Assembly (NCBI GenBank): GCA_022563395.1
Contig: JADFNM010000001.1
Location: 398,342 to 462,341 of the forward strand
Direction: 5' to 3'
Length of the DNA: 64,000 nucleotides
From: Patescibacteria group bacterium
GTDB lineage: Bacteria; Patescibacteriota; Minisyncoccia; Minisyncoccales; UBA10102
Made by a program: the position numbers and the translations under genes
Shown: piece after piece, positions 1-64,000 of the stretch
Position numbering within the stretch: the first letter of the stretch is position 1
How the letters are laid out: the number at the start of each line of letters is the position of its first letter
Notes under the pieces: model-generated
The model's input: only the letters and a program-made list of their open reading frames with translations
What the model was told of the DNA's origin: nothing
The model's database searches: none

Positions 1-446
1 GGGATTGAAAGCAATAATACTTTTTTCCCAAGCTCTTCAAAAATACTCCAAACAGGAGAAACCTTTTTCGCAACAGAAGAAAAGCCCCCTACTGATGGTT
101 TTGCAAGAGGATGCCCCTCCACGTGCATAGGGCCATCGGCTATTCCGTGAACAGTGGGAAAGGCACCCGTAAAAAGAGTAGCGAAATTCGTGGGTGTGTG
201 GGACGGAAATACAGGAATTGAGTATCCATATGCACCATTATCCATCATTTTTTTTATGTTGGGTAATTTCCCTTCCTGCGCCCACTTAAAGACATCAAAC
301 TCCTCGGGATCTGCCCTCATGCCATCGGGAATAAACCAGTAAAGCTTTGATGCCTGAACTTCTTGATTAAAAACTGATTGCCAGACAAATAAAATACCTC
401 CAAGCAGAACAACAATGCTAAGAAAAATAATAGAAAATTTTTTCAT
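1..446 (-). CDS. nucleotide pyrophosphatase/phosphodiesterase-like protein (alkaline phosphatase superfamily), N-terminal part; 3' end lies outside the window
   Basis: Hand translation of the minus strand from ATG 446-444 gives MKKFSIIFLSIVVLLGG (signal/TM) .. IPDGMRAD .. FPSHTPTNFATLFTGAFPTVHGI. These are the metal-binding Asp and Thr-nucleophile motifs of NPP/AP enzymes. It is absent from the ORF track because the window edge truncates it. Confidence 0.6.
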   Translation of the reverse strand, partial: MKKFSIIFLSIVVLLGGILFVWQSVFNQEVQASKLYWFIPDGMRADPEEFDVFKWAQEGKLPNIKKMMDNGAYGYSIPVFPSHTPTNFATLFTGAFPTVHGIADGPMHVEGHPLAKPSVGGFSSVAKKVSPVWSIFEELGKKVLLLSI

Positions 447-568
447 ACTAGTTTACAAATTACTATTTTTTATCAAACAATCTTAAATTTATAATACAGG
501 AGGTTTAAAGCTTGTGCAACTGTTAGGCTCTCCCCAGTGGAGAGCTCAGTTTGCTTGGGCTTTAGCCT

Positions 569-1825
569 TTATTTTTTTGCTCCTGCAAAACATTTGTTTT
601 GCCAGAATTCAGGAAGACTGCTGCACAGGCGAAAGAATTCGTCAGACCCAGGATGAAAGTTGTATGTAGAATAGAAGAGGAGTTCTTCATAGCATTGTTC
701 ACCTATCTTGAGAAGCTCGGCTTCCCTGCACAAAGCAGCTGCTCTTTTAACCAAACTCGCATCTGTTTCAATCACCCTGGAAGCCATGCTGGCAAAACAC
801 TTTGCTTTTCTTTCTTCTAACATATTAGAACAGAAGTTTACCATCTTTACTTCATCTAAACGAAAATGGGCAGCTATGACATAAAAGAGGCCGTAGTAGC
901 AGCGGTCTTGATGCAAGGAATTTGTGGGAACCGAGCAGAATTCAACCAACCCTCCTGGGGTTGCAATCTCCTTATAATACAAGGGCCAGCCCTCGCTCCA
1001 GCAAGAGTTTTGCTGCTGCAGAGAAAACTGGCTGCAAAAAGCACCCAATTCCTCTTTTTCCGGCTGCAATCCTTCTACGATGGCAAAATCTTCGGGTTCT
1101 AAGGGCTGAAAAACCTGCATGAATACACCGTCAAAACAGAGCTGGGAATAGTCTCTGCCATCTTGTTTTCTGGTAGTTGCCTCGCACAAGCCAGCAGACT
1201 TCTCAACATTTCCACCTGTAACATACATGGTGAGGTGGCCTAAGGCATGGTAGCAGGTTGCTTGTTCTAAACGAGTGGGATTCCAGTCAGCCCGTTTCTC
1301 GCAGATATTCTCCAGCTCTGGCTTTAACTCTGCAATCTCTGCATCGGGAAGAGCGTCTGCGCGAAACCGTTCTTGAAATGCCCCGTGGATACACCCATTC
1401 GAACAAATTCCACTTGGGCATCTGGCAATAACCTCCTTCCATTTGTCTGGGTCTTTTGCCGTTTCTTTTGCGCTCAGGTTATGTCCCAAGACGTGACAAT
1501 ACCAATATTCATCATCCTGTTCCTGTACAAGCCTCGTAATTTCAAACACCTCCTCAAGAGACACAACATCAAGAAACTTGGGGATCTCTCTGTCGTAGCA
1601 TGCCGGACGATATCGCTCCTCACTGCAGATCTCGACGACCTGAGCTGCGTATCGCCGGAAAGATTCTTTATTGGTCCCCACGGGGCCCTCTGAAAGAAAG
1701 GGTAGTCGTAGAAAAACCAACAGAACACCCACCAGGAAAACAATAAAAAGCAGGGGGAGGGGGGGGATGGATTCCTTGCGAAATCCTCCGAATCTTTCTT
1801 TTCTCAGAAACTCTTGTAGACGCAT
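569..1825 (-). CDS. membrane-anchored Cys/His-rich repeat protein, paralog 1 (no cupredoxin-like domain); function unknown
   Basis: 418-aa ORF with an N-terminal TM (PLLFIVFLVGVLLVFL). Motifs YCHVLGHNL, CIHGAFQERF, TCYHALGHLTMY and CFDGVFMQVF recur every ~40-50 aa. The pattern is shared with ORFs 4835-6277, 7297-8817 and 8831-10114. Confidence 0.7.
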   Translation of the reverse strand: MRLQEFLRKERFGGFRKESIPPLPLLFIVFLVGVLLVFLRLPFLSEGPVGTNKESFRRYAAQVVEICSEERYRPACYDREIPKFLDVVSLEEVFEITRLVQEQDDEYWYCHVLGHNLSAKETAKDPDKWKEVIARCPSGICSNGCIHGAFQERFRADALPDAEIAELKPELENICEKRADWNPTRLEQATCYHALGHLTMYVTGGNVEKSAGLCEATTRKQDGRDYSQLCFDGVFMQVFQPLEPEDFAIVEGLQPEKEELGAFCSQFSLQQQNSCWSEGWPLYYKEIATPGGLVEFCSVPTNSLHQDRCYYGLFYVIAAHFRLDEVKMVNFCSNMLEERKAKCFASMASRVIETDASLVKRAAALCREAELLKIGEQCYEELLFYSTYNFHPGSDEFFRLCSSLPEFWQNKCFAGAKK

Positions 1826-1910
1826 AGTAATTCTCTCTTGGGGTCGACTTTAGGGGCTCTTTTGATTCATTATAGGGTTTGCGACACTTTTATACTATAC
1901 TTCATAAAGT

Positions 1911-3563
1911 ATGAAACGATTGATAAAAAGTAAGGCGGGGGCTTCCGCCTTTGTGCGTAGGTTTCACCTCTTTGATTTTCTTCTCATCGTTGTCTTACTT
2001 AGTGTGTTTTGGATAACAATCAATGCACCTTTTGACTACCTCGCAGAAACAGACAAAGATAAGGATTACCTGGTAGCTCGTCATATAGTTCAATACAAGG
2101 AGTTTCCTTTATCTGGGCCTTGGAATAGTATATCTGGCGCTTTTACGCATAGTCCCGTATCTTATTATTTCCTTGCTCCCTTTGTGGCGATCAAAGATGA
2201 TATCGTGTTTTTAAGGTTTGTAAATATCTTGCTTCAACTCATTACGATTGTCATAATTTACCTGCTCGCAAAAAAAGCATTTGGCTCAGGAACGGCTTTC
2301 ATTGCATCACTTTTGTTTGGTCTTAGTTCTCACATCCTACTCCTATCAAGATATCCTATAGTACCTGTTCTGGCGCATCCATTTATCAACCTGAGCTATC
2401 TCTTACTCTTATTTGCTTATGTGAAAAAAAGTTACCCATTGTTACTAGGAAGTATAGTTGCTTTGTTGTTTGCTTGGGCCATACACAGCACACCAATCCT
2501 AGTAATGCCGTTGTTCCTGGCGGTTATATTCTTGATTCTAAGAAAACAAGGTGGATCTATTGTTCATTATATCGGGGCACTCGCGGTTTTCGCTGGCTCT
2601 TTTCTTTTGTTTTATTCTTCAGTACTACTTGATTTATACAAAACAGGATTCGACACTTCCTCTCATTTTCTGACGAGTCTCGTTGTTTCATCCCCGTATG
2701 AATTTTCCCAGAACTTTTTGAGCAACCTGCAATCTCTCATAGGCTTCTTCTTTTCCTCGAATCTTCTCATGACAACTCGTTCCCTGGGTGGTCTATTGTT
2801 TTTTGTTCTTCTGCTTGGGGTTCCACTCTACTTTTTTTACTTCCAAAAAGACGCTTCCAAAAAATTCTATGCATTACTCGCTCTTCTTGGAGTCCTCCAA
2901 CTATTAGTTATGCTTTCTCTCTTAAAAGCTCCTGTGTACGGCTACATGTTTATCCCCGTGTTGGGTTTATTCATAATCTTCATTGCTGAAATTCTTAATA
3001 CCATATTATCAAAATACCACATCCTTACTGTTTTCAAGATTATACTAGTTATTCTGCTTATAAAAGTATTTTCTATGAACTTCTTCTTTCTCGAAACTCA
3101 GCCTCAGGAAAATAGGTTAGACCCTATTATTACCTCTATCAAAACAGAATTGTATGAAATCAAAACGCGGGAGGATTATAATGATTTTTCTTTTTTTCAA
3201 GTGAGACTTTATCGGGAATTGCAGCCACGTTCCACTTCAGAAAAACGGAGGTGGTTTCCCTTTGCTGATGCGGTATTTTGGACGCCCCTCGAAAAAGATC
3301 TTAATACAAAGTTAACAACAACAATTGGAAAAAACTATCAATTCTACGTATATCGATATTTTGGGTCTATGCCTATTGGTAGTGACGATTACATTTTTTT
3401 AATTTGCCAAAATCAATTTTCTCGTATTTCTGACATCGAAAATGAATGTATCGACACTTTTCTTATGGAGCATCGAACTCACTCCATTGGAAGACAACTC
3501 TATTCCCAAGATTCCTTTTCTGTTTATGTTATGAAGAAAATACCTCATTCTGATACATTGTAG
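1911..3563 (+). CDS. GT-C fold glycosyltransferase (ArnT/PMT-like, family 39/83-type) - putative
   Basis: 550 aa with about a dozen hydrophobic helices, an acidic first loop (ETDKDKDY) and a soluble C-terminal domain. TATACT box at 1891-1896. The call rests on architecture, not on alignment. Confidence 0.5.
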   Translation: MKRLIKSKAGASAFVRRFHLFDFLLIVVLLSVFWITINAPFDYLAETDKDKDYLVARHIVQYKEFPLSGPWNSISGAFTHSPVSYYFLAPFVAIKDDIVFLRFVNILLQLITIVIIYLLAKKAFGSGTAFIASLLFGLSSHILLLSRYPIVPVLAHPFINLSYLLLLFAYVKKSYPLLLGSIVALLFAWAIHSTPILVMPLFLAVIFLILRKQGGSIVHYIGALAVFAGSFLLFYSSVLLDLYKTGFDTSSHFLTSLVVSSPYEFSQNFLSNLQSLIGFFFSSNLLMTTRSLGGLLFFVLLLGVPLYFFYFQKDASKKFYALLALLGVLQLLVMLSLLKAPVYGYMFIPVLGLFIIFIAEILNTILSKYHILTVFKIILVILLIKVFSMNFFFLETQPQENRLDPIITSIKTELYEIKTREDYNDFSFFQVRLYRELQPRSTSEKRRWFPFADAVFWTPLEKDLNTKLTTTIGKNYQFYVYRYFGSMPIGSDDYIFLICQNQFSRISDIENECIDTFLMEHRTHSIGRQLYSQDSFSVYVMKKIPHSDTL

Positions 3564-3569
3564 GTAAAG

Positions 3570-4832
3570 CTACTCTTTTAAAGTCCTCACAAAGAGATTC
3601 AGTCTGAGTTCAAAAAACTCAAAGCGTATTTTTCTAGAAGAAAACCCTGCTTCACATAAAATTCTCTTGATCTCTCTTTTTGCATAATGCCTCTTGTGAC
3701 TTTCGATCTCCTTGCGAGAAATAACTCCTAATCGTGCGAGAACTTGCAATGGTATCTTCAAGATGAGGACCGGAGTAGTAAGTAAAAGCACCCCTTTTGG
3801 TCTCAATACTCTAAAGCACTCTCGTATGACTTTCTCTGGATGCTCAAGGTGTTCAAATACAGCAAGCATAGTTACCACATCGATAGAAGCATCCTGAATT
3901 GGAAAGATTTTCTTAGCTTGTTGGGGATAAAGCATAAATTTTCCAAACTTCATCTCTCTTTCAAGGTAAGGATCGATCCCGATACCTTCCGTAACACGAT
4001 CGTTAAGCGTAAAGAGAAAATGGCCATCTCCACATCCAACATCAAGCATACGGACTCCTCGAGGAATAAATGGCATGACTTGCTTTTCTCGAAAAAACCG
4101 AATTACATCATCAAGCCACCAGAAATCTTTTACTTCGCTTGTCAAACGTTCCCGAATTAAAACCCATATTGCCCTAAATCCATGAGTCCACTGCAACTTT
4201 TTCCCGTCTCGCAAGGTACGTGGTCTGTATGTAATCGGAACTTCAGATATATGATGCCCTCTCTTCAGAATTTTCGCTGTTAACTCTTCGCAAAATGCAA
4301 ACCCCTGTTCTTGAAACTCAAAATCTTTTATGACTTCTCTTCGAAATGCTTTGTAGCAAGTTGGTAAATCGGTAAGATGAGAACCAAATAGAATATTTGC
4401 AACCTGTGTTATAAAACGACCACCGAGATAAAAAAGTGTGGATACTCTTGGATTTTCCAAGAGGTTCCTTGAACCATACACCACATCGGCATCCCCTAAT
4501 AAGATTGGCTGAAGCAACTTCGAATACTCCTTTGGATTATATTCGAGATCAGCATCTTGGAGAATCACAATATCTCCAGATGCATGCGCAAGACCCGTTA
4601 TAACAGCAGCGCCCTTTCCAAGATTTCTCTCGTGACAAACATATGGGAGCCCCATTAAGTCTAAAATTTCCCTTGTATGATCTGAAGAGCCATCATCAAT
4701 AACAATCACCTCCTTCTCTTGAATACCCAAACTTTTAAGGTCTACCTCTTGGATCTTTTGAAGAATCGTATCAATGGTATCTTCCTCGTTAAATATGGGA
4801 ACGATAATGGATATTTTCATATTCACCGCCAC
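3570..4832 (-). CDS. polyprenol-phosphate glycosyltransferase (GT2, GtrB/DPM1-like) fused to a class I SAM-dependent methyltransferase
   Basis: The N-terminus has [29 protein letters not shown] (GT2 DxD). The C-terminus has [27 protein letters not shown] (Rossmann MTase motifs I-III). Confidence 0.75.
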
Positions 4833-4834
4833 TT

Positions 4835-6277
4835 TTAAGAGTTACAAAGCTTCCTATACTCTTCTGGAACTGTTTGACACACCACGCCTGATTGCTCTTG
4901 AGAATACCAAACCCTCAAGCGAGACAAAATATGCTCAAAGCACACTTCTTGTTCTTTGTTAGAAAGAATGCCAGAAGAGCAGAACGCAAGGCCTTGAACA
5001 TACTCCTCGTCGGGCTTGCCGTATTTCATGTGCCCTCCAGAAAGTCCATCAATGCAAGAAAGGTGCAGAGGGGCCTTGAGCGACCGGCACAAAGTCACTG
5101 CCTCTTTTAGGGCTGCCGGTTCTGAAAGATGAAGACGGAGAAACTCGTGGAATAAACCTGACAGCACGATGTTTCGAATCTCGTAGTCTTCGTCTTGGGG
5201 AATATCCTCTTCTATTACGCTTGCTGCCTTTGCAAAATCGTTGTTCGCAATCCTCAAAATGACAGGAATCATATTGGTATAGCAAGCTTCTCGATATTTT
5301 TCTTCTTGTACGTGACACAGCGAGAAGGGATCTTTTTGAAGTTCCTCTAGTTCATACTTTGGATCAATAGACAGAATCTCAATTGCGTTAAAGATACCTG
5401 TTGCACAAAGGTACTCTTGAAAGTTCGTCTCTGCAAATGCTTGGCAAAACTCAAAGCCCGGGGCTATCATAGCATCCACATTGCCCCAGACCCTTGGATC
5501 TCCCCCGTCAACCGCTCCATGTCCTACCCCATGGTAGCAAGCGGCTGCCGCTCCAAACTTTTGGAGGTACAACTGCTCGTCTACATATTTACAGAACTCT
5601 CGCCCTTGCCCCACGTCTCCTGTGGTCAAAAGCAGAGTCTCCATGAACCCGTGGTAGAATCCGTATCCGCAAAAAGAGGTTTTGGGGCTCAGCTCTATTT
5701 CCTTGCCTGCGGCAAACAACTCATATGCCTCCTCTCCAATCTCGTGAACGTATCCGTGGCAATCCCTTGCAAACTCGAGTTCTGAATTATACAAGGATGC
5801 CACCACTTCAAAAGCATCTGCAATGCCAGTTTCTTGAAGTGTTTTCTGTATGGTTTCTTGCCAGCACTGTCGTTGCTCTCCCCCAGATGTATCACAAGAG
5901 AAAGCATACTGAACATCAAAAGTCTTCTTCCCTACGATGACCGTGCCAACAAACAAGGGAGATAGATGATTGTGGTACTTCCATACCCCCTCCTTTTCAA
6001 AAGAAAAACTCCAGTCAAGCACGGGTTCCCGGGGGTCAAACTCTGAATAGATTCCATGACTGGGATGCAAGCTGGAAGCTGGCCAAAACAATGTTCCGTT
6101 CTTTGAAACAAACTGTACGGTATCTCCTTTTTCAATGATGACTTCTTGAGGAGAAAATCCATCCTCGCGAAGTTCTACGGTGTGGACGTTTCCATCCGTA
6201 CGCCAGATAGAAAGTAGAAATAATCCACCAACAAAAACACCAAACAGAAGTATAAGGAGAATTGTCTTTGTTCGCAT
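4835..6277 (-). CDS. membrane-anchored cupredoxin-like domain + Cys/His-rich repeat protein, paralog 2; function unknown
   Basis: 480 aa with an N-terminal TM. A beta-rich domain follows ([45 protein letters not shown]), then [28 protein letters not shown] and [13 protein letters not shown]. Roughly half identical by eye to 7297-8817. Confidence 0.75.
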
Positions 6278-6331
6278 ATGCTTGTTCTAGTCTACTCAAC
6301 CTTGCCTCTCCTGTCTAACCGGTGAACATAA

Positions 6332-6340
6332 TGGTATAAT
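6332..6340 (+). promoter_or_regulatory. extended -10 box TGgTATAAT, 6 nt before the ATG (leaderless geometry)
   Basis: The sequence atggtataatgtcgccATG places TATAAT at 6335-6340 and the ATG at 6347. Confidence 0.45.
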
Positions 6341-6346
6341 GTCGCC

Positions 6347-7300
6347 ATGCGTTTTTTCTTGCTTCTCGCTTTCCTTGGACTAGGGATTGGAGTCTTCCTT
6401 GCTGTCAAGAAGTCTGTCCCCCTGTATCAACTTCCTGAACAAGAATCAGCATTACTTGCTCTTGGAAAGTCTCACTTTCGAAAAGGAAATTTTGAGGAAT
6501 CTCTTCTTGCTTTCCAGAAAGCACTTGACAAGAACCCACAGAGTGTAAGTGCACTCATGCAACTGGCAAATTTTTACCGATATGTTGGTGGGCAGTATGA
6601 CAAAGCAGAAACTATGTTCCAAAAGGCTCTTGAGATAAATCCAGAGAATAACTGGATTCTTGTTGATCTAGGGAAGCTCTACCGTAATATGGGGCGCTAT
6701 CAAGATGCCGAAGATATGTTTTTTAAGGTTCTCGCGCGCAGTCCAGATACCGTTGCGGCATACGACTACGGACTTGGATATCTCTATCTCGAGCAAGATC
6801 AGTATGAAAGAGCGGAAGCGATGTTCAAGAAAGCCCTGGAGTTAAGTCCCGAACGTGATTTTGCATACATGGGTCTGGGAGATCTGTATCGAGAGATGGG
6901 CAGATACCAGGAATCAGAAACAATGTTCCGCAGAGCACTTGCGCTCAATCCAAAGAGCGAAGCATACCTTGGACTTGGCTGGCTCTACTTGTACCAGAAA
7001 GAACACGGGAAATCAGAGGAAGCGTTTCTCTCGTATCTTGACGTCTTGAAACCAAAAAGCGAGGTATATTACGGCTTGGGCGGCATCTATCTCTTCCAAC
7101 AGCGATATGAGCAAGCGGAGGATATGTTCCAAAAATCCGTAGACTTGAACCCAAGGCTTGGAGGATATATTGGTTTAGGATCTCTCTACGAAAAACTGAA
7201 ACAATACGACAAAGCACGAGAAATGTTTGCAAAGGAGCTTCAACTCAATCCTCAAAATCAATCTGCGAAAAACCAGATTGAATATCTTGATTCTCTTTAA
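6347..7300 (+). CDS. TPR repeat protein with N-terminal membrane anchor
   Basis: 317 aa with repeated 34-aa units (..YDKAETMFQKALEINPEN.., ..YERAEAMFKKALELSPER.., ..YQESETMFRRALALNPKS..). N-terminus is FFLLLAFLGLGIGVFLAV. Confidence 0.85.
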   Translation: MRFFLLLAFLGLGIGVFLAVKKSVPLYQLPEQESALLALGKSHFRKGNFEESLLAFQKALDKNPQSVSALMQLANFYRYVGGQYDKAETMFQKALEINPENNWILVDLGKLYRNMGRYQDAEDMFFKVLARSPDTVAAYDYGLGYLYLEQDQYERAEAMFKKALELSPERDFAYMGLGDLYREMGRYQESETMFRRALALNPKSEAYLGLGWLYLYQKEHGKSEEAFLSYLDVLKPKSEVYYGLGGIYLFQQRYEQAEDMFQKSVDLNPRLGGYIGLGSLYEKLKQYDKAREMFAKELQLNPQNQSAKNQIEYLDSL

Positions 7301-8817
7301 GGGCAAAGTTTCTTGTACTGTTGTTCTACCAGGGTGCAAACCTCTTGATATTTTTCCTCGGGGAAAAGATGCGAGGTATGTCCCAAGGCAGTTTTGTAGC
7401 AAGCATGTTGTTCCTCTTCAGTAAAGATGTTCAAGCCGCAAAACTCAAGTGCTGGAACGTACTGATATCCCGGAGGACCAAACTCAAGTAGGCCCCCCAC
7501 AAATCCTGTTATGCAAATCATATGGAGACGGTCTGATAGGGAGCGGCACGTGAGAACGAGATCTGTATTCTCTGTTGGTCTGGCAGAACGAAAGCTTGCA
7601 GCGTAACTCGCCAAACCCTCCATGGCGCGTTGAGCGTAATAATCATCGGAGATACTCTCGACCAAGAGAACTGCTTCTTGAAACTCAAAATCTGCCACAG
7701 AAAGAACGAGGGTGTTCATTTCTTCATAACAAGACTTTTGAAAGTACGGCTCCTCTTGAGTTCTGCAAGTCGCATAGGGATCTTGCCTGTCAAAAGAAAG
7801 CTTGTACTGGCCACCAACATACATAATAGCAAGGGAATTAAAAACTCCAGAACCGCAAAGATATTTCTGGAACTCGTTTGCTCCTATTAATTCACACATT
7901 TCCAAGCCCGGTTGAATGACAGATTGCGCATCTCCCCATGCCCGGGGGTCGCTTCCGTCTACCGTGCCGTGGCCAATGCCGTGATAGCAGGCGTTAGAGG
8001 CACCTGCACTTTGCTTGGATAGCTGATTGTCCACATACGCACAAAATTCTCGCGCTTCTTTGATGTCTCCTTTCGTGAACACCAGGGTCTCCATAAAACC
8101 ATGATAAAACCCATACCCACAAAATGAAGTGCTAGCGCCCAAGACAATTTCTTTTCCCTCAGCATAGAGAGCATATGCTTCTTCCCCAATGAGATGAGTA
8201 TACCCGTGGCAATCAGCTGCAAAGTCAGGGTCTGTAGTATAGAAGTCTTCCAGAACATCAAAGGCCGTCCCTACACCCTGTTCCGTAAGGACTCTCAGTA
8301 TTGTGTCTTCCTTGCATTGGCGTTTTGACCAATCGCTGGAATTGTCTTCTTCGTTGCAATTGTATGTGATTGCTGTGCCCTTTTCATCAAAAACAATGAT
8401 GGTTCCGGTATAATAAGAAGCTAAATGATTATGATATTTCCATGTGCCTACTTTATCAAATTGAAAACTCCAGCTTTCCTGTGGTTCAACGGGTTCCCCG
8501 GAATCAAACTCGGAATAAATAGTATGGCTTGGGTGTATGTTAGAAGCTGGCCAAAATTCTTTATTCTTCTTTGTTATAAAACCTACAGTCTGTCCCTTTT
8601 GTATCGTTAATTCTTGAGGATAAAAACCTTCCTCACGAAGTTCTACGGTATAATCTGGTTTTTGATTGAGCTCCGCTCTTCCTTTTGGCTCAAATCCGAA
8701 CAGGTATAAAGATAAGGGAATTATAACGAGAAGAAAAAAAATGCCCCCTAAAATACTTTTTTTAAACAATGTTTTGCCTATAAAAAACTGCATTCTCGTG
8801 CTGTATAATTTGCACAA
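7297..8817 (-). CDS. membrane-anchored cupredoxin-like domain + Cys/His-rich repeat protein, paralog 3; function unknown
   Basis: 506 aa with motifs [28 protein letters not shown] and ACYHGIGHGTVDG. The N-terminal domain is VELREEGFYPQELTIQKGQTVGF..WKYHNHL. The start may be the internal MQFFIGK (8793). Confidence 0.75.
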   Translation of the reverse strand: MCKLYSTRMQFFIGKTLFKKSILGGIFFLLVIIPLSLYLFGFEPKGRAELNQKPDYTVELREEGFYPQELTIQKGQTVGFITKKNKEFWPASNIHPSHTIYSEFDSGEPVEPQESWSFQFDKVGTWKYHNHLASYYTGTIIVFDEKGTAITYNCNEEDNSSDWSKRQCKEDTILRVLTEQGVGTAFDVLEDFYTTDPDFAADCHGYTHLIGEEAYALYAEGKEIVLGASTSFCGYGFYHGFMETLVFTKGDIKEAREFCAYVDNQLSKQSAGASNACYHGIGHGTVDGSDPRAWGDAQSVIQPGLEMCELIGANEFQKYLCGSGVFNSLAIMYVGGQYKLSFDRQDPYATCRTQEEPYFQKSCYEEMNTLVLSVADFEFQEAVLLVESISDDYYAQRAMEGLASYAASFRSARPTENTDLVLTCRSLSDRLHMICITGFVGGLLEFGPPGYQYVPALEFCGLNIFTEEEQHACYKTALGHTSHLFPEEKYQEVCTLVEQQYKKLCP

Positions 8818-8830
8818 AATATTACATGTA

Positions 8831-10114
8831 TTACCTTGAAATTACTTTAAGTGTTGCGCGACATTCCTCGGAGTATGAAGACGGCAGTTCTTCACAGAAT
8901 GTTCTTCTATATATAGGATCCTGAACATAATAAGAAACTGCTCTCATTAAATTTATAAAACAGGAACCTTGATAATAGGGATCATCAATGACATTACAAA
9001 ATGCAATTGCAATACTCCGGTCATTCTCACCTCCCCAATACAGCGAGTTTGTTGCATGCACCACGCAGGCCGCAGCGCCCTCTTTCGTATTCGCAAGCAG
9101 ACACCATTCATACACACGATTTAATGCTTCGTCTGTTATCTGTTCTATTGTAGATACTCTAATATCTCGCCCCAAAGCTAATCCTATAAACTCTTTCCCA
9201 AATCCACCGTAGCATGCATCCCGACTACGAAAATCGGCAACAGGAAGCTTATCGCAGTACAAAAATGCTTGTTTGAAGTCAGCAGGCGTCGGAAATCCCG
9301 CATCTGCTCCTGCAGCGTTAAAAAGATGAGGGGTCAAATATATATAACAAAGGGAGCGCGCCTCATCGGGCATGAAATCGCTTGAACAGGGATAGAGAGG
9401 ATTCTCCTCTTTAAAATATTTTTTATGCTGTTCCTCCCAAAGCTCCTTATCGTGAACTCCATTTATAATCTCCATAATACTCCCGCTGATACACTGATGC
9501 GCTTCCTGGTTTCCGTATTGTGGGGTACCGGTTTTCTCGCAAAGGTTGATTGCCTTCTCTAGATCATACCCAGTATAAGCTAATACTCCGTGGCCTAATC
9601 CATGGAAACACATGGTATAGGCACCGGAACCGCCCGGTGCGTTCCGACAAGCTTTTGCAATCTCATCAAGAGCAGCTTCTCCTTCTTCAAAAAATAGGCC
9701 TATGACAATGGAATGGGAGCAGGCATTACGAAAATCATGGGTGCATATGGGAATACCCCCCAACCCTTCTTGCTGATAGAGAACGCCGCCCACAACATGT
9801 GCAAGCAGATGCATATCAATGTTGGGGGGAATTGATGCAGCTCGCAACACATCAAAGGCATACCCTCCCCCTTTTTTCTTTGCAAGATCTTCAAAATACC
9901 TGCCTAACTCTTGAAATGAAGACAAGTTCTGAGTTTGGAGTTCTTGGATTTCAAGATACCTATTTTCTTTTTTACCCAAAAGCGGAGAAAAAATATTGAT
10001 GTCTCCTTTCACTAAAGGAAAATAAGCCAAGAAAACTCCCCCAAGGAAAACGAGGAGAAAGAGAATAAAAAGAAGAATATTTTTTGAAAACAGGGAGAAA
10101 ATAAAGGCAACCAT
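8831..10114 (-). CDS. membrane-anchored Cys/His-rich repeat protein, paralog 4 (no cupredoxin-like domain); function unknown
   Basis: 427 aa with an N-terminal TM. Motifs are LLAHVVGGVLYQ, CSHSIVIGLFFE, MCFHGLGHGVLAY and ACYGGFGKEFIG. Confidence 0.7.
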   Translation of the reverse strand: MVAFIFSLFSKNILLFILFLLVFLGGVFLAYFPLVKGDINIFSPLLGKKENRYLEIQELQTQNLSSFQELGRYFEDLAKKKGGGYAFDVLRAASIPPNIDMHLLAHVVGGVLYQQEGLGGIPICTHDFRNACSHSIVIGLFFEEGEAALDEIAKACRNAPGGSGAYTMCFHGLGHGVLAYTGYDLEKAINLCEKTGTPQYGNQEAHQCISGSIMEIINGVHDKELWEEQHKKYFKEENPLYPCSSDFMPDEARSLCYIYLTPHLFNAAGADAGFPTPADFKQAFLYCDKLPVADFRSRDACYGGFGKEFIGLALGRDIRVSTIEQITDEALNRVYEWCLLANTKEGAAACVVHATNSLYWGGENDRSIAIAFCNVIDDPYYQGSCFINLMRAVSYYVQDPIYRRTFCEELPSSYSEECRATLKVISR

Positions 10115-10142
10115 GATATCTCAACATACCATGGTTTCTGCT

Positions 10143-10168
10143 AACAAAAAACCGAGGGTTCCTCGGTC
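10143..10168 (-). terminator. rho-independent terminator after ORF 10201-10701
   Basis: The minus strand reads GACCGAGG-AAC-CCTCGGT followed by TTTTTTGTT. Confidence 0.6.
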
Positions 10169-10200
10169 TTTTGCTGAACTCTGAGGCAAACAACAAGATC

Positions 10201-10701
10201 TTAGGGAAGAATCTGCACCTCCAGGGGGTCCACCACCTCGTCTCCCGATTTCACGGGAACGGAACTCCGCACAAACACCTGTTCCCCAACCTTCAAATCC
10301 TCAATGGTAACCTCTTCCCTGATGGGTGTAAAAGAGGTGCCGGGGGGAGGATTGGCAATGTCAAAAGGGAATATAAGACGTATGAAGTTGGTGTTCTCTC
10401 CGAGTCTCACGGTAAAACTGCGTTCGTCCGCTGCCTGGAAGATCACAAAGGAGTTTTCTGCGATCTCTATTGACGTCACCTTTCCTGCAATGCTGCGAAC
10501 TGCGGGTTGATCAATCTCTCTTTTTTGCTGTTCTTGGCCAAGCTGTTGAGACTCGCTCTCTCCTTCTTGCTGTTCTTGGCCAAGCTGCGAAAGATCTCCA
10601 GTAGAATAGAGATACACTCCCCCAACCACTGCCACCAGAACAACAATAATACCAATGGTGCTTAAACTTAATTTAGGCATAATGCTCTTTTTGTTATTCA
10701 T
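10201..10701 (-). CDS. hypothetical membrane-anchored protein
   Basis: 166-aa ORF with an N-terminal TM (LSTIGIIVVLVAVVGGVYLY), a duplicated LGQEQQ linker and a beta-rich C-terminal domain. No recognisable family. Confidence 0.6.
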   Translation of the reverse strand: MNNKKSIMPKLSLSTIGIIVVLVAVVGGVYLYSTGDLSQLGQEQQEGESESQQLGQEQQKREIDQPAVRSIAGKVTSIEIAENSFVIFQAADERSFTVRLGENTNFIRLIFPFDIANPPPGTSFTPIREEVTIEDLKVGEQVFVRSSVPVKSGDEVVDPLEVQILP

Positions 10702-10727
10702 TATTACTTATATCATATCCCATATCT

Positions 10728-10746
10728 CCTGCCTGCGGCAGGCAGG
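10728..10746. repeat. GC palindrome CCTGCCTGCgGCAGGCAGG
   Basis: Perfect 19-bp palindrome. Relatives lie at 11797-11814 and, in-frame in tsaD, at 27202-27219. Confidence 0.8.
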
Positions 10747-10780
10747 CCCTAGCAAAACTAAGGAAAAACGACTTTCTTTA

Positions 10781-11647
10781 TTATACCCCCAGCAAAGTAA
10801 AATACCAATCCACAAGGGTCTCACCCCAGAAAAAGGCAATCAAGGTCCCAAACACCAAAAAGGGGCCAAAGGGTACCTCAGAGCGCATGGTCTTTCTTTT
10901 AAAGAAGATAAGCGCCAAACCAACAATTGTTCCGGCGGCGAATGCTAAACTCATGGCAACAAAAATATTGGGCCACGAAAGAAACAATCCCATAAAGAGC
11001 GCCAGCTTCACATCACCAAACCCCATGGCCCGTCTTTTTGAGAGAAGATAAATTGCCCAAAAAAACCCGGCCGCTCCGAGTCCTGCAAGCAGAGCCTCAA
11101 GAAAACTTAACGAGGTTAAGTTTTCTGCAATCTGAAAATGCAAAAGCAATCGCCAAAGCAATACAAGGCCTATGGCAGGATATAAAATCTTGTCTGGAAT
11201 GAGGAAATGCTTAAAATCATACACAAAAATCACCACAAGGAATGAAACTATAGCCCAAAGATAGGCAACATTGAGTACCTGTAGAAAACTTAACGGGGTT
11301 AAGTTTTCTACGCCTTGTCCCAACCAAGGAATAATTAAATAGAATACTCCAACGAACAATAGGGCGGTGGCAAGCTCTACCAAAGGATACTGTATGGATA
11401 TTGGTTTCCTGCAATATCTGCATTTTCCTTGAAGCAAGGCAAAGCTCGCCAGAGGAATCAAGTCATACCAAGCCAGCGTATGCGAACACGAAGGACAAAA
11501 CGATCTTCCGCGCATCACCGTTACGCCCGTTTTCCTGCGATCGTGAGGAATTGGGCGCAATTTCTGCCGAACTTCCAAGCGGTAGATAAAAGCGTTGAGA
11601 AAGCTTCCCACTGCCAACCCAAAGAAAAACACCACAAAAAAGATCAT
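10781..11647 (-). CDS. pilD: prepilin peptidase (A24 family) / N-methyltransferase
   Basis: 288 aa. It has the CPSCSHTLAWYDLIPLASFALLQGKCRYCRKPISIQYPLVE zinc-knuckle region and a polytopic core with GFGDVKL. Confidence 0.9.
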   Translation of the reverse strand: MIFFVVFFFGLAVGSFLNAFIYRLEVRQKLRPIPHDRRKTGVTVMRGRSFCPSCSHTLAWYDLIPLASFALLQGKCRYCRKPISIQYPLVELATALLFVGVFYLIIPWLGQGVENLTPLSFLQVLNVAYLWAIVSFLVVIFVYDFKHFLIPDKILYPAIGLVLLWRLLLHFQIAENLTSLSFLEALLAGLGAAGFFWAIYLLSKRRAMGFGDVKLALFMGLFLSWPNIFVAMSLAFAAGTIVGLALIFFKRKTMRSEVPFGPFLVFGTLIAFFWGETLVDWYFTLLGV

Positions 11648-11681
11648 TGTTACATTATATCTTATCTTGCCCCTGTGGAAA

Positions 11682-11814
11682 ACTAAACGAGATTTAGGTG
11701 GGGATAACTAAATGAGATTTAAGCAAAACTAAATCGATCCGCCTCAGGCGGACCGATTTAGGAAATAACTGTATTGTTCCTTAATTTACATTAAGGCCTG
11801 CCTGCGCAGGCAGG
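11682..11814. repeat. pile-up of six short palindromic mini-repeats (AT-type CTAAA/CTTAA..TTTAG/TTAAG and GC-type)
   Basis: The six are aCTAAACGAGATTTAGg; aaCTAAATGAGATTTAAg; CTAAATCGATCCGCCTCAGGCGGACCGATTTAG (a GC hairpin nested in an AT palindrome); CCTTAATTTACATTAAGG (11779-11796); and CCTGCCTGCGCAGGCAGG (11797-11814). Confidence 0.85.
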
Positions 11815-11831
11815 AATCATCCACTCAGAAA

Positions 11832-12344
11832 TTATTCACAAACAGCAAGGGTAACAGTTCCTGCGTCAGGTACGCTGTTTCCATCAGCATCTGCTACTTC
11901 CTTTTCAGTCACTCCTCCAGGACCCGTGGCTATAATGGCTACTTGTCCTGCGGTTGCGGCCCGCTCAAGAATGGCATAGGCGCAGTAGTCCTGGTCTGTA
12001 GCTGAGTTGTCAATCCAGGTGTAGGCAGGATTCCCAGAACCCGGATCTGTGGGAACTTTCAGGTACGTTCCAACTGCAGATGGAATGGGAGGAACCTGAG
12101 AAAGATACGCCTCGTTTGCGTTGCAGGTAGAATCGTCATAGCACAGTTCCATTGCGGTGTTAAACTGCCTCATGTCAGATTGTCTGCGTGCGTCTCTCGC
12201 ATTGGCCCGTGCTCCTCCAAGAGATACCAGCACAATACCTGCCAGAATCCCAATAATCGCGATGACCACCAAGAGTTCAATTAAAGTAAACCCGCCTAAG
12301 TTTTTCTTAGAAAAATTTTGGCGGATAAATCCTTTTTGTTTCAT
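11832..12344 (-). CDS. type IV pilin (long leader peptide)
   Basis: [18 protein letters not shown]|[19 protein letters not shown] shows the class III signal with G-1, F+1 and E+5. Confidence 0.85.
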
Positions 12345-12376
12345 TGTTGCGTTCTTGTTACTATAAAAACAGATAT

Positions 12377-12390
12377 CTCGACCTTTCTGT
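12377..12390 (-). promoter_or_regulatory. 14-nt motif ACAGAAAGGTCGAG, 32 nt upstream of the pilin ATG
   Basis: An identical 14-mer at the identical 32-nt distance precedes mini-pilin gene 33639-33995 (34028-34041). Confidence 0.4.
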
Positions 12391-12426
12391 CAAATCCGGT
12401 TCGGGTCGGACAGACACTCTACTAAT

Positions 12427-12484
12427 GTAAATCCTTTTTGTTTCACTGTTGTGTTCTTGTTCTTTAAATGCACAAGCATCAACC
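12427..12484 (-). pseudogene. orphan pilin 5' fragment (leader + first ~7 codons, ATG->GTG)
   Basis: gtaaatcctttttgtttcac tgttgtgttcttgttctttaaatgcacaagcatcaacc is nearly identical to 12961-13020, the start and leader of pilin 12486-12980. No downstream ORF follows. Confidence 0.6.
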
Positions 12485-12485
12485 C

Positions 12486-12980
12486 CTAGAGAGTACAATC
12501 ATTGGTAAACACTCCATTGGTCTCAATTGAATGTAACCCCTCTGCCAGGCTCCCGGCTCCACTCTCCAGCCAGAAACAAATCTGGTAGTCTCCCGTGGTT
12601 GCACCGAGACTTCCGTCAGCCTGACTAATAGAATACTGACAGGTGGCACTAGTACCATTGGCACAGGCTGTCCCTCCGGTTCCAACTGATGGGTCAGCAA
12701 AGTTCACAAATCCTACAATGCTATTATTGCTTGGGCATCCGCTGCACCCCGTACAGGTATTTACCTTGGCATCAGCCAAGACGCATCCTGTCAGTGCCTC
12801 TGGATTGTCTGAGGCCTCAACTTCCAAGGCAGTGGACATTTGCCGTACGTCCGTCACGCGTCTGGCGTCTCTTGCCTTGGCACGAGCAGGACCCAGGGAT
12901 ATAAGAACAATGGAAGCAAGCAAGCCAATAATCGCTATCACGATGAGCAGCTCAATTAAGGTAAATCCTTTTTGTTTCAT
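12486..12980 (-). CDS. type IV pilin, tandem paralog 1
   Basis: MKQKG|FTLIELLIVIAIIG. The start is placed at the internal Met (12980) of the 182-aa track ORF. The C-terminus reads TTGDYQICFWLESGAGSL..IETNGVFT. Confidence 0.85.
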   Translation of the reverse strand: MKQKGFTLIELLIVIAIIGLLASIVLISLGPARAKARDARRVTDVRQMSTALEVEASDNPEALTGCVLADAKVNTCTGCSGCPSNNSIVGFVNFADPSVGTGGTACANGTSATCQYSISQADGSLGATTGDYQICFWLESGAGSLAEGLHSIETNGVFTNDCTL

Positions 12981-13040
12981 TGTTGTGTTTTTGTTCTTTA
13001 AATGCACAAGCATCAACCTTTCAATCGTATTCAAAACAAC

Positions 13041-13526
13041 CTATTCTTCGCATGTGGTAAACACCCCATTGGTTTCAATGGCGTTTAAACCAGATGACAG
13101 GCTCCCGGCTCCACTCTCCAGCCAGAAACAAATCTGGTAGTCGCCCGTGGTTGCAACGGCACTTCCGTCATCCTGGCTAATGGAGTACTGGCAGGGGGCG
13201 GTGGACGGACTTACACTTTGCTGGCAGGCTGCTCCTGCGGTTCCTACTGTGGGGTCGGCAAAGTTCACAAACCCTGCTACTGCTCCGGGGCCCGTGCACA
13301 AATCCACCTTGTGGTCGGCCGAGGTACAGGTTTCTACGGCTTCTGGATTGTCTGAGGCCTCAACTTCCAAGGCAGTAGACATTTGCCGTACGTCCGTCAC
13401 GCGTCTGGCGTCTCTTGCCTTGGCACGGGCAGGACCCAGGGATATAAGAACAATGGAAGCAAGCAAGCCAATGACTGCGATAACAACTAACAGTTCAATT
13501 AATGTAAATCCTTTTTGCTTTTTCAT
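13041..13526 (-). CDS. type IV pilin, tandem paralog 2
   Basis: MKKQKG|[14 protein letters not shown]. The N-terminal ~60 aa and C-terminal ~35 aa are conserved with its neighbours, and the centre is variable. Confidence 0.9.
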   Translation of the reverse strand: MKKQKGFTLIELLVVIAVIGLLASIVLISLGPARAKARDARRVTDVRQMSTALEVEASDNPEAVETCTSADHKVDLCTGPGAVAGFVNFADPTVGTAGAACQQSVSPSTAPCQYSISQDDGSAVATTGDYQICFWLESGAGSLSSGLNAIETNGVFTTCEE

Positions 13527-13584
13527 ACAATCAATGTAAAAAATGATTTTGGCTTTTTTGCCGTTCTGTCAAATCCAAACTGGC

Positions 13585-14058
13585 CTACTGACACGTGGTA
13601 AACACCCCGTTGGTTTCAATGGCGTGCAATAGTGGGCCTCCCAAGCTCCCGGCTCCACTCTCCAGCCAGAAACAAATCTGGTAGTCGCCCGTGGTTGCAT
13701 CGGCCGTCCCGTCTGCCCTACTGATAGAATACTGGCAGGTACTGCCGGAAGCTGACGTACAGGGAGTTCCAGGCGCAGTAGATGAAGGGTCAAGAAAGTT
13801 GCCAAAACCAGCAACCGCACCAGGTCCTGTGCAATCACGCACATTATCATCCAACCCCAGACAACCTTCAATATCTTCCGGATTGTCTGAGGCCTCAACT
13901 TCCAAGGCAGTGGACATTTGCCGTACGTCAGCTACGCGCCTTGCGTCTCTTGCCTTGGCACGGGCAGGACCCAAAGCTACCAATACAATGGAAGCTAACA
14001 TCCCAATGACTGCGATAACAACTAGCAGTTCAATTAATGTAAATCCTTTTTGTTTCAT
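13585..14058 (-). CDS. type IV pilin, tandem paralog 3
   Basis: MKQKG|[14 protein letters not shown], with the same conserved ends as 12486-12980 and 13041-13526. Confidence 0.9.
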   Translation of the reverse strand: MKQKGFTLIELLVVIAVIGMLASIVLVALGPARAKARDARRVADVRQMSTALEVEASDNPEDIEGCLGLDDNVRDCTGPGAVAGFGNFLDPSSTAPGTPCTSASGSTCQYSISRADGTADATTGDYQICFWLESGAGSLGGPLLHAIETNGVFTTCQ

Positions 14059-14124
14059 AGAATATAAATAATATCGACTTTTTTACCGTTTCCTTAATGT
14101 TGAACAAAGTAAAACATCAAGGTT

Positions 14125-14144
14125 CTGAGGGGTTTACCCCTCAG
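14125..14144 (-). terminator. hairpin CTGAGGGG-TTTA-CCCCTCAG after pilin 14170-14661 (weak T tail)
   Basis: 8-bp GC-rich stem 25 nt past the stop. The minus-strand tail is AACCTTGATGTTTTAC. Confidence 0.4.
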
Positions 14145-14152
14145 GTTCTTAT

Positions 14153-14344
14153 TATACTTGACTCAAAGCTTACCAACAAGGGCATTGTCCACCGTTGGGG
14201 CTTCCTGGCAGTCCCGGGTTGTAATCCAGCTTGAGGGAACCTTTTTGTGAACCCGCAAACCAGTCCCCTTCTTCAAGCTGTATGTACACGCAATACAACT
14301 GGCTTGAACAATTGGTAGTCAATGTATTCACGTTGTCTATCCAG
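14153..14344. repeat. 192-bp segment identical to 53586-53777 (pilin 3' end + 17 nt downstream)
   Basis: Base-by-base comparison by eye found no mismatch. Identity stops abruptly at 14345/53778. Confidence 0.9.
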
Positions 14345-14661
14345 AGGTAGGTACTCCCTTGAGGGTCTTTTGGGGTTGGGTCTAAGTACTTGCCGTCATC
14401 TACACCATTGCAGGCTGGGGGATTGATGCAGGGAATCTTTGAAGGAAGAGAGGATCCTGCAATCTGGGAGTACAGCTCATCATCCGAATAATCCAGCTCC
14501 ATTGCAAGCGTTATCTGTCGAATGTCAGACTGGCGCCTAGCATCCCTGGCCTTTGCCCGTGCTCCCCCCAGGGACACTAAAATACTGGAAGACAAAATGC
14601 CAATGATAGCTATTACCACCAAGAGCTCAATTAAGGTGAATCCTTTCTGCTTTTGAGACAT
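14170..14661 (-). CDS. type IV pilin (candidate major pilin)
   Basis: MSQKQKG|[18 protein letters not shown]. It is the first pilin after pilC, is followed by a hairpin, and ends in Cys-rich ..GGQCPCW. Confidence 0.9.
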   Translation of the reverse strand: MSQKQKGFTLIELLVVIAIIGILSSSILVSLGGARAKARDARRQSDIRQITLAMELDYSDDELYSQIAGSSLPSKIPCINPPACNGVDDGKYLDPTPKDPQGSTYLWIDNVNTLTTNCSSQLYCVYIQLEEGDWFAGSQKGSLKLDYNPGLPGSPNGGQCPCW

Positions 14662-14673
14662 TGGTTTAGTATA

Positions 14674-15912
14674 TCAAAGAGAGCCTAGTTGATACAGGGG
14701 CAGCAGGACCGAAGCCAACAATCCCCCCACAATCAATCCTAAAAACACAATAAGGGCTGGCTCAATGATGCTGAGGAATGCTTCCACGGTGCGATCAACC
14801 TCTTTTTGGTAAAAGGAAACAATGTTGGACAGGGTTTTGTCTAGGCTCCCTGATTTTTCTCCCACAAACACCATTTGGGTGAATACGGGAGGAAACTCTG
14901 CGGGGTACTTTTGCAGCACGGTGCTTATTTGGTTTCCCTTTTGTACCTCACTCTTTGCCTCCTCAATAATTTCTGTATACACCGAGCTTCCCACAATACG
15001 CCCGGTGATATCCAGGGCCTGGACAATGGGAAGGCCTCCTGAAATTAAGGTGGAAAGGTTTTCTGCAAAGCGTGAAAGATAAATCATTCGCAAAAAGGAA
15101 TTCAAAAGCGGGACCTTAAGATAAAACCTGCTCAACAACCGTGTTCCCTCAGGAGTGCTTTTCCAGCGAAGGAAAAAGAATACAGCTCCCCCCGTCAATA
15201 AGAGAAAGACCCACCAGAACGCTCGAAACAAAGTGGCTAAAGTAAGAACAAACTGGGTGACGGCAGGAAGTTCCTGGCCCGTTTGCTCCAATACTTTGGT
15301 TAAGTTGGGAATAACAAAAAACATGAGCAAGGCTAACACCGTAAAGGACAGAAACACAATAAAGGCAGGATACACCAAGGCAGAACGAATCTTTGAAACT
15401 AAGTGGTACTCTCGCTCCATGTGGTCAGCTAAATACTCCAGCACAGAAGACAGGGTTCCTGATGCCTCCCCTGACTTTACCATGTTAACGTAGAAGGGGG
15501 AGAAAATATCAGGGTACTTTGATAGGGCTTTTGAAAACAGAGTTCCGCCTTTCACCTCTTCTGACAGGCGAAAGATTTTTTCTTTAAATGTTCTACTCTT
15601 GGTTTGGGAAGCTAGGGTCTGCAAGGCCTCTACCAAAGGTACGCGAGAAACAAACATGACAGATAACTGTCTGGAAAACATCATAATATCTCTCATGGAA
15701 ACCCGCTCAAAAAACCGGATGTTCCGTTCAAAGAGTGGGCGTGCCTCTGCTGCCTCAAGAAACGTGACAAACAGATTATGGGCCGCCAAGAGCGACAAGG
15801 CAGCTTCCCTGGAGGAAGCCTCAATCACGCCAGACTGCGTTTTGCCTTTGTTGTCTTTGCCCTGGTAGTTGAATTTCATCCCGTTAGAGATAAGAAATGT
15901 TCTGCGGAACAT
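14674..15912 (-). CDS. pilC: type IV pilus platform protein (GspF/PilC family)
   Basis: 412 aa with two GspF-type repeats and three TM segments. The likely true start is MKFNYQGKD at 15879. Confidence 0.9.
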   Translation of the reverse strand: MFRRTFLISNGMKFNYQGKDNKGKTQSGVIEASSREAALSLLAAHNLFVTFLEAAEARPLFERNIRFFERVSMRDIMMFSRQLSVMFVSRVPLVEALQTLASQTKSRTFKEKIFRLSEEVKGGTLFSKALSKYPDIFSPFYVNMVKSGEASGTLSSVLEYLADHMEREYHLVSKIRSALVYPAFIVFLSFTVLALLMFFVIPNLTKVLEQTGQELPAVTQFVLTLATLFRAFWWVFLLLTGGAVFFFLRWKSTPEGTRLLSRFYLKVPLLNSFLRMIYLSRFAENLSTLISGGLPIVQALDITGRIVGSSVYTEIIEEAKSEVQKGNQISTVLQKYPAEFPPVFTQMVFVGEKSGSLDKTLSNIVSFYQKEVDRTVEAFLSIIEPALIVFLGLIVGGLLASVLLPLYQLGSL

Positions 15913-16013
15913 TTCTGTAATTCATTGATGCAACCATAGAACCCTTGGTGCTTTTCTTTGTGTGAATAATAAAGTTTGCAAACATAGATATAATAATCTC
16001 TAACGGGATTCAT

Positions 16014-17078
16014 TTAGTTTCTTGCCAGAGTTCTGAGTTCTGTTGGGTTCAAGGAGTAGGCAAGGGCATTTTCTAGGGTGATGGTCTTTGAACGAACCAA
16101 GTTTGCCAAGGCCCGGTTCAAAGAAATCATGCCAATTTCAGCAGACGTCTCAATCACCAGGGGAAGCTCGTGAATCTTGTTTTCTCGAATGAGGTTGGCT
16201 ACCGCAGGGTTGGACATCATGATTTCAGCTGCGGGAACCAACCCGCCCCGCACGCTGGGAACCAAGCGCTGAGATACCACGCCCAACAAAGAACCTGACA
16301 GCTGCGCCCTGACCTGAACCTGCTGCGCTGGAGGAAAAGAGTCCACAATGCGGTGAATGGTTTGGGCGGCAGAGTTGGTGTGCAGTGTGGCAAATACCAG
16401 GTGTCCGGTTTCAGCTGCGGTGATGGCGGTGGCTATGGTTTCTGAGTCTCGCATTTCCCCTACCATGATACAGTCTGGGTCTTGGCGGAAAGTGGCGCGC
16501 AAGGCCTTTTCAAAACTCTGGGTGTCCTGATACACCTCTCGCTGGTCAATAATCGACTTGTCGTCTTCAAACACGTACTCGATGGGGTCTTCAATAGTAA
16601 TGATGTGGTCGGCTCTTGTGTGGTTAATCTCGTCAATCAAGGCAGCTAGGGTGGTGGATTTCCCATGGCTGGAAGGACCGGTAATCAATACAAAACCCTG
16701 GCGTGCAGTGGCAAACTTATGAAGTATGGGAGGAAGGTTCAATTCTTCCAGCGTCTTTATCTGCTTTGGGATAAGGCGCAAGGCAGCAGACAAAGAACCC
16801 TGCTGGTAAAACACGTTTATTCGGAACCTGGCCTTATCCTCCATGTTGTACGAAAAGTCCACCTCTTTTTCCTGTTCCAAGCGTACTTTTTGTTCTTCGG
16901 TCATCAAGGAGGTGGCGAGTTCTCTAACGAGGTCTTGTGTCATGGGTCTCTTTTTGACCAAGGGAACCAAGCTCCCTGCAATTCGAAGGGTCGGAGGATG
17001 CCCCAAAGACAAATGTAAATCAGAAGCCGCTTCTTTTACAGTCAGTTCTAATAATTCCTGCATTTGTGTGGTTGGCAT
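16014..17078 (-). CDS. pilT: twitching-motility retraction ATPase
   Basis: 354 aa with Walker A (GPSSHGKSTT), the Asp box, Walker B (DPDCIMVGEMRD) and the His box (GHLVFATLHTNSA). Confidence 0.9.
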   Translation of the reverse strand: MPTTQMQELLELTVKEAASDLHLSLGHPPTLRIAGSLVPLVKKRPMTQDLVRELATSLMTEEQKVRLEQEKEVDFSYNMEDKARFRINVFYQQGSLSAALRLIPKQIKTLEELNLPPILHKFATARQGFVLITGPSSHGKSTTLAALIDEINHTRADHIITIEDPIEYVFEDDKSIIDQREVYQDTQSFEKALRATFRQDPDCIMVGEMRDSETIATAITAAETGHLVFATLHTNSAAQTIHRIVDSFPPAQQVQVRAQLSGSLLGVVSQRLVPSVRGGLVPAAEIMMSNPAVANLIRENKIHELPLVIETSAEIGMISLNRALANLVRSKTITLENALAYSLNPTELRTLARN

Positions 17079-17130
17079 ACAGTTACATTGTTAAATTGTT
17101 ATATGGCTAAATGGCTAACAATTAAACAAT

Positions 17131-17508
17131 TTAACCATTTAACAATTCTTTTACCTCCTCTACTACCTGGGTGGGGGTAAAGTGAGCTTTAATCAGGTAG
17201 CGGTCAGCGCCAAGAGAAATTCCTTTTTCAATCTCTTCTTTTTGCCCAAGGTTAGAGAGTACTACAATCTTTGTGTTCCGCAAGTTTTCTTGTTTTTGAG
17301 CGGCTAGAAGCAATTCCCAGCCGTCCACATGAGGAAGCACAATGTCCATGACAATGACCGAAGGGCTCAGCTTAGAAAACAAGGAAAGCGCCCTTTCTCC
17401 AGAATCTGCCACCTGCACCTTAAATCCAGCTTCTGTAAACTTTGTGGTGTAAATATCAATCAGCAAGGGGTCGTCTTCAACGAGTAAGATAGTATCTTTG
17501 GGGGACAT
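17131..17508 (-). CDS. stand-alone response-regulator receiver (CheY/PilH-like)
   Basis: 125 aa with ILLVEDDPLL, VIVMDIVLPHVDG and VVLSNLG. No output domain, and no histidine kinase in the window. Confidence 0.85.
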   Translation of the reverse strand: MSPKDTILLVEDDPLLIDIYTTKFTEAGFKVQVADSGERALSLFSKLSPSVIVMDIVLPHVDGWELLLAAQKQENLRNTKIVVLSNLGQKEEIEKGISLGADRYLIKAHFTPTQVVEEVKELLNG

Positions 17509-17509
17509 A

Positions 17510-19240
17510 TCAGTCTTCGGTCACGCGAATAACCTCCTCTATTGTTGTTATACCATCAATTGCCTTTAACACGCCATCCTGACGAAGCGTGACCATGCCC
17601 TGGCGCACTGCTTCTTTTGCAATGTTTGCTTCAGACGGAGTTTGAAGAACAATGTCTGAAAGCTCGTCGGTCATTGTAAGCACCTCAAAGAGACCAATCC
17701 TACCACTGTATCCTGCGGCTCCACATTCTTTGCATCCTTTGGCAACAAACAAACTCAGGTCTTTTCCTTTGGTTGCCAGGTGCACGCTCACGGATTTTTC
17801 TTTGGCAGCAGGAATCTTTCTGAGTTCTTGCAAGATGAGCTCTTTCATTTCCGTTTTTGGCTTGATGCGTTCCTTGCAATTATCGCACAAGCGTCTCACC
17901 AAACGTTGGGAAAGGGCAATGTTAAGCGTGGTTGGAACCAGGTACTTGTCCACTCCCATGTCCAAGAGACGAGGGATGACGCCAGAAGCATTGTTCGTAT
18001 GCAAGGTGGAAAGCACAATGTGCCCTGTTAAAGCAGCGTGCACAACAAGGGAGGCCGTCTCTTCGTCTCTAACCTCACCTACCATGATAACGTCTGGGTC
18101 TTGGCGCAGAACCTGGCGTAACCCTTGGGCAAAATCGTATTGAATATCGGGCCTAACCTGGGACTGGTTCACGCCTTCCAAAAGATACTCCACGGGGTCT
18201 TCCAAACTCACAATGTTCAAGGATTCCTTGTTAATACTCTGGAGCATGGCATACAGGGTGGTGGTTTTTCCAGAGCCCGTGGGCCCAGTCACCAAAATCA
18301 ACCCAAAGGGGCGTTTCAAAGCCGCTTGTGCTTTCTCTAAACTGGAACCTCCCAAACCAAGCTCGCCAAAACCCTTTAACCCCACTTCAGGGTCTAAAAC
18401 ACGTATGGCAACCTTTTCTCCTAGGGCAGTGGGAAAAGTGGAAACACGAAAGTCTATAGAGCGCTCTCCAATGTTTGCAGAAAATCTCCCATCCTGTGGT
18501 ACTCGCTGCTCATCAATCTTTAAGTTGGAAAGAATCTTAATGTGCGACACCACGGCTTGGTGAACCCGTTTTGGCAAGAATAAAGAGGAGTACAGGTCCC
18601 CCAGCATGCGAAACCTTACTCTGAGTTTGTCTTTGGTGGGTTCAATGTGAATGTCAGAGGCCTTCCCTTCAACCGCGTTTCTCAAGATGACTGCCACCAT
18701 CTTGGTGACCGGGGCCTCCTCCACCAAACGAGCGAGTTTTTGAGCTTGGTCCTTGCCCTTTTCTTCCTTCATCTCTTCTTGGAGTTCTCCTAAGGCCTGG
18801 CTCATATCGTTCTTTTGGTTTTGATAATGGCGCATGACTGCAGCAAACTGAGAAACAGAGATGAGCTGTATCTGAAACGAAAACCCTCCCTGGCGAGACA
18901 GGAAGTTCAGCGCCTCCTTTGCTTTTACGTCCTCCGGGGCTACCATACCAACCTCAACCACTCCTGCCCGCTTAGACAAGGGAACCATGCGATAGTGAGA
19001 TGCCGCATCCTCGGGGATAAGCTCAAGAATCTTTAAGGGAATGTCTTTGGGCTCAACAGATCTCAAAGGAACCTGCAGTCCCTCTGATTTAACGCTAAAC
19101 AAGAGCTCTTCTTCCACAAGCTTCTTTTCCAAGAGTACTTCCTCAACCAACTTTTGGGACCGAGTTGCCTCCTCTTGGACTTGGGTTGCGGCCTCGCTTA
19201 AAAGAAGATTTCTCTGAACAAGGGTTTGAAGAATGTTCAT
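17510..19240 (-). CDS. pilB: type IV pilus assembly ATPase (GspE/PilB family)
   Basis: 576 aa with an N-terminal T2SSE_N-like domain, Walker A (GPTGSGKTTT) and the CxxC..CxxC tetracysteine motif (CDNCK..CKECG). Confidence 0.9.
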   Translation of the reverse strand: MNILQTLVQRNLLLSEAATQVQEEATRSQKLVEEVLLEKKLVEEELLFSVKSEGLQVPLRSVEPKDIPLKILELIPEDAASHYRMVPLSKRAGVVEVGMVAPEDVKAKEALNFLSRQGGFSFQIQLISVSQFAAVMRHYQNQKNDMSQALGELQEEMKEEKGKDQAQKLARLVEEAPVTKMVAVILRNAVEGKASDIHIEPTKDKLRVRFRMLGDLYSSLFLPKRVHQAVVSHIKILSNLKIDEQRVPQDGRFSANIGERSIDFRVSTFPTALGEKVAIRVLDPEVGLKGFGELGLGGSSLEKAQAALKRPFGLILVTGPTGSGKTTTLYAMLQSINKESLNIVSLEDPVEYLLEGVNQSQVRPDIQYDFAQGLRQVLRQDPDVIMVGEVRDEETASLVVHAALTGHIVLSTLHTNNASGVIPRLLDMGVDKYLVPTTLNIALSQRLVRRLCDNCKERIKPKTEMKELILQELRKIPAAKEKSVSVHLATKGKDLSLFVAKGCKECGAAGYSGRIGLFEVLTMTDELSDIVLQTPSEANIAKEAVRQGMVTLRQDGVLKAIDGITTIEEVIRVTED

Positions 19241-19512
19241 TATAGGGGGGGGAGCAATGGGTTGTCTCGACCAACATCCTGGGGAATTTGCGCTTTTGCC
19301 TCTGCCTCATCTAGTTTTTGGAGTATTGGATGGGAGAGAATGGAGGTATCCACCTCAACCCTGAGGGGCTGGAGAAGGATGTCGCCTGTGGGGAAAGGGG
19401 CTGTCACAAAGAATCCCCACCAGATGACAACTGCGGTAATAAAGACCACTACCCCAAGCGCGAGAATGAGGAGGCGTTGAATCTTCTTTTTCTGGAGAAA
19501 CGTTACTGCCAT
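19240..19512 (-). CDS. small membrane protein of the pilus locus (unknown)
   Basis: 90-aa ORF with a single TM (LLILALGVVVFITAVVIWWGFFV). Its stop overlaps the pilB start. Confidence 0.5.
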   Translation of the reverse strand: MAVTFLQKKKIQRLLILALGVVVFITAVVIWWGFFVTAPFPTGDILLQPLRVEVDTSILSHPILQKLDEAEAKAQIPQDVGRDNPLLPPL

Positions 19513-19530
19513 ATGTGGTTCATATGTTAG

Positions 19531-20046
19531 CTAGTAGAAATAGGTATGAAGCTGCAAAGTTACATTGAACCTTTCGGTCTCTTGGCTCCCAGAAAGGTTC
19601 AGGGATTGAAGAGAAACCATACGAGAAGCGATATTCAAACGTCCCGTCAGTTCTTTTAAAGCACTCCAGGAACCTACAAGCTCAAGTGTCACAGGAATGG
19701 TGCGTAGCTCTAAGGATTGAGCTTGGCTCTCCACTGCAGCTGAAATGTTGCGCAAGGACATTCCAGAAAGTGCGGAGCTCCGCTGCAAAAAGTCGTAGAG
19801 CGAGGGAAGCTGGGGGCCTAAGGGAAGGGCGGCCTCAACCTTTAAAAGCCCTTCTGCAAACTCCGCAAGGCTTGCCTTAACCTTTATCAAATCTGCAAAG
19901 TAGGTTTCCCGGTTTTCCAGCTCTTGCTGGCGGCCTTTAAGTTCAGACCTCAGCTGCTGGAAGGTCTGATAGTTGGGCCAGGTTAAGAAGATGCCTACGG
20001 CAACTCCTATAAAGAGCAGGATTCCAATGAGAAGGGTGCGGTTCAT
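19531..20046 (-). CDS. pilO: PilO-like pilus assembly protein
   Basis: The start is placed at the internal MNRTLLIGILLFIGVAV (20046), which abuts the pilN stop. TM plus coiled coil (QQLRSELKGRQQELENRETYF). Confidence 0.65.
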   Translation of the reverse strand: MNRTLLIGILLFIGVAVGIFLTWPNYQTFQQLRSELKGRQQELENRETYFADLIKVKASLAEFAEGLLKVEAALPLGPQLPSLYDFLQRSSALSGMSLRNISAAVESQAQSLELRTIPVTLELVGSWSALKELTGRLNIASRMVSLQSLNLSGSQETERFNVTLQLHTYFY

Positions 20047-20047
20047 A

Positions 20048-20572
20048 TTATTGAAAGAATGCGGCTGAAAATTGTATTTCCATTTGAAAGTCAACCCCGC
20101 CCTGTCCCCCAAGCTTAAGATTCGTCAGGGAAATGGAGCCTGGTTCTGACCGTGCTTCAAGCACCACAAGCTGTTCATCTAGGGCAGAGAAGGATTCTGC
20201 AGTTCCCCTAAGCTGCACAGTGTGGCTTTGCACATCAACATTCATTGAAAGAAAGGTGACCTCGGGATGTACCACGTTCTCCAAGAAAGAGAATGCGGGA
20301 AGCACGTCCTTTCGAAGCTCTACCAGTGTTGCAAAATCTTTAAGCCTGGTTCGTGCAACAAACATGTCTTGCTCCAGCTGTGCCTGCTCTGGGGTCTTTT
20401 CTGTTCTCAAGAGTATTTCTGCCTCTTTAATCTTGGTTTGAGTTCTTGATTCCAAGAAAAACAAGAGTACAAATCCTCCCACCGAAAGCACAAAGACACC
20501 AATGGACAAGGCAAAGAACACCCTCATGAACAAAGAGGAAGTTTGAGGCACTTTGGGAATGATTTCTACCAT
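20048..20572 (-). CDS. pilN: PilN-like pilus assembly protein
   Basis: 174 aa with a short cytoplasmic N-terminus, one TM and a periplasmic domain. It sits between pilM and pilO. Confidence 0.6.
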   Translation of the reverse strand: MVEIIPKVPQTSSLFMRVFFALSIGVFVLSVGGFVLLFFLESRTQTKIKEAEILLRTEKTPEQAQLEQDMFVARTRLKDFATLVELRKDVLPAFSFLENVVHPEVTFLSMNVDVQSHTVQLRGTAESFSALDEQLVVLEARSEPGSISLTNLKLGGQGGVDFQMEIQFSAAFFQ

Positions 20573-20578
20573 ATATAT

Positions 20579-21631
20579 TTACTCCAGTCCTCGTAATGCC
20601 ATTCCTACTGCGACGCAGTACGAGGGCCCCATCTCTTTTATTGTATCTTCCAACACAGGAGGATAAAAGACAGAACGAAAAGGATCAACGAATTCTATCT
20701 CTTTCTTCAGGCTCTCTTTTAAGTATTCTCTGAGCCCCGGTAGCATTGCGGACCCTCCTCCGAGAACCACCCGTTGAATTTCCTTTTCTCTGAATTCTTG
20801 GATTGCTCTTTGGATTTCCGTCACCACGGTGTCTATCAGAGGACCTAATATAGTCTTGAGTTCTTTTGACAAAAGTCCTTCGGCTATTTTCTTCTCTTCT
20901 GCTTCTTTTCGGCCAATAGACAAGGATTGCGCAATGCGTTCTGAAAGGTTTCCCCCACCAATATCAATAGACCGTGAAGACTGCAGCACTCCTTTTTTAA
21001 CCACATTAATAGTTGTGGTTTGGGCTCCCATGTCCAGCACCACAAGGGAACCTTCTCCATTTTTCAAAGAAGAGCGGATAAGACCAAAAACTTCTGCCTC
21101 TAGAGTTTGAAGCCGCAGCTTGGCCAACTTTGCTATCTCTTGATACTGATTGATTAGCTCGTTGGGGACTGCCACCATTAAAATCTTAATAGGTTCCTTT
21201 GGCAGACCAAGGCGCTTCTTGTTTAAAATCTGCCAGTCAAAGGTCACTTCAGAAAAGGGAATGGGGATGTGTTTTCTCGCCTCGTACTGAACTGCTTCTG
21301 GCAACTCCTCTTTGGTCATCGGAGGAAGCTCAAAGTGTGTGAAAAAGGAAGAGAAGTCCGGAATGGAGAATACCGCGTTCTTGGTCTCAATCTTTGCTTC
21401 CTGCAAAATGCCGCGAAGGGATCTTGCAATGTCTTTTGAAGAAAGGAGCAGGGAACTCTTTTCTGCTGTTCGAAACGGTTTGTCATACAGCATTTCAGAC
21501 CGCATCTCTCCATAGTTCTTCAAGCTTTTTTTTGCGCCCCACCGAGAAAGCTCCACCACCTTAATGGTTGAAGTTCCGATGTCAATGCCAAGAAAGCTTT
21601 TGGGAATAAATTTGAAAGAACCAAGCTTCAT
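20579..21631 (-). CDS. pilM: PilM, actin-like ATPase of the pilus inner-membrane complex
   Basis: 350 aa with LGIDIGTSTIKVVEL, LDMGAQTTTINVV and VLGGGSAMLPGL (ASKHA fold motifs). Confidence 0.85.
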   Translation of the reverse strand: MKLGSFKFIPKSFLGIDIGTSTIKVVELSRWGAKKSLKNYGEMRSEMLYDKPFRTAEKSSLLLSSKDIARSLRGILQEAKIETKNAVFSIPDFSSFFTHFELPPMTKEELPEAVQYEARKHIPIPFSEVTFDWQILNKKRLGLPKEPIKILMVAVPNELINQYQEIAKLAKLRLQTLEAEVFGLIRSSLKNGEGSLVVLDMGAQTTTINVVKKGVLQSSRSIDIGGGNLSERIAQSLSIGRKEAEEKKIAEGLLSKELKTILGPLIDTVVTEIQRAIQEFREKEIQRVVLGGGSAMLPGLREYLKESLKKEIEFVDPFRSVFYPPVLEDTIKEMGPSYCVAVGMALRGLE

Positions 21632-21802
21632 ATATACTCGCTACAGCTCGTTATTCCTTCTGGAATATACTCCCTGCAACTCGTTATTCCTTCTGGAATA
21701 TACTCCCTGCAACTCGTTATTCCTTCTGGAATATACTCCCTGCAACTCGTTATTCCTTCTGGAATATACTCCCTGCAACTCGTTATTCCTTCTGGAATAT
21801 AG
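21632..21802. repeat. 33-bp tandem repeat x5 (CTCGTTATTCCTTCTGGAATATACTCCCTGCAA) abutting the pilM start codon
   Basis: Unit starts are at 21647, 21680, 21713, 21746 and 21779, with degenerate partial copies at both ends. Each unit contains the inverted repeat TATTCC-TTCT-GGAATA. Confidence 0.95.
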
Positions 21803-21853
21803 TATATCATAAAAAATGCAAACAATCCTGTTATTTCCTGTATTATATAGTAT

Positions 21854-22501
21854 ATGCAAAGAAAACCCAAGTATTATAGGGGGCTATTTCTCTCCTCATG
21901 GCTTCCCCTGGTGTATGATTTTTGGGTGTGGCTTGCCGTGTTGGGAAACACAAAAAAACTCAGAGAAAGCATCTTAGAGTTTGTGCCGCAAAATCCAAAC
22001 GTTCTTATTGATCTTGCAACGGGAACAGGAGAGAACGCCCTGCTTCTTAAACAAAGATTTCCTTACTCCAAGGTTCTTGCCTCAGACCTGTCTCAAGGAA
22101 TGCTCAAGGTGGCAAAAGAAAAAGCAACAAGGCAGGCACGGGAAATTGAGTTCTCTTTTGAAGATGCGACAAAAACTAATTATCCATCAGAAATTGCGGA
22201 CTTTGTTGCAATCTCTTTTGCCTTACACGACCTTCCCGGAGAAAAGAGGGTAGAAGTGATGAAAGAAGCTTTGCGCCTGTTAAAGCCTGGCGGGATATTC
22301 GTAATCTATGAGTACCACCTTCCCAAGAACTTGCTTGTCCGTATTCCCCTCATCATTCAGTTCCTATTAGTAGAAAACCTGGATGCCTGGCGCATGCTAA
22401 AAGAAAACCTTACAGAAAAACTGAAAGAAGCTGGGTTCAAAAACACAAAAAAGAAAACCTATTACAAAGGGTTAGCCCAGATTGTAGTTGGGTCAAAGTA
22501 A
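21854..22501 (+). CDS. class I SAM-dependent methyltransferase (UbiE/COQ5-like)
   Basis: 215 aa with IDLATGTGENA (motif I), ISFALHDLP and LKPGGIFVIYE. Confidence 0.75.
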   Translation: MQRKPKYYRGLFLSSWLPLVYDFWVWLAVLGNTKKLRESILEFVPQNPNVLIDLATGTGENALLLKQRFPYSKVLASDLSQGMLKVAKEKATRQAREIEFSFEDATKTNYPSEIADFVAISFALHDLPGEKRVEVMKEALRLLKPGGIFVIYEYHLPKNLLVRIPLIIQFLLVENLDAWRMLKENLTEKLKEAGFKNTKKKTYYKGLAQIVVGSK

Positions 22502-22566
22502 ACTGCTTTACTTTGACGGACGATTTAGCGAGGCGTCCCTGCCGAGCGTTAAAAATCGTACCGGGC

Positions 22567-22597
22567 CCGCCGAAGGCGGATACCTTATTGTTTATTT
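22567..22597 (+). terminator. hairpin CCGCC-GAA-GGCGG + T-rich tail
   Basis: It lies downstream of the methyltransferase stop. The tail is ATACCTTATTGTTTATTT. Confidence 0.4.
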
Positions 22598-22665
22598 GGC
22601 GGAGGGGGTGAGATTCGCCATATCATTCGATATGGCGCCCTGTCGAATGACAGGGCGAACCTCAC
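22597..22665 (-). ncRNA. twin-hairpin element, copy 1 (candidate structured RNA; T-arm/acceptor-CCA-like flanks)
   Basis: The minus strand reads GTGAGGTTCGCC[CTGTC-ATTC-GACAG]GGCGCC[ATATC-GAAT-GATAT]GGCGAATCTCAC-CCCCTCCG-CCA. A second copy at 31969-32038 has compensatory stem changes. Confidence 0.4.
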
Positions 22666-22910
22666 TTTAATACGTCTCGATATTGCTGTCGAAATAATCT
22701 CTTTCCCTCGGTCGTCTTCAAGAATCGCTCTCTTCTCTGTGCATCGCTCTTCAGGAGGTATGCTTCATATCCTATCAGCTTAAGTGGTCGCAGTGATGTC
22801 GTTGCTCGCACATTTCCGATTTCGTGTTCCTTTGTTCGTCTACGCAAATCGTTCGTAGAACCAGTATAAATCCTCCTATTTCTGAGGCGAAGAAAATATA
22901 CATAGTACAT
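22662..22910 (-). CDS. small GIY-YIG nuclease family protein
   Basis: MYYVYFLRLRNRRIYTGSTNDLRRRTKEH.. carries GIY-YIG, Arg and Glu motifs. The start is trimmed to 22910 because the longer track ORF reads through tRNA-Ser. Confidence 0.8.
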   Translation of the reverse strand: MYYVYFLRLRNRRIYTGSTNDLRRRTKEHEIGNVRATTSLRPLKLIGYEAYLLKSDAQRRERFLKTTEGKRLFRQQYRDVLK

Positions 22911-22913
22911 GTG

Positions 22914-23000
22914 CGGCGGGAGAGGGATTCGAACCCCCGATACCCTTTCAAGTATAGCAGTTTTCAAGACTGCCCCATTCATCCGCTCTGGCATCCCGCC
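22914..23000 (-). tRNA. tRNA-Ser(TGA)
   Basis: Hand fold: acceptor GGCGGGA/TCCCGCC, anticodon arm GCAGT-CTTGAAA-ACTGC, long variable arm, T-loop TTCGAAT. No encoded CCA. Confidence 0.9.
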
Positions 23001-23011
23001 TATACAATAAA

Positions 23012-23101
23012 TTAAAGCTGGTGGCGGTGGGGGTGGGATTCGAACCCACGAGAGGATTTCTCCCCTAGCACATTAGCAGTGTGCTGCTTTCAACCGCTCA
23101 G
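23012..23101 (-). tRNA. tRNA-Ser(GCT)
   Basis: Acceptor GGTGGGG/CCCCACC, anticodon arm GCACA-CTGCTAA-TGTGC, long variable arm, CCA encoded. Confidence 0.9.
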
Positions 23102-23219
23102 CCACCCCACCTAACTCTTTCTATTCTATCTTATTTCCCGAATATTTCAACCTTTGAATTTCTTCTCGGATTCTGGTATATTCAAAGCGCATATCTCCTT
23201 AAGAAGACTGAGGAGCCAT

Positions 23220-23291
23220 GCTCCCGTAGTTTAACGGACAGAATGAGGGATTGCGGATCCCTTGATACAGGTTCGATTCCTGTCGGGAGCA
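23220..23291 (+). tRNA. tRNA-Arg(GCG)
   Basis: Acceptor GCTCCCG/CGGGAGC, anticodon arm AGGGA-TTGCGGA-TCCCT, T arm ACAGG-TTCGATT-CCTGT. Confidence 0.8.
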
Positions 23292-23292
23292 C

Positions 23293-25377
23293 ATGCAGCT
23301 AACCACTCCTCTCTCTGAAGTTCCACGCATTGGGCCGGTCTACCAGAAGCGACTGAAAACAATGGGGATCACAACTTGCCGTGATCTTCTTTTTCATTTC
23401 CCCAGAATGTATCACGACCTCTCTACCATCACTCCCATTGGAAAAGCAAAGGAGGGTTTTGAATACTGCTTTCAAGGAACCTTGGGAGAGCTTCAAGAAA
23501 TGAGAACATACAGGAAAAGAATATCTGTTGTAGAGGGGGTACTAAGCGACAAAACAGGGAGCATAAAGGTGGTGTGGTTTAACCAGCCCTATCTCAAAGA
23601 CACCCTGTCTTTAAGACAGGAGGTGTTTCTTGCGGGAAAGGTGGTTCGCGACCAAAATGGTATCCATCTTCAAAGCCCAGCGTATGAGAAAATGAGTAGA
23701 AACCCCATTCACATGGCAAGACTCGTTCCCGTGTACCAAGAAACCAGGGGGGTATCTTCAAAGTGGTTGCGCTTTGTCATTCATATGGTTTTAGACTCTC
23801 TTAAAAACATTCAAGACACACTTCCTTCATCCCTACTAAAAGAACGGGGGTTTCCTTCACTCAAGGATGCCTTGTTTTCTATCCACTTCCCAAACAATCC
23901 AAAAGACGCACAGCTCGCAAGGAAACGCTTTTCCTTTGAAGAACTCTTCTTCATTTCTTTGTTTGTCTTAACAGAACGAAAGAAACTTTCTGAAGTAAAG
24001 GCCCCGGTGGTTGCTTATGCCCCAGATATCATGAAGCGCTTCACCTCAAAACTCTCTTTTGAGTTGACCGACGCACAAAAGAAAGCTGCCTGGCACATCT
24101 TGAAAGATATGGAAAAGCCAAGACCAATGAACAGAATCTTGCAAGGGGATGTGGGTTCTGGGAAAACCGTGGTAGCTGCCATGGCCTCTTTGGCTGCAGT
24201 AAAGGCGGGGTATCAGGCTGTACTTATGGCTCCAACAGAGGTTTTAGCCCAGCAGCACTTCAAGACCGTGGGGGAATCACTGGCACTCTTTCGCATAACC
24301 ATTGGCCTTTTAACCGGAAAGACAGACCGATTCATTTCTCCTAAACTTCCCAATGATTCCATTGAGATCTCACGAAAGAAGCTTTTAAAAAGAGTCAAAG
24401 AAGGAACCGTTGACGTTCTCATCGGCACCCACGCCTTAATTCAAGACAAGGTAAAGTTCAACAACCTTGCCTTGGTTATTATTGACGAACAACACCGCTT
24501 TGGCGTACAGCAAAGAAAAAAGCTTCAACACAGATCACAGCTCATTCCTCACTTTCTTTCCATGACCGCAACCCCCATTCCAAGAACGTTGGCAATGAGC
24601 GTGTATGGGGATTTAGACCCCACGATTATTGACGAGCTTCCCAAGGGAAGAAAGAGGATTGAAACCAAGATTGTGGCGCCAGAAGAACGGGCAAAGGCAT
24701 ACAAGTTCATTGCAAAAGAAGTGAAAAAGGGAAGACAGGTGTTTGTGATTTGTCCTCGCATTGAGAAAGTAGAAGAAGGAGAGAAATCAGAATTGAAGAC
24801 CGTAAAAGAGGAGTATGAAAAGCTCTCAAGGGATGTATTCCCTGGCTTTGAAGTTGCAATGCTCCATGGGAAAATGGGGGCGCCAGAAAAAGAACAAATC
24901 ATGCGGCGCTTTAAAAGAGGGAAAACAGACATTCTTGTTTCAACATCGGTTGTAGAGGTGGGGGTGGATATTCCCAATGCCTCCGTCATGATGATTGAGG
25001 GCGCAGACAGGTTTGGGTTGGCCCAACTCCACCAGTTTCGAGGAAGAGTGGGGAGGTCTCGCTATCAATCATACTGCCTCTTGTTTTCAGAATCCAAAAG
25101 CGCCGCAACAAAACAACGCTTAAAAGCTTTACTTGAATCTGAGAACGGATTTCAACTAGCAGAGAGAGACTTAGAGCTCCGCGGCCCGGGAGACTTTTCT
25201 GGAAACAAGCAATGGGGGCTGCCTGACTTTGCCATGAAAAACTTGGCAAACCTTCCCTTGGTTCAAGAAACTAGGGAGGCAGCAGAAAAGCTTTTAGAAC
25301 AAGACATCTCTCTAAAAAACCACCCCTTACTTAAGAAACGAGTAGAAGAGCTCCGAGAGAAGCTGCACTTGGAGTAA
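23293..25377 (+). CDS. recG: ATP-dependent DNA helicase RecG
   Basis: 694 aa with a wedge domain followed by helicase motifs GDVGSGKT, DEQHRFG and SATPIPRT, then QLHQFRGRVGR. Confidence 0.9.
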   Translation: MQLTTPLSEVPRIGPVYQKRLKTMGITTCRDLLFHFPRMYHDLSTITPIGKAKEGFEYCFQGTLGELQEMRTYRKRISVVEGVLSDKTGSIKVVWFNQPYLKDTLSLRQEVFLAGKVVRDQNGIHLQSPAYEKMSRNPIHMARLVPVYQETRGVSSKWLRFVIHMVLDSLKNIQDTLPSSLLKERGFPSLKDALFSIHFPNNPKDAQLARKRFSFEELFFISLFVLTERKKLSEVKAPVVAYAPDIMKRFTSKLSFELTDAQKKAAWHILKDMEKPRPMNRILQGDVGSGKTVVAAMASLAAVKAGYQAVLMAPTEVLAQQHFKTVGESLALFRITIGLLTGKTDRFISPKLPNDSIEISRKKLLKRVKEGTVDVLIGTHALIQDKVKFNNLALVIIDEQHRFGVQQRKKLQHRSQLIPHFLSMTATPIPRTLAMSVYGDLDPTIIDELPKGRKRIETKIVAPEERAKAYKFIAKEVKKGRQVFVICPRIEKVEEGEKSELKTVKEEYEKLSRDVFPGFEVAMLHGKMGAPEKEQIMRRFKRGKTDILVSTSVVEVGVDIPNASVMMIEGADRFGLAQLHQFRGRVGRSRYQSYCLLFSESKSAATKQRLKALLESENGFQLAERDLELRGPGDFSGNKQWGLPDFAMKNLANLPLVQETREAAEKLLEQDISLKNHPLLKKRVEELREKLHLE

Positions 25378-25387
25378 TCTTTGTCTG

Positions 25388-25425
25388 CTTAAATTTCATT
25401 TAGGAGTTCCTAAATGGAATTTACG
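25388..25425. repeat. paired AT-type palindromes CTTAAATTTCATTTAGG-agtt-CCTAAATGGAATTTACG
   Basis: Same family as 30579-30617, 48523-48559 and others. Confidence 0.8.
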
Positions 25426-25433
25426 CTAAGGCC

Positions 25434-26993
25434 TCAACTTCTGTGTTTTGGAGTTACCCAAAAACCAAGGTATTTTCCCAACATCCATCTGGTTTGTGCT
25501 TCCAAAGCAGGGAGCGCCATGAGAAAAATCATGGACAGGGGAAGCAAGATCCACTGGGCAACAAACCAAAAGGCTTTCATCTTGCCAAAGCTCGGCTTTC
25601 GCTTTGGCAGCAGGTACAAGCTCAAGACTCCAGTTCCAATCAGTCCAAGCATGGAAAAGGTGAGCATATTGCTCACAAACCGGGGGAGGTTGTAAGAAAG
25701 TAGAGTTTCAGAAAAAGCGTCTCCTCCCAGCATCAAGGGCAACCAGCCTAAGACAAAGATGAGAAGGGGGGCTGTTGCCCAAGTCCAGTGGCTTTCCAGC
25801 AGCTCAACTCCCAGGGTCAGCTTTCTTCCCAGGGGGATGGTTTTGTCTTTTAAAAACCCAAAAAACACGTATGCTATTTCTCCTACTCCATAGGCCCATC
25901 TTCGGTGCTGCAGATAGATGTTTTTTAGCGTAGTCCACAAACTTTTTGCTGCATTGGCATCCATGGACACAGGGTAATACAAAGACTGCACCTTGTAGTT
26001 TCCCTGATACCTAAAAAAACACTGCCAAAAGATATGTGAGTCGTCATTCACCACGTTGGGGGCACGGAAGTTCACATCCACCAGTGCCTGAAATGACATT
26101 GCATGGGAAGAAAAGGTAATGAGTTTTTCTGGACGCTGTTGGTTCATGGTGTGCCAGAAGGTAGAAGAAAAGGCAAATACTCTTGAAATGGGGGGCGCCT
26201 GCCAAATGTTGTTTAAGTACAAAGGGATTGGCTGAAAGCTGGTGCGGGTTGCATCCGGGGTCGTCAAGTAATACCAAGAAAGGCAGGAGAAATACTGAGG
26301 GTACACCACGGTGTCAGCATCTAAGGAAGAAATGATGATATTTTGATAGGAAATCTTTAATTCGTCAAAATACTCTCTTGCCTTTTTTGCAGCAAACGAT
26401 TCGTTGGAACCTTTTCCGGCTATCTCTCCTTCAATGTTGTCTGGGTGCTCGGTAACCAAAAACTTTGAAAACACACCCCCAAACTCCATCTCAAGAATCG
26501 CTGCCTTCTCTTTTGCGACCTCTCCTTCTCTTTGTTCAATGCCGAGTATCACAACCATTCTGTCTTTTGGATACGAACTGTCTTTCAATGCTTGAAAGGT
26601 AGAACGCAGCACCTCTAAGGGTTCCTTGTATGTTGAAACAACAACAAGGTGCCACAGGTCTTTGAAGGAAGAAACGGGAAGCTGGTACTCTGCCTTTTGC
26701 AAGTTCTTAAGTTCCACAATCCAGTCTTTCTTCTCATTTACTCGCATATGTTGATACCCGGTCCACAAATGAAAGGCGAAGTACAGAGTACGAAGCAAGA
26801 GATAGATTACGAACGCAATCATAAAGAAAGCCACCCAGACTGGCTGCAGCCAGGAAAAGAGAATGGCAAGCGCAAAGGTTCCCCAAGCAAGAATACCCGG
26901 GAGCATTTCTAAGAACCGGTAGAGTCGCCGCTCCACTGTGTTCTTAAGGTCGCCTGCCCTGCCTACATGGGAATAGTTTTCTGGAAGAGACAT
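25434..26993 (-). CDS. processive family-2 glycosyltransferase, membrane-embedded (CesA/Chs-like D,D,D,QxxRW)
   Basis: SLDADT and LQHRRWAYG (QxxRW) with flanking TM helices. The start is trimmed to MSLPENY (26993) because the upstream part of the track ORF is tRNA-Glu. Confidence 0.65.
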   Translation of the reverse strand: MSLPENYSHVGRAGDLKNTVERRLYRFLEMLPGILAWGTFALAILFSWLQPVWVAFFMIAFVIYLLLRTLYFAFHLWTGYQHMRVNEKKDWIVELKNLQKAEYQLPVSSFKDLWHLVVVSTYKEPLEVLRSTFQALKDSSYPKDRMVVILGIEQREGEVAKEKAAILEMEFGGVFSKFLVTEHPDNIEGEIAGKGSNESFAAKKAREYFDELKISYQNIIISSLDADTVVYPQYFSCLSWYYLTTPDATRTSFQPIPLYLNNIWQAPPISRVFAFSSTFWHTMNQQRPEKLITFSSHAMSFQALVDVNFRAPNVVNDDSHIFWQCFFRYQGNYKVQSLYYPVSMDANAAKSLWTTLKNIYLQHRRWAYGVGEIAYVFFGFLKDKTIPLGRKLTLGVELLESHWTWATAPLLIFVLGWLPLMLGGDAFSETLLSYNLPRFVSNMLTFSMLGLIGTGVLSLYLLPKRKPSFGKMKAFWFVAQWILLPLSMIFLMALPALEAQTRWMLGKYLGFWVTPKHRS

Positions 26994-27002
26994 AAAATAA
27001 GG

Positions 27003-27074
27003 TGGCCCCAACGGGAATCGAACCCGTGTTACCACATTGAAAGCGTGGTGTCCTAGCCGTTAGACGATGGGGCC
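27003..27074 (-). tRNA. tRNA-Glu(TTC)
   Basis: GGCCCCATCGTCTAACGG.., anticodon arm CCACG-CTTTCAA-TGTGG, T-loop TTCGATT. Confidence 0.9.
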
Positions 27075-27136
27075 AAATCGGGTTAATATTACCTTAAAAA
27101 TTGCAAAAAATCAACCCTCTGTTATGCTTTCAATGT

Positions 27137-28249
27137 ATGACTATTCTCGGCATTGAAACCTCGTGCGACGACACAGGCATTGCAATAGTTGAAGGCAAGG
27201 GCCTGCCCGCGCAGGCAGGAAAAACCTGGCCCCGCTTTCGTATTCTTTCTAACGTTGTTGCCTCTCAAATAGAGGTACACAAAAAGTATGGAGGAGTGTA
27301 TCCCAACCTGGCAAAACGCGAGCATATCGTGAATCTTCCCGTTGTTCTCAAAGCAGCGTTGAGAAAAGCAAAGCTCCAAAAAAAGAATCTCAAGATTGAT
27401 GCTGTGGCTGTAACCTACGGCCCGGGCCTTTCTCCTTGCTTGTGGACTGGTATTAACTTTGCAAAAGAACTGGCTAAAAAATATAGCGTTCCTTTAATCC
27501 CCGTTGACCATATGGAAGGGCATCTCTTGGTTGGTCTATTCACCGGTTTGCCTAAACGAGATTTAGGCAAGATCTTTCCTGCTGTCGTTCTCTTGGTGTC
27601 GGGAGGACACACTCAGCTCTTGCTCATGAAAGGAATGGGGAAATATGAGCTGTTGGGAGAAACCAGGGATGATGCAGCAGGAGAGGCCTTTGACAAGACC
27701 GCAAGAATTCTCGGGCTTCCTTACCCCGGCGGACCCGCCGTCGCCGCTGCAGCGGCTCTGGCGGGCAAGCCCGCCATTGCAAAACTCGCAGCCATGCCTA
27801 AATCTCGTTTAGGCATTAACCTCCCAAGGCCAATGATATACACCAAGGATCTTGACTTTAGCTTTTCTGGCTTGAAAACCGCGGTACTATATGACTATCA
27901 GAAAAGAACAAAGAAAGTGCGGGAGTCCAAAGAATATGTACGCAAAATGGCACAAGAAATTCAGCAGGCAATCATTGATGTCTTGCTCAAAAAAACACTG
28001 AGGGCTGCAAAGCAATACAACGCAAAGAGTATTATCCTGGGGGGAGGAGTTTCTGCAAATGAAGAGTTACGAAAACAGCTTAAAGAAGCGGCAGGCAAAG
28101 AAAAGATAGCGCTCTTCCTTCCAAAGAAATCATTGGCAACGGACAATGGGGTGATGCCGGCTTTTGTGGGATACTTTCTCCTTGTCAAAAAGAGGTATAC
28201 AAAAGACCCCGAGTCTATTGCCGCAGACCCCAATCTGCGCTTACAATAG
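27137..28249 (+). CDS. tsaD: tRNA N6-adenosine threonylcarbamoyltransferase TsaD (Kae1/Qri7 family)
   Basis: ILGIETSCDDTGIAIV, HMEGHL, LLVSGGHTQL and DDAAGEAFDKTARILGLPYPGGP. The ATG at 27137 is preferred over the TTG at 27101. Confidence 0.9.
   Translation: MTILGIETSCDDTGIAIVEGKGLPAQAGKTWPRFRILSNVVASQIEVHKKYGGVYPNLAKREHIVNLPVVLKAALRKAKLQKKNLKIDAVAVTYGPGLSPCLWTGINFAKELAKKYSVPLIPVDHMEGHLLVGLFTGLPKRDLGKIFPAVVLLVSGGHTQLLLMKGMGKYELLGETRDDAAGEAFDKTARILGLPYPGGPAVAAAAALAGKPAIAKLAAMPKSRLGINLPRPMIYTKDLDFSFSGLKTAVLYDYQKRTKKVRESKEYVRKMAQEIQQAIIDVLLKKTLRAAKQYNAKSIILGGGVSANEELRKQLKEAAGKEKIALFLPKKSLATDNGVMPAFVGYFLLVKKRYTKDPESIAADPNLRLQ
27202..27219. repeat. GC palindrome CCTGCCCGCGCAGGCAGG inside tsaD (encodes LPAQAG)
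   Basis: One mismatch from the intergenic copies at 10728 and 11797. It lies in a segment absent from E. coli TsaD as I recall that sequence. Confidence 0.75.
27550..27568. repeat. AT palindrome GCCTAAACGAGATTTAGGC inside tsaD (encodes LPKRDLG)
   Basis: The core is identical to the intergenic copies at 30601-30617 and 11682-11699. Confidence 0.8.
27728..27814. repeat. train of four palindromes inside tsaD (GGCGGACCCGCC; GCCGCTGCAGCGGC; GGCGGGCAAGCCCGCC; GCCTAAATCTCGTTTAGGC)
   Basis: It encodes GGPAVAAAAALAGKPAIAKLAAMPKSRLG, a loop about 13 aa longer than in E. coli TsaD. Confidence 0.75.
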
Positions 28250-28258
28250 ATGAATAGT

Positions 28259-28295
28259 TCCTTAGTCTAGCTAAGGAATTTTTAGCTAGACTAAG
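28259..28295. repeat. paired palindromes CCTTAGTCTAGCTAAGG-aattt-TTAGCTAGACTAAGG
   Basis: Variant of the AT-type family, between tsaD and valS. Confidence 0.75.
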
Positions 28296-28312
28296 GATGT
28301 ACAAGGATAACT

Positions 28313-30580
28313 ATGAACGAGTTGCCAAAAGCATACAACCCCCAAAAGACGGAAGACAAAATCTATCAACTCTGGGAAAAGAGCGGCTTTTTTAATCCAG
28401 ATGTTCTTACCAAAAAGAGGGTGGCAAAGAAAACTGCCAAACCATTTTCCATTGTTCTTCCTCCTCCAAACGTGACGGGAACCCTGCACATGGGGCACGC
28501 TGCCATGCTGGCGGTGGAAGATATCCTTATTCGCTACCACCGAATGAAAGGGGAGAAGACGCTTTGGCTGCCCGGAACCGACCATGCTGCCATTGCAACA
28601 GAATCCAAGGTAGAACAAACCCTTTTGAAAAAAGAAGGAAAGACCAAACACGACCTAGGCAGGGAAAAGTTTCTCAAGCTTGTGTATCAGTTTGCAAAAG
28701 AAAGCCACGACGCCATTGTACACCAGGTAAAAAAGATGGGGGCTTCTTTGGACTGGAGCCGTGAGGCCTATACCCTGGACGAAAAGCGGAGCCTGGCTGT
28801 GAGAACTGCCTTTGAGAGAATGTATAAAGAAGGTTTAATCTATCGCGGTGAGCGCATTGTGAACTGGGATCCCAAGATGCAGACCACCGTGTCAGATGAT
28901 GAGATTGAGTGGAAAGAAGAACAAGCCCCCTTTTACTACTTGAAATACGGGCCCTTTACCATTGGTACTGCCCGTCCTGAAACCAAGTTTGGAGACAAGT
29001 ATGTGGTCATGCACCCAAAAGACAAGAGGTACAAAAAGTACAAACAGAGAGACAAAATTGAGCTTGAGTGGATACGGGGGAAAATTACTGCAACCATCAT
29101 CAAAGATAGCTCCATTGACATGAACTTTGGAACCGGAGTCATGACCATTACTCCCTGGCACGACAGAGCCGACTTTGAGATAGCTCTGCGTCACAACCTA
29201 GACAAAGAACAAATCATTGATCTGAAGGGAAAACTCCTGCCTATTGCGGGGGAATTTACAGGCCAGCACATTACAAAAGCCCGTCCCTTGATTGTAGAGA
29301 AGCTCCAAAAGAAAGGGCTCTTAGAAAAAGTGGATAAGAATTACACCCACCGCATTGCAACCAATTCCAGGGGGGGAGGCATTATTGAACCCCAAATTAT
29401 GCGCCAGTGGTTTGTGGATGTAAAGAAAGAGTTTCCGTTTCCGCATGCAGGACTTAAGGGAATAAAGAAGGGACAGAATACCACGTTAAAGAAGCTCATG
29501 CTTCATGTGGTGAAAACAAAACAAATTGAGATTCTTCCCAAACGCTTTGAGAAAATCTACTTTCACTGGATTGAAAACCTCCGCGACTGGTGTATTTCCC
29601 GCCAGATATGGTTTGGGCATCAGATCCCAGTCTGGTACAAGGGTAAAGAAACCTATGTGGGAATACAGGCTCCCAGAGGGAAGGGCCCCGCCTTCGCCAA
29701 TGCTACGGCAGGCACGTGGAAGCAGGATCCCGACACCTTAGATACCTGGTTTTCCTCTGGTCTGTGGACGTTCTCTACCTTGGGCTGGCCCCACTTCGCG
29801 CAAAGCGCTACGCGGGGCAAGCCCGGACCAGAAAACGACCTTGCTAATTATCATCCTACTTCGGTTCTGGAAACAGGGTATGACATCTTGTTTTTCTGGG
29901 TAGCAAGAATGATTTTAATGAGCACCTACCTCGTGGGCAAAGTTCCTTTTCGCACCGTATACCTGCACGGTTTGGTAAGAGATGAAAAAGGTAGAAAGAT
30001 GTCAAAGTCGCTGGGCAACGTCATTGATCCTTTAACCATGGTAGAAAAGTACGGGGCTGACGCAACCAGACTGTCTTTGATTATTGGAGCTGGTCCCGGA
30101 AACGATATCAAGCTGTCTGAAGACCGCGTTAAAGGATACCGCAACTTTGCAAACAAACTTTGGAACATTGCAAGGTTCGTTCAAATCAACACCAAAGACT
30201 ACCCTTTAACTTCGCTCGGGGCAGGCAAAGGAAAGGCAAAACCTAAACTCTCAGCCAAAGATAGAAAGATTCTCTCTGACTTTGAGAAAACCAAAAAGCA
30301 GGTGACTAAACTTATTGAGGAATACCGCCTTTCGCAAGCCGCGGAAACCTTGTATCACTATGCCTGGCACACGTTTGCTGACAAGGTGCTGGAGGATTCA
30401 AAGAAGGTGCTGGCGCAAAAGAACCAAAGGGCTGGAAGACAAAGAGTGCTGCTTTCCATTCTCCGAGAGCTCTTGTCTCTTCTCCATCCCTTCACTCCTT
30501 TTGTCACAGAAGAACTGTATCAGCAGCTTCCCTTAAAAGATAAAAAGAAAACTTTGCTGATAGAGCAATGGCCTGTGTAA
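28313..30580 (+). CDS. valS: valine--tRNA ligase (short form)
   Basis: PPPNVTGTLHMGHA (HIGH), KMSKSLGN (KMSKS), an editing domain and the WCISRQ motif. Confidence 0.9.
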   Translation: MNELPKAYNPQKTEDKIYQLWEKSGFFNPDVLTKKRVAKKTAKPFSIVLPPPNVTGTLHMGHAAMLAVEDILIRYHRMKGEKTLWLPGTDHAAIATESKVEQTLLKKEGKTKHDLGREKFLKLVYQFAKESHDAIVHQVKKMGASLDWSREAYTLDEKRSLAVRTAFERMYKEGLIYRGERIVNWDPKMQTTVSDDEIEWKEEQAPFYYLKYGPFTIGTARPETKFGDKYVVMHPKDKRYKKYKQRDKIELEWIRGKITATIIKDSSIDMNFGTGVMTITPWHDRADFEIALRHNLDKEQIIDLKGKLLPIAGEFTGQHITKARPLIVEKLQKKGLLEKVDKNYTHRIATNSRGGGIIEPQIMRQWFVDVKKEFPFPHAGLKGIKKGQNTTLKKLMLHVVKTKQIEILPKRFEKIYFHWIENLRDWCISRQIWFGHQIPVWYKGKETYVGIQAPRGKGPAFANATAGTWKQDPDTLDTWFSSGLWTFSTLGWPHFAQSATRGKPGPENDLANYHPTSVLETGYDILFFWVARMILMSTYLVGKVPFRTVYLHGLVRDEKGRKMSKSLGNVIDPLTMVEKYGADATRLSLIIGAGPGNDIKLSEDRVKGYRNFANKLWNIARFVQINTKDYPLTSLGAGKGKAKPKLSAKDRKILSDFEKTKKQVTKLIEEYRLSQAAETLYHYAWHTFADKVLEDSKKVLAQKNQRAGRQRVLLSILRELLSLLHPFTPFVTEELYQQLPLKDKKKTLLIEQWPV
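29685..29714. repeat. GC-rich element CCGCCTTCGCCAATGCTACGGCAGGC inside valS (encodes PAFANATAG)
   Basis: It shares CCTTCGCC..A(A/T)GCTACGGC with the tRNA-flanking elements at 48302-48401 and 57732-57790. Confidence 0.7.
29789..29826. repeat. GC-rich element ..CTTCGCGCAAAGCGCTACGCGGGGCAAGCCCGG inside valS (encodes HFAQSATRGKPG)
   Basis: Same word structure (CTTCGC..AAAGC..CTACG). It sits in the loop before the YHPTSVLETGYDILFFW core. Confidence 0.65.
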
Positions 30581-30617
30581 CTAAATCTCGTTTAGGAGCT
30601 CCTAAACGAGATTTAAG
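30579..30617. repeat. paired AT palindromes CTAAATCTCGTTTAGG-agct-CCTAAACGAGATTTAAG (itself a 37-bp palindrome)
   Basis: It begins at the valS stop codon. Confidence 0.85.
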
Positions 30618-30623
30618 CGGACT

Positions 30624-31328
30624 ATGAATTATCCGCTGTTTCTCTTCTTTGGTTTTGTTCCCAGTATAATCTGGCTTGCCTTTTATTTGAGAAAAGATTC
30701 CCACCCAGAGCCCAATTCCGTTATTCGAAAGGTGTTTTTCTGGGGAATGCTGGCAACGCTTCCTGCCATTGCCCTGGAACTTACCTTGCGCTCCTTATTC
30801 TCATTTCTTCCTTTCTCAGAAGGAGTCATCCTGATTTTGTACATCTTCTTGGGAGTGGCCTTGGTAGAAGAAGTGCTTAAGTTCCTGGTGGTGCGCTTTT
30901 CTGTGTATGCAAACCCAGCTTTAGACGAACCCGTGGACGTCATGCTCTACATGATAATAGCTGCTCTTGGGTTTGCTGCCTTTGAAAACATCTTAATCTT
31001 GTTTGGATTGGGGCCTACGTCCCCTGTCTCCAACATTGTGGCCTTAACCTTGGTACGCCTGGTGGGAGCCACTTTTCTGCATGCCTTGACTTCTGGAACC
31101 TTTGGATACTTTCTCGCCCGTTCCTTCTTTGACCAAAAAAGGAAGTATTGGTACGTGGCAGCTGGCCTCTTTTTGGCAACCCTCTTGCATGGCTTCTTCA
31201 ACTTCTATATACTAGAGGCAGATGGGATTCAAAAGCTCCTCTTCCCAGCCATTATCTTGCTGGGATTGGCAGTTTTTGTATCATTGGCTTTTCGACAGCT
31301 AAAAAAGATAACGAAACTACAAATGTAA
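30624..31328 (+). CDS. prsW: PrsW-family intramembrane protease
   Basis: 234 aa and polytopic, with EEVLKF (EExxK), FENIL and HALTSGTFGYF motifs. Confidence 0.75.
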   Translation: MNYPLFLFFGFVPSIIWLAFYLRKDSHPEPNSVIRKVFFWGMLATLPAIALELTLRSLFSFLPFSEGVILILYIFLGVALVEEVLKFLVVRFSVYANPALDEPVDVMLYMIIAALGFAAFENILILFGLGPTSPVSNIVALTLVRLVGATFLHALTSGTFGYFLARSFFDQKRKYWYVAAGLFLATLLHGFFNFYILEADGIQKLLFPAIILLGLAVFVSLAFRQLKKITKLQM

Positions 31329-31329
31329 C

Positions 31330-31917
31330 ATGCCTTCGTTTTTTGAAAAGTTAAGAAACAGCATGGGCATTGAAGAGAAAGAATTGGACGAGAAGGAGCT
31401 TAAGGAAGAAGAGCGGCCCAAGCAGAAGTCGCCTCAACAGCAATCCGCCGGCGAGGAGGAAAAGAAAAAGGATACTGAAGAAAAGAAGATACAGGTGAAA
31501 TCCTCAAAGTCCTCCGGAGGCGGACCCGCCTCTGGCGGGAAAGAAGATGTGGCTCCCTCAAAAGAGGAAGCCCCTGACTGGTTTGAGCCAGAAGGTGAGT
31601 TGGCTGTTGATGTATACCAGACGGATGATGAAATCGTTATTCAGTCAACCATTGCAGGGGTGAAGCCAGAGGATCTGGACATTTCCATTGAAAACGACAC
31701 CGTTAGCATTTCAGGGGAGCGAAGGAACGTTGTTGAAGACAAAGGTAAGAACTACTTTTACCAAGAGTGCTTCTGGGGAGCTTTTTTAAGGGAGATTATC
31801 CTGCCAGAAGAGGTAGACGGAGAAAGGGCAGAAGCTGTCATGAAAGACGGGGTATTTACCCTGCGCATTCCAAAGATTGAACGCCAGAAAGTAAAAAAGG
31901 TGAAGGTGAGAGGATAA
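31330..31917 (+). CDS. Hsp20/alpha-crystallin small heat-shock protein with low-complexity N-terminal extension
   Basis: The C-terminus reads LAVDVYQTDDEIVIQSTIAGVKPEDLDISIENDTVSISGER..DGVFTLRIPK. The N-terminal K/E-rich region includes palindromes CCTCCGGAGG and CCCGCCTCTGGCGGG (31511-31539). Confidence 0.85.
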   Translation: MPSFFEKLRNSMGIEEKELDEKELKEEERPKQKSPQQQSAGEEEKKKDTEEKKIQVKSSKSSGGGPASGGKEDVAPSKEEAPDWFEPEGELAVDVYQTDDEIVIQSTIAGVKPEDLDISIENDTVSISGERRNVVEDKGKNYFYQECFWGAFLREIILPEEVDGERAEAVMKDGVFTLRIPKIERQKVKKVKVRG

Positions 31918-31918
31918 A

Positions 31919-31952
31919 GCAAAAGGGGGGTCTGACCCCCCTTTTGCTTTGT
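31919..31952. terminator. bidirectional terminator GCAAAAGGGGGGTC-tga-CCCCCCTTTTGC
   Basis: A perfect long stem directly after the hsp20 stop, with T runs on both strands. Confidence 0.75.
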
Positions 31953-31968
31953 GACCCCCCTTTTGCTT

Positions 31969-32038
31969 TGGTGCGCCCGGGAGGATTCGCCCTATGATAA
32001 ACATAGGGCGCCCCGTGTTCATCACGGGGCGAACCTCA
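31969..32038 (-). ncRNA. twin-hairpin element, copy 2 (candidate structured RNA), 8 nt after tRNA-Leu(TAG)
   Basis: The minus strand reads GAGGTTCGCC[CCGTG-ATGAA-CACGG]GGCGCC[CTATG-TTTAT-CATAG]GGCGAATCCTC-CCGGGCGC-ACCA. Confidence 0.4.
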
Positions 32039-32045
32039 TGTGATG

Positions 32046-32127
32046 TGGGCAGGGTGGGAGTTGAACCCACAAGCCTTGCGGCGCTAGCTCCTAAAGCTAG
32101 TGCGTTTGCCAGTTTCGCCACCTGCCC
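32046..32127 (-). tRNA. tRNA-Leu(TAG)
   Basis: Acceptor GGGCAGG/CCTGCCC, anticodon arm CTAGC-TTTAGGA-GCTAG, long variable arm. Confidence 0.9.
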
Positions 32128-32149
32128 AGCGCTTTGAATATAGCTGAAA

Positions 32150-32187
32150 ATTGAGAGAAAAACAATACAGCGAGGGAATTCCCTCGC
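32150..32187 (-). terminator. terminator GCGAGGGAATTCCCTCGC + T-rich tail after the mini-pilin cluster
   Basis: 18-bp perfect palindrome at 32170-32187. The minus-strand tail is TGTATTGTTTTTCTCTC. Confidence 0.7.
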
Positions 32188-32218
32188 CATATTGTACTCC
32201 TTGTCTTAAAAAGAATAT

Positions 32219-32743
32219 TTACGTTACAATGCTCCGCAAGATAGCGGGGAATCCTGCTGCCATCAAAGCAATGGCAATGCCAATTAAGGCATAGATGAGC
32301 TTTTGTCTTGCACCCGAAACTTGTGCAGGATCCCCTCCTCCAGTCACAAACTGGAAGGCAGCCAAGACAATGTAGATTAAAGATATTGCCAGAAACACGG
32401 CAAAGACCCAGTTGGCAATGATTTGAATACGAGCAAGTATTGCGCCACCAGATTGTGGCACTTCACTCTCTGTTCCAAGACGGAAATTAGCTGGGGGAAT
32501 TTCGCCCGTACCTGAATTACAATCAGCCTTTGTTGCGTACACGGCACTCTTTGAAGCTTTGCAATAATCGCCTGCTTTTGCAGCAACACCTCCACATTCG
32601 CAGTCCGCTGTAACCGCTGCCTCACAATTACCTCCACCTACTGTGCTACACTCCGCCGCAGCAAAAACTGTGGCTGGAGCCAATAAGATCAGTAAGAAAA
32701 CTGCAAGAAAGAAAGTGAGGCCAATAGTTTGTATTCTTTTCAT
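32219..32743 (-). CDS. TrbC/VirB2-like mini-pilin paralog 5 (signal peptide, Cys-rich ectodomain, two C-terminal TM helices)
   Basis: 174 aa. The C-terminus reads ANWVFAVFLAISLIYIVLAAFQFVTGGGDPAQVSGARQKLIYALIGIAIALMAAGFPAILRSIVT. Confidence 0.75.
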   Translation of the reverse strand: MKRIQTIGLTFFLAVFLLILLAPATVFAAAECSTVGGGNCEAAVTADCECGGVAAKAGDYCKASKSAVYATKADCNSGTGEIPPANFRLGTESEVPQSGGAILARIQIIANWVFAVFLAISLIYIVLAAFQFVTGGGDPAQVSGARQKLIYALIGIAIALMAAGFPAILRSIVT

Positions 32744-32747
32744 AGCT

Positions 32748-33179
32748 TTACGTCACAATGCTTCGGAGAATCGCAGGGAAACCGGCAGCCATTAAGGCAA
32801 TGGCAATTCCTATGAGAGCGTAGATTAACTTTTGGCGAGCTCCTGACACCTGGGCAGGATCCCCTCCTCCAGTCACAAACTGGAAGGCAGCCAAGAGAAT
32901 GTAGATTAAAGATATTGCCAGGAATATGGCAAAGACCCAGTTTGCGATAAGACCGATACGGCCAAGAATTTCTGAACCTGAACTAGGTGCCTCTTCGGTG
33001 GTTCCAAGGCGAAAGCTGGTATCTGGTAGTTTGCTCTCATTAACACAAAGTCCGCCGCTACAAATGAAGCCAGTGCCGCACTCAGCGTTTGTGGTGCAAC
33101 TGTCTCCCTCTACAGCAAACACAGCAACTGGAGAGAAAATGAGCACAAAAAGGAAGATTATTCCCAAAAGTATTTTCAT
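32748..33179 (-). CDS. TrbC/VirB2-like mini-pilin paralog 4
   Basis: 143 aa. The last 47 aa are identical to paralog 5, but the codons differ. Confidence 0.75.
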   Translation of the reverse strand: MKILLGIIFLFVLIFSPVAVFAVEGDSCTTNAECGTGFICSGGLCVNESKLPDTSFRLGTTEEAPSSGSEILGRIGLIANWVFAIFLAISLIYILLAAFQFVTGGGDPAQVSGARQKLIYALIGIAIALMAAGFPAILRSIVT

Positions 33180-33212
33180 ACTATTGCCAAATATGCGTTC
33201 AAACTCGGCCTC

Positions 33213-33632
33213 TTAGGTTAATATACTTCTTAGCACATCATCTACCCCGTTGGCAAGGAGGGCAAGCCCAATGCCAATAATGGCATAGAGGAGACGCCTC
33301 TTGGCAGAAGAGACCTTTTCTGGGTTTCCCTCACCTGTTACGAACTCAAACGCCCCCCAAACGAGAAAGATAATAGAAATTGCAAGAAAGATGGCAAAAA
33401 CCCATTCTCCAACCCGTTGAATAATCTGTAGGACAGCTCCTGCCGTCTGGGGACCCTCTGGTAATTCTGCCAAGCACTCATTACTTATACTGCATGTCAA
33501 TCCAGAGTTACACGTTCCTCCGGGTCCGCACGGCTCTCCGAGTCCCTGTGCAAACACAGACCCTCCTGCCAGTACAAAAATAAGGAGGGCTGTTCCAATC
33601 CCAAAAAGTAAAATATACCTTGCGGGTTTCAT
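33213..33632 (-). CDS. TrbC/VirB2-like mini-pilin paralog 3
   Basis: 139 aa with GEWVFAIFLAISIIFLVWGAFEFVTGEGNPEKVSSAKRRLLYAIIGIGLALL. Confidence 0.7.
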   Translation of the reverse strand: MKPARYILLFGIGTALLIFVLAGGSVFAQGLGEPCGPGGTCNSGLTCSISNECLAELPEGPQTAGAVLQIIQRVGEWVFAIFLAISIIFLVWGAFEFVTGEGNPEKVSSAKRRLLYAIIGIGLALLANGVDDVLRSILT

Positions 33633-33638
33633 TAAGCT

Positions 33639-33995
33639 TTATCCTACCAGAATATTCCTCAAAATATCGTCAAAACCTGCAGCCAAGAGAGCAATGGCAA
33701 TTCCTACTGCAGCATAAATGAGCTTTTGGCGCGCCGCAGTCACCTGGGCCGGGTCACCACCACCGGTCACAAACTGGAAGGCAGCCAAAATAATATAGAT
33801 GATTGACATTGCCAGGAAAATGGCAAAGACCCAATTGCCAATTAAGGCAATGCGGTCAAGCAGGTCAGCTCCCGTTTGTGGGCCTTCAGGAAGCCCATTG
33901 GTAGGGTGTTCTCCTCCATGAACAGCCATTGCTACCGGGGCTCCCACCATGACCAGCAGACTCACCGCTAGCATAATACCAAATACTATTTTCAT
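33639..33995 (-). CDS. TrbC/VirB2-like mini-pilin paralog 2 (no Cys-rich region)
   Basis: 118 aa with GNWVFAIFLAMSIIYIILAAFQFVTGGGDPAQVTAARQKLIYAAVGIAIALL. Confidence 0.7.
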   Translation of the reverse strand: MKIVFGIMLAVSLLVMVGAPVAMAVHGGEHPTNGLPEGPQTGADLLDRIALIGNWVFAIFLAMSIIYIILAAFQFVTGGGDPAQVTAARQKLIYAAVGIAIALLAAGFDDILRNILVG

Positions 33996-34027
33996 TCTTT
34001 TTGTTTATTGCTTCAATTATGTGAAAC

Positions 34028-34041
34028 CTCGACCTTTCTGT
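34028..34041 (-). promoter_or_regulatory. 14-nt motif ACAGAAAGGTCGAG, 32 nt upstream of the mini-pilin ATG
   Basis: It matches 12377-12390 exactly in sequence and in distance to the start codon. Confidence 0.4.
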
Positions 34042-34064
34042 ATCATAGCACCAAATGGGAATTG

Positions 34065-34502
34065 TTAAAACCCTATGATAGCCCGCAAGACCACAATCAG
34101 TCCTTTAGCCAGCAAGATAATCACAAATCCTACCGCAGTCCATAAAAGAATACGCTTGGCAGTAGAGATGCGCTCTGGGCTTCCTCCTGCCGTTACAAAC
34201 ATAATACCTGCCACCACTATCATAAGAGGGGTTAACAGCAAGGCAAAGTTAAAGAGAATGTCAAGAATGTTGTTTACAATACCAGTGAAGTTCTCGGTTT
34301 GAAGAGGATTGCAGATTTGAATCGTATCTTTTTCTTGGCACAGTCCCTGTGCTCCCTCCACAGCTCCCTGACAGACCAGATCTCCATCACAATTTGCATC
34401 CGTCTCACAAGCACCACACACCGGAGCAGCGTCTATTCTTTCAACAAAGCTTCCTCCAAACAAGAAAGCTATAAACACAACCAAAATCAGGGCCTTTTTC
34501 AT
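34065..34502 (-). CDS. TrbC/VirB2-like mini-pilin paralog 1 (most divergent)
   Basis: 145 aa with a signal peptide, a Cys-rich region (CGACETDANCDGDLVC) and LLLTPLMIVVAGIMFVTAGGSPERISTAKRILLWTAVGFVIILL. Confidence 0.65.
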   Translation of the reverse strand: MKKALILVVFIAFLFGGSFVERIDAAPVCGACETDANCDGDLVCQGAVEGAQGLCQEKDTIQICNPLQTENFTGIVNNILDILFNFALLLTPLMIVVAGIMFVTAGGSPERISTAKRILLWTAVGFVIILLAKGLIVVLRAIIGF

Positions 34503-34646
34503 ATTAGGTCATTGTACTTGGGAGGATAAGGTATAGCAACAGGGTTATCCACAATCCCAAAAACCTCCCGGCACCATTGACATATTGACGAATTATGATA
34601 TATTTCTGCACATAGAGAAAGAACAGAGAAAGAGGGGTGCAGCACA

Positions 34647-35645
34647 ATGAGGAGACACATGGGACTGATGGTTTTCTTGCTTGCCACTGTCTTCTTGATA
34701 GCGGCATGCGTAGAGGACCCGCAAGGACCCAAGGAAGACACCGGAGGAACAGACTCACGAGGACTGCAAGGAGAACCAGGGCCTCAAGGCATACAAGGAG
34801 AACCAGGAACTCAAGGAGTCCAAGGAGAACCAGGGCCTCAGGGCATACAAGGAGAACCAGGAACTCAAGGAGTCCAAGGAGAACCAGGGCCTCAGGGCAT
34901 ACAAGGAGAAGGAGGGGAGCCGGGGCCAAGGGGAGATAAAGGAGACAAAGGAGAGTCTCCAAGCGAAGATGAGCTCATTAAGCTCCTCAACCAGATAGTG
35001 AATCCTCCTATTCCAACCCCAGAACCCTTGGAGGGCTCCTATCAAGCTCCCAATCCTCGTTTCGTGTTTAGCTACACGACAAAAGATGACGAGGAGGAGA
35101 TAGGCGGATTAGACATCTACCTCATCTCAGACCCGGTCTTTGACCACCCTGGATGCCCTGCGCAAGCCGAAGTATTCGGCCAAAGTGCGAGAGGAGATAG
35201 CGTTCGATGCAGGTTTAATCCTTTACTCCTGCTTACGTGGGTCAAAGAATTCTCTCTGGCAAGCGAGCTTCCTGAAGAAGGTATGGAGTGGGGCGTATAC
35301 GCCACTCTCACGCCCTACCAGGAACCGTGGCCTGTGCCAGAAGAAGCACAAGGACCCAAACCCAGATTCCTCGTACAGCTTGAAGCGTTTGGGCAGGAAC
35401 ATTCAGGAAACATCCTGCTCACCGTATTCCCGAAAGGCAAAGAACCCACTCCTCGGTGTCCTGACCAGGCAGATAAAGGGAACATAATAACTGAGGGAGA
35501 AACTGAGTACTATCGTTGTATCGCGTCTCCTGTGGCCACGCTTGCGTGGCTCCAGAAGTTCTCCCTTGTTAAAGATCTCCCCCCTCGCGAGGAATGGGAG
35601 GAGACCTATGCCATCTTCCCTGCGATCTTCCCCTGGGAGACGTAA
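34647..35645 (+). CDS. collagen-triple-helix-repeat lipoprotein with duplicated C-terminal domain
   Basis: Lipobox FLIAAC, about 21 G-X-Y triplets (GLQGEPGPQGIQGEPGTQGVQ..), then two homologous ~95-aa modules (PNPRFVFSY..EPWPVPEE and PKPRFLVQL..IFPWE). Confidence 0.8.
   Translation: MRRHMGLMVFLLATVFLIAACVEDPQGPKEDTGGTDSRGLQGEPGPQGIQGEPGTQGVQGEPGPQGIQGEPGTQGVQGEPGPQGIQGEGGEPGPRGDKGDKGESPSEDELIKLLNQIVNPPIPTPEPLEGSYQAPNPRFVFSYTTKDDEEEIGGLDIYLISDPVFDHPGCPAQAEVFGQSARGDSVRCRFNPLLLLTWVKEFSLASELPEEGMEWGVYATLTPYQEPWPVPEEAQGPKPRFLVQLEAFGQEHSGNILLTVFPKGKEPTPRCPDQADKGNIITEGETEYYRCIASPVATLAWLQKFSLVKDLPPREEWEETYAIFPAIFPWET
34761..34952 (+). repeat. collagen-like G-X-Y coding repeat (54-bp unit x ~3)
   Basis: caaggagaaccagggcctcagggcatacaaggagaaccaggaactcaaggagtc is reiterated. 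Confidence 0.9.
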
Positions 35646-35659
35646 AAGAAGGCAACGCA

Positions 35660-35700
35660 AAAGGGGAGGCGTGCTACAGCATGCCTCCCCTTTCCTTTTC
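35660..35700. terminator. bidirectional terminator between the collagen-like gene and gyrA
   Basis: AAAGGGGAGGC-gtgctacagcat-GCCTCCCCTTTCCTTTTC. Confidence 0.7.
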
Positions 35701-38208
35701 CTACAAACTTGCGGCTGAGGCCACCTTGTCTTTCTCGTCAAGCCTCATGATTCTGACCCCTTGCGTAGAGCGGCTTATCTTTGCAATGTCTGCAATGGCA
35801 GTACGGATAACCTGGCCCTTTCTTGAAATAACAATAAGGTCTTCTTCCTCGCCAGAAAGCGCCTTGGCATACACCAGGTTTCCTGTTTTTGCGGTAATGT
35901 TTGCGGTTTTAATGCCAGACCCCCCTCTGGTTTGTACCCGGTATTCTTTTAAGGAAGTGCGCTTGCCATACCCATTTTCCGTGAGAATCAAAAGATAATC
36001 ACCCTCTTTTGGAAGCTTAGCTTCCAAGTCCTTGGAAGCTAAGCTTCCATTATTCCCAGCAATAACATCCATGCCAACCACCTCATCTCCCTTTTTTAAG
36101 CGAATGGCCCGGGTTCCGGCCGCGGTTCTGCCCATAGCCCGTGCATCTTTTTCCTTAAACCGAATAGACTGACCCTTTTTGGTAGTGACAATAATCTGGT
36201 CTTGTCCCGTACTCTTTCTCACAATTCTCAGTTCATCCCCTTTTTTTAAGGAAATTGCAATAAGGCCGGACTTTCTCACGTTCTTAAAATCTTCCAGCGG
36301 CGTCTTTTTGACAAGCCCGTCCTTGGTAGTCATAACCATATACTTTATGCCTTGCTCAGTATCCTTTTTCCCAAGGGCAAAGAGGTTAAGAACCTTGTCA
36401 TTTGAGCTCAGCTCAACAAAGTTTAACAGGCCACGGCCTTTTGCCACCCTGGTTCCTTCTGGAATCTCGTACACGGGCAGCTGAAACACCTTTCCAGAAT
36501 CGGTAAAGACCATTAAAGAATCGTGGGTATTGCAGTACAAAAAGTGCTCTACAATGTCGTCTGACACGGTCTTCATGCCAATAATGCCCTTGCCCCCTCT
36601 TTTTTGGAGCTTGTAGGTGGCAGGGTTGATGCGCTTTATATACCCACCCTGGGTTAAGGTAATAATGGTTTCTTCTTTTGCAACCAAATCTTCTTCTGCA
36701 ATCTCCCCCACCCCAGCAACTTGTACCCTGGTTCTCCGTTCATCCCCAAAGGTTTCTTTAGCGGCCGCAAACTCTTTTTTGATGACCTCATCTATTTTCT
36801 TTGAAGATGCCAAGGTGACAGTGAGTTCTTTAATCTTTACCCTCATTTCTTTTAACTCGTCTTCAATCTTTTTGCGCTCCAGCTTTGCCAGCTGGGCTAA
36901 TCTCATATCCAGAATGGCGTTTGCTTGAAGTTCCGAAAGCCTAAAGGCTTTTTGCAATTTGATCTTTGCGTCGTCGCGGTGTTGAGCTGCCCGAATAAGC
37001 TTAATAACTTTATCAATGTTTGCCAAACACTTGTGCAAACCTTCCAAAATGTGTGCTCGGTCCTTTGCCTGAGTCAGGTCATACCGGAGGCGGCGCTGCA
37101 CCACCTGACGCCGGTGCTCTATAAAATACTGGAGAATCTCAACCAAAGAAAGAACCTTGGGCTGAATGCCGTCTACCAAAGCTAAAAGGTTTACGTGAAA
37201 GGTCTTTTGAAAGTCAGAGAACTTGTACAGACGGTTTAAAATCTTTTGGGGGTAAGCATCTCTTTGCAGATCAAAAACAATTCTCATGCCGTCCTTGTCT
37301 GACTCATCTCGAATGTCGCGGATTCCGTCAATCTTTTTTTCCTGGACCAGCTTTGCAAACTGCTTTACCAAAGATGCCTTGTTCACCTGAAAAGGAATCT
37401 CGGTAATGATAATCTGGGGTTTCTTTTGGTCTTCTGTAATCTCTGCCTTTCCTCTCATTACAATTGGTCCCTTGCCCTGAGAATAGACAGCAATGATTTC
37501 TCGTTTATTGAAAATGGTGCCTCCGGTTGGAAAGTCTGGCCCTTTGATAAAAGAAAAGAGGTCTTCGGTGGTGGCTTTTTGGTGTTCAATTAAGAAGTTT
37601 AAGGCATCAATCAGTTCCCGTAAGTTATGGGGTGGGATATTGGTTGCCATGCCCACTGCAATTCCCAGGGTTCCGTTCAAAAGCAGCTGAGGCACGGGGG
37701 AGGGAAGCACCACGGGTTCTTTTCTGGTGCCGTCGTAGTTATCAACAAAATCCACCGTATCCTTGCCAATATCACGGAGCAGCTCTTCTCCTATCTTGGA
37801 CATTCTGGCTTCTGAGTAGCGCATGGCAGCCGCACTGTCCCCATCTATAGATCCAAAGTTTCCCTGCCCATCAATTAGAGGGTATCTTAATTCAAAATTC
37901 TGGGCCATGCGAACCAAAGAATCATAGACCGCGGTGTCTCCGTGCGGGTGATAGCGTCCCAAAGTACTTCCCACTACCGTAGCTGATTTTCGGTATTTTG
38001 CAGTATGTGTTAAACCGTCCTCGTGCATGGCAAACAAGATTCTGCGGTGCACAGGTTTTAAGCCGTCTCTCACATCGGGCAGGGCGCGAGCCACAATAAC
38101 AGACATTGCATAGTCCAAGTAGGACTCGCGCATCTCTTCCACGATTTCTCGGGGCTGAACCACACCTATTGCTGCCTTTTCTTCACTATTGTCCTTGGCT
38201 TTGGCCAT
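35701..38208 (-). CDS. gyrA: DNA gyrase subunit A
   Basis: 835 aa with [15 protein letters not shown], the active-site region [10 protein letters not shown] and C-terminal beta-pinwheel repeats. Confidence 0.95.
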
Positions 38209-38452
38209 ATTCTTGTAGTTCTTTAAAAACCTCTTCTGGAATCTCTATCTCTTCAAATGCTGGGAATGTGAATTCTTCTTGCGTACGCTGTAGACTTTCT
38301 TTAAGCTCTTTTGGAACTTTGGGAAGAGAAACATTCTCTAGGGTTTCTTTAACATTCCTTCCCCACCAAAAAAAGAGCATGATTCCCAGCACCGCAACCA
38401 CCGCCCACAGAATCACTTTGCGCTGCTTTACTGGGAGCTCTTGAATCTTCAT
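38186..38452 (-). CDS. small membrane protein (unknown)
   Basis: 88-aa ORF with one TM ([18 protein letters not shown]). It overlaps the gyrA start by 23 nt and the stop of the upstream gene by 4 nt. Confidence 0.45.
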
Positions 38453-39111
38453 TGCGGCTTTAAGACCACAATCTCTGCTTCTTCTTTTTCTCCTGCAACA
38501 TCCTTTGCTTTCAAGCTAAGCTTTCCTTGGGGTTCAAGTCCCTTTTTGCCCATTGCGCGCAAAAACTCTTCTACCGGGGCCAACTTTACCTTAAGTTTTG
38601 GCAAAGCGTAGTGCATGGGAATGATAATGTTGGGTTCAATTTGCGAAATGATTTTTCCTGCGTCCTTGCCGTTGATAGTATACGTGCCCCCAACCGGAAT
38701 CAGTAACACGTTAACCTGCCCGATCCTTTCTACCTGCTCTGGGGTCAGTTCCTTTTGCCCAAAATCACCCATATGACACAAGGTAATACCTTCTGCAGAA
38801 ATGGTGTATACCGTGTTTGAGCCACGTTCTTTTCCCTCAACATCGTCATGAAAGGTTGCAATTCCCTGCACAAACACTGATTTTGCCTCGTACTCTCCTG
38901 GAGAATCAATAACAAAGGGATCTCCTTTTGCAACCTTCACATTGTTATGGTCAAAGTGGCCGTGCGTGACCAGTACAATATCTGCCTCCTGGGGAGGCAG
39001 TTTCAATCCGAGGGAATCTTCAAAGGGATCAATGAGAATCTTTATCTGCTCCTGCTTCCCTCGCGAGGTGGTAATGTGAAAGCAGGCCTGGCCTTTCCAC
39101 ACGATCTGCAT
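38449..39111 (-). CDS. MBL-fold metal-dependent hydrolase (UPF0173-like)
   Basis: MQIVWKGQACFHI.. and VLVTHGHFDHNN (HxHxDH). The start is placed at the internal Met 39111. Confidence 0.8.
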   Translation of the reverse strand: MQIVWKGQACFHITTSRGKQEQIKILIDPFEDSLGLKLPPQEADIVLVTHGHFDHNNVKVAKGDPFVIDSPGEYEAKSVFVQGIATFHDDVEGKERGSNTVYTISAEGITLCHMGDFGQKELTPEQVERIGQVNVLLIPVGGTYTINGKDAGKIISQIEPNIIIPMHYALPKLKVKLAPVEEFLRAMGKKGLEPQGKLSLKAKDVAGEKEEAEIVVLKPQ

Positions 39112-39305
39112 AATATGTCTATTATGTGCCGGCTGGCACAAATGATACTTACCTTAAATATCTAATCTACAAGTACCATTATAACAAAATTAAGTATTTT
39201 TGCAAACTAAGAAGCATTGGCCCAGCATCACTTTTAGAAGAAATTCATGGAGTAAAGGTGATGCTGGATTGACAAAATTGATGATAATAGTGTAAAGTGT
39301 AGGAC

Positions 39306-40427
39306 ATGCAAACTATGCAAGGAAGAACACCAGAAAAGCTGGAGATGCTGCGTCCGTTTCGAGTAGGAGACATTGTAGAGGGCATTGTCATTGGCATTGG
39401 AAGATCGTCTGTGTACTTAAACTTGGGCCCTCGGGGGACCGGCATTATCTTCGGCCGGGAGTTTTTGGAAGAAAAAGATCAGCTCAAAGGCGTGAAGAAA
39501 GAAGACACGGTTACCGCCAAAATCGTAGAGTTGGAAAACGAGGATGGATACATTGAGCTCTCCTTGCGGGAAGCAGGCCGAGAACTCGCCTGGCAAAAAC
39601 TCAAGGAACAAAAAGCGACAGAAGAACTCCTGAAGGTGAAAATCATAGGGGCAAACAAAGGAGGCCTTTTAGCTGATGTCTTTGGTATGCAGGCTTTTCT
39701 GCCTGTATCCCAACTTTCCCAAGAGCACTACCCAAAGGTGGAAGACGGGGACTCCATAAAAATCCTCCAGGCCTTGCAAGCTTTCATGGGAGAAGAGCTT
39801 GAGGTTGAAATCTTTGACCTGGATCCCAAGGAAGGAAAAGTCATACTTTCAGAACGCTCAAAGGAACGAAGAAAGGTAAGAGAAATCCTATCTCAGTACA
39901 AGGTAGGAGACGTGGTGGAGGGTGAGATTACCGGCGTGGTTGATTTTGGGGCTTTTGTGAAGTTTGGGGCCAAGGGAGAGGAGATTGAGGGATTGATTCA
40001 CATTTCAGAGATTGACTGGCAAATCATTGAAGACCCTTCCTTGTTTTTAAAGGTTGGGGACCGGGTGAAGGCTCAAATCATTGACATTTCAAACGGCAGG
40101 GCATCCCTTTCCTTAAAGACCTTAAAAGAAGACCCTTGGAAAGAGGCGGCCAAAAAGTACCAGAAAGGAGACGAGGTACAAGGCACGGTAACCAAGCTCA
40201 ACCCCTTTGGTACCTTTGTGGAAATCGAACCCAAGATCCAGGGGTTGTGTCACATCTCAGAGTTTGGAACAAGAAAGGCAATGGAAAAAGCACTGGGCGT
40301 GGGAGCTACCTTAAAGTTTCAAATCTTGGAGATTAATCCTGAAGAACACCGAATGTCTCTCAGGCTCGCCGGGCAAGAACCCGTCGCAGCAGCAGAATCA
40401 AAAGAGCAGACGAAAGAGCCAAGCTAA
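39306..40427 (+). CDS. rpsA: 30S ribosomal protein S1 (four S1 domains)
   Basis: Repeated S1 OB-fold units (GDIVEGIVIGI.., GDVVEGEITGVVDFGAFVKF.., GDRVKAQIIDIS.., GDEVQGTVTKLNPFGTFVEI..). Confidence 0.85.
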   Translation: MQTMQGRTPEKLEMLRPFRVGDIVEGIVIGIGRSSVYLNLGPRGTGIIFGREFLEEKDQLKGVKKEDTVTAKIVELENEDGYIELSLREAGRELAWQKLKEQKATEELLKVKIIGANKGGLLADVFGMQAFLPVSQLSQEHYPKVEDGDSIKILQALQAFMGEELEVEIFDLDPKEGKVILSERSKERRKVREILSQYKVGDVVEGEITGVVDFGAFVKFGAKGEEIEGLIHISEIDWQIIEDPSLFLKVGDRVKAQIIDISNGRASLSLKTLKEDPWKEAAKKYQKGDEVQGTVTKLNPFGTFVEIEPKIQGLCHISEFGTRKAMEKALGVGATLKFQILEINPEEHRMSLRLAGQEPVAAAESKEQTKEPS

Positions 40428-41076
40428 AAGCAAGAAACGCAGGAGGACTAAACACCGATTCTTTAGAGAAAGATCCAGCTGGGTCTTTTTTGTTTGCAAA
40501 AGAAGAAAGATTGGCAACTAATTCTTTAAACCCTTCACTGTTCTGACTTTTTGGAGTTCCACCCACTTTTGCGCTCGTCTGCCAGGCCTCCGCTAAAGTT
40601 TCGGCCTGCAAAACACCCGTCCGCTCCATGGTGCGTTTGGTTTCATTGTTTCCAGCTGGCCAGCCGTCCTGCGCGTCAATTTCATCGATAATGTTCCCAA
40701 CCCCGTCTTTCAACGCCACCCTCATACCATTATTCAAAAACTTCCCTCCAAGGTTTGCATAGTTCACATCAGCATTTGGAATCTTGTCATGAGCCGCAAC
40801 CAGAAAATATCCACCTTGAAAAATGGTGCCGGCAAGAGGAATCACGAAATACAATTCATCTTGCCGATACAGCTCAACATTCCATCCATCCAACAAAAAT
40901 GGAACATCCTTTGTATTGTGCAGTTCCAACCATTCGTAGCGCCAATACTGGTTTGCATCCACCCCGTCCACAGATGAACCCATCCATGCTATCTCGTTTA
41001 TGAGAACCGAAGAATCCTGCTGAGCAAGCACAACGCTGGGTAAAAATAGCAAGACAAGGAGAATCATAAATGCCAT
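40360..41076 (-). CDS. lamin-tail-domain (LTD) protein with C-terminal membrane anchor
   Basis: Signal peptide, VLINEIAWMGS..YEWLELHN..V.L.GW.L, and a C-terminal TM. The 3' end overlaps the rpsA 3' end by 68 nt. Confidence 0.7.
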   Translation of the reverse strand: MAFMILLVLLFLPSVVLAQQDSSVLINEIAWMGSSVDGVDANQYWRYEWLELHNTKDVPFLLDGWNVELYRQDELYFVIPLAGTIFQGGYFLVAAHDKIPNADVNYANLGGKFLNNGMRVALKDGVGNIIDEIDAQDGWPAGNNETKRTMERTGVLQAETLAEAWQTSAKVGGTPKSQNSEGFKELVANLSSFANKKDPAGSFSKESVFSPPAFLAFSLALSSALLILLLRRVLARRA

Positions 41077-41089
41077 ATCTGCATTATAT

Positions 41090-41131
41090 CCTTAATCTCG
41101 TTAAGTTATCCACACCTAAATTTCATTTAGG
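41090..41131. repeat. AT-type palindromes CCTTAATCTCGTTAAG .. CCTAAATTTCATTTAGG
   Basis: Same family. A further imperfect copy, CCTTAATTTCATTAGG, lies at 41184-41199. Confidence 0.8.
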
Positions 41132-41219
41132 CACACAGCGATAGGTTTAATTGTATTGCCTAAGCTTAGCTTGGTTTTCCACTCCTTAATTTCATTAGGG
41201 ATATATGCGGAGCGAGAGC

Positions 41220-41248
41220 TTGACAAATATAGAATAAAATGGTATAAA
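41220..41248 (+). promoter_or_regulatory. sigma70-type promoter TTGACA-17 nt-TATAAA (TG-extended)
   Basis: TTGACA at 41220-41225, a 17-nt spacer ending ..aTGg, and TATAAA at 41243-41248. An AGGAGG (41291-41296) and GTG (41303) follow. Confidence 0.6.
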
Positions 41249-41302
41249 TACACCCAGTACGAGGGTCCAAACTTAGCCCTCGACAAGGTAGGAGGTGCTC
41301 CA

Positions 41303-42124
41303 GTGGATGCATTTGGAGTGGCTGTCCTGACAAAAGGACAACAGGGAAGAGTCTTCGGCGGTCCCGGGTACAGAGGATGTTCGCTGAGTGTCGCTGGACG
41401 CCCCGATGTCATCGACATCAGGGTCCGGGCCAAGGGCAATGGGATCACCCCCATCGCCATCTACGGAGGCCAGCCCTTCGAGTACGCAGAGGACATGGAG
41501 TTCCTGCTCCAGGTCCCTGTGCAGTGGAAGCAGCAAGGAAACGTCTGGGTCCCTCACACGCGAGAGCGTGGGAAGGACAATGTGGACATCATCCTGCTGG
41601 ACTCCAACCTGCGCTTCAAGGATGTGCAGGTATCCCTGCTCTCTCGCAAGGGCCGCTTCTACGTCGTGGTCCAGGAGGTCTATGCAGGGTGGATACGGGT
41701 TGTGGAAGACGAGGTCCGCTTCGTCCCCAGCAACCCGATCTACGCCTACCCGGACGCAGACTACCGGGAAACCTGGAGAGGCATGGGCAACGTCCTCGCC
41801 ACCATGGCTAGGGTCGTCAACGGAGTCCTCGACACGATGGGGGGGACGCCGCTGGAAGAGCCCACGCCGGCGGTGTGGGAACCCAAGGAGGTCCCCAACC
41901 AGGATGGGTGGAAGAGGGGCCATGTGCTCTTCTTCAACCCAATCACGAACACGGGACGCTTGCTCGGAGAGGACGGTATCACATACCACCTCTTCGGCAA
42001 CGACCTCGTGGGTGTGCAGGGCGAGGTACACATGGTGGCTGCCATGGCCGCCGTGTACTTCCGTCCCGGGGAGCAGAAGGAGGGACAGGGCTACCCGCCG
42101 GTCCGTTCCTGTAAGCCAGCCTAG
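41303..42124 (+). CDS. GC-rich gene of unknown function (possible C-terminal cold-shock/OB-like module)
   Basis: The start is set at GTG 41303, 7 nt after AGGAGG, because the track ORF start at 41156 lies upstream of the predicted promoter. The C-terminus RGHVLFFNPITNTGRLLGEDGITYHLFGNDL loosely follows the CspA pattern G.V..FN....G.I...DG...F.H. Confidence 0.6.
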   Translation: MDAFGVAVLTKGQQGRVFGGPGYRGCSLSVAGRPDVIDIRVRAKGNGITPIAIYGGQPFEYAEDMEFLLQVPVQWKQQGNVWVPHTRERGKDNVDIILLDSNLRFKDVQVSLLSRKGRFYVVVQEVYAGWIRVVEDEVRFVPSNPIYAYPDADYRETWRGMGNVLATMARVVNGVLDTMGGTPLEEPTPAVWEPKEVPNQDGWKRGHVLFFNPITNTGRLLGEDGITYHLFGNDLVGVQGEVHMVAAMAAVYFRPGEQKEGQGYPPVRSCKPA

Positions 42125-42138
42125 GCCGCGAAGCGCAA

Positions 42139-42196
42139 GGGGTCCGGGGAGCGATTCTCTCGTAGAATCGTCTGTCCCCGGACCCTTCTTTGTTTT
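42139..42196 (+). terminator. strong rho-independent terminator
   Basis: GGGGTCCGGGGA..(nested GATTCT-ctcgt-AGAATC)..TCCCCGGACCC followed by TTCTTTGTTTTC. Confidence 0.8.
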
Positions 42197-42228
42197 CATA
42201 AACCCCTCATTTCCTCTATACTAACCAA

Positions 42229-43704
42229 ATGAACCAAGCCTTTATGCAATCTTGGGAGAAGACAGTTCCCCGGCTAAAAGAAATTCTCCAAAAGATGCAG
42301 GAAAAAACGATTATCGCTCTGGGTATTGCTCCCTACCCACGCATCGTTCCCGCGTTGTTCTTAAAGAACTACCAAATCTATGTCGTAAAAGATACTGCAG
42401 ACCTTGATGTTCTACGGAATTACGCTTCTATTTTCTGTCTGGAAGAAAAGTTTCCCAAGGTTGCACCAAAAATTCACTCTACGAACTACTTATTGGGGAA
42501 TTATGCGTTCCAGGCATTTTTGAAATCACGGCGGCGGCCCTTCCGTCTCATGTTCTATCAAACCACCCCTCCGATTATAAAGAAGTTGGAAGAACAGGGT
42601 CTTGATTGGATAGGAAACCGCCCAGAGGCTTTTGAAAACATGCTGCTCAAACGGGATTTTCGCGATGTGGTGCAGAGTCTTGATTTGGCGCATCTTAAAG
42701 AACTAAGAGGGGCAAAAGAAACATTTCTCTCCAAATCTTTTCAAGAAATCTTTGCTCGCTGGGACAAACCCTTTGTGGTTCAACGGGGCGACTTTGACGT
42801 AGCAGGAGAACAGGGCACCTTTTTCGTTCGCAACGAGAAAGAATGGCAGATCATGCATGATATCCTTTCTGTCGATGAACGATTCAAAGAGATTCAGGTG
42901 TCCCCGCTCGTGGAAGGCCACTCTACTTCCATAGTTGGGTGCATAACGCATCTGGGAGTACTCACCTCTCCTCTCCAGCTTCAACTCATTGACGTACCAG
43001 AAGCTTTACACAATCAGCTTCCAACCGGGGTATTTCTTGGACACGACTGGAGTTTTCGCTCATGGCCAGAACGGGTAGAGCGCGATGCGCAGACCATGAT
43101 GGAGCGAATCGGAGCCTTTCTTGCTAATCAAGGATTTCGAGGAATTTTTGGCGTTGACTTTATTTACGACACAGTAAAAGAAGAAATCTTCCCCCTAGAA
43201 TGCAACCCCCGCTTTACGGGAGCACTTCCCATGTATTCTTTAATGGTCATGGCTCAAAACCAGGTTCCCCCCATGGAGTTCTTCCACCTCATGGCACACC
43301 TCAACATCCAAGAACCCTTTGACTTTGAAAAAGTAAATGAGCAGCTCAAAAACAGACTTCCCATTGCGCACATATCCCTTGCCCCCAAGGGCGTATATGA
43401 AATGAAGCTGCCTTTGGGAAGCGGCATCTACTCTTGGTCCCCCGAAACCAAAGAGCTCACGTTTGAACGCCAGGGAGCTTTTCCCTGGGAGCTCAAGAGC
43501 GACTCTGAGTTTATCATGATAGATTCAGTTCCACGCATGGGTGGGCGCATCATTCAAAACGTTCCTCGCTTGTACAAACTCATCTTTGCCCGCCCCATCG
43601 CAACCTCTTCTTTCTCGGTACAAAAAGATATTGCAAGTCTTTTGCAGAATCTCTCTGGAGCTTTGCGAAAAGACCAGTCCGAGCCGAAAGAGGAAACAGC
43701 ATGA
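42229..43704 (+). CDS. ATP-grasp domain protein (substrate unknown)
   Basis: 491 aa with GIFGVDFIYD..EIFPLECNPRFTG (the Mg-ATP binding C-terminal subdomain of the ATP-grasp fold). TATACT lies 6 nt before the ATG. Confidence 0.7.
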   Translation: MNQAFMQSWEKTVPRLKEILQKMQEKTIIALGIAPYPRIVPALFLKNYQIYVVKDTADLDVLRNYASIFCLEEKFPKVAPKIHSTNYLLGNYAFQAFLKSRRRPFRLMFYQTTPPIIKKLEEQGLDWIGNRPEAFENMLLKRDFRDVVQSLDLAHLKELRGAKETFLSKSFQEIFARWDKPFVVQRGDFDVAGEQGTFFVRNEKEWQIMHDILSVDERFKEIQVSPLVEGHSTSIVGCITHLGVLTSPLQLQLIDVPEALHNQLPTGVFLGHDWSFRSWPERVERDAQTMMERIGAFLANQGFRGIFGVDFIYDTVKEEIFPLECNPRFTGALPMYSLMVMAQNQVPPMEFFHLMAHLNIQEPFDFEKVNEQLKNRLPIAHISLAPKGVYEMKLPLGSGIYSWSPETKELTFERQGAFPWELKSDSEFIMIDSVPRMGGRIIQNVPRLYKLIFARPIATSSFSVQKDIASLLQNLSGALRKDQSEPKEETA

Positions 43705-43812
43705 GAAGGCAAACAAGAGTTTTAGGATAACGCATACATGAACTACTTGACGAAACTTATAAAGTATGGTAAGAACTTGGTAGCGAAGCTCGGCAACACC
43801 AAGGAGGAAGAC

Positions 43813-44259
43813 ATGCCGCGTACCTTTGTATTCGGATACGGGAGTCTTCTCAGCGAGAATAATCTCCAGGGCACTCTTCCCGGCAAGAAGCACGCTGGAT
43901 GGGCAGACCTCCAGGACTACCAACGAGTCTTCAACAAGGCCGGCCTCGAGCACGCCTACCTCAACATCAGAAAAGAGGAGGGCAGCGTGGTCCGTGGGGT
44001 GCTCGTGGAGGTGAACCCATCGGAGCTGGCACGCCTCGCACAGCGGGAACAAGGATATGAGCTGGTCGACGTGACCGACTACATTTCCCCAGTCCCCGAG
44101 GACGCCCAGGTACTTACCTTCATCGCGCCAGGCTTGGAGTCCATGCCGGTGCGGGGCAGCTACCTCAAGCGTGTGCTGGAAGGAGTACCCAAGGAGGAGC
44201 ACGACCGATGGATAGCGGAAACCGACTTTCAGGGTCGTAAAATCGACGAGAGTTCCTAA
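43813..44259 (+). CDS. gamma-glutamylcyclotransferase-like (GGCT/AIG2 family) protein, GC-rich
   Basis: MPRTFVFGYGSLL (the YGSL motif at the N-terminus). The start is set at ATG 43813, 5 nt after AAGGAGGA. The AT-rich 25 codons upstream in the track ORF are probably not coding. Confidence 0.65.
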   Translation: MPRTFVFGYGSLLSENNLQGTLPGKKHAGWADLQDYQRVFNKAGLEHAYLNIRKEEGSVVRGVLVEVNPSELARLAQREQGYELVDVTDYISPVPEDAQVLTFIAPGLESMPVRGSYLKRVLEGVPKEEHDRWIAETDFQGRKIDESS

Positions 44260-44267
44260 GCCGCCAG

Positions 44268-44320
44268 AACCCCCATACACCTTTGCCGTGGCGCGAATGG
44301 GTACGGGGGTTATTCTTTTC
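44268..44320 (+). terminator. rho-independent terminator after the GGCT-like gene
   Basis: AACCCCCATAC..GTACGGGGGTT followed by ATTCTTTTC. Confidence 0.65.
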
Positions 44321-44322
44321 CC

Positions 44323-44350
44323 TTGAAATTCAACCCTATTTTGATATACT
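44323..44350 (+). promoter_or_regulatory. putative ftsH promoter TTGAAA-16 nt-TGaTATACT
   Basis: Extended -10 TG at 44342-44343 and TATACT at 44345-44350. The word TATACTAACC recurs at 42217-42226. Confidence 0.45.
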
Positions 44351-44365
44351 AACCCCACGGTCACA

Positions 44366-44434
44366 CAGTTTCCCCCGACCCCCCTTCTTTTCAAAACCCT
44401 CGGTTTTGAATAATTTCCTACACGGGGGAAACTG
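44366..44434 (+). promoter_or_regulatory. 69-nt stem-loop in the ftsH 5' leader
   Basis: CAGTTTCCCCCG (44366-44377) pairs perfectly with CGGGGGAAACTG (44423-44434). An inner small hairpin is AAAACC-ctc-GGTTTT. Confidence 0.35.
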
Positions 44435-44458
44435 AAATTTCACACAATAAAATTTACG

Positions 44459-46297
44459 ATGAAAAACCTAGGCAAAAACCTTTTCTTTGTCATCCTGATC
44501 TTCTTAGCAATCTCGGTTTTGTTTGCTGCGTTTGCTAAACCCTTTGAGCAAAAGGACGTCATTTCCTTGACGCAACTGGTCGCAGATATTGAGGCAGGAA
44601 GCATAGAAAAGGTAAGCGTTACAACAGGTGAACTGAACATTACCTATAAAGAAGAGGGAGTTGAGAAAACCTCAATGAAAGAGCAGGACGCAGCTCTTAG
44701 CGAAACCCTGCTTAACCTTGGCCTTTCAAGGGAAGCCCTGGCAGGGGTAGAAATTGAGACCAAAAAAGAGACCGGCATTTTAATCTGGCTGGCTCCTTTA
44801 TCTTTTATCCTTCTTCCCCTTCTATTGTTTGCTTTCTTCTTCTTCTTTATCTTCCGTCAAGCAAAAGCAGGATTGGGCCAGGCCTTTGACTTTACCAGGG
44901 CAAAAGCGCGGCTGTTTGGCGCTGAAGGAACGAGCAAGGAACGCATCACCTTCAAAGATGTTGCGGGGTTAAAAGAAGCAAAAGAAGAACTCAATGAAGT
45001 TGTGGACTTTTTAAAAAACCCTAGAAAGTACCTGCAGATGGGGGCTAAAATCCCACGAGGTGTTCTCTTGATTGGTCCCCCGGGCACAGGAAAAACCTTG
45101 CTGGCAAGAGCCGTGGCAAACGAGGCCGGCGTTCCCTTCTTTTCTGCTTCTGGGTCTGAGTTCATTGAAATGTTTGTGGGAGTTGGTTCCTCGAGAGTAA
45201 GAGATCTTTTCTCCACAGCAAAAAAGGCAGGACGCAGCATTATCTTTATTGACGAGCTGGACGCCATTGGCAGGCAGCGGGGATTCGGGTTTGGGGGAGG
45301 ACATGACGAACGAGAACAAACCTTAAACCAGATTTTAGTGGAGATGGACGGTTTTGAAAGGGATTCCACCACCATTGTGATTGCTGCCACCAACAGGCCA
45401 GACGTGCTGGACCCGGCTTTGTTGCGTCCCGGAAGGTTTGACCGGAGAATCATGCTTGACTTGCCAGATATTAATGACCGGGAGGCAATCTTGAAAATTC
45501 ACGGCAGGGGAAAGCCTTTGGCTCAAAACACCAACTTAAGAGAGGTAGCTGAACGCACTCCAGGGTTTGCGGGAGCCGATTTGGAAAACTTAATGAATGA
45601 GGCTGCCATCTTTGCTGCACGCAGAAACAAACTGCAAATTAGCCAGGAAGAACTGCTGGAATCCATTGACAAGGTGCTCTTGGGCCCCGAACGAAAGAGC
45701 CATGTCTTGAGCAAAAAAGAAAAGGAGATTACCGCCTTTCATGAAGCAGGCCATGCTTTGGTAGCTTCCTTAGTTCCTCATGGAGATCCGGTACGCAAGG
45801 TTTCCATTATTTCCCGGGGAAGAGCAGGAGGATATACTTTAAAACTTCCAAGCGAGGAGAAACACTTAAAAACCAAGGCAGAGTTTCTCTCAGACTTAGC
45901 GGTGCTGCTCGGTGGGTATGCAGCAGAACGACTCAAGTTTAAAGAAATTACCACCGGGTCCTCCAATGATTTGGAAAAGGCAACTGAAATTGCGCGCTCT
46001 CTGATAAAACAGTTCGGCATGTCAGAAAAGCTCGGCCCTGTCACCTTTGGGGAGCGCGACGATACAATAATGTTTCTGGGAAGAAGGGGGCCCGAAACCC
46101 AGAACTATTCAGAAAAGGTAGCAGAGGAGATAGACAAAGAAGTGGCAAAACTCTTAGAAAATGCCAGAAAGACTGCAGAAAAAATCCTGAGAAAAAAGAA
46201 AGCAACCCTTGAAAAGATAGCCAGGATTCTGATAGAAAAGGAGACGATAGAACGGGAAGAGTTTGAGAAAATAGTAGGCAAGAAACAAAGGAAATAA
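44459..46297 (+). CDS. ftsH: ATP-dependent zinc metalloprotease FtsH
   Basis: 612 aa with two N-terminal TMs, the AAA+ Walker A (GPPGTGKT), SRH, and the HEAGHA zinc site. Confidence 0.95.
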
Positions 46298-46306
46298 CGG
46301 ATATTC

Positions 46307-46323
46307 CCTTAATGAAATTAAGG
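46307..46323. repeat. AT palindrome CCTTAATGAAATTAAGG
   Basis: It lies between the ftsH stop and tRNA-Ile. Identical copies occur at 58651-58667. Confidence 0.85.
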
Positions 46324-46327
46324 ATGA

Positions 46328-46400
46328 GGGCACGTAGCTCAATGGTTAGAGCACCAAGCTTATACCTTGGCGGTTCCTGGTTCGAGTCCAGGCGTGCCCA
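46328..46400 (+). tRNA. tRNA-Ile(TAT)
   Basis: Acceptor GGGCACG/CGTGCCC, anticodon arm CCAAG-CTTATAC-CTTGG (anticodon UAU), T-loop TTCGAGT. Confidence 0.85.
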
Positions 46401-46413
46401 CTAGTATAATCCT

Positions 46414-46490
46414 GGGCGGTTAGCTCATTTGGTTAGAGCGTCACATTGACATTGTGAAGGTGACAGGTTCGATCCCTGTACCGCCCACCA
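46414..46490 (+). tRNA. tRNA-Val(GAC)
   Basis: Acceptor GGGCGGT/ACCGCCC, anticodon arm TCACA-TTGACAT-TGTGA, CCA encoded. Confidence 0.9.
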
Positions 46491-47131
46491 TGAGCTTGAA
46501 TATTCTCTTTGAAAATGCTACACTCCAGGTTGTAGACAAACCTGCTGGCATTGATATTGAGGGAATACAGAAACTCTTGCCAGAAGGTTTTTCTCCAGCG
46601 CACCGCTTAGACAAAGACACATCGGGAGTACTCTTGGTGGCAAAAACAAGAGATGCTCTCGAGTACTTTAGAGGACAGTTCCAAACAAGAAAGATACAAA
46701 AAACCTACCTTTGTTTAGTACAAGGCAATGTAAGAAAAGAACAAGGAGAGATTGAAGCACTGTTGGGGAGATCCCCAAACGACCGCAGAAAACAAAAAGT
46801 GTTCTTGCCGGGGGAACCTGGGGCTGAAGGAAAACGGGAAGCCAGCAGCAAATACCGGGTACTCAAACAATATCAAGGATATGCCTTCTTAGAGGTAAAA
46901 CCCAAGACAGGGAGAAAGCATCAGATCAGGATACATCTCAGCCACCTTGGCCATCCCATTGCAGGAGATAGGCTCTATGGATTTAAAGGCCAACAGGTTC
47001 CAAAAGGACTCAACAGACAATTCCTTCATGCGCACTCATTGCAGCTCACCATGCCAGATGGGACTACCAAAGAATTCACGTCAGAATTATCAGAGGATTT
47101 ACAAGAAGTTCTCATGAAACTTAAAACATGA
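46490..47131 (+). CDS. RluA-family pseudouridine synthase (no S4 domain)
   Basis: [16 protein letters not shown] and [24 protein letters not shown]. The ATG at 46490 shares its A with the CCA end of tRNA-Val. Confidence 0.85.
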
Positions 47132-47186
47132 AACGCGAAACCTTATTTTTATGTTTCACGCTTCACGTTGCATGCTTCAAGACATT

Positions 47187-47630
47187 ATGACCACAAAGCT
47201 AGAAGCAGTAGCGAATATGACACTAAAACAAAACGTGCCCGACGTTCGACCAGGCGACGTGATTCGGGTACACCAAAAAATCAAGGAAGGGGGCAAAGAA
47301 AGAATCCAGGTATTTGAGGGTATAGTGCTTGCCAAAAAGCATGGCAAGGGAATCACGAGCACCGTTACCGTAAGAAAGATAACCCAGGGCGTTGGGGTTG
47401 AGCGAATCTTCCCTTTGCACTCACCCTTGATTGACAAAATTGAGATTGTACGAAGGTCTAAGGTAAGAAGAGCAAAGCTTTATTACCTACGGGAAGCTAA
47501 AGGAAGAAAGGCGCGGCTCAAAGCAAAAGCTTTCAATCTGGAAGTCCCAGAAAAGGAACCCCAGAAAGAAGTGCCAGCACCAAAAGAACCTGTCGAGGAA
47601 CAATCTGCTGAAGAAGAGAAAGCTGCTTAA
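47187..47630 (+). CDS. rplS: 50S ribosomal protein L19 with acidic C-terminal extension
   Basis: [59 protein letters not shown]. The start is uncertain (47151-47187). Confidence 0.9.
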
Positions 47631-47635
47631 CATTT

Positions 47636-47723
47636 GCGGACGTGGTGGAATTGGCGAGACACGCAAGCTTGAGGGGCTTGTGGGAGCAATCCCGTGGAGG
47701 TTCGAGTCCTCTCGTCCGCACCA
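47636..47723 (+). tRNA. tRNA-Leu(GAG)
   Basis: Acceptor GCGGACG/CGTCCGC, anticodon arm CAAGC-TTGAGGG-GCTTG, long variable arm, CCA encoded. Confidence 0.9.
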
Positions 47724-47731
47724 TTTCGAAG

Positions 47732-47806
47732 GGGCAGCTAGCTCAACGGTAGAGCATCGCGTTTACATCGCGGGGGTTACGGGTTCAAATCCTGTGCTGC
47801 CCACCA
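47732..47806 (+). tRNA. tRNA-Val(TAC)
   Basis: Acceptor GGGCAGC/GCTGCCC, anticodon arm TCGCG-TTTACAT-CGCGG, CCA encoded. Confidence 0.9.
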
Positions 47807-47811
47807 AAAGC

Positions 47812-48225
47812 ATGGGACAAAACGATCAAATCTTCTACGTCGGCTTGAAAGCTTTTATTGCCGATGGAGAAAAACTTCTCATCGTCCAGGACCAAGATGG
47901 ACAGTGGGAGTTGCCGGGTGGTAAAGTTCAGATTGAGGAAGATGTAGCAGCTGCATTAAGCCGAGAAGTAAGAGAGGAGATTGGAGAGAGTGCAGACATT
48001 GAAATCGGCTCTGCGTTTCATGCGTGGATACGACAACCACACCCGGACCTAAAGTTCCTTCTGTTTTTGGTAGGTTTCCGTTGTTTCTGGAAAAGAGGTG
48101 AAATCTCGATAAGCCCTGAACACAAGAACTTTCGCTGGATTACCAAAGAAGAAGTTGATAGCATAGGCTTTGAAAATACGTATAAAGATGCTATAAAGTA
48201 TTATTTCCAGAGCCTTGAAAAATAA
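47812..48225 (+). CDS. NUDIX hydrolase
   Basis: Nudix box GGKVQIEEDVAAALSREVREEIGE. The start is trimmed to ATG 47812 because the upstream part of the track ORF is two tRNAs. Confidence 0.85.
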   Translation: MGQNDQIFYVGLKAFIADGEKLLIVQDQDGQWELPGGKVQIEEDVAAALSREVREEIGESADIEIGSAFHAWIRQPHPDLKFLLFLVGFRCFWKRGEISISPEHKNFRWITKEEVDSIGFENTYKDAIKYYFQSLEK

Positions 48226-48229
48226 ATAT

Positions 48230-48301
48230 GCCGCGGTAGCTCAGTGGTAGAGCAGTGGCTTGAAGAGCCTCGTGTCGAGTGTTCAATTCACTCCCGCGGC
48301 A
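48230..48301 (+). tRNA. tRNA-Phe(GAA)
   Basis: Acceptor GCCGCGG/CCGCGGC, anticodon loop TTGAAGA (one T-T mismatch in the stem), T arm GAGTG-TTCAATT-CACTC. Confidence 0.85.
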
Positions 48302-48399
48302 CAAAGTCCAGCCTTCGCTGTCTTCTTTGCGGGTCTTGCCCGCGCGCCGTCGCCAAAGCTATGGCGGCGTGCGACCGAAGCCAGCTACGGCTGGCGAAG
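48302..48399 (+). repeat. GC-rich multi-hairpin spacer between tRNA-Phe and tRNA-Gly
   Basis: The closing stem GCCTTCGC (48311-18)/GCGAAGGC (48394-401) encloses hairpins GCGGG-tcttg-CCCGC, CGCCG..CGGCG and GCCAGC-tacg-GCTGGC. It is homologous to 57732-57790. Confidence 0.7.
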
Positions 48400-48474
48400 G
48401 CGGGCGTGGTATAGTGGCTATTATGAGTCGTTGCCAACGACTAGACGGCAGTTCGATTCTGCTCGCCCGCTCCA
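48400..48474 (+). tRNA. tRNA-Gly(GCC)
   Basis: Acceptor GCGGGCG/CGCCCGC, anticodon arm AGTCG-TTGCCAA-CGACT, CCA encoded. Confidence 0.9.
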
Positions 48475-48484
48475 AAAGCAAAAT

Positions 48485-48510
48485 CGCCCCAGAAGGGGCG
48501 GTTTTGTGTT
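48485..48510 (+). terminator. rho-independent terminator after the tRNA cluster
   Basis: CGCCCC-agaa-GGGGCG followed by GTTTTGTGTT. Confidence 0.7.
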
Positions 48511-48513
48511 CCT

Positions 48514-49080
48514 TCAATATCTCCTTAATGAGATTAAGGATTCCTTAATTTCATTAAGGAAAAATTGCTTTCTATGCAACACCGCAAGGGCAAGTTCGTA
48601 TGCTCCAACAAACACTCCGACAAAGAAGAGGTCTCCCAGTAGAGTATATTTCAAGAAGGGGAGACCCATTGTATAAGAAAGCATAAGACCTTCTAGGGTT
48701 GGGGCGTACAAAGGAGAAAAAGCCCACACGGCAAAGTTGGTGAAGAGATAAAAGAGAAACGATCCTGCCAGGGTTGCCAGTGTTATGGTTCCAAGGTTCT
48801 TTCTGCCTTTGATAAGCAGGCCAAAGATACCATAGAACAGAAAGCTTCCGTACACCACAAGCATTAACTTTACATCATAAAACCCAATGACAAGGTCAGC
48901 CAAAAACATCACGGCCAATGGGAGGACAAGGGCCCACCTGCTTTTTCTGGCAAGATATATGCCGGCAAACAAAGCCAAAGCACCTACCGGAGTAAAGTTT
49001 GGGGGGTGAGGAATCAGGCGCCCTGCCAAAGCAATTCCTAGGGCAGCCAACAAAAATCCAATAAGAAGATGCCGCTTCAT
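48514..49080 (-). CDS. polytopic membrane protein, DUF6580-like putative transporter (family assignment from memory)
   Basis: 188 aa with 5-6 TMs and N-terminal LIPHPPNFTPVGALALFAGIY. The last ~15 codons read through AT palindromes at 48523-48559. Confidence 0.55.
   Translation of the reverse strand: MKRHLLIGFLLAALGIALAGRLIPHPPNFTPVGALALFAGIYLARKSRWALVLPLAVMFLADLVIGFYDVKLMLVVYGSFLFYGIFGLLIKGRKNLGTITLATLAGSFLFYLFTNFAVWAFSPLYAPTLEGLMLSYTMGLPFLKYTLLGDLFFVGVFVGAYELALAVLHRKQFFLNEIKESLISLRRY
48523..48559. repeat. paired AT palindromes CCTTAATGAGATTAAGG-att-CCTTAATTTCATTAAGG
   Basis: They overlap the 3' coding end of ORF 48514-49080. Confidence 0.85.
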
Positions 49081-49082
49081 TG

Positions 49083-49622
49083 CTATTTGTATGTTGGTTT
49101 CTTTTCTCTGATTTTACCTTCTGAAATCTCAAGTCTCGCTAAAGCATACAGGTAGCTGGAGAGCCGGTTCAGGTAAGTTATAAGCTCTTGTGGAAGTTTG
49201 TGTTTTTTGTTGAGCTTTACTGCTGATCTCTCTGCGCGGCGTGCTACCGCCCTGGCATAGTCCAGCCACGAGGCCTGCTCATTTTCTCCTGGAATGATGA
49301 ACCCACGTTCTGGCTTTATCTTCTTCTCCATCCCGTCAATCTCTTGTTCCATCTTTCGAATCTTACCTTTTGTCATCTGAGGACTTTCAAACTTTTTAAA
49401 CATCAACCAGGCTATTCTTGCCTGGATAATAAACAGGTTTTCCTGTACCAAAAAAAGCTTTTTTTGCAATTCTTTCTTTGCGGTGCTGCGAATAAGCCCC
49501 AGTAGAGAGTTTAACTCATCTAAATCACCCAGCACTTCTAAGATGGGAGAATCCTTGGGATATTTCTTTTTTCCAACAAGAGACGAACCTTTGTCTCCCT
49601 TTCCGGTATAAAATAATGCCAT
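49083..49622 (-). CDS. ATP:cob(I)alamin adenosyltransferase, PduO/MMAB type
   Basis: YTGKGDKGSS, GDLDELNSLLG and a four-helix-bundle length of 179 aa. Confidence 0.85.
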   Translation of the reverse strand: MALFYTGKGDKGSSLVGKKKYPKDSPILEVLGDLDELNSLLGLIRSTAKKELQKKLFLVQENLFIIQARIAWLMFKKFESPQMTKGKIRKMEQEIDGMEKKIKPERGFIIPGENEQASWLDYARAVARRAERSAVKLNKKHKLPQELITYLNRLSSYLYALARLEISEGKIREKKPTYK

Positions 49623-49637
49623 ATCTTAAAAGAGCGA

Positions 49638-49770
49638 GGCAACAAATTAACAAAATAGCTCTCGGAGGCAGTTTTGCATGGTCCGTTAACGAGGCGGAAA
49701 ACTGCCGAGAGCGCAGATTGCCCCGCCGTACTGGAGGCGGGGACAATCGATATTTTGGAACTTTGTTGCC
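49638..49770 (-). promoter_or_regulatory. 133-nt closed multi-helix structure filling the nrdJ-adenosyltransferase spacer (candidate cis-regulatory RNA or complex terminator)
   Basis: In minus-strand sense, outer stem GGCAACAAA/TTTGTTGCC encloses CCCCGCC-tccagtac-GGCGGGG and the long stem CTCTCGGCAGTTTT..AAAACTGCC(tc)CGAGAG. It ends about 15 nt before the ATG. Confidence 0.35.
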
Positions 49771-49775
49771 AAGCC

Positions 49776-52202
49776 TTAAGTACACCTACTAAACCCACAC
49801 ATCTTGCAGGAAATGCATCCTTCCTGCATTAAAAGTTGAGCTCCGCAATCCGGGCATCCTGGCATAAATCCAAAATCCGCCATTTCCATCTTTGCCGTAG
49901 AGTCTCCAGCAAAGGGCAGCACTTCTTGCTTTTCTGGGCGGGAGATAACTTCTTGAACTGTTCCTGTGGCTGTCACGTGCTGCTCTAAAATTTTACCCAA
50001 GGCGTCTGGCAAAGAAAGAATGGTTCCTTTGTCGGTGAATACGGGCATTGGTCCCCGAATACCTTTCAGGTGCTTCACAATCTCATCTGCTGCGACCCCC
50101 GCCCTCAAAGAAATGGAAATGAGTTTACAGATTGCTTCTGACTGTTCTTGAAAGAATCCTCCTGACTTGCCAATGGTGGCAAACACTTCAAAGGGTTTTC
50201 CCTTCTCGTCGTTATTCACGGTGACATAGAGATTACCATACCCTGTCTTGACGCGGTACGTGTTTCCCGACATGACCTCGGGTCTCTGCCTGAGCTTACC
50301 CTGTTCTGCACTAATACTCAGGGCTTTTGTACGATTTTCCAGCGCCTCGGTGGGAGCAATGATGTTGTCTCCTAAGCCCACGTTGAGAATCTGTATAACC
50401 CGGCTGCCGTCTCGATACACGGTACACGCCTTACATCCCATCTTCCAGGCCTGCACAAAAGTATCTGCAACTTCCTCTCTGGTTGCCTCGTTGGGAAAGT
50501 TTACGGTCTTTGAAATGGAGTTATCCACGTTACGCTGAAAAGCAGCCTGCATTCTCATGTGGTCCAAACCCGGAATATCCATTGCAACCACAAACGTATC
50601 TCTAAATGCTTTTGGTAAATCCTCCAAATGCTGAATAGTTCCCTTCTCAATGACTTCTTTTAAAATCTTGTCCTGTTCTTTTGCAGAAAACTTATAGCGC
50701 TCCAGAGCTTTCTTGAAATGCTGGTTGAAGTACTGGTACTGCTGGCCGTCCTTATCTTGTTTGATGTAGGCTAAGGCAAAGTTGGGCTCAATGCCAGAGG
50801 AAGCATCAAACATCATAGAGATGGAGCCCGTAGGAGCCACTGTGGTCAGGGCAACATTTCTCATCTTCTTTCCCATGCCCCACTTTTGGGCTGCAGCATG
50901 CTGAACCTTCTTTTTTCCAAAGATGGATTTCTTGTAGTTTGCGAATTTGCCCTTCTCCTTTGCCAGAACTTGGGACATAAGATACGCCTCTTTATTAACG
51001 AACCCCATCACCTTTTCTGCGGCGGCGAATCCCTGCTTTGAGTGGTACCTTATCCCCAATTGGTAGAGCATGTCTGCAAATCCCATAATACCCAAACCAA
51101 TCCTGCGGTTCTTTTGTGCAAGTTCAGTTACGTCCTTTACGGGAAAATCAAACTTGTCAATGACATTATCCATTAAACGCACTGCGGTCCTCGTTGCAAA
51201 GCGCAATCTCTTAAAATCTACCTTCTTTTGCTTCACAAAGGTTGCTAAGTTCAGGGACCCAAGGTTGCAGTTGTCATAAGCGTGCAGAAACTGCTCACCG
51301 CAGGGATTAGAGGCCTGAAGAGGGCCCATGTCAGGCAAGGGATTGGTGCGGTTGACGGTATCGATGAAAGCAATACCGGGTTCCCCGTTCAGCCAGGCGT
51401 GCTCCACCAGCAGGTCAAAGAGTTCTTTTGCGGTAATGTCTGTCTCTTCTGCCTTGAAGACCGAGCCGTTGGGGTGGCGAAACACCTTGTGAGGCTTTGT
51501 TTTCTTTCCCTTAAAGATACAGTACCATTGTTTGTCTGGGTTCTTTTCTAACTGTTCCATGAACTCGTCGGTCATGGTTACAGAAATGTTGAAGTTTCGA
51601 ATATCGCCTTCGGTTTCCTTGCAAGAAATGAAGTCTAGAACATCGGGGTGGTCTATTCGCATCATTGCCATGTTTGCCCCGTGTCGTCCTTGCTGCTTGA
51701 TGGTTCCAAAGGCAGCATCATACACCTTTAAGAAGGAAACAGGACCCGATGCCTTGCCGCGGGATTTCTTGGTGGGGAAGTCTGCCGGGCGCATTTCAGA
51801 CAAATCAAAACCAAGGCCAGAGCCTGCCTGCTGCAAGAGGGCGGCATCTTTCAAGGTTTGAAAGATGCTCTCCATAGAGTCATGGATGGGGAGCACAATG
51901 CAGTTTGCAATGAGGGGAGTTTCAGACCCTCCATTGGTGAGTGTTCGACCAGCCGGGGTGTATTCTTTGCTGGCCATGATGGAGAGAAAATCCTTTGCAA
52001 TCTTGTCGGTAAACTTTTCGTTTCTTCCGTACTTTTTTTCTTGCTGCGCCAAGTCGTTTGCCACCCGCAGAAACATGTCAGCTGGGGTTTCTTGCGTTCC
52101 ATCATCTCGCGGAATAAGGTATCGTTTCTTCATCATCTTTAAAGCATTCTCTGAGAATCGAGCGTTGATGACATTCTTTTCTTTCTTGGTGAGCTGCAGC
52201 AT
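49776..52202 (-). CDS. nrdJ: adenosylcobalamin-dependent ribonucleotide reductase, class II
   Basis: 808 aa with the SNPCGEQ active-site loop and the C-terminal zinc ribbon CPDCG..CISCKMCG typical of NrdJ. Confidence 0.9.
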   Translation of the reverse strand: MLQLTKKEKNVINARFSENALKMMKKRYLIPRDDGTQETPADMFLRVANDLAQQEKKYGRNEKFTDKIAKDFLSIMASKEYTPAGRTLTNGGSETPLIANCIVLPIHDSMESIFQTLKDAALLQQAGSGLGFDLSEMRPADFPTKKSRGKASGPVSFLKVYDAAFGTIKQQGRHGANMAMMRIDHPDVLDFISCKETEGDIRNFNISVTMTDEFMEQLEKNPDKQWYCIFKGKKTKPHKVFRHPNGSVFKAEETDITAKELFDLLVEHAWLNGEPGIAFIDTVNRTNPLPDMGPLQASNPCGEQFLHAYDNCNLGSLNLATFVKQKKVDFKRLRFATRTAVRLMDNVIDKFDFPVKDVTELAQKNRRIGLGIMGFADMLYQLGIRYHSKQGFAAAEKVMGFVNKEAYLMSQVLAKEKGKFANYKKSIFGKKKVQHAAAQKWGMGKKMRNVALTTVAPTGSISMMFDASSGIEPNFALAYIKQDKDGQQYQYFNQHFKKALERYKFSAKEQDKILKEVIEKGTIQHLEDLPKAFRDTFVVAMDIPGLDHMRMQAAFQRNVDNSISKTVNFPNEATREEVADTFVQAWKMGCKACTVYRDGSRVIQILNVGLGDNIIAPTEALENRTKALSISAEQGKLRQRPEVMSGNTYRVKTGYGNLYVTVNNDEKGKPFEVFATIGKSGGFFQEQSEAICKLISISLRAGVAADEIVKHLKGIRGPMPVFTDKGTILSLPDALGKILEQHVTATGTVQEVISRPEKQEVLPFAGDSTAKMEMADFGFMPGCPDCGAQLLMQEGCISCKMCGFSRCT

Positions 52203-52206
52203 AGAG

Positions 52207-52656
52207 TTATTTTTTTTCTAATTTTTTGATTTCCTTTTCAAAGGCCTTCGTGCTCTTAAAGTTTCGGTGCACAGAGACAAATCTTATGTAGGCAACCTTG
52301 TCTAATATTCTGAGGTGCGAAAGAACGATTTGCCCTATCTCTTCTGAACGAACAGTCTCTTTTTCCAAGTTAAAGATGTCGTTTTCAACCGCAGAAACCA
52401 GCTTCTGGAACTGTTCTTCTGACACCGGGCGCTTTTCCAAGGCCTTTCTCAATCCAAGCTCTAGCTTGTGACGCAAGTAGGGTTGTTTTTCCCCGCTTCG
52501 CTTTACCACCTGGAGCCCAAAAAGCTCGATGCGTTCGTACGTAGTAAAACGCCGGTTGCACTCCAGGCAAACCCGGCGACGCTTCACCGCTCTCCCATGG
52601 TCAGCTGATCTTGAATTGCTAACCTGAGTAGAGTTTTGACAGACAGGGCATTTCAT
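52207..52656 (-). CDS. nrdR: transcriptional repressor NrdR
   Basis: MKCPVCQNSTQVSNSR..CLECNRRFTTYERIE (zinc ribbon) plus an ATP-cone. Confidence 0.95.
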   Translation of the reverse strand: MKCPVCQNSTQVSNSRSADHGRAVKRRRVCLECNRRFTTYERIELFGLQVVKRSGEKQPYLRHKLELGLRKALEKRPVSEEQFQKLVSAVENDIFNLEKETVRSEEIGQIVLSHLRILDKVAYIRFVSVHRNFKSTKAFEKEIKKLEKK

Positions 52657-52662
52657 TCCCTA

Positions 52663-52691
52663 ATTAGTCAACATATTGTATAGAATGTCAA
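52663..52691 (-). promoter_or_regulatory. putative nrdR promoter TTGACA-17 nt-ACTAAT, -10 box 6 nt from the ATG
   Basis: The minus strand reads CCCTTGACATTCTATACAATATGTTGACTAATTAGGGAATG. Confidence 0.4.
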
Positions 52692-52823
52692 GGGTACTGT
52701 ACTATGAAATATTTAGCAGTGCACTTCACATTGTAAAAGGCCAGGGGGTTGGTGTCAAACTGCAGACTGTGGAGAAATGCAAAGACTCCATACCAGAGAT
52801 TGATTTTGCAGGGTTCTCAGGTC

Positions 52824-52852
52824 TTGACTTTCCCTCATTTCTGGTATATACT
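52824..52852 (+). promoter_or_regulatory. putative promoter TTGACT-17 nt-TATACT for the 3D-domain gene
   Basis: gtcTTGACTttccctcatttctggtaTATACT, 29 nt before ATG 52882. Confidence 0.5.
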
Positions 52853-52881
52853 TTTTGCATACCCCGTGAAGGGGGTTTTCT

Positions 52882-53367
52882 ATGAAACAAACAATTGCAA
52901 GAACAATTTTTGCCTCCCTTGCGGCATTTGGAATGGCTATTATCCCTATTTTTGGGGAAAAAATAGATAAGGGACCTATCTTTTTAGAAGAACCCCCGGC
53001 ATTGATGGGAGAACTATCTTTCTCGCAGGCAAACGCTCTCCTTCCTATCCCATCGCCTACTCCAGAAAAGGTGGTTAAAACAATTCGTGTGGTGGTAACC
53101 GCCTACTCTTCCACCCCAGAGCAAACCGATGATACCCCCTTTATCACAGCATCTGGAACCAAAGTGCGAGAAGGTATTGTGGCAGCAAACTTTTTGCCCA
53201 TTGGAACCAAGATTAAGCTTCCTGACATTTACGGAGACAAGATTTTTGTGGTGGAAGACCGCATGCACCCTAGGAAAAAATACATGGTAGACATTTGGTT
53301 TGCCAGCTTTCAAGAAGCAAAAGCATTTGGAGCAAAGCTCACCTACGTTGAAGTTTTAGAGGGGTGA
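52882..53367 (+). CDS. 3D-domain protein (MltA/RlpA-like double-psi barrel)
   Basis: N-terminal anchor, then VVVTAYSSTPEQTDDTPFITASGTKVREGIVAAN..IGTKIKLP..VVEDRM..VDIWF. Confidence 0.8.
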   Translation: MKQTIARTIFASLAAFGMAIIPIFGEKIDKGPIFLEEPPALMGELSFSQANALLPIPSPTPEKVVKTIRVVVTAYSSTPEQTDDTPFITASGTKVREGIVAANFLPIGTKIKLPDIYGDKIFVVEDRMHPRKKYMVDIWFASFQEAKAFGAKLTYVEVLEG

Positions 53368-53585
53368 AGTTTCAACTGCTTGAAACTTCACGGATTTGCG
53401 CGCCCCGAGTCCCCGAGGGGCAATAATGCAAATCCTGGTCCTGCTTTGGAAAACTGCTGAAAGCAAATCGTTTTTCAAAGCAGGTACCAAAAAAAACAAA
53501 AAATAGCTCAGACATGAAGCTGTTTTTTGTTAGTGCCCAGGGTGTACTATTAGACCTCCGAAGTCTAACACTCCTACGCCTTATT

Positions 53586-53777
53586 TATACTTGACTCAAA
53601 GCTTACCAACAAGGGCATTGTCCACCGTTGGGGCTTCCTGGCAGTCCCGGGTTGTAATCCAGCTTGAGGGAACCTTTTTGTGAACCCGCAAACCAGTCCC
53701 CTTCTTCAAGCTGTATGTACACGCAATACAACTGGCTTGAACAATTGGTAGTCAATGTATTCACGTTGTCTATCCAG
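53586..53777. repeat. 192-bp segment identical to 14153-14344
   Basis: See 14153-14344. It covers the last 58 codons plus stop of ORF 53603-55081 and 17 nt downstream. Confidence 0.9.
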
Positions 53778-55081
53778 GCATACGAACCTCCCCCTTGAGG
53801 ATCTGTGGGGACGGGATCTAAATACTTGCCATCACCTATACCATTGCAGGATGGAGGATTGGTACAGGGAATCTTTGAAGGAAGAGAGGATCCTGCAACC
53901 TGGGAATACATCTGATCATCCGAATAATCCAGCTCCATTGCAAGGGTAATTTGACGAATGTCAGCCTGACGCCTGGCATCGCGTGTCGTTTCTCTTGCCA
54001 AATTGAGACTCAAATCAGATTGGCTGCGTGCGTCGCGCGTCGTTTCTCCTGCCGAATTGAGACTCCAAAAAAGGGTTGAAAGAATTATGGCAAGGATAAT
54101 CAAAATTCCAAGAATTCCAAGAATTCCAAGAATTCCGATAATAATAAAAGTTGCCTTCTTTCTTCTGGTTGGCGTAAAAACAACCTCTCCTTTTACGGCT
54201 TTTAGATTGCTATACACTAAAAACGCATAAGTCATTGTCAATGGGGTCAAAAACAATCCAATAACAATACGACTAATTTCCTCCCCGAAAGGAATCTTCA
54301 GAAAGCTAAAAATAAGAATTGGAACTAAAGAAATTATAAAAGATATTACGCCGATAAAAAAGAAACGCCAAAATACACTACCCCATTTACCTTTTACATA
54401 CTCACGACTCTTTAATAGAGCGTTCATTCCTTTTAGGTCTTCTGCAATTAAAACAAACACTGCCAAACTAAACCAGACAGCAAAAATAATTCCGGGCACA
54501 ATCAAAAGAAAAAATCCACCAAGAGTAATAAATCCTACTAACAAAGAAACCCACCAGTAGGAAAATATTTTGTGCCATCCCCGCCGATACGACTCCATTA
54601 CTCCAATCCTCTCTTGACTATCTTTCACAGCATACAGTAACGCTATTTGCCCCCATACTTGGCTAATAAAAGTAATTACAAAAAATAAAATAGCCAAAAG
54701 AATAAGCAAGCCAATGCCACCAGCAGCAAATTTTGAAAAAAGTAGACTAGTACCCAAAAGTCCACCGCCGGCAGAAATAGCGAGGACCGCTATTGATACT
54801 AACATCGGAATTACCATCACACCCAAAAATGTGCCAAGCCTTTGTTTATATATAGTCCATGCTTGGCCAAAAATCGCTGTAGCACCCGGTAAAGAAGAAA
54901 TGGTTTGCGCTGGCGGCGGGGCTGGTTGCGATTGGTTAGTAGGATTTTCTATAAGAGAAAAAGCCTCATCAATATCTTGCATCTGCCAACCATTAGCCAT
55001 TAGAGAACTTTTAATTTGTTCTTTGTTCGCTCCTTGTTGTAGCTGTTGCTTGATATAATCAAGCAATTGTTGATTAATCAT
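53603..55081 (-). CDS. chimeric polytopic membrane protein with C-terminal type IV pilin head domain (no prepilin cleavage site)
   Basis: 492 aa. The order is an N-terminal helical domain (MINQQLLDYIKQQLQQGANKEQIKSSLMANGW), about 7 TMs, duplicated ETTRDAR(S/R)Q linkers, then a ~125-aa domain colinear with pilin 14170-14661. Confidence 0.8.
   Translation of the reverse strand: MINQQLLDYIKQQLQQGANKEQIKSSLMANGWQMQDIDEAFSLIENPTNQSQPAPPPAQTISSLPGATAIFGQAWTIYKQRLGTFLGVMVIPMLVSIAVLAISAGGGLLGTSLLFSKFAAGGIGLLILLAILFFVITFISQVWGQIALLYAVKDSQERIGVMESYRRGWHKIFSYWWVSLLVGFITLGGFFLLIVPGIIFAVWFSLAVFVLIAEDLKGMNALLKSREYVKGKWGSVFWRFFFIGVISFIISLVPILIFSFLKIPFGEEISRIVIGLFLTPLTMTYAFLVYSNLKAVKGEVVFTPTRRKKATFIIIGILGILGILGILIILAIILSTLFWSLNSAGETTRDARSQSDLSLNLARETTRDARRQADIRQITLAMELDYSDDQMYSQVAGSSLPSKIPCTNPPSCNGIGDGKYLDPVPTDPQGGGSYAWIDNVNTLTTNCSSQLYCVYIQLEEGDWFAGSQKGSLKLDYNPGLPGSPNGGQCPCW
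54104..54139. repeat. 9-bp tandem repeat AATTCCAAG x3 (+1 partial) encoding (GIL)n in the last TM helix
   Basis: aattccaag aattccaag aattccaag aattccgat. Any length change would stay in frame. Confidence 0.85.
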
Positions 55082-55261
55082 ATTTTCACTTAAAAAATTA
55101 GTTAATTATTTTTTTGACTCCACCATTACTTATAGCTTACCCTTACCGACACCTTTTGCAACAATCGTTTAGTTATCTTGTTAATACTTACCTTAAGAGC
55201 TTTCGCAATTTTCTTGAGTGTATCAAATGTTGGGCTCTGATTTTTACCAGCTTCAATTTAG

Positions 55262-55343
55262 TGCCGAGGGAGAGATTCGAACTCTCACGCCATTGCTGGC
55301 AGGGATTTTAAGTCCCCCGTGTATACCGTTCCACCACCCCGGC
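55262..55343 (-). tRNA. tRNA-Leu(TAA)
   Basis: Acceptor GCCGGGG/CCCTCGGC region, anticodon arm GGGGA-CTTAAAA-TCCCT, long variable arm. Confidence 0.9.
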
Positions 55344-55363
55344 AAACTTAATCTCGTTAAGTT
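55344..55363. repeat. AT palindrome AAACTTAATCTCGTTAAGTTT filling the whole 20-nt gap between two tRNAs
   Basis: It runs from the 5' end of tRNA-Leu to the CCA end of tRNA-Cys. Confidence 0.85.
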
Positions 55364-55438
55364 TGGAGGCACAGGCGAGAATCGAACCCGCTCATAGGAG
55401 TTTTGCAGACTCCTGGCTTCCCATTTGCCTACTGTGCC
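55364..55438 (-). tRNA. tRNA-Cys(GCA)
   Basis: Acceptor GGCACAG/CTGTGCC, anticodon arm GGAGT-CTGCAAA-ACTCC, CCA encoded. Confidence 0.9.
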
Positions 55439-55439
55439 A

Positions 55440-55781
55440 TTATTCTTCTTTCTTGATTTTATCTAAAATCTCATCAATCTCTTGTGCCTCTGCGGTCTTT
55501 TCTTCCAAGACCCACTCAATGCGGGGAACAGGGCGCATGTTGAGACGCTTGTTTAAAAGCTGCTGCATTGCATACACCTCCTTTTTAAGAAGCTGTAACA
55601 CCTCTTTTGCCTTTTCTTCTGGCATTACACTAATATATATCTTGGCCTGCTGCAAGTTGGGAGCTGTATCTACCCTGGTTAAGGTCACAAGGGTATTTTC
55701 TGGCACATCAAACTCACGAAGTAAGATTGTTCCCAGCTCTTGCTGCAAAAGCTCGTTGACCTGTGGGACGCGCTCGGTCAC
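55440..55781 (-). CDS. rbfA: ribosome-binding factor A
   Basis: 113 aa with RVPQVNELLQQELGTILLREF..VTLTRVDTAPNLQQAKIYISV. It is 4-nt coupled to infB. Confidence 0.9.
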   Translation of the reverse strand: MTERVPQVNELLQQELGTILLREFDVPENTLVTLTRVDTAPNLQQAKIYISVMPEEKAKEVLQLLKKEVYAMQQLLNKRLNMRPVPRIEWVLEEKTAEAQEIDEILDKIKKEE

Positions 55782-57307
55782 AAGGCAACTTGCTGTGTTT
55801 CTTGGATAAAGGATTTCAAGAAATCTCCCTCCTGGACGCGCTCTGACCCTTCATACATTAACCCACATTCTTCTCCAGTTTTGGCAGACCCCACATCCTT
55901 TTTGTTTTTCTGGAGATTCACAATTTTCCCTGTTCCAATAAAATCTTCTCCCCGAAACACCTCCACCTTACTGCCCTTTCGAATCTCGCCAGCCACAACC
56001 TTTCCTCCCAGAATCTGTCGATTCTTGTTGGTCAAAAACACTGCCAACACTTTTAAAGAACCGAGTTCTGTCTTTACCGATTCTGGCTCAATGCTCTTTT
56101 CCATTAAGGTGCGTACTCGCTGGATTAACTCGTAGATAACATCAAAAGTTTCAATCCTTACGTGTTCACGTTCAGCCAAATCAGCTGCCGTGCTTTGGAC
56201 TTTGGTACGAAAACCAATAATCCTTGCTTTGGTCCCAATTGCTGTTTTCACATCTTTCTCGGTAATCTCCCCGACCCTGGCATCCACAAAGCGCAAGGCA
56301 ACCTTTTCTTGTGGGATTAAAAAGAGGGCCTGCTCCAATACTTCCAGAGAACCTACCACATCGGTCTTCAAGATAACGTCTAGGGTGGGAAGGCCAGCTT
56401 TAAGCTCGCGGGGTGGCCGAGTCTGACTCGGTTGTGGCAAAGAAATGTTGGCTGGCGCAAGAAATGCCTTCGCTTCTTCTGCGCTGTCAAATACCTTAAA
56501 CTCCTCTCCCACCCGGGGAGGACTTTCAAACCCAATGACAAGGCAGGGAAAGGAGGGGGGGACCTTGTCCATTGCCTTGCCCTGGAAATCTTCTACAATG
56601 CGCGCCTTGCCAAAAGAAGATCTGGTGCCCACAAAAGATCCTGGGGTCAAAGTTCCTTCTTTCACCAACAGGGTTGCTGCTGGTCCTCGTCTTGAATCCA
56701 GATAGGATTCAATAACAATGCCTTGTGCTGGTTTTCCTGCGTTGGCCTTTAAATCCTCAATATCTGCCACTAAAAGAATGGTTTCTAAAAGCTCTTGTAT
56801 ACCTTGTTTCAAAACCGCAGAAGTTGCAACCTCTGGCACCTTTCCTCCGTATGACTCCACCACAATGCCCTCTGAGGAAAGCTGCTGCTTTACCTTCTCC
56901 AAGTTGATTTCCGGCTTGTCTATTTTATTGAAAGCAACCACCACGGGGATTCCAGCTTTCTTTGCCTGCTCAATTGCTTCTTTGGTCTGGGGTTTTACTC
57001 CCTCGTCTGCTGCCACCACCAAAACTGCAAGATCTGCTACCTTAGCTCCCCGGGACCTAACTGCAGAAAAGACCTCATGGCCCGGGGTATCAATAAAGGT
57101 AATAGGCCTGCCTTCAAACTCTGCAACGTAGGCCCCGATATGTTGCGTGATGCCTCCAGACTCTTTTGCAATAATCTTGAAATCCTCTCGAATTGCTTCC
57201 AATAAAGAGGATTTACCGTGATCAACATGACCCAGTATTACGACAACCGGGGGGCGTATAACCATAGTTGTATCATTATTCAAATGTGTGATGTTTGGTG
57301 TCGCCAT
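55778..57307 (-). CDS. infB: translation initiation factor IF-2 (short N-terminus)
   Basis: 509 aa with the G domain VVVILGHVDHGKSSLLEAIR, DTPGH and NKID, followed by domains II-IV. Confidence 0.95.
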   Translation of the reverse strand: MATPNITHLNNDTTMVIRPPVVVILGHVDHGKSSLLEAIREDFKIIAKESGGITQHIGAYVAEFEGRPITFIDTPGHEVFSAVRSRGAKVADLAVLVVAADEGVKPQTKEAIEQAKKAGIPVVVAFNKIDKPEINLEKVKQQLSSEGIVVESYGGKVPEVATSAVLKQGIQELLETILLVADIEDLKANAGKPAQGIVIESYLDSRRGPAATLLVKEGTLTPGSFVGTRSSFGKARIVEDFQGKAMDKVPPSFPCLVIGFESPPRVGEEFKVFDSAEEAKAFLAPANISLPQPSQTRPPRELKAGLPTLDVILKTDVVGSLEVLEQALFLIPQEKVALRFVDARVGEITEKDVKTAIGTKARIIGFRTKVQSTAADLAEREHVRIETFDVIYELIQRVRTLMEKSIEPESVKTELGSLKVLAVFLTNKNRQILGGKVVAGEIRKGSKVEVFRGEDFIGTGKIVNLQKNKKDVGSAKTGEECGLMYEGSERVQEGDFLKSFIQETQQVAL

Positions 57308-57363
57308 GTTACTTGTATCTAGTATGAAAAACTTGAAATATACAAAATACTATATACTCACTA

Positions 57364-57720
57364 CTAGCTTCGTGCCTTCTTGATTGCCTCCTCTTCCTCC
57401 ATAGACAAGGAATGTTCGGACTTTCCCTCTTTGATTGGCTTGGCATATATTCTTTGTATATCCTTTCCGTAATGGGAGGTAATAACAACTCCTGAATCTT
57501 TACTGTCTAGTAAGGCTATGGAAAAACTCTGGTCTCCTCCTATCTCGCCAAAGGGATTAAACCTCACCATACCAACCTTAGTGACTGCTTTCTCGTGGGC
57601 CTTTTGTAAAAGAGCAAGCTCTTTTGCGGTTTTTTCCAAGCGTTCTTCCAAGGACTTTACCTCTTTTACTAATTCCTTTGTAGTGGTTGCCTGCTTTTTC
57701 TTTTTTCCAAAGTTGAACAT
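57364..57720 (-). CDS. DUF4446-like protein (family from memory)
   Basis: Coiled coil followed by VGMVRFNPFGEIGGDQSFSIALLDSKDSGVVITS. The start is trimmed to MFNFGKKKK (57720) because the upstream codons lie in the GC-rich repeat. Confidence 0.65.
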   Translation of the reverse strand: MFNFGKKKKQATTTKELVKEVKSLEERLEKTAKELALLQKAHEKAVTKVGMVRFNPFGEIGGDQSFSIALLDSKDSGVVITSHYGKDIQRIYAKPIKEGKSEHSLSMEEEEAIKKARS

Positions 57721-57731
57721 ATATTCTCGAC

Positions 57732-57790
57732 CCACCTTCGCGGTCTGGCGGACTTTGTCCGCCAAAGCTCGCTACGGCGGGCGAAGGCGG
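57732..57790. repeat. GC-rich hairpin element abutting the 3' end of tRNA-Ser(CGA)
   Basis: CCACCTTCGC..GGCGGAC-ttt-GTCCGCC-AAAGCT..CTACGGCGGGCGAAGGCGG. The words are shared with 48302-48401 and with the valS inserts. Confidence 0.7.
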
Positions 57791-57870
57791 AGGGTGCAGG
57801 ATTCGAACCTGCAAGGGATTGCTCCCAATGGTTTTCGGGACCATCGCAATAGCCGTTCTGCCAACCCTCC
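57788..57870 (-). tRNA. tRNA-Ser(CGA) (putative; C at position 33)
   Basis: Acceptor GGAGGGT/ACCCTCC, anticodon arm ATGGT-CCCGAAA-ACCAT, long variable arm, T-loop TTCGAAT. Confidence 0.75.
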
Positions 57871-57875
57871 TTTTG

Positions 57876-57948
57876 TGGACCGTACCGGGCTCGAACCGGT
57901 GACCTCCTCGATGCCATCGAGGCACGCTACCAACTGCGCCAACGGCCC
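57876..57948 (-). tRNA. tRNA-Ala(GGC)
   Basis: G3:U70 in the acceptor (GGGCCGT/ACGGTCC). Anticodon arm CCTCG-ATGGCAT-CGAGG. Confidence 0.9.
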
Positions 57949-57961
57949 ATACTCTTTTGTG

Positions 57962-58033
57962 TGCCCCCGGGAGGAATCGAACCTCCATCGGCTCGTTAGG
58001 AGTGAGCTACTCTATCCGTTGAGCTACGGGGGC
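57962..58033 (-). tRNA. tRNA-Arg(CCT)
   Basis: Acceptor GCCCCCG/CGGGGGC, anticodon loop CTCCTAA, T arm GGAGG-TTCGATT-CCTCC. Confidence 0.85.
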
Positions 58034-58238
58034 CAAAAGCAGCAATAATGCAAATCCCGAGCCTACCTTAATTTTACCCTTAAAATATAGCACAAAATGC
58101 TCTCTTTTACAACCTTTGCTCTCCTGTGCAAAACCTCAGTTGACAGAGTTTTTAGGGCAGATAATAATGATATTTATAATAAAGAAAAGGTCGGAAAAGA
58201 ACACTTTTCTTGTCTTAAAATTCATTTCTACACAAAGT

Positions 58239-58415
58239 ATGTTAATAGACCAAAAACTCAACAATCAATTCCCTTCGTTTGAAGATAACGAAAACACGGA
58301 GATCCCCTTGGAAGAACCGGGGAGCGGTTCTTTTGAAGATGTAGATGACGAGGAAGAGGATGACGATGACGATGACGATGACGACGTAGAAGACGACTCG
58401 GAAAAAAAGGAGTAA
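58239..58415 (+). CDS. small hyper-acidic protein (hypothetical)
   Basis: From the internal ATG: MLIDQKLNNQFPSFEDNENTEIPLEEPGSGSFEDVDDEEEDDDDDDDDDVEDDSEKKE (58 aa). Confidence 0.35.
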   Translation: MLIDQKLNNQFPSFEDNENTEIPLEEPGSGSFEDVDDEEEDDDDDDDDDVEDDSEKKE

Positions 58416-58641
58416 AAAAAACGGTTCTGCAATCCTTTCAAGAGAATATTGGTTTCATGGTCTTGTTCAATGAGCTAACCTTTTGTATCAACCACCTTTT
58501 GCAAGGTTGTAATCATATCATTTTTCGCAGAGAGCAAATCTGAGGATTCTTCCTTCTCTTCGTGGTCATGCTCTCATGGAAGTTCCTTTTTGGAGGAGCT
58601 TCCTTTTTCTTATTATATCTGCCTAAAAACACATAAAAGTC

Positions 58642-58860
58642 CGCATATCGCCTTAATGAAATTAAGGATTCCTTAATTTCATTTAGGAACTATTCGAGTG
58701 TTTGAACTGGGGTCCCACTCCACAGCTTATTATAACCTTAGAGGACTGGAAATATATGTCTATTATGCGAGAAAAACTCCTGGAAATCAAAGCGTTGTGC
58801 CCAACCTAACTCCCCAGTCCAAAGCTTATTATACTTTTAGAAGATACAGAATATATGGCT
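58642..58860 (+). repeat. 219-bp direct repeat, left copy (AT palindromes + two promoter/RBS/micro-ORF units)
   Basis: It aligns without indels to 60042-60260 at a constant 1400-bp offset, and is roughly nine-tenths identical by eye. Confidence 0.9.
58756..58809 (+). CDS. micro-ORF L1, MSIMREKLLEIKALCPT
   Basis: Preceded by TATAAC..AGAGGA-N10-ATG. Compared with R1 there are 5 synonymous and 0 nonsynonymous differences across REKLLEIK. Confidence 0.45.
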   Translation: MSIMREKLLEIKALCPT

Positions 58861-58893
58861 GGTTTAAAGCAGAATTTATTGCAATTGACTTAA
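58855..58893 (+). CDS. micro-ORF L2, MAGLKQNLLQLT
   Basis: Same upstream unit (TATACT..AGAAGA..ATG). The body lies outside the repeat. Confidence 0.25.
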   Translation: MAGLKQNLLQLT

Positions 58894-58926
58894 CCTCGGA
58901 ATCCACCCTCCCATAGAAGACATAAA

Positions 58927-59955
58927 TTACGTAAAGAAATCACGCTTGGTTTCGTCTGAATTAAACCCCGAAAAACCACCTTCTTTGATAGAAAACATTT
59001 CCCCATGTGTCGATATGCTCTTTTTCACTTTTCTAACGACTTTCTCAGCGTTCTCTGCTGTATCTGCTACAACCAATGCCTTATACCCCATTTTGGGTAA
59101 ATTATTCTTTAAGATTTCCAGCAACAGTGGATCGCCAGCACTCCACCCGATAATCAGGACTCTATCTATGTTTGGAAGAACACGCTCAAGTGTTTGGATA
59201 TGACTTAACGGACATATATAATCATCTTTCTCGTTCAATGGAAGTGCAAGAGCAGGAAATTTAAGGAATTCTCGACTGCCAGTATTTTTACGAGCAAATT
59301 CTTGTTTATGGTAGGGCGCTATCTTTTCTTTCCGCAGATTCTCAAGAAGTCCGGGATTTTCAAGATACAACTGAAAATTGGTTTTTCGTTCTTCGCTACT
59401 AGATGCAAAACTATCCCTTGGTAAGGCATATATCCAATCATGAGAACCATGCAATTTAATCACTTTCAGATCACCCTCTACATAGTCTTTCATCGCTTGG
59501 GGTGGCCCGCCCGGAATATTGCGTTCAAATAACGTATCGTAGTTAAATGTCACTATACATGCCTTGCCGTCCGCATAAGTATCTATGCTATTAATAAGGT
59601 CTCTATAATTATTTATACTATGCATTCTTTTTTTTCTAGGAACACCAGCGTCAACTGAAATAGTCTCAAATAATACCTGTAGATAAAATTCTAATGCGGC
59701 AAAATGAGAACGCATCCGAGAGGAATGACTTGATTGTTTTTTTAACTCAGTTAGTACTTCTTCAAAGCTACGCTTCTTCCCCTTTACCTGTTGAATAACA
59801 CTAGAAAGCAAAGACCCAGCCCCAGGATACCTATCTAAAAGTTCAGGGTTAAGAAACTCATCATCAGTTAAATGTATGGTCAAAGGACCAACTTTCCCCA
59901 GAGGAGAGTAATCATATGATGCACCTGCACCGAAAATAATAAGTGGATACGCCAT
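58927..59955 (-). CDS. stand-alone SIR2-like (SIR2_2-type) domain protein, predicted NAD-consuming enzyme
   Basis: MAYPLIIFGAGASYDY, VTFNYDTLFE, VIKLHGSHDW and VLIIGWSAGDP. The start is trimmed to ATG 59955 because the longer track ORF reads through hairpin 59967-59998. Confidence 0.75.
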   Translation of the reverse strand: MAYPLIIFGAGASYDYSPLGKVGPLTIHLTDDEFLNPELLDRYPGAGSLLSSVIQQVKGKKRSFEEVLTELKKQSSHSSRMRSHFAALEFYLQVLFETISVDAGVPRKKRMHSINNYRDLINSIDTYADGKACIVTFNYDTLFERNIPGGPPQAMKDYVEGDLKVIKLHGSHDWIYALPRDSFASSSEERKTNFQLYLENPGLLENLRKEKIAPYHKQEFARKNTGSREFLKFPALALPLNEKDDYICPLSHIQTLERVLPNIDRVLIIGWSAGDPLLLEILKNNLPKMGYKALVVADTAENAEKVVRKVKKSISTHGEMFSIKEGGFSGFNSDETKRDFFT

Positions 59956-59966
59956 GTCAGATAGTC

Positions 59967-59998
59967 TACCAAAAAACCGCCTCAAAGGCGATTCTTTG
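59967..59998. repeat. conserved hairpin junction element, copy 1 (TACCAAAAAACCGCC-tcaaa-GGCGATTCTTTG)
   Basis: Its flanks are nearly identical to those at 61836-61867 and 62577-62607, and the loops differ. Confidence 0.8.
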
Positions 59999-60009
59999 AT
60001 TGAACATAT

Positions 60010-60026
60010 CCTAAATCTCGTTTAGG
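60010..60026. repeat. AT palindrome CCTAAATCTCGTTTAGG
   Basis: Same word as at 30581-30596 and 27797-27813. Confidence 0.85.
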
Positions 60027-60041
60027 AACTAATGATTCTGA

Positions 60042-60260
60042 CGCATATCGCCTAAATGAAATTAAGGAATCCTTAATTTCATTTAGGAACTATTCGAGTG
60101 TTTGAACTGGGGTCCCAGTCCAAAGCTTATTATAACTTTAGAGGACTGGAAATATATGGCTGGCATGAGAGAGAAACTCTTGGAGATTAAAGTGTTGTGC
60201 CCAAGATAGCTCCCCAGTCCAAGGCTTATTATACTTTTAGAGGATGCGGAGTATATGGCT
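60042..60260 (+). repeat. 219-bp direct repeat, right copy
   Basis: See 58642-58860. Confidence 0.9.
60156..60209 (+). CDS. micro-ORF R1, MAGMREKLLEIKVLCPR
   Basis: Same frame and length as L1. The stop is TAG versus TAA. Confidence 0.45.
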   Translation: MAGMREKLLEIKVLCPR

Positions 60261-60299
60261 AGTATCAGGGAAAAGCTTCAATATGTTGCTAGTTTTTAG
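60255..60299 (+). CDS. micro-ORF R2, MASIREKLQYVASF
   Basis: It shares M-x-x-[MI]-R-E-K-L with L1 and R1, and ends 81 nt before the methyltransferase ATG. Confidence 0.3.
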   Translation: MASIREKLQYVASF

Positions 60300-60380
60300 C
60301 CTTAGAACTTAAAGGAAAACAGGTATTCTGCTCAGAAGTATCCGCAAGAAAGCGAAATAGCAATATGCTACAATAAATCA

Positions 60381-61217
60381 ATGAATAAGAAGTTTGAAGA
60401 GATAAAAAAGAAAGTTGGGATTCCTTATTTTGAGGATGAAAACTTTTTACTGTTCAACCAAGATGCCATTGCATCCTTAGAAAAACTAACCTCTCGGATA
60501 TTTGATCTAACTGTAACAAGTCCTCCTTATAATATAGGTAAAGAGTATGAGAAGATTAGGGGGCTAAAAAACTATATAGCTTGGTCTCATCAATGGATAA
60601 AAGCTGTCTATGAATGTACTAAACCCCAGGGGTCTTTCTGGCTTAATCTTGGATACCTTGATATGAATAATAAGGCAAAAGCTATCCCCATTATATATCT
60701 TTTGTGGGAGCACATTCCTTTCTACTTAATTCAAGAAGTCATCTGGCACTATGAAGCAGGGGTTACTGCAAAAAAGTTCCTTGCTCCAAGGAATGAAAAA
60801 TTCCTCTGGTACGTAAAAGACGCCAGATCCTATACTTTCAATCTTGATAATATTAGAGATCCAAACGTTAAATATCCCAACCAAAAAAAGAATGGGAAAT
60901 TACGATGTAATCCGTTTGGAAAAAATCCTGGAGACGTTTGGGATTTTCCAAAAGTTACTTCTGGAGACAAGCGTAGTTCCAAAGAACGCACAAAACATCC
61001 TGCTCAATTCCCAATCGCAATTATAGACCGTATCCTTAAAGCATCTTCTAACAAAGGGGATTTTGTACTAGATCCCTTTATTGGTTCAGGTACTACCGCT
61101 GAATGTGCGTTAAGAAACGGACGAAAAGTGGTTGGTTTTGAAATAAAAAAAAGCTATTGCGATATCGCTATAGATAGATATAAGTCTGCAAAAGATAAGC
61201 TCAAAAAAACTATCTAG
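60381..61217 (+). CDS. DNA methyltransferase, beta-class N4-cytosine/N6-adenine (SPPY)
   Basis: DLTVTSPPYNIGKEY (motif IV) precedes FVLDPFIGSGTTAECA (motif I). Confidence 0.85.
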   Translation: MNKKFEEIKKKVGIPYFEDENFLLFNQDAIASLEKLTSRIFDLTVTSPPYNIGKEYEKIRGLKNYIAWSHQWIKAVYECTKPQGSFWLNLGYLDMNNKAKAIPIIYLLWEHIPFYLIQEVIWHYEAGVTAKKFLAPRNEKFLWYVKDARSYTFNLDNIRDPNVKYPNQKKNGKLRCNPFGKNPGDVWDFPKVTSGDKRSSKERTKHPAQFPIAIIDRILKASSNKGDFVLDPFIGSGTTAECALRNGRKVVGFEIKKSYCDIAIDRYKSAKDKLKKTI

Positions 61218-61792
61218 AGTAAGTTTAAAAGCTTAAACTTCATAGCTTCTACGCTGAGCCTAGATTGCTGCCCTGTAGGGGCTTTTTGTGCTATCCAATC
61301 AGAATGCTCAATCCATCCAAATCTTATCTTCGTTATTTGAGGTAACTCTTGCTGTACTTTCTTGTCAAAATTTATGACGAGATAATATCCTTCTTTGGAC
61401 TTTTGAGTACCTTCTGTTGCCTCTTGACCATAACTCCGGTTTCCATACACTCCACTATTACTTGAAGATGTCTTAATCTCAAAAGAATAATCATCATTAG
61501 AAAAATATACCATATCCTTTTCCTTTTTAGATTTTCCAATTCGCCAAGCACTAGGATCTTTTTTTTGCAAATTATAGGCAATAAGAATATGCAAAAAATT
61601 GCCTATCATCTGAGGAGTAAGATTAATGTCCTTCCCTATCTGAAGAACTCCTCCTATCTTGCTCTTAAAAATCTGCTCCCACGATTTAAGACAAACTTCA
61701 AGAATGCCTTCCTTATCTAAAGGATGCTCTTCAACTAATTTTTCAGTAATAGCTAACCAATCCTTTGGCTGTTTTTTAGTATATGGATTCAC
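61214..61792 (-). CDS. putative type II restriction endonuclease (PD-(D/E)XK-like)
   Basis: 192 aa, convergent with the MTase and overlapping it by 4 nt. It carries a candidate D..E-x-K motif (DDYSFEIKTS). No family name assigned. Confidence 0.5.
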   Translation of the reverse strand: MNPYTKKQPKDWLAITEKLVEEHPLDKEGILEVCLKSWEQIFKSKIGGVLQIGKDINLTPQMIGNFLHILIAYNLQKKDPSAWRIGKSKKEKDMVYFSNDDYSFEIKTSSSNSGVYGNRSYGQEATEGTQKSKEGYYLVINFDKKVQQELPQITKIRFGWIEHSDWIAQKAPTGQQSRLSVEAMKFKLLNLL

Positions 61793-61835
61793 TCAAACAC
61801 AATTATACTCTAATTCCTTCAACATGACTCAAGTA

Positions 61836-61867
61836 TACCAAAAAACCGCCTATATGGCGATTCTTTG
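61836..61867 (-). terminator. conserved hairpin junction element, copy 2 (terminator-like)
   Basis: The minus strand reads CAAAGAATCGCC-atata-GGCGGTTTTTTGGTA, 9 nt after the stop of ORF 61876-62061. Confidence 0.6.
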
Positions 61868-61875
61868 GTTTAAAA

Positions 61876-62061
61876 CTAACTTTTTAATTCTTCTAGCTCT
61901 AAATTGAAGTTGCAGTAAAATTTCTTGGAGCACTTATTGCATACAAAACACCTATCTGGCTCTGTAACCATTAAGATTCCGCCACATGCATAGTTTTCGT
62001 CTTCAGAATTTCCGCTACCAGGACACTGAGTAGCTCCGTATTTTTTAATCCACTCATCCAT
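61876..62061 (-). CDS. small zinc-ribbon protein (hypothetical)
   Basis: 61 aa with CPGSG..CGG..CFVCNKC (four Cys in two knuckles). Confidence 0.5.
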   Translation of the reverse strand: MDEWIKKYGATQCPGSGNSEDENYACGGILMVTEPDRCFVCNKCSKKFYCNFNLELEELKS

Positions 62062-62068
62062 AATAATT

Positions 62069-62566
62069 TTACTTACAAGTCCCGTGCGATACTAAGGTAT
62101 CCAAACCAAATCCAACTGTCTCAATATACTTGTTATCAAGTGATAACTTTATCGAAAAGGCTCTTGCCTCTATTGGTTCTAAAATAGTAAACAACCCGCT
62201 TTCATTGCTTACAACATTATAACTATCACACGGCTTATTGTCGCACCTGTATACTATACTATTGTTCTCGTCATATAAAATAAACACCGTTGGCTTTACT
62301 GGCTTGCAACCTGTCTCACTACATTGTTGCTTTGTCTCTGGCAAACATATTTTAGTATAAAGCGGTAGTTGATAAGAGAGAGCAGATACATCAATATCAA
62401 ATGTTAAACCACCTTTAACCCCACCTAAAAACTCATCAACTTCTTCGTTGACCCCTTCTTTTCCTGTTTGTGGCTGGCTCTGTTGTGATGTATACCAATA
62501 AAAACCAACTCCTAAAACTACCAAACCGATACCGATGATATATTTGTATTCCTTGAGTTTTTCCAT
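62069..62566 (-). CDS. membrane-anchored hypothetical protein
   Basis: 165 aa with TM IIGIGLVVLGVGFYWY and a Cys-containing ectodomain. Confidence 0.55.
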   Translation of the reverse strand: MEKLKEYKYIIGIGLVVLGVGFYWYTSQQSQPQTGKEGVNEEVDEFLGGVKGGLTFDIDVSALSYQLPLYTKICLPETKQQCSETGCKPVKPTVFILYDENNSIVYRCDNKPCDSYNVVSNESGLFTILEPIEARAFSIKLSLDNKYIETVGFGLDTLVSHGTCK

Positions 62567-62576
62567 ATCCCAATTC

Positions 62577-62607
62577 TACCAAAAAACCGCCTGTCTGGCA
62601 ATTCTTT
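62577..62607 (-). terminator. conserved hairpin junction element, copy 3
   Basis: The minus strand reads AAAGAATTGCC-agaca-GGCGGTTTTTTGGTA, 10 nt upstream of ATG 62566. Confidence 0.5.
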
Positions 62608-62719
62608 AAAAAGTATAATAAGGCCAATCACTTCCCCCTATGGGACACGTTTAGAACTTTAGATTGGAAACAAATTATACAGGAATTACTGAGTTAGAAT
62701 ATGACCATTACCTCAAAAT

Positions 62720-63274
62720 TCAGTTGATTATTTTTACTTGCCTTAACCTTGCCCCTTGCATATGAGGTATATCAAGTGATGCATTAAGATCTTCAACGTC
62801 TTCTTTTTTTAACGAGAAGCTGACTTTCTTACATATGTTACTATCTTCTCCCATCCCCTTATTAGACCATCCTGAGATACTGAAATCATATCTTCCCTCA
62901 ACCCATTTAAATGTATCTGATGAAATAAATTCTATACCCTGAAAGGCGCTACTTTTAGCTAATACAGCTATTGATGTTGGAAGCTGTTCAAGCTCACTGC
63001 TTACAGCTTTTAATCTATAGAAAACATTCCACACATACGTATACTGCTTATTACCAGGAATATCTAAAGTAGCCGCAAGTTTATTTACTACTAACAGTTT
63101 ATTCGTAGAATTAGTAAAATTAAAATTAATCTGTATTTTATTTCTCGCTGCATAAACTATCTGTAAACTATCACCGACAAAGATCTTAAGCTTCGCTGGT
63201 AAAATATAATCTTTCAGGAGAATAAATCCAGAGATAAGTAATGCGGCTAATGATATGATTATAGATATGTCCAT
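62720..63274 (-). CDS. membrane-anchored hypothetical protein
   Basis: 184 aa with N-terminal TM ISIIISLAALLISGFILL and a beta-rich remainder. Confidence 0.55.
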   Translation of the reverse strand: MDISIIISLAALLISGFILLKDYILPAKLKIFVGDSLQIVYAARNKIQINFNFTNSTNKLLVVNKLAATLDIPGNKQYTYVWNVFYRLKAVSSELEQLPTSIAVLAKSSAFQGIEFISSDTFKWVEGRYDFSISGWSNKGMGEDSNICKKVSFSLKKEDVEDLNASLDIPHMQGARLRQVKIIN

Positions 63275-63342
63275 TTGTATAGATAGAAGAGATTTTTACT
63301 GGTTAGCTCTATCTTAGACGGTGTTAAACGCATGTTTAACTA

Positions 63343-63984
63343 CTACGTAACTTTTATGGAATCGTGGGGAATCGCAATTAGACAATCTGAGTCGGGCATT
63401 GGGTTATTGTCTTTTACTACAGCAATATGTAAACGCCTCAACTCCTGCTCTGGAAATTGAACAAGGTATTGCTTACCAACTCGAGCATTCACAATCGTGT
63501 CCATAATAGGTTTCATTTCCCCCTCTTCAGTTTTTCCTTCAAAAGAAAAAACTATCGCTACCTGATCCTTTAATTCTGGGTGGTCAATAATAATATCCTC
63601 ATTTGAAGGTTTGATAGATTTTAAAGATTCTTGATTTCTTATTATAACAGTAAATAAATTCCTAGTAATAGGCATCTCGACAAGATAAAAACTCCGGTCT
63701 ATTGATCCATCTTTGATTTCTCTCTTAAGCTCTATTTTGTTATCCTTAAATTTAAAAGAAATCTCTATACTTTCCCCATCTTCAACTTTTTTCACAGTAT
63801 GTGGCTGTTCAAAATCTAATTTCTCTAGACCACCATAATGTTTTTTCCATGTCCTTACCGGACTTATTTTGTTTTTAAAGGAACACTTAAAACTATATCT
63901 TCCTTGGGAATCAATAAGATATAATAAATCGGCTAGATGCAAATTTTTATTTAAGATTATTCGTTTCTTAAAAAGTGGCTTCAT
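63343..63984 (-). CDS. hypothetical protein
   Basis: 213-aa ORF, AT-rich, with no recognisable motif. Confidence 0.5.
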   Translation of the reverse strand: MKPLFKKRIILNKNLHLADLLYLIDSQGRYSFKCSFKNKISPVRTWKKHYGGLEKLDFEQPHTVKKVEDGESIEISFKFKDNKIELKREIKDGSIDRSFYLVEMPITRNLFTVIIRNQESLKSIKPSNEDIIIDHPELKDQVAIVFSFEGKTEEGEMKPIMDTIVNARVGKQYLVQFPEQELRRLHIAVVKDNNPMPDSDCLIAIPHDSIKVT

Positions 63985-64000
63985 ACTCTTTAATTCCTAT

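Follow-up and report, generated by a model that had tools for sequence, protein, structure and literature searches.

Start codons abutting tRNA genes in a Parcubacteria genome suggest tRNA punctuation of bacterial mRNAs in a lineage without Shine-Dalgarno signals

The tRNA punctuation model of animal mtDNA was reportedly set out by Ojala, Montoya and Attardi in 1981. In E. coli, the spacer of mixed operons, i.e. those combining tRNA and mRNA genes, is approximately 100 nt long and bears a Shine-Dalgarno (SD) sequence. Mixed tRNA-mRNA operons in bacteria include thrU-tyrU-glyT-thrT-tufB and secG-leuU of E. coli (PMC2241853). Leaderless mRNAs have been described in Actinobacteria and Deinococcus (PMC4633059, PMC4007540, PMC3848588), and loss of the anti-SD in one Parcubacteria subgroup is reported by Tsurumaki et al. 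2022 (PMC9297842). No account of CPR start codons placed directly against tRNAs was found in the open-access literature searched.

The window analysed here is a 64-kb stretch from a tiny genome of the Patescibacteria (CPR), assigned to Parcubacteria and Wildermuthbacteria-like, in which ARAGORN and Rfam both locate 16 tRNA genes. At five same-strand junctions, read directly from the sequence, the gap from the tRNA discriminator to the ATG of the next gene is 1, 2, 3, 8 or 9 nt; the coordinates given for these junctions in the initial annotation proved right in every case. Three of the junctions involve the following features:

23112..23219, no strand assigned: region with divergent promoters that separates tRNA-Arg (plus) from the tRNA-Ser pair (minus), from promoter scan and sequence
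23220..23291, plus strand: tRNA-Arg(GCG), discriminator A at 23291, C74 at 23292, without encoded CCA
23293..25377, plus strand: recG, 694 aa, ATG 1 nt past the tRNA-Arg discriminator and immediately 3' of C74
23025..23111, minus strand: tRNA-Ser(GCT), with which the minus-strand unit begins
22914..23000, minus strand: tRNA-Ser(TGA), discriminator at 22914, without encoded CCA
22662..22910, minus strand: GIY-YIG domain protein, 82 aa, with 'cac' (3 nt) between the tRNA-Ser(TGA) discriminator and the ATG at 22910
27003..27074, minus strand: tRNA-Glu(TTC), discriminator at 27003
25434..26993, minus strand: membrane protein with GT2-like motifs, 519 aa, with 'ccttatttt' (9 nt) from the tRNA-Glu discriminator to the ATG at 26993

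The 'GT2' label originally given to the last of these holds at the level of motifs, since DAD and QHRRW are present in the translation, but Pfam and NCBIfam searches assign the protein to no family.

The other two junctions belong to a putative long operon with the order ftsH-tRNA-tRNA-rluA-rplS-tRNA-tRNA-nudix-tRNA-tRNA, listed here with a further tRNA pair:

44459..46297, plus strand: ftsH, opening CDS of the tRNA-punctuated operon, with synteny in L110 and L112
46328..46400, plus strand: tRNA-Ile(TAT), with a palindrome at 46306-46324 just 5' of it
46414..46490, plus strand: tRNA-Val(GAC), discriminator at 46487, encoded CCA at 46488-46490
46490..47131, plus strand: RluA-family pseudouridine synthase, 213 aa, without an S4 domain
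47151..47630, plus strand: rplS (ribosomal protein L19), stop codon 5 nt 5' of tRNA-Leu(GAG)
47636..47720, plus strand: tRNA-Leu(GAG)
47732..47806, plus strand: tRNA-Val(TAC), encoded CCA ending at 47806
47812..48225, plus strand: NUDIX hydrolase, 137 aa, with 'aaagc' (5 nt) from CCA to ATG, its stop 4 nt before tRNA-Phe
48230..48301, plus strand: tRNA-Phe(GAA)
48400..48471, plus strand: tRNA-Gly(GCC), final gene of the operon
48485..48500, no strand assigned: GC-rich hairpin CGCCCCAGAAGGGGCG, then a T-rich tract, listed by the terminator scan for the minus strand
55262..55438, minus strand: tRNA-Cys and tRNA-Leu(TAA), beginning 1 nt past the rbfA stop (infB-rbfA-tRNA-tRNA)

The hairpin at 48485..48500 is a probable operon terminator. 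The GC-rich elements found beside tRNAs do not form one clear repeat family. Because the gaps from stop codon to tRNA are also just 1-5 nt (5 nt for rplS, 4 nt for NUDIX and 1 nt for rbfA, a pattern kept in L110), the tRNAs are true punctuation inside operons.

The setting in which these junctions occur shows no SD signal. SD-like motifs precede 10% of the 59 window starts and 10.7% of control ATGs, no gene class in the window being enriched, and the corresponding values are 4% of starts versus 7% background in Wildermuth-like relatives, and 7% versus 11% of controls in a second comparison. In the positive control, i.e. non-CPR loci among the matches listed from a contig search with a RecG alignment, mostly from distant phyla, SD-like motifs reach 32% versus 9%. 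A TANNNT box ending 5-9 nt before the ATG, the spacing expected of leaderless transcripts, is present at 20 of the 59 window starts versus 6.8% of controls (P = 3e-9), and at 23-29% of starts versus 6-8% of controls in relatives. The window has no 16S rRNA gene; in a related Patescibacteria locus with a complete one (L004), the 16S 3' tail reads ...GGAACAAUUAUUUU and is without CCUCC. Translation in this lineage seems to proceed without SD sites and to begin mostly at AUGs that stand at the 5' end of the mRNA. Thus, the point made in the initial annotation, that none of the five starts has room for an SD, is true, but is a weak argument, because the SD signal is missing everywhere in this genome and the observation does not discriminate. 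A conserved GGAGG-like motif 5-10 nt upstream of the ATG is absent at all five genes. As to an SD hidden within a tRNA 3' half, the sole candidate, a GGGAG in the tRNA-Arg acceptor stem (-8 to -4), is fortuitous and unconserved in relatives.

We consider it rather probable that the junctions represent a bacterial form of tRNA punctuation without SD, in which co-transcription followed by tRNA 3' cleavage gives a leaderless or near-leaderless mRNA. A sigma-70-type promoter that precedes the tRNA, or tRNA pair, would drive a single transcript extending through the abutting CDS. In cutting at the tRNA 5' end, RNase P would also determine where an upstream mRNA, if there is one, ends, 1-5 nt past its stop. 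A 3' endonuclease would cut at or just past the discriminator, the CCA-adding enzyme then finishing the tRNA; given that CCA is not encoded in 10 of the 16 tRNAs, this endonuclease is probably RNase Z-like. The freed mRNA would carry a 5'-monophosphate just 0-9 nt ahead of its AUG and would be translated by 5'-end-dependent (leaderless) initiation, the mode that this genome seems to employ where a promoter -10 box lies 5-9 nt ahead of the ATG; the gaps of 8-9 nt after tRNA-Glu and tRNA-Val(TAC) are short leaders rather than truly leaderless ends. Because ribosome-binding sites are not seen in this lineage, tRNA excision probably makes a translatable mRNA end. The mitochondrion-like punctuation first suggested for this DNA is partly supported, in agreement with all features that sequence can test, whereas we infer the rest, i.e. 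co-transcription, the exact site of the endonucleolytic 3' cut and its enzyme, and translation of the processed, 5'-monophosphate RNA. Counting against a tRNA cut is that a 5'-monophosphate mRNA end would be a substrate of RNase J.

A broader proposal, to which we give tentative credence, is that in Parcubacteria lacking the anti-SD tRNA 3' maturation may be a systematic and selected source of translatable mRNA 5' ends. Cleavage would then fall after the universally encoded C74, with the CCA-adding enzyme completing the tRNA, so that the recG mRNA would start exactly at its AUG, and the mRNAs 3' of tRNA-Val(GAC) and tRNA-Ser(TGA) would have leaders of 1-2 nt. A bacterial counterpart of the mitochondrial arrangement would then have been kept across a large uncultivated clade.

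The abutment of tRNA and ATG exceeds chance. An ATG opening at least 80 codons within -3 to +12 nt, the arrangement taken as the random expectation, is available at 4.7% of window positions, and is found at five of the nine tRNA-cluster ends in the window (P = 2.5e-5); in related loci an abutting start occurs at 24 of 86 tRNA-cluster ends versus 1 of 71 on the control side. It may be, with a low but appreciable probability, that the abutment is a by-product of compaction, with SD-independent internal entry of ribosomes on any RNA fragment making a precise tRNA 3' cut unneeded. Of 36 same-strand CDS-CDS pairs in the window, 12 have a gap of no more than 6 nt, and the tRNA-CDS gaps in the window are not significantly tighter than those of such packed pairs (Fisher P = 0.09), so that compaction alone could yield the abutment. 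However, CDS-CDS pairs can use termination-reinitiation, whereas at a tRNA-CDS junction no ribosome arrives from upstream, and an acceptor stem folded 1-3 nt from the AUG should, as inferred from ribosome structure, block 30S/70S loading unless it is removed; predicted folds of the precursors retain the acceptor stems.

Comparison with relatives bears on compaction in both directions. The tRNA-Arg(GCG)-recG gap is 0 nt after C74 ('AC' directly followed by 'ATG') in the window and in L081, L082, L090 and L095, is 5-12 nt in seven more loci, and is 100-300 nt in several relatives, giving an overall range of 0-300 nt; the last group shows that a tight junction is not obligatory, and the range as a whole would suit compaction. 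The tRNA-Glu gap to the GT2-like gene is 1-9 nt in eight loci, and the CCA/ATG overlap of tRNA-Val(GAC) and rluA is found again in L110 and L111. Against compaction, these identical 'AC'-'ATG' and 'CCAtg' junctions recur where the proteins are just 50-80% identical, the RecG identity of relatives sharing the tRNA-Arg-recG, tRNA-Glu-GT2-like and tRNA-Val-rluA junctions being in that range; judged from these alignments, the tRNA-CDS arrangement is conserved across deep divergence. The GIY-YIG gene lies beside tRNA-Ser in the window genome only, among the related loci compared, and an independent case is present in L010, where tRNA-Met is followed by a 377-aa ORF at +1. In relatives with recG distant from a tRNA, a TANNNT box is at leaderless spacing in approximately 3/8, which is uninformative because it equals the genome average.

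The tRNA 3' ends bear on both the punctuation mechanism and a second, improbable alternative. C74 opens all 16 tRNA trailers, and since just 6 of the 16 tRNAs encode CCA, a CCA-adding enzyme is needed. In B. subtilis and E. coli an encoded CCA inhibits RNase Z, and for this reason the two CCA-bearing tRNA-Val junctions are a complication for an RNase Z-like cut. According to the alternative, each precursor gives either tRNA or mRNA, the 3' maturation is exonucleolytic or imprecise, and the junction works as a switch or attenuator. Position 46490 is compatible with such a choice of products, being at once A76 of tRNA-Val(GAC) and the A of the rluA-like ATG, as are the retention of RNase J and PNPase in CPR genomes (PMC12641178) and the consideration that, without such control, recG and genes like it would be over-expressed from strong tRNA promoters. 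By contrast, a cut after N73 or C74 with CCA repair would give both products from one precursor, and CCA addition is in any case required for the 10 tRNAs that do not encode it; precedents are the cut inside CCA followed by repair in P. acnes (PMC3848588) and the repair of overlapping mitochondrial tRNAs (PMC4787750). The clearest place for a switch or attenuator would be an overlap of CCA and ATG.

Punctuation by tRNA presupposes that the start codons are correctly placed, and homologue N-termini together with Pfam profile boundaries support all five abutting ATGs, favouring them over the downstream starts envisaged as an objection when the junctions were first described. Conservation of RecG residues 1-23 (MxLxTPLSEVPRIGPVYQKRLK) extends over more than 100 homologues, the protein being kept while the DNA changes are synonymous, and recG has no upstream in-frame start. 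Residue 1 of the GIY-YIG protein aligns with position 1 of its Pfam profile, the NUDIX domain starts at residue 15 (profile position 9, Pfam), and the N-termini M[SN]LNILFE of the RluA-like protein and MSLPENYSHVGRA.DL of the GT2-like protein are conserved among homologues and across related loci, respectively. Identical starts are called for rluA, rplS and NUDIX in independent assemblies, and RecG and RluA have NCBI proteins of equal length. DNA of this organism is also present in ENA ERZ27267519 and SRR12886464. That the starts are mis-called, the real ones lying further downstream with their own signals, is hence very improbable, even though some gene callers begin RecG at Met-24 (e.g. P0008, P0015) and a possible alternative rluA start, TTG 46496, two codons in, is present in 4/4 loci examined; this TTG would still be just 6 nt from the CCA. 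In some homologues a mis-called N-terminal extension is a translated tRNA T-arm, and public data hold mis-annotated calls of these genes, some extended through the tRNA and others cut short at a downstream Met.

Promoter-like elements are upstream of the tRNAs rather than between tRNA and CDS. The promoter scan finds sigma-70-like motifs upstream of tRNAs, the clearest site being TTGAAT-17-TG.TATATT at 23154-23182 (plus) before tRNA-Arg, with TTGAAA-16-TAGAAT at 23150-23123 (minus) before the tRNA-Ser pair, whereas promoter and terminator scans find no -10 box or terminator between tRNA and CDS at any of the five junctions. Leaderless-type promoters are common in the window genome, but that promoters inside the tRNA genes give primary leaderless transcripts starting at the ATG is highly implausible. 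A TANNNT box at leaderless spacing is present at 0/5 junctions, which argues against such promoters in the tRNA 3' halves, where the sequence is constrained as T-arm and acceptor stem and the promoter scan shows no site.

If tRNA punctuation is correct, a large uncultivated clade would unite three features that are usually separate, i.e. loss of SD/anti-SD pairing, initiation that depends on the 5' end, and the supply of such mRNA 5' ends by tRNA processing, giving a concrete and testable model for translation start in CPR bacteria. It would also follow that mitochondrion-style punctuation can arise on a bacterial chromosome under genome reduction.

Of the described systems, that of Tsurumaki et al. 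2022 (PMC9297842) is from the same broad lineage, and the absence of both CCUCC in the L004 16S tail and SD enrichment is in accord with it; the available part of that paper covers neither the initiation mechanism nor tRNA-CDS junctions. The leaderless mRNAs of Actinobacteria and Deinococcus are similar in that SD use is weak or absent, with the leaderless signature in about one third of window genes, but their 5' ends are primary (triphosphate), whereas the tRNA-adjacent ends in the window would be processed (monophosphate). The mixed operons of E. coli likewise have tRNA and mRNA on one transcript, parted by RNase P or RNase E. By contrast with these, the window spacer is 0-9 nt without SD, so that it would be the cut that fixes where the translatable mRNA begins. 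The window differs from mitochondria in being part of a free bacterial chromosome, which has many promoters and in which punctuation is confined to a subset of the genes. In addition, the stop codons are encoded in full, CCA is encoded by some of the tRNAs, and processing presumably relies on bacterial RNase P RNA and RNase Z. As in mitochondria, however, its tRNAs stand within 0 to a few nt of the mRNAs on either side, their excision would set both mRNA 5' and 3' ends, the mRNAs would have little or no 5' leader and no SD, and one junction overlaps by a single base and would need 3'-end repair.

By RecG, the closest named relatives of the window genome are Candidatus Wildermuthbacteria, within Parcubacteria. 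The 64-kb window holds 16 tRNA genes (ARAGORN; Rfam), and the five nearly gapless same-strand tRNA-to-CDS junctions of the initial annotation are all correctly placed, as read from the sequence:

Plus strand, tRNA-Arg(GCG) to recG: discriminator A at 23291, spacer C at 23292, ATG at 23293.
Plus strand, tRNA-Val(GAC) to rluA-like gene: discriminator at 46487, encoded CCA at 46488-46490, no spacer, ATG at 46490, A46490 being both the last CCA base and the A of the ATG.
Plus strand, tRNA-Val(TAC) to NUDIX gene: CCA ending at 47806, spacer aaagc, ATG at 47812.
Minus strand, tRNA-Ser(TGA) to GIY-YIG gene: discriminator at 22914, spacer cac, ATG at 22910.
Minus strand, tRNA-Glu to GT2-like gene: discriminator at 27003, spacer ccttatttt, ATG at 26993.

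The tRNA-abutting start codons are a real, conserved feature. The discriminator-C-ATG junction of tRNA-Arg(GCG) and recG is identical in the window and in related loci L081, L082, L090 and L095, with RecG identities of 51-81% among them; seven more loci have gaps of 5-12 nt and eight have 19-300 nt, some of these eight with their own TANNNT (-10-like) box 6-8 nt before the ATG. tRNA-Glu and the GT2-like gene are 1-9 nt apart in the window and in L082, L083, L086, L087, L091, L007 and L012. L110 and L112 preserve the gene order of the operon ftsH-tRNA-Ile-tRNA-Val-rluA-rplS-tRNA-Leu-tRNA-Val-nudix, and the CCA/ATG overlap of tRNA-Val(GAC) and rluA recurs in L110 (80% identity) and L111 (58%), the L112 junction being CCA-tc-ATG. 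Among the related loci compared, a GIY-YIG gene follows tRNA-Ser(TGA) in the window genome only, so this junction is considered recent. There is an unrelated case in L010, where tRNA-Met is followed by a 377-aa ORF at +1.

A tally of tRNA-to-ATG distances gave an excess over random positions in the window, and over the divergent side of the tRNAs in Patescibacteria loci. An ATG opening at least 80 codons lies within -3 to +12 nt of 4.7% of random window positions and of five of the nine tRNA-cluster 3' ends (P = 2.5e-5). In the Patescibacteria loci, an ATG opening at least 100 codons lies within 12 nt of 24/86 tRNA-cluster ends, mostly orthologous junctions, versus 1/71 on the divergent side of tRNA 5' ends. 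Tight packing by itself is ordinary in the window genome: same-strand CDS-CDS gaps are bimodal (6 nt or less in 12/36; median 33), and the tRNA-CDS gaps (1, 2, 3, 8, 9, 64 and 180) are not significantly tighter (P = 0.09). That the abutment is a by-product of compaction is unlikely; what is unusual at the tRNA-CDS junctions is that there is no upstream ribosome at the tRNA for reinitiation.

The initial annotation had noted that these five starts have no room for a Shine-Dalgarno (SD) sequence. This is true, but not special to them, since the lineage as a whole seems to do without SD pairing. SD-like tetramers occur in the -16 to -5 stretch of 10% of 59 window starts and of 10.7% of all other window ATGs, and TANNNT ends 5-9 nt before the ATG at 34% of the starts versus 6.8% of controls (P = 3e-9). 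An automated version agreed with this for Wildermuth-like relatives and other Patescibacteria, whereas its positive control, non-CPR loci, had clear SD enrichment at starts.

Frequencies at starts versus internal ATGs (automated test)
Window: SD-like 7% vs 11%; TANNNT 34% vs 6%.
Wildermuth-like relatives: SD-like 4% vs 7%; TANNNT 23% vs 8.5%.
Other Patescibacteria: SD-like 15% vs 7%; TANNNT 29% vs 6%.
Non-CPR loci: SD-like 32% vs 9%; TANNNT 11% vs 5.5%.

A complete 16S rRNA (2321-4032, 1408 bits) in L004, a related Patescibacteria locus, has the 3' tail ...GCGUGGAACAAUUAUUUU, without CCUCC; a missing anti-SD motif in a Parcubacteria subgroup is among the points made by Tsurumaki et al. (2022, PMC9297842). 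This 16S gene is 1712 nt long compared with a 1533-position model, an insertion being probable. The window IF2 (55778-57307) is only 509 aa, with the GTPase domain at the very start and no long N-terminal region.

Mitochondrion-like tRNA punctuation, as initially proposed, is the best available model but only partly supported: the anatomy, start codons, lack of SD, promoter signature and conservation are observed, whereas co-transcription, the position of the cut, the enzyme that makes it and the use of the processed RNA as a message are inferred. The most likely mechanism, and on balance a probable one, is co-transcription of tRNA and CDS, cleavage at the tRNA 3' end and leaderless-type translation of the released mRNA. 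The tRNA promoter would drive a single transcript, RNase P would cut the tRNA 5' end, an RNase Z-like enzyme would cut after N73 (the discriminator) or C74, and a CCA-adding enzyme would finish the tRNA; the freed 5'-phosphorylated mRNA, with a leader of 0-9 nt, would enter the leaderless route that much of the genome appears to use. Judging from ribosome structure, ribosomes should be unable to load at an AUG only 1-3 nt from a folded acceptor stem until the tRNA has been cut away, and acceptor stems are kept in predicted precursor folds. A scan revealed no terminator between tRNA and CDS at the five junctions. The stretch separating tRNA-Arg from the divergent tRNA-Ser pair holds two promoter-like sequences:

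23154-23182, plus strand: TTGAAT-17-TG.TATATT (promoter scan).
23150-23123, minus strand: TTGAAA-16-TAGAAT (promoter scan).

Transcription may start at, or 1-2 bases from, the mature tRNA 5' end, because a -10-like TATATT sits 9 nt ahead of base 1 of tRNA-Leu(TAG) (minus strand, 32127-32150) and the string TATATTCAAAGCGC upstream of this tRNA also occurs upstream of tRNA-Arg. Stop codons closely precede tRNA 5' ends as well (rplS 5 nt, NUDIX 4 nt, rbfA 1 nt).

CCA is encoded in only 6/16 window tRNAs, and a CCA-adding enzyme is therefore required. The trailers of all 16 start with C at position 74, as do those of 52/53 tRNAs in Wildermuth-like relatives and 42/48 in other Patescibacteria; this near-constant C74 suggests cleavage after C74, or a precursor need for it, though it may not be specific to these bacteria, since the non-CPR tRNAs sampled also all have C74 (13/13). 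Cleavage after C74 would give a recG mRNA starting exactly at AUG. The CDS never intrudes upstream of C74, save where A76 is also the first base of the ATG. It is to this overlap that a further proposal, in which a precursor yields either tRNA or mRNA but never both, is most relevant; it is decidedly improbable, and cutting within CCA followed by repair is reported for P. acnes (PMC3848588) and mitochondria (PMC4787750).

Mis-called starts are a very improbable explanation, homologue N-termini, Pfam profile boundaries and independent assemblies all upholding the abutting ATGs. Upstream of the recG ATG there is no in-frame start, and RecG residues 1-23 are conserved across >100 homologues, DNA changes between loci being synonymous. 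GIY-YIG residue 1 aligns to Pfam profile position 1, and the NUDIX domain starts at residue 15 (profile position 9). RluA-family homologues share the N-terminus M[SN]LNILFE, although a TTG at 46496, two codons in and itself just 6 nt beyond the tRNA, could conceivably serve instead; rluA, rplS and NUDIX have identical start calls in independent assemblies. The N-terminus of the GT2-like protein, so labelled only from DAD and QHRRW motifs in its translation and without a match in Pfam and NCBIfam searches, is kept in related loci. Gene callers are inconsistent at the RecG and RluA junctions (P0008, P0015, P0039, P0058, P0064, P0065, P0067, P0074, P0081, P0097, P0167, P0208, P0221), some extending through the tRNA and others cutting RecG to Met-24; the extensions (for example RecG ...EVRFLSGAH-M and ...AGSNPAGDT-M; RluA ...GSNPVPPT-M) are translated tRNA T-arms that run directly into the conserved Met. 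Promoters within the tRNA genes are equally hard to credit, a -10-like box at leaderless spacing within the tRNA being found at 0/5 junctions.

Bacteria usually have tRNA-Arg ACG (inosine) and tRNA-Ile with lysidine CAU. The window set is unusual, i.e. anticodon GCG in tRNA-Arg (23220-23291) and UAU in tRNA-Ile (46328-46400), both conserved in relatives (L002-L098, L110-L112), which we take to hint that TadA and TilS are absent. The NUDIX protein (47812-48225), encoded inside the operon with tRNA punctuation, weakly resembles RppH (RNA pyrophosphohydrolase) models (E ~1e-6, far below cut-offs). FtsH of a relative, Parcubacteria bacterium Greene0714_21 (L112, L113; 664-3882), is 1072 aa, with an intein containing a LAGLIDADG domain; that of the window is 612 aa. 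The 15-bp palindrome CTTAAT-N3-ATTAAG has 12 window sites (24 strand matches vs 0.9 expected; 46308-46322, 48524-48558, 58652-58686, 60052-60086, 41091-41105, 41185-41199, 55347-55361, 11106-11120, 11289-11303), often paired in tandem, 20 bp apart, within intergenic or promoter DNA. The copy 3 nt ahead of tRNA-Ile is kept in L110, where its loop differs; a second copy precedes tRNA-Leu(TAA), also by 3 nt. The palindrome may be a global-regulator operator or an RNA hairpin. Strongly folding GC-rich (59-66%) inserts adjoin tRNAs at 48302-48399, 57724-57787 and 31955-32044, with no match in an Rfam search. One separates tRNA-Phe from tRNA-Gly (these are just 11 nt apart in L110) and shows weak likeness, in reverse complement, to that after tRNA-Ser(CGA); four relatives lack the third, which follows tRNA-Leu(TAG) and resembles a tRNA 3' end in its terminal ...GCGCACCA. 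Elsewhere, a long minus-strand cluster (10200-21640) looks type IV pilus-like, with a Pfam match to PilM (20579-21631) and several short ORFs read as pilin-like from their opening nucleotides only; GC falls to 35% in the last 4 kb of the window (within 58900-64000), adjoining a SIR2-like domain gene (58927-59955).

No description of tRNA-abutting start codons or tRNA-generated leaderless mRNAs in CPR bacteria was found in searches of open-access literature, an absence that is not proof. Among known systems, the model of tRNA punctuation in mitochondria comes nearest. Operons of the thrU-tufB and secG-leuU type have long spacers bearing an SD. Such mixed tRNA-mRNA operons (PMC2241853) are the closest bacterial relatives of the idea, and the primary leaderless mRNAs of Actinobacteria and Deinococcus (PMC4633059, PMC4007540) offer a further comparison.

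Follow-up and report, generated by a model that had tools for sequence, protein, structure and literature searches.

In-frame hairpin repeats in the tsaD gene of an uncultured Patescibacteria bacterium, compared with described palindromic elements

Rickettsia is the textbook example of an oddity, ‘selfish’ palindromes that lie in-frame in essential genes. Other short repeated motifs include the DUS of Neisseria and the USS of Pasteurellaceae, which occur at ~1 per kb and spread by recombination, and the small dispersed repeats (SDRs) of cyanobacteria, reportedly treated by Elhai and colleagues in 2008. The Rickettsia palindromic elements (RPEs) are ~150 bp long, with a membership range of 100–150 bp (Ogata et al. 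2000, 2002, as summarised in PMC10969869). Further points of comparison are the REP/REPIN elements with their RAYT transposases (PMC3116915, PMC3733652, PMC3333891), the cyanobacterial HIP1 (PMC5861425), the mitochondrial coding palindromes of Nematomorpha (PMC6649704), and the PARCEL palindromic coding repeats (PMC2996958). In the literature searched, coverage of which was incomplete, we found no prior description of such elements in Patescibacteria or the candidate phyla radiation.

Here, we describe hairpins of an uncultured Patescibacteria bacterium that are found both between genes and in-frame within tsaD, a gene that is essential and acts in tRNA modification. They place Rickettsia-like in-frame palindromes in a huge uncultured radiation with tiny genomes, in the form of elements roughly ten times smaller. 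The window (the whole stretch of DNA that was analysed, 64 kb of a 671-kb contig) is rich in type IV pilus genes; the features considered here are listed in Table 1.

Table 1. Location of tsaD, of the hairpins and of related palindromes in the window
Feature	Position	Strand	Remarks
tsaD CDS	27137..28249	+	370 aa
Patch 1, GC-type palindrome CCTGCCCGCGCAGGCAGG	27202..27219	+	reads (G)LPAQAG; turn between strands 12-21 and 33-43
Patch 2, AT-type hairpin TTGCCTAAA-CGAGA-TTTAGGCAA	27548..27570	+	9-bp stem; core 27551-27567; reads LPKRDLGK
GGCGGACCCGCC	27728..27739	+	codons of invariant GGPA (YPGGP motif)
GC cassette CCCGCCGTCGCCGCTGCAGCGGCTCTGGCGGGCAAGCCC (PAVAAAAALAGKP)	27734..27772	+	13 codons; contains palindromes GCCGCTGCAGCGGC and GGCGGGCAAGCCCGCC
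GC cassette probe string			GCCGCTGCRGCGGCTYTGGCGGGCAAGCC
Patch 3 end, AT-type hairpin ATGCCTAAA-TCTCG-TTTAGGCAT	27794..27816	+	exact reverse complement of patch 2; core 27797-27813; reads MPKSRLG
Hairpin doublet CCTTAGTCTAGCTAAGG...	28258..28297	.	tsaD-valS spacer
AT-hairpin palindromic doublet CTAAATCTCGTTTAGG-AGCT-CCTAAACGAGATTTAAG	30581..30618	.	intergenic, valS stop to prsW start
GC palindrome CCTGCCTGCGGCAGGCAGG	10728..10746	.	intergenic, just downstream of pilD
pilD in-frame palindromes	11100..11311	-	11100-11126 (12-bp stem) and 11281-11311 (14-bp stem); each encodes ENLTxLSF
Intergenic cluster	11681..11814	.	AT hairpins 11683-11697 plus variant at ~11709; CCTTAATTTACATTAAGG 11779-11796; GC palindrome CCTGCCTGCGCAGGCAGG 11797-11814
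gyrA perfect palindrome, 40 nt	36010..36049	-	in-frame, hypervariable loop of C-terminal domain; encodes 13 residues
Hairpins CCTTAATCTCGTTAAG and CCTAAATTTCATTTAGG	41089..41131	.	intergenic, upstream of gene at 41156
AT hairpin TCCTAAATCTCGTTTAGGA and 37-nt doublet CCTAAATGAAATTAAGGAATCCTTAATTTCATTTAGG	60009..60087	.	intergenic

The assignment of the gene is straightforward. Its product is identical to the NCBI Patescibacteria protein P0001, matches the TsaD equivalog model TIGR03723 of NCBIfam over its full length and above the curated cut-off (354 bits; cut-off 296), and is matched by PDB TsaD chains (E = 5e-69); the HxxxH and YPGGP motifs are kept, with H125, H129, and PGGP invariant in the TsaD alignment. 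Because the tsaD DNA is identical in three independent assemblies of the same species, the patches described below are not an assembly artefact.

Two hairpin families recur in the window. The AT type has the form CCT-WWR/5-nt loop (mostly TCTCG or CGAGA)/YWW-AGG, is 17 nt long, and often builds a palindromic doublet of 34–38 nt; the GC type has the form CCTGCC..GGCAGG. Within tsaD, the 19-mer GCCTAAACGAGATTTAGGC is present twice and exactly, in opposite orientations (27550, +; 27796, -), together with one GC palindrome, CCTGCCCGCGCAGGCAGG, and in the window the families of both are otherwise intergenic. Relatives of GCCTAAACGAGATTTAGGC lie at 11681, 30579/30600, 41114, and 60009 (0.01 expected by chance). 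The core 15-mer CTAAACGAGATTTAG is identical at five window sites; in lists of 11-mers and 13-mers ordered by copy number it comes third, behind words of the related AT2 hairpin. Counted strictly, the family has ~14 members in the ~14.5% of window DNA that is non-coding versus two in tsaD and two extended variants in pilD, a contrast that refers to the strict family alone and to the window rather than the whole genome. ORFs overlapping tRNA genes were dropped from the gene set after an Rfam scan; hence, hairpins at 48523–48559 and 57746–57764 were rejected as coding. A looser definition (5-bp stems starting with CT) was abandoned because it drew in random coding hairpins.

In the spacers, inverted doublets are found at 30581–30618, 58651–58683, 60051–60087, and 28258–28297. 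The orthologous spacers of relatives, tsaD–valS included, retain a hairpin with a species-specific inner sequence; in the tsaD–valS and valS–prsW spacers its position is conserved, and its 3′ arm (..AAGGA) often coincides with the ribosome-binding site of the next gene. Stems covary (AAA/TTT, TAA/TTA, AGG/CCT, AAG/CTT, and TGG/CCA) around the mostly constant TCTCG/CGAGA loop, with 96% of cells paired and double changes at four of six pairs, figures that are biased upward because the sequences were chosen as hairpins. No Rfam family matches the hairpins.

An earlier note on this DNA had described three patches of tsaD as in-frame copies of intergenic repeats, and the coordinates, sequences, and peptides that it gave are all correct. 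Its central observation, that two unrelated and mainly intergenic hairpin classes sit in-frame in this one gene, was confirmed, and the loop expansions of about 5–13 aa that it gave relative to Escherichia coli TsaD (4YDU/4WQ5) correspond to gaps of 12, 5, and 12–13 residues at patches 1, 2, and 3, respectively. The structural mapping that it suggested likewise bears it out: an AF2 model of TsaD (pLDDT 88) has coil at the patches (residues 22–32, 136–148, and 209–240), with a mean pLDDT of 66 for residues 21–30 and values below 50 for residues 213–222, patch 2 lying in the coil after helix 125–135. The patches would thereby occupy structurally tolerant loops, being coil or low-confidence in the predicted structure.

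The three patches differ in how they relate to the intergenic repeats and to the ancestral sequence, and here the note’s description holds in part. Patches 1 and 2 are copies of intergenic repeats; in patch 3, only the fourth of the four palindromes is. Patch 1 is also a clean insertion, since its excision (18 nt) gives AAG GGA AAG ACC TGG, restoring the KGKTW of relatives; the gain is of exactly 18 nt, with no flank duplication except an ambiguous G or GG. An intergenic relative of CCTGCCCGCGCAGGCAGG (27202) with one mismatch lies at 11797 (0.03 matches expected by chance) and a 19-nt variant at 10728, and the single mismatch in the patch 1 stem is a C-A on the sense strand. Among 120 orthologues, LPAQAG is a clean six-codon indel in two, P0001 and P0017/L001; the copy in the latter is the perfect CCTGCCTGCGCAGGCAGG, an 18-mer identical to the intergenic site at 11797–11814 of the window. 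L062 and P0120 carry another, private hairpin at the same turn.

Patch 2, in contrast to this insertion, is a replacement of TKKQAQ-type residues with a net gain of only three codons, the nearest relatives having TGTKKQAQ at a site three codons shorter. The PKSRLG hairpin segment at the end of patch 3 is of the same length as the LAKTPLG/D of relatives and as the E. coli loop and is thus a replacement of an ancestral segment of the same length and not an insertion. The comparison of orthologues that the note had called for accordingly has two outcomes: close relatives indeed lack the hairpins, but PKSRLG is not an insertion by the note’s own refuting condition, namely that distant lineages lacking the repeats have the corresponding segments. 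Nor is the rest of patch 3 the train of four palindromic repeats that had been proposed. GGCGGACCCGCC was rejected as a repeat copy because it encodes the conserved GGPA (35 orthologues show no change at G198, G199, or P200); an unrelated gene at 31519 uses this 12-mer for GGPA as well. For GCCGCTGCAGCGGC and GGCGGGCAAGCCCGCC, the window offers no intergenic copy; both belong to a GC cassette that lengthens patch 3 by 12 codons relative to form-B orthologues, and the true length gain of patch 3 is this cassette. Present in 8 of the 120 orthologues and confined to tsaD among 64 loci, the cassette is 92–100% identical in DNA among the window, L056, L062, and L063, in which tsaD is elsewhere 62–80% identical, and its third codon positions match at 11–13 of 13, against fractions of 0.39–0.64 elsewhere in the gene. 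It is a separate DNA-level module, patchily common to tsaD alleles, most simply via recombination between lineages.

Both AT copies in tsaD sit in frame 0, frames 1 and 2 containing TAG and TAA. When synonymous codons were resampled with the protein held fixed, tsaD yielded a mean of 0.27 hairpins with stems of at least 8 bp versus three observed, and none of 300 resamples reached three; palindromy is therefore a property of the DNA and not of the peptide alone.

In 27 of the 120 Patescibacteria TsaD orthologues, the same loops carry species-specific hairpin variants, often as palindromic doublets and usually with one variant in both loops. Ten have hairpins in both loops, and most of these pairs are one unit or its reverse complement: L059 has an identical 38-nt doublet in both, and L060 has one unit in both with the order reversed. 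L064 has a doublet in loop 3, and tsaD doublets always pair a unit with its own reverse complement. The PKxxLG states are scattered over the neighbour-joining tree (i.e. homoplastic), with none in the nearest relatives P0006 and P0009, and P0001 has a hybrid look, part form A (GGPAVAAAAALAGKPAIAIK) and part form B (GGPAIAKLAAMPKxxLGIN). Judged from these sequences, the same tsaD loops of relatives show what appear to be repeated gain, loss, and homogenisation of hairpins.

Coding copies are not restricted to tsaD. An in-frame doublet of the exact window variant occupies the dprA linker of L081, a Tara contig. In pilD, two palindromes are related to the intergenic hairpin at 55343–55365; their perfect 12–14-bp stems persist in orthologues of 60–77% identity while the loop bases change, and their peptide, ENLTxLSF, is conserved in most orthologues. 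An interpretation as a mere protein repeat was rejected given the 12–14-bp stems and the relationship to the 55343 copy; these palindromes are ancient rather than recent. The gyrA palindrome has no second copy in the window, and orthologues of 90% and 87% identity lack it. Synonymous resampling gave 0 of 300 for pilD and gyrA too.

Set against described systems, the hairpins resemble RPEs in being palindromic repeats that lie between genes and also in-frame in unrelated, often essential genes, in their fold-compatible sites (surface or loop positions in the predicted AF2 structure of TsaD), and in the presence of several families per genome. They differ in size, RPEs of ~100–150 bp contributing peptides of tens of residues whereas the units here measure 17–19 nt (6–7 aa) or form doublets of 34–38 nt (13 aa). 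They also belong to another phylum, have no sequence relationship to RPEs, are homogenised within gene and genome, and in several copies replace residues. A scan of TsaD and the patch peptides against NCBIfam returned TsaD/Kae1-type models only and no RPE, which is a weak test as the release may hold no RPE models. With units of 17–38 nt versus ~150 bp and no match to an RPE model, the hairpins are not RPEs, and the earlier equation with RPE behaviour was not borne out.

The hairpins behave more like REP/REPIN-type elements that leak into tolerant coding loops and stay palindromic. Common to both are short imperfect palindromes, strong intergenic enrichment, inverted doublets that fold into longer structures, and species-specific sequences that are similar within a genome. 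In the window, the hairpins are over-represented, mainly extragenic, and among the most repeated 11- to 15-mers, and inverted doublets occur there as well as in coding sequence (L059, L060, L064, and L081). However, the units are shorter than typical REPs, and REPs are extragenic by definition, whereas the present hairpins also lie in-frame in coding loops. No GTAG/CGTC tag flanks the copies (the family ends in CCT..AGG), no RAYT/Y1 transposase was seen in the 64 of 671 kb inspected, and no transposase of any kind appeared among ~50 window ORFs scanned against Pfam, the window being <10% of the contig. The combination of terminal inverted repeats and target-site duplication at 50–500 bp that characterises MITEs is lacking, all units being well below 50 bp.

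Cyanobacterial SDRs and HIP1 are likewise palindromic repeats of ~8–30 nt that lie in and between genes and have no known transposase, but they have other sequences and belong to another lineage. We know of no report of a frame-restricted reading of the PKxxLG type, or of concerted evolution of two loops, for them. With DUS/USS, the hairpins have in common that they are species-specific short motifs in both orientations, frequently form inverted pairs after genes, and within genes are restricted to frames that permit them and to parts of proteins with little conservation. The exact 15-mer is, however, found at ~0.1 per kb rather than ~1 per kb (5 in 64 kb; ~20 with all variants, window only), and the units are hairpins in themselves, with several stem variants side by side. 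The Nematomorpha and PARCEL palindromes are also perfect inverted repeats in coding sequence of which both arms or both strands give acceptable peptides; they are either of far greater length (up to 284 bp) or tandem amphipathic repeats of surface proteins, and they are not copies of intergenic hairpins. The features that make the present case informative are its frame rule (PKxxLG is the sole stop-free reading), the concerted evolution of two loops, and the recurrence in many orthologues.

The explanation that we prefer, and to which we give about an even chance, is that the genome’s short-hairpin families were copied into tsaD loops, the coding copies being tolerated passengers kept palindromic by the copying process. 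The normal home of the AT and GC hairpins is in short spacers after or between genes, where they are probably REP- or terminator-like in action, and three structurally tolerant loops of tsaD would have received copies. As the AT type offers a single open frame, the other two hitting TAA or TAG, and reads P-K-x-x-L-G in either orientation, surviving coding copies look alike. A copying process would be required since the copies are palindromic and like the rest of the genome’s family; gene conversion or template switching between copies, or re-insertion, could provide this upkeep and would leave the same species-specific variant in both tsaD loops. The families with their intergenic enrichment and frame rule, the distribution and concerted variants among orthologues, the DNA-level palindromy in excess of codon needs, and the loop placement are observed; this copying mechanism and the passenger status of the coding copies in TsaD we infer. 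Against the preferred explanation in its plainest form, only patch 1 resembles a simple insertion, and because patch 2 and PKSRLG replace residues, a plain transposition model falls short. Moreover, that all three coding copies of the AT and GC classes in 64 kb sit in one 1.1-kb gene and that the same loops are used across a wide clade suggest target preference, allele recombination, or function, not random insertion. The lack of a transposase among the window ORFs scanned and the small number of metagenome matches to the 17-mer, mostly by chance, also count against it.

Alternatively, the hairpins could be a functional nucleic-acid signal that selection keeps wherever it is located, including tsaD and pilD, either the binding site of a hairpin-specific protein or an RNA hairpin that governs translation or the processing or stability of mRNA. 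We regard this as unlikely: the long-kept pilD stems with their varying loop bases, the covarying stems around a near-constant loop, the conserved spacer positions often overlapping ribosome-binding sites, and the two single-base departures of L057, both G-U compatible on the sense strand, all agree with it, but a single mRNA carries both orientations (27550, +; 27796, -), the nearest tsaD relatives do without hairpins altogether, Rfam offers no match, and the patch 1 mismatch is C-A on the sense strand. The persistence of the pilD palindromes and the conservation of ENLTxLSF fit selection on the hairpin as well as they fit passive copying, and together with the recurring loop variants this persistence points to continuing homogenisation or selection rather than one-off selfish insertions. 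Instead of by repeated insertion, the patchy distribution could have arisen through homologous recombination that moves short pieces of tsaD from one related lineage to another, the GC cassette especially being a sideways-spreading allele, as its high DNA identity, its confinement to tsaD, the homoplastic patch states, and the hybrid look of P0001 would suggest. Yet, such exchange leaves the intergenic copies and the species-specific hairpin variants unexplained, and the cassette flanks are not unusually similar; we consider it quite unlikely as the explanation of the distribution, and it complements copying into tsaD rather than excluding it.

Fold-back or template-switch errors that perfect imperfect inverted repeats could also create palindromes locally in unconstrained loops, with no copying between loci. 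The gyrA palindrome, alone in the window and in a hypervariable loop, and the private hairpin of L062 and P0120 at the patch 1 turn are of the kind expected, but an identical 15-mer at five loci with unrelated flanks, an 18-mer common to L001 tsaD and a window spacer, and the same doublet in the dprA of another genome are beyond its reach, making it improbable. We deem it very improbable that selection acts on the peptide, with TsaD benefiting from a P-K-x-x-L-G loop (e.g. in tRNA binding) and palindromy a by-product because CCT AAA .. TTA GG is self-complementary. In its favour, three unrelated metagenome contigs use exactly the same 17-mer to encode GMLPKSRLG, a conserved motif of ribosomal protein L13, the loop-3 segment matches relatives in length with a similar (A/S)-K-x-x-L-(G/D) pattern, and resampling at fixed peptide still gives some hairpins. 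None of those resamples reached the observed count, however; the reverse complementarity of the two loops is exact for 19 nt and takes in a flanking base beyond the P..G codons; doublets always join a unit to its reverse complement; the same DNA is intergenic elsewhere; and the motif is absent from the nearest relatives.

A more speculative reading, to which we likewise attach little probability, is that the CCT-WWR/loop/YWW-AGG hairpins are, rather than inert passengers, a species-specific recognition signal spread by molecular drive, candidates being a DNA-uptake-type signal or the substrate of a candidate hairpin-specific enzyme; hosts with a type IV pilus, ComEC, and DprA are presumably naturally competent. 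If true, this would account jointly for the ‘dialects’ of different species, the units paired in inverted order behind genes, and the use of both orientations, as well as for the restriction to one frame, the homoplastic tsaD alleles, and the long-kept perfect stems of pilD.

Copying of intergenic hairpins into tolerant loops, our preferred explanation, offers a testable account of the origin of the lineage-specific loop insertions that are common in Patescibacteria proteins. It also flags a dispersed hairpin family with possible roles as terminator, as mask of ribosome-binding sites, as uptake signal, or as substrate of an enzyme. In practice, hairpin segments mislead alignment and annotation, as they resemble low-complexity peptide inserts and yet are DNA-level features. 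A comparison, in 50 loci, of the tsaD loops with the remainder of the locus for shared 10-mers was dropped as noisy, its patterns having missed many distant TsaD. A metagenome scan with the 17-mer CCTAAACGAGATTTAGG gave 19 matches, mostly by chance and in unrelated organisms (GC 32–64%); three were the L13 motif, which is ancestral, and one, the dprA copy of L081, was informative.

The palindromes within tsaD are real and non-random, and ‘insertion’ is the right word for only part of the patches that carry them (Table). Solved TsaD structures match the window protein (E = 5e-69), and a 671,501-bp contig and at least eight others encode an identical protein from Patescibacteria; the tsaD DNA is identical across three independent assemblies of the species, the nearest named relatives of which are Candidatus Wildermuthbacteria. 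The patch coordinates, sequences, and peptides of an earlier note made from the sequence alone were all correct on re-check, and, in agreement with that note, patches 1, 2, and 3 coincide with gaps of 12, 5, and 12–13 residues against Escherichia coli TsaD.

Table. Genes and in-frame repeat features in the window.
Feature	Position	Strand	Remark
tsaD	27137–28249	+	TsaD equivalog model, 354 bits (cut-off 296)
tsaD patch 1	27202–27219		GC palindrome
tsaD patch 2	27548–27570		AT hairpin
tsaD patch 3	27728–27816		GGPA codons, GC cassette, AT hairpin
GC cassette PAVAAAAALAGKP	27734–27772	+	source of patch 3's extra 12 codons
pilD (prepilin peptidase)	10781–11647	-	two perfect in-frame palindromes
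pilD palindromes, 27–31 nt	11100–11126 and 11281–11311	-	12- and 14-bp stems; both encode ENLTxLSF
gyrA palindrome, 40 nt, perfect	36010–36049	-	in-frame, hypervariable loop of GyrA C-terminal domain

The hairpin families match no Rfam family. The resemblance of patch 1 to intergenic repeats was borne out, with relatives at 11797 (one mismatch) and 10728 against 0.03 matches expected by chance; these two intergenic GC palindromes (10728–10746 and 11797–11814) bracket pilD. Junctions of the form AAGG/CCTGCC...GGCAGG/AA, found at 11797 and in tsaD, hint at a preferred target. The AT type has a 6-bp stem, CCT-WWR/YWW-AGG (the window has, among others, CCTAAA..TTTAGG, CCTTAA..TTAAGG, and CCTTAG..CTAAGG), and a 5-nt loop, mostly TCTCG or CGAGA, and often forms palindromic doublets of a unit and its reverse complement (28258–28297, 30581–30618, 58651–58683, 60051–60087). 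Approximately 14 strict members lie in non-coding DNA (~14.5% of the window), two in tsaD, and, as extended variants, two in pilD; mechanical ORFs over tRNA genes were rejected as genes because of that overlap and were dropped before this count. Patch 2 indeed copies an intergenic AT repeat, its 15-nt core being identical at 11683, 30581, and 60011, and tsaD has two exact copies of the 19-mer GCCTAAACGAGATTTAGGC, at 27550 (+) and 27796 (-) (chance expectation 0.01), with close variants of the 15-nt core at 30601 and 41115. Of the four palindromes claimed for patch 3 as repeat copies, only the AT hairpin at 27796 survives: GGCGGACCCGCC is merely the codons of the invariant GGPA in the YPGGP motif, and the two middle GC palindromes have no intergenic copy within the window.

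We aligned 35 orthologues (59–85% identity), extracted the loops from 120, and built a codon alignment with the DNA of ten relatives. Patch 1 is a clean six-codon indel, removal of the 18 nt leaving AAG GGA AAG ACC TGG, the relatives' KGKTW. Among the 120 orthologues, its peptide LPAQAG is restricted to the window protein (P0001) and the non-sister P0017, at whose locus the palindrome has no mismatch and equals the intergenic copy that the window has at 11797. (In other lineages, namely in tsaD of L062, 2352–2397, and in protein P0120, the turn of patch 1 has a different hairpin insert, RNVQNQRFLRCRNV, with arms GCAACGTA/TACGTTGC.) The claim of insertion holds for patch 1 and fails for patch 2 and for MPKSRLG of patch 3; only one patch of the three is a simple insertion, and in the other two residues are replaced. 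At patch 2, the window has TGLPKRDLGKI and the nearest relatives P0006 and P0009 have TGTKKQAQ, a net gain of three codons; MPKSRLG is exactly as long as the LAKTPLG/D of relatives and is, by the orthologue comparison that the earlier note proposed, not an insertion. PKxxLG forms are dispersed on the tree beside ‘empty’ sisters (P0011 versus P0014, P0004 versus P0005). In an AlphaFold2 model (pLDDT 88, pTM 0.87), the suggested loop placement is recovered except for the GC cassette, which forms helix 198–208: patch 1 lies in the turn between strands 12–21 and 33–43, patch 2 in coil following helix 125–135, and the rest of patch 3 in coil (pLDDT <50 at 213–222).

In CCTAAACGAGATTTAGG and its reverse complement, frame 1 hits TAG and frame 2 hits TAA; only frame 0 is open, reading P-K-x-x-L-G in either orientation, and both tsaD AT copies sit in it. 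A single DNA unit therefore reads PKRDLG on one strand and PKSRLG on the other. Across the 120 orthologues, [PS][KR]xxLG occurs in loop 2 or 3 (the loops holding patches 2 and 3) of 27, in 18 as doublets, and where both loops carry a unit, the second usually repeats the first or its reverse complement, a pattern of concerted evolution: one locus (L059) has an identical 38-nt doublet, CCTAGGCGAGACCTAGG-AACT-CCTAGGTCTCGCCTAGG, in both loops, another (L060) has CCTAAGCGAGGCTTAGG doublets in both, in opposite order, and a third (L064) has a CCTAAACTCGGTTTAGG doublet in loop 3. Many other Patescibacteria TsaD (among P0025–P0120) have AT-rich repeat-like peptides (KIQDTKYKI, FSISNSQFSI), loops 2 and 3 again agreeing in kind. 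Hydrophobic peptides of PilD orthologues (P0255–P0277), FGISNLFRISNFEF and FGIWNLEFGI, look like opposite-strand readings of such repeats. In 21 coding and intergenic hairpins, stems are paired in 96% of cells, with double changes at 4/6 pairs; the sequences were picked as hairpins, which biases this figure upward.

Selection at the peptide level would explain part of these data. The palindromy is nevertheless a property of the DNA. When synonymous codons were redrawn according to codon usage in the window under an unchanged protein (300 resamples), tsaD has three hairpins of stem ≥8 against 0.27 expected, a number reached in 0/300 resamples; pilD has two of stem ≥9 (0.02 expected), gyrA three (0.31 expected), and valS none. 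A PKxxLG peptide can be palindromic by codon accident, as CCTAAATCTCGTTTAGG exactly encodes the ancestral L13 motif GM(L/M)PKSRLG in unrelated metagenome contigs (L066, L069, L079), but such accident does not account for two exact opposite 19-mers plus intergenic copies. Local fold-back mutation likewise explains a part: the gyrA palindrome has no second copy in the window and is missing from orthologues that are 90% and 87% identical. Exchange of tsaD alleles between lineages would cover the GC cassette, whose DNA is 92–100% identical in four orthologues (remainder of tsaD, 62–80%), with third codon positions matching at 11–13/13 versus 0.39–0.64 outside (binomial p 1e-4 to 0.1), and which was seen only in tsaD among 64 loci; P0001 looks like form A (GGPAVAAAAALAGKPAIAIK) fused to form B (GGPAIAKLAAMPKxxLGIN). 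A role as functional RNA or DNA signal also explains part of the data. Relatives' orthologous tsaD-valS and valS-prsW spacers hold a hairpin of the same design, its inner sequence differing per genome, and its 3' arm (..AAGGA) often overlaps the next gene's ribosome-binding site; at window 28250–28312, L056 3186–3239, and L064 1811–1866, the arm coincides with the likely valS site, which the hairpins could therefore mask.

The best-supported reading is that the hairpins are REP-like repeats whose home is intergenic spacers. Copies would be written into tolerant tsaD loops, selection would retain only the stop-free frame, and an inferred copying process (perhaps conversion, template switching, or re-insertion) would keep copies palindromic and similar to family members of the same genome; no transposase was found in the window. 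Like REP/REPIN elements, the hairpins are enriched extragenically and form inverted doublets (PMC3116915), but they lack the GTAG/CGTC tag, and no RAYT was found in the window. The analogy to Rickettsia palindromic elements drawn in the earlier note is fair for behaviour (in-frame, fold-compatible, several families) and not for family, the hairpins being 17–38 nt versus ~150 bp (PMC10969869) and apparently unrelated in sequence. Partial analogues are seen in cyanobacterial small dispersed repeats, DNA uptake sequences, and mitochondrial coding palindromes (PMC6649704). No account of such in-frame hairpin repeats in Patescibacteria emerged from the literature searched.

Beyond tsaD, a dprA linker on Tara Oceans contig CEPX01038710.1 (L081 6304–6342) contains an in-frame doublet of the exact window AT variant, SKRDLGAPKSRLG; intergenic CCTTAACTAAGTTAAGG hairpins are shared between this contig and the genome of P0015. 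The pilD palindromes are one base away from an intergenic hairpin at 55343. ENLTxLSF occupies both pilD sites in most orthologues, and the palindromes persist with altered loops in three loci of 60–77% identity (L084, L085, L086); unlike the tsaD patches, they are old. Additionally, valS has three lineage-specific GC-rich inserts, missing in five relatives (29684–29713, 29798–29830, and 30203–30226, encoding GPAFANATAG, AQSATRGKPGP, and PLTSLGAG); the second has GGGCAAGCCC in common with the tsaD cassette, and the third site is occupied in relatives by different GC-rich peptides.

The window further contains a large type IV pilus cluster (10781–21631; pilD, five tandem pilin paralogues, PilC, two PilB/T ATPases, a response regulator, PilO, and PilM), with more pilin-like genes at 32219–34502, and sixteen tRNA genes in small arrays (22914–23291, 46328–48471, 55262–55438, 57788–58033). 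A low-GC tail (58927–61792; 34–39% GC), which may be a defence islet acquired from elsewhere, carries a SIR2-like gene and a ScaI-type restriction-modification pair. A 33-bp unit is repeated 5.2 times in tandem (21632–21801; 97% matches) between pilM and a divergent methyltransferase gene, and a collagen-like gene with 27/54-bp tandem repeats (34760–34910) varies in repeat number among same-species assemblies (332 versus 314 aa).

Follow-up and report, generated by a model that had tools for sequence, protein, structure and literature searches.

Yeast mitochondrial GC clusters and Magnusiomyces 'byp' elements are short GC-rich palindromic mobile inserts in organellar protein genes, and byps break the reading frame and are bypassed by the ribosome. 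Rickettsia palindromic elements (RPEs), ~100–150 nt long, present in Rickettsia only and with a family-specific consensus, are translated and lie in surface loops, and also occur beside or inside RNA genes; they were reportedly described in 2000, by Ogata et al., as selfish palindromes placed in frame in essential genes. RPEs are mentioned in PMC3733652 and PMC10969869. REPs, which RAYT (Y1, IS200-like) transposases mobilise and which lie mostly outside genes, have been documented within genes as well, tRNA synthetase genes among them, and related species sometimes have one at an identical position (PMC3733652). MITEs (Correia/NEMIS, ERIC, BOX) are non-autonomous, structured and dispersed elements that can be co-transcribed and sometimes extend ORFs (PMC10969869, PMC3184786).

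The locus described here lies in a 64-kb stretch of a Patescibacteria genome (henceforth the window), in which valS (valyl-tRNA synthetase, 755 aa; 28313–30580, + strand) hosts three inserts. The valS homologues carry the Pfam domains tRNA-synt_1 and Anticodon_1, the solved structure of the T. thermophilus ValRS (1GAX) matches the window protein with E=1.7e-172, and an assembly artefact can be excluded for valS because two independent assemblies give an identical protein. A sequence-only reading of this DNA had pointed out the three patches, and every string that it quoted was found where it had been placed; the patches are, as it claimed, GC-richer than their surroundings (68–73% GC vs 47% over the neighbouring 2 kb). 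It had also located them in loops: against 1GAX, patches 2 and 3 come out as insertions, and all three are modeled as coil (AlphaFold pLDDT<50), which supports the loop position weakly, since the ValRS model is mediocre (mean pLDDT 69.5). The inserts measure 30, 33 (net) and 24 nt and leave the 755-aa ORF intact, and orthologous empty sites exist. The nearest ValRS relative (L083/P0002, 91% identical) is at the DNA level without patches 1 and 2, and has a different 18-nt palindrome at the patch 3 site. The frame is kept and stop-free in the inserts of valS, tsaD and hsp20 and in all insert-bearing orthologues and, judging from this intact frame, the patches are presumably translated. Predicted junction-crossing tryptic peptides of the window ValRS include GPAFANATAGTWK and another that spans WPHFAQSATR. 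Ranking 11-mers without bias across the valS loci brought up mainly conserved codons of the gene and was uninformative.

Patches 1 and 2 are copies of a hairpin, here called family A, in which a covarying 6-bp outer stem encloses the conserved 14-nt loop TTC-GCY-AA-RGC-TWC and is followed by the tail CARGCC; the loop itself comprises an internal loop (TTC/TWC) and a covarying inner stem of 3–4 bp that closes an AA(A) loop. The six stem positions are paired in 82–92% of 121 metagenome copies (a seventh in 22%). Taken together, 92.4% of the stem cells are paired against 77.8% in shuffles, both sides have changed in 153 cells against 49 (none of 500 shuffles was as high), and slid controls all stay at or below 51%. 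The Y/R positions of the loop covary as well (73 C-G, 41 T-A, 5 other), and two further variable loop positions are independent of this pair. Against composition-matched shuffles, single copies show no folding advantage (z −0.3 to −1.8), so that the evidence for the structure is covariation and not energy. TTCGCCAAGGCTAC is a sequence set within the family A hairpin stem. The terminal GTAG/CGTC tag of classical REPs is absent from family A, whose conserved end is CARGCC; GTAG is found only internally, on the reverse strand, in ~52% of copies (W=A).

A covariance model (R1), trained on 115 metagenome copies only and on no window sequence, ranks valS patch 2 and then patch 1 at the top of the window, followed by an intergenic palindrome, a tsaD stem and tRNA flanks; the 64 kb contain two strong matches, both intragenic, and about four weaker ones. 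Nothing but tRNAs, an rRNA fragment and a single group I intron reached an Rfam 15 gathering score, and permissive E-values brought up no family for the window, the two tRNA flanks and 20 canonical-copy loci, the best sub-threshold matches being noise (e.g. P26, 14.7 bits vs a cut-off of 36).

Patch 1 (29687–29716, + strand, 30 nt, PAFANATAGT; R1 E=1.8e-4) reads CCC GCC TTC GCC AAT GCT ACG GCA GGC ACG, that is, an arm CCCGCC, the loop TTCGCCAATGCTAC, an arm GGCAGG and a truncated tail CACG. The site is empty in L083/P0002 (GGC AAG GGA TGG, with the junction between GGA and TGG); the patch is missing from L083 and L012, decayed in L084, and matched at the same junction by a near-consensus copy in L080. 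Patch 2 lies directly 3' of Trp-Pro codons (29787–29836, + strand, HFAQSATRGKPGPEN) and is the top match of the window (R1 E=4e-5). As an insert it extends over 29792–29836, 45 nt in place of the 12 nt AAG AAA ACC AAG of L083, and consists of an arm CCCCAC, a loop with an extended inner stem GCGC-AAA-GCGC, an arm GCGGGG and a tail CAAGCC. This second junction is filled in 33 of 119 ValRS sequences, with at least 22 gains or losses on the ValRS tree, where the window sequence is sister to an empty one. The family A tail is read in a shifted frame in L017 (TAGQAG vs TRGKPG), and P0021 reads the element as PPSLKLRRAGK. The copies in valS are decayed, and poor palindromes when taken alone.

The sequence-only reading had gathered all these segments, with others in hsp20 and tsaD, into a single element family, and this does not hold: patches 1 and 2 belong with the tRNA flanks in family A, patch 3 is family B, one tsaD insert is a third palindrome, and the hsp20 insert is a GC palindrome without the family A loop. 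Patch 3 (30203–30226, + strand, 24 nt, PLTSLGAG, CCTTTAACTTCGCTCGGGGCAGGC) is a decayed copy of family B, the word of which is CCTTCGACTTCGCTCAGGGCAAGCC, and an insert relative to the empty L084. The same site reads PSTSLRAGK in L086, PFDFAQGKP in L085 and PSTRFARSGQA in L087 and, because orthologues read the family B word in three frames at one site, the DNA and not the peptide is the conserved unit. The hsp20 insert (31510–31539, + strand, 30 nt, SSGGGPASGG), absent from the close relative L087, has CCCGCC-TCT-GGCGGG inside and a DNA fold z of −2.7. The third type is the 18-nt insert in tsaD (27200–27217, + strand, GLPAQA, CCTGCCCGCGCAGGCAGG), absent from L086, a loop-less palindrome CCTGCCYGCGCAGGCAGG that is also intergenic as the perfect palindrome CCTGCCTGCGCAGGCAGG (11797–11814) and as CTCCTGCCTGCGGCAGGCAGGCC (10726–10748, + strand), a loop-less palindrome of the same stem and tail type (R1 E=8e-4); two matches to the 18 nt were found vs 0.02 expected.

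Presented earlier as a companion case, tsaD remains one through this insert, and ceases to be one at 27740–27775 (+ strand), where 36 extra nt between CCCGCC direct repeats are ambiguous and match R1 by stem and tail only (E=0.002). The native L084 segment is the orthologue of its first half, and the native L086 segment that of its second half. A family A insertion was considered for it and set aside as unsafe, the ALAGKP being native-like and the segment looking duplicated; it is probably, judging by these alignments, a tandem duplication of native TsaD sequence and hence is not counted as an element. With these corrections the core of the sequence-only reading stands, namely that DNA-level elements, kin to tRNA-flanking structures, sit in frame and are tolerated in protein loops.

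Family A is confined neither to the window genome nor to CPR. The host contigs, viral ones included, range from 0.32 to 0.71 in GC, and the stems follow genome composition (a 33% GC contig has CCATAA/GTATAG) with the loop constant. Other Patescibacteria have 12 copies in 1.29 Mb, unevenly spread and concentrated in a few genomes (four in L051 and three in L080, in 22 kb). About 85% of copies are away from tRNAs, many inside ORFs in several frames and orientations (five of the six reading frames are used by in-ORF copies), and others lie between phage genes, within a group I intron or within the loops of REPs. Microgenomates ThyA shows presence and absence of inserts after Trp-Pro codons, as in ValRS, and one loop of a non-CPR ATP-grasp protein may be empty or filled by family A, a GTAG-REP dimer, or nested or tandem copies. 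A Y1_Tnp gene flanked by REPs adjoins this ATP-grasp locus, 0.9 kb from a family A copy in L147, and the repeats around the gene are of the GTAG REP type and not family A. One CPR locus, L038, carries a Y1-like gene together with REPs that belong to it.

In the window, tblastn with Y1 queries over the 64 kb gave no Y1 transposase. No parent IS for family A was found, and no consistent target-site duplication, the sole direct repeat being the CCCGCC of tsaD, probably from tandem duplication. Paired copies in the viral contigs L214 and L233 might have enclosed a transposase; the gene between them is tail-collar-like instead. A general target site (GGCC, TGGCC) was considered and rejected, as it is suggestive at Trp-Pro sites (valS site 2, ThyA, L128, L129) and not general. 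BLAST of the family A consensus against 72,556 plasmids returned chance-level matches only (E at least 0.02), and family A is therefore rare in cultured Proteobacteria-type replicons. Literature searches with the patch peptide or DNA strings gave nothing relevant, only primer coincidences, and those on in-frame palindromic elements in CPR gave general REP and MITE papers only.

The kinship between the patches and the tRNA flanks, proposed earlier from common words, was borne out by the words themselves: GCTACGGC is present only three times in the 64 kb, all on the + strand, in patch 1 and the two tRNA flanks, and three of the four + strand occurrences of CCTTCGC are in patch 1 and the two tRNA-flank elements. 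The tie to tRNAs is in fact tighter than shared words, in that the 5' arm of the hairpin abuts or overlaps the tRNA end. A composite structured element (57728–57791, − strand; R1 E=0.036, minus strand) lies at the 3' end of tRNA-Ser(cga) (57786–57870, minus strand); it reads TCCGCC TTCGCC..GCTTT GGCGGA CAAAG on the minus strand, its 5' arm being the tRNA's last bases, contains GCTACGGC and CCTTCGC/GCGAAGG, and folds with z −3.8 to −5.1. The 97-nt structured spacer between tRNA-Phe (48230–48302) and tRNA-Gly (48400–48474) has family A-like half-sites (48303–48406, − strand; R1 E=0.07; common words), with an arm that overlaps the tRNA-Gly 5' end on the opposite strand and a fold z of −3.3 to −3.8.

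Such phasing invites a different reading, in which family A is a functional hairpin (RNA or single-stranded DNA) linked to tRNA genes, sequestering the acceptor end, with a role in tRNA 3'/5' processing, termination or protection and a widespread protein recognising the conserved loop, and the in-gene copies are accidental by-products. Both intergenic copies of the window are at tRNA ends, 14 of the 121 metagenome copies adjoin a tRNA, in each case with the 5' arm (~0.1% per copy is expected by chance), and this arm begins with CCA directly after the discriminator base in all seven same-strand cases checked; stems that drift with genome composition around an unchanged loop would also suit such a function. 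We nevertheless consider it unlikely, given the ~85% of copies away from tRNAs, many of them in ORFs in varied frames and orientations, the copies in phage intergenic regions, a group I intron and REP loops, and the lack of any Rfam family match; 14 of the 16 tRNAs of the window are without the hairpin, and in RNA a Y-R pair that closes a 2-nt AA loop is unfavourable.

The patches could likewise have come from other Patescibacteria with the insert in place, through lateral transfer and gene conversion of short pieces of valS, in which case no free element would have been inserted in this lineage. The flank GPEN-DL-AN-Y accompanies patch 2 and is common to P0104, P0087, P0070, P0106, L013 and L017, where the sister P0002 has KKTK-DL-ET-Y instead, and patch 1 is equal in length and junction in the window and in L080, whose ValRS is only ~48% identical. 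Between the window and L017, however, the DNA identity of the insert (counted by eye) is about that of the flanking conserved codons, so that nothing points to a recent transfer; compensatory change could account for the A/N residues, as type B and C inserts also favour Ala there, and the intergenic copies and those in other genes are left unexplained. As a general account we judge it very improbable, although for patch 2 the flank GPENDLANY, common with distant insert-bearing ValRS, could reflect valS-to-valS patch transfer and not de novo insertion. Still harder to credit, and in our view extremely improbable, is that the patches are lineage-specific loops with a function at the peptide level (an AxxGKP-type surface loop), their resemblance to hairpins being a coincidence of GC-rich low complexity. 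Family A at ValRS site 2 and in ThyA is indeed nearly always in one frame (xFAxAxxGKP), and the native TsaD-like ALAGKP indicates that such peptides arise without the element. Against this, three frames of one DNA word are in use at site 3 and other frames elsewhere, the stems covary, intergenic and tRNA-flanking copies exist, the patches are missing in the closest relative, and a model trained outside the window picks them out; the frame data largely refute this reading.

The patches are thus probably REP-like selfish hairpin DNA repeats that were inserted in valS and filtered by selection into permissive loops. New copies would be made at the DNA level from single-stranded hairpins, the candidate routes being HUH/Y1 (RAYT-like) transposition or microhomology-mediated template switching from another copy, possibly with a bias to targets rich in CC, for example tRNA ends and Trp-Pro codons. 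Selection would purge insertions except in permissive loops, and we propose that the same few ValRS and ThyA junctions are refilled because only such loops survive it. The copies retained would be those with a length that is a multiple of three and a stop-free frame, in surface loops, and once intragenic they would decay, plainly translated. A selected function would account at least as well as pure selfishness for a loop that stays constant from 32% to 71% GC and for hairpins phased exactly on tRNA ends. A bolder formulation, possible but doubtful, is that family A is a pan-bacterial hairpin whose 5' arm comes from the target (the tRNA CCA/acceptor end, Trp-Pro), the 3' arm being formed or selected to fit it; this would be either a new guide- or template-directed insertion or a new functional motif linked to tRNA ends, one that repeatedly remodels loops of the essential enzymes ValRS and ThyA in genome-reduced CPR.

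On the preferred reading of selfish hairpins, even Patescibacteria genomes of ~1 Mb, poor in mobile elements, would be invaded by repeats that become part of essential proteins. This would explain many of the odd GC-rich peptides in metagenomic databases and alignments (xFAKATAGKP, PPSLKLRRA, LRQGYGGQA, RSLGEGG, FDFAQGKP, STSLRAG, LRSGQA), and the covariance model offers a simple means to mask or annotate the elements. The repeated filling of the same junctions may serve to map, in nature, the loops that tolerate insertions. Hairpins phased exactly on tRNA ends, together with the conserved loop, suggest a recognisable trans-acting factor, making the mechanism experimentally approachable.

Compared with the known systems, the window elements resemble RPEs in being inserted in frame with the host protein intact, and differ from them in length (24–45 nt), in the combination of a conserved loop with freely varying stems, in their presence in many phyla and in their Patescibacteria host. 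Unlike MITEs, which exceed 100 nt and come with terminal inverted repeats, target-site duplications and a recognisable parent IS, they show none of these traits. With GC clusters and byps they share the appearance of GC-rich inserts, conspicuous in an AT-richer genome, inside protein-coding genes; unlike for byps, ordinary translation suffices, because the frame is kept and there is no stop codon. They are like REPs and BIMEs, imperfect palindromes of 20–40 nt with 6–9 bp stems and short unpaired tails that also form clusters and dimers (PMC3733652), and family A in particular forms a short stem-loop with a 6-bp outer and a 3-bp inner stem. In contrast to REPs, family A has no terminal GTAG/CGTC tag, conserves the 14-nt loop and CARGCC tail and not the stem, is cross-phylum where REPs are species-specific, and is phased on tRNA ends, with no RAYT found in the window. 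It nevertheless stands near them, adjoining GTAG REPs next to a REPtron and nesting in them. The kind of event is thus already known from RPEs and intragenic REPs, and it is the hairpin family that is apparently new.

In this Patescibacteria (CPR) genome, the valS gene (28313-30580, + strand) encodes a valyl-tRNA synthetase (ValRS) of 755 aa, whose best named relatives belong to Wildermuthbacteria and other Parcubacteria. In an alignment of 28 ValRS it exceeds P0002, the relative closest to it (91% identity), by 23 aa, and this surplus is located in three short GC-rich patches. By codon alignment, patch 1 (29687-29716, +) is a 30-nt insert where the gene of that relative (locus L083) reads GGC AAG GGA/TGG, patch 2 (29792-29836, +) consists of 45 nt in place of the L083 codons AAG AAA ACC AAG, and patch 3 (30203-30226, +) comprises 24 nt that locus L084 lacks. 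At the patch-3 site, L083 carries a different 18-nt palindrome, CTGCCTGCGCAGGCAGGC. An identical protein is encoded in two independent ENA assemblies, which rules out an assembly artefact. With respect to the crystallised T. thermophilus ValRS (1GAX), patches 2 and 3 are likewise insertions, and all three patches are low-confidence coil in an AlphaFold model that is itself only fair (mean pLDDT 69.5). The variable region directly upstream of patch 1, before window aa 445, holds an insertion of ~110 aa (..GFHESVVPQVFAGKTKTYRLRDH..) in the close relatives P0006, P0007, P0012, P0015, P0026, P0050 and P0061, and a CxxC..CxxC zinc-knuckle version in other ValRS.

A first lead came from nhmmer, with ten seeds run against 1.3 Mb of Patescibacteria valS loci, which pointed to a hairpin whose loop is constant. 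Public metagenome contigs were scanned with a pattern of loop and tail only (TTCGCYAARGCTWC N6 CARGCC), and at least 120 stretches matched. Among the matches listed, the hexamer on the 5' side of the loop (outside the search pattern) complements the six N; pairing reaches 82-92% at these six positions vs 22% at the seventh, and the stem sequences differ, with dozens of variants. A formal covariation count on the 115 distinct copies among these matches gave standard pairs in 92.4% of the cells (77.8% in shuffles) and changes on both sides in 153 cells (49 in shuffles, none of 500 being as high), and sliding the partner by 1-3 columns as a control left at most 51% of the cells paired. A Y/R pair within the loop also covaries in the matches listed (73 C-G, 41 T-A, 5 other), to which two further variable loop positions are unlinked, and the valS versions have a longer inner stem (GCGC-AAA-GCGC in the window, GCGG-AAA-CCGC in L017). 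Stem pairing, Y/R covariation and the extended inner stem thus define this repeat, family A, as a hairpin with two tiers and, after it, a CARGCC tail. A two-base loop Y-AA-R suits DNA better than RNA, and no Rfam family matches family A.

A covariance model of family A (R1), trained on metagenome copies only, was used to search the window with filters off. Patch 2 (29787-29823, E=4e-5) and patch 1 (29687-29714, E=1.8e-4) ranked highest, followed by an intergenic palindrome (10726-10748, E=8e-4) and a tsaD segment (27732-27771, E=0.002), both matching by stem and tail only, the tRNA-Ser flank (57755-57791, - strand, E=0.036) and the tRNA-Phe/Gly spacer (48366-48406, - strand, E=0.07). Word counts are consistent with this ranking: the three occurrences of GCTACGGC in the 64 kb all lie within patch 1 and the two tRNA flanks, as do three of the four + strand copies of CCTTCGC. 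The sequence-only reading had related the valS patches to tRNA-flanking elements, and both the R1 matches and these common words bear it out; every string that it quoted was also confirmed in place. The tRNA-flank structures are composite, with half-sites on both strands, and fold significantly better than shuffles (z -3.3 to -5.1).

Patch 3 derives from another repeat word, family B. This word, CCTTCGACTTCGCTCAGGGCAAGCC, is found at the patch-3 junction of three orthologues, each time in another reading frame (PFDFAQGKP in L085, PSTSLRAGK in L086, PSTRFARSGQA in L087), and PLTSLGAG of the window, in the L086 frame, represents a decayed copy. Similarly, at the patch-2 junction the element tail is read in a shifted frame in L017 (GCTACAGCGGGGCAAGCCGGA, TAGQAG) and as TRGKPG in the window, and in P0021 the patch-1/2 element is read as PPSLKLRRAGK elsewhere in ValRS. 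The conserved unit is DNA, not peptide. Frame use was biased but not exclusive among 55 candidate in-ORF copies of family A: PxFAKATAGKP (frame F0) in 21, GLPAEALAKAG (frame R0) in 13, RLxRRSLGEGG (frame R1) in 12 and others in 9.

Some protein junctions are filled recurrently. After Gly-Trp-Pro, 33 of the 119 ValRS homologues have an insert, of type A, type B or a decayed type C, with one nested pair. On a neighbour-joining tree of these 119 sequences at least 22 changes are needed, and the window ValRS is sister to a sequence with this junction empty. Microgenomates ThyA shows a like pattern after its own Trp-Pro (WPAQDGREIDQL vs WPAFAKASAGKPREIDQL, WPSFAEASEGKP...). Such junctions also hold other repeat-derived peptides, namely SPQPSPKGRGRKSPLLIGEGEGEV, at the patch-2 junction of L073 ValRS, and GLPSEAPKARRR, in phage contigs L214/L233; more hairpin families probably share this behaviour. 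Lateral transfer of patches between valS genes may contribute to patch 2 of the window, since the residues that directly follow the insert vary together with its presence or absence.

In neighbouring genes, comparison with close relatives revealed palindromic inserts in hsp20 (31510-31539, 30 nt) and tsaD (27200-27217, 18 nt). The palindrome CCTGCCYGCGCAGGCAGG occurs in tsaD and at 11797-11814 (two matches vs 0.02 expected), with a one-base variant at 10726-10748, and is a third repeat type. On tsaD the sequence-only reading overreached: the 36-nt segment of this gene is most plausibly native sequence that was duplicated, and was therefore left out of the element count. That reading was right in essence, but it lumped together at least three repeat types (families A and B and CCTGCCYGCGCAGGCAGG), and its wording "genome-wide" overreaches for a window of 64 kb.

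In 1.29 Mb of named Patescibacteria, family A had 12 significant copies, concentrated in L051 (4), L080 (3) and L028. Among the matches listed, the GC content of the contigs ranges over 32-71%; family A is present in 31 viral contigs and essentially missing from plasmids of cultured bacteria. A tRNA gene is abutted by 14 of the 121 copies listed, with the 5' arm in every case; ten are on the tRNA strand and four on the opposite strand, overlapping the tRNA 5' end. In seven same-strand copies checked against Rfam coordinates, the arm begins with CCA, exactly after the discriminator base, and the tRNA-Ser copy of the window has the layout of the tRNA-abutting metagenome copies. Copies at tRNA 3' ends can be locally amplified to short tandem arrays (L095 5933-5993 and L151 1645-1700, periods 29 and 22 nt). 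In low-GC contigs, 16 of the 51 copies listed lie deep within long ORFs. A group I intron (L096 796-1096, - strand; 61.5 bits, above the gathering score) has a family A hairpin at 837-862, near its 3' part, so the repeats also land in intron peripheral regions.

The window has other repeats. AT-rich intergenic inverted repeats on CCTTAAT(N)ATTAAGG (48515-48567, 58642-58696, 60042-60096, 46298-46325, 41183-41211, 28252-28296, 11100-11129/11280-11309) form a separate family, often doubled and adjoining tRNA genes or gene starts; they resemble a genome-specific motif of the operator, promoter or terminator type. Two copies of a 193-nt segment (14152-14344 and 53585-53777, 100% identity) lie 39 kb from each other, followed by a 207-nt stretch of 84% identity (14356-14562/53792-53998), a pattern suggesting that paralogous small genes were recently duplicated or underwent gene conversion. 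Paralogous small genes also form tandem arrays at 12190-14652 (period ~540 nt) and 32218-33875 (period ~530 nt), the latter encoding T4SS-pilin-like products with near-identical C-terminal membrane segments. Tandem repeats of 27 nt (34743-34915, coding, collagen-like GEPG...) and 33 nt (21632-21801, at least four copies, 96% identity) are also present.

In several contigs a GTAG-tagged REP has family A in its loop or immediately beside it. In L147, family A is 0.9 kb from a Pfam Y1_Tnp transposase gene flanked by REP dimers, i.e. a REPtron; this is complete (4440-5070 and 5872-5970), with the flanking GTAG-REP dimers inverted, and in the next gene family A and a REP dimer make up an in-frame composite. 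The ATP-grasp gene adjoining this Y1_Tnp has a hypervariable loop. In close homologues this loop is either empty or filled with only family A, only a REP dimer, the two together, A in tandem, or A nested in a REP. No Y1 transposase was detectable within the 64-kb window. In Peribacteria (CPR), a Y1/RAYT-like gene (L038 14045-14660, - strand) has its own GTAG REPs: one (GTAGAGATCGACCGCTGGTCGATCTCT) lies in frame within the gene, and the 3' end of the gene carries an inverted copy. REP/RAYT systems can therefore occur in CPR genomes.

Taken together, the findings agree with selfish DNA repeats of the REP/RPE kind that are dispersed and form hairpins; now and then a copy in a permissive loop, in frame and free of stops, would survive and be translated. 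The conserved loop and the phasing to tRNA ends would also allow a functional role or a target-templated insertion mechanism. We found no description of family A, its breadth or its tRNA-end geometry in the literature searched or in Rfam. What appears new is the constant 14-nt loop and tail with free stems, the phasing to tRNA ends, the spread across phyla and the frequent residence in essential CPR proteins. Palindromic repeats within genes are themselves already known: in-frame Rickettsia palindromic elements (RPEs) are on record. REPs have been described inside genes, tRNA synthetase genes included, with same-site insertions in related species (PMC3733652).
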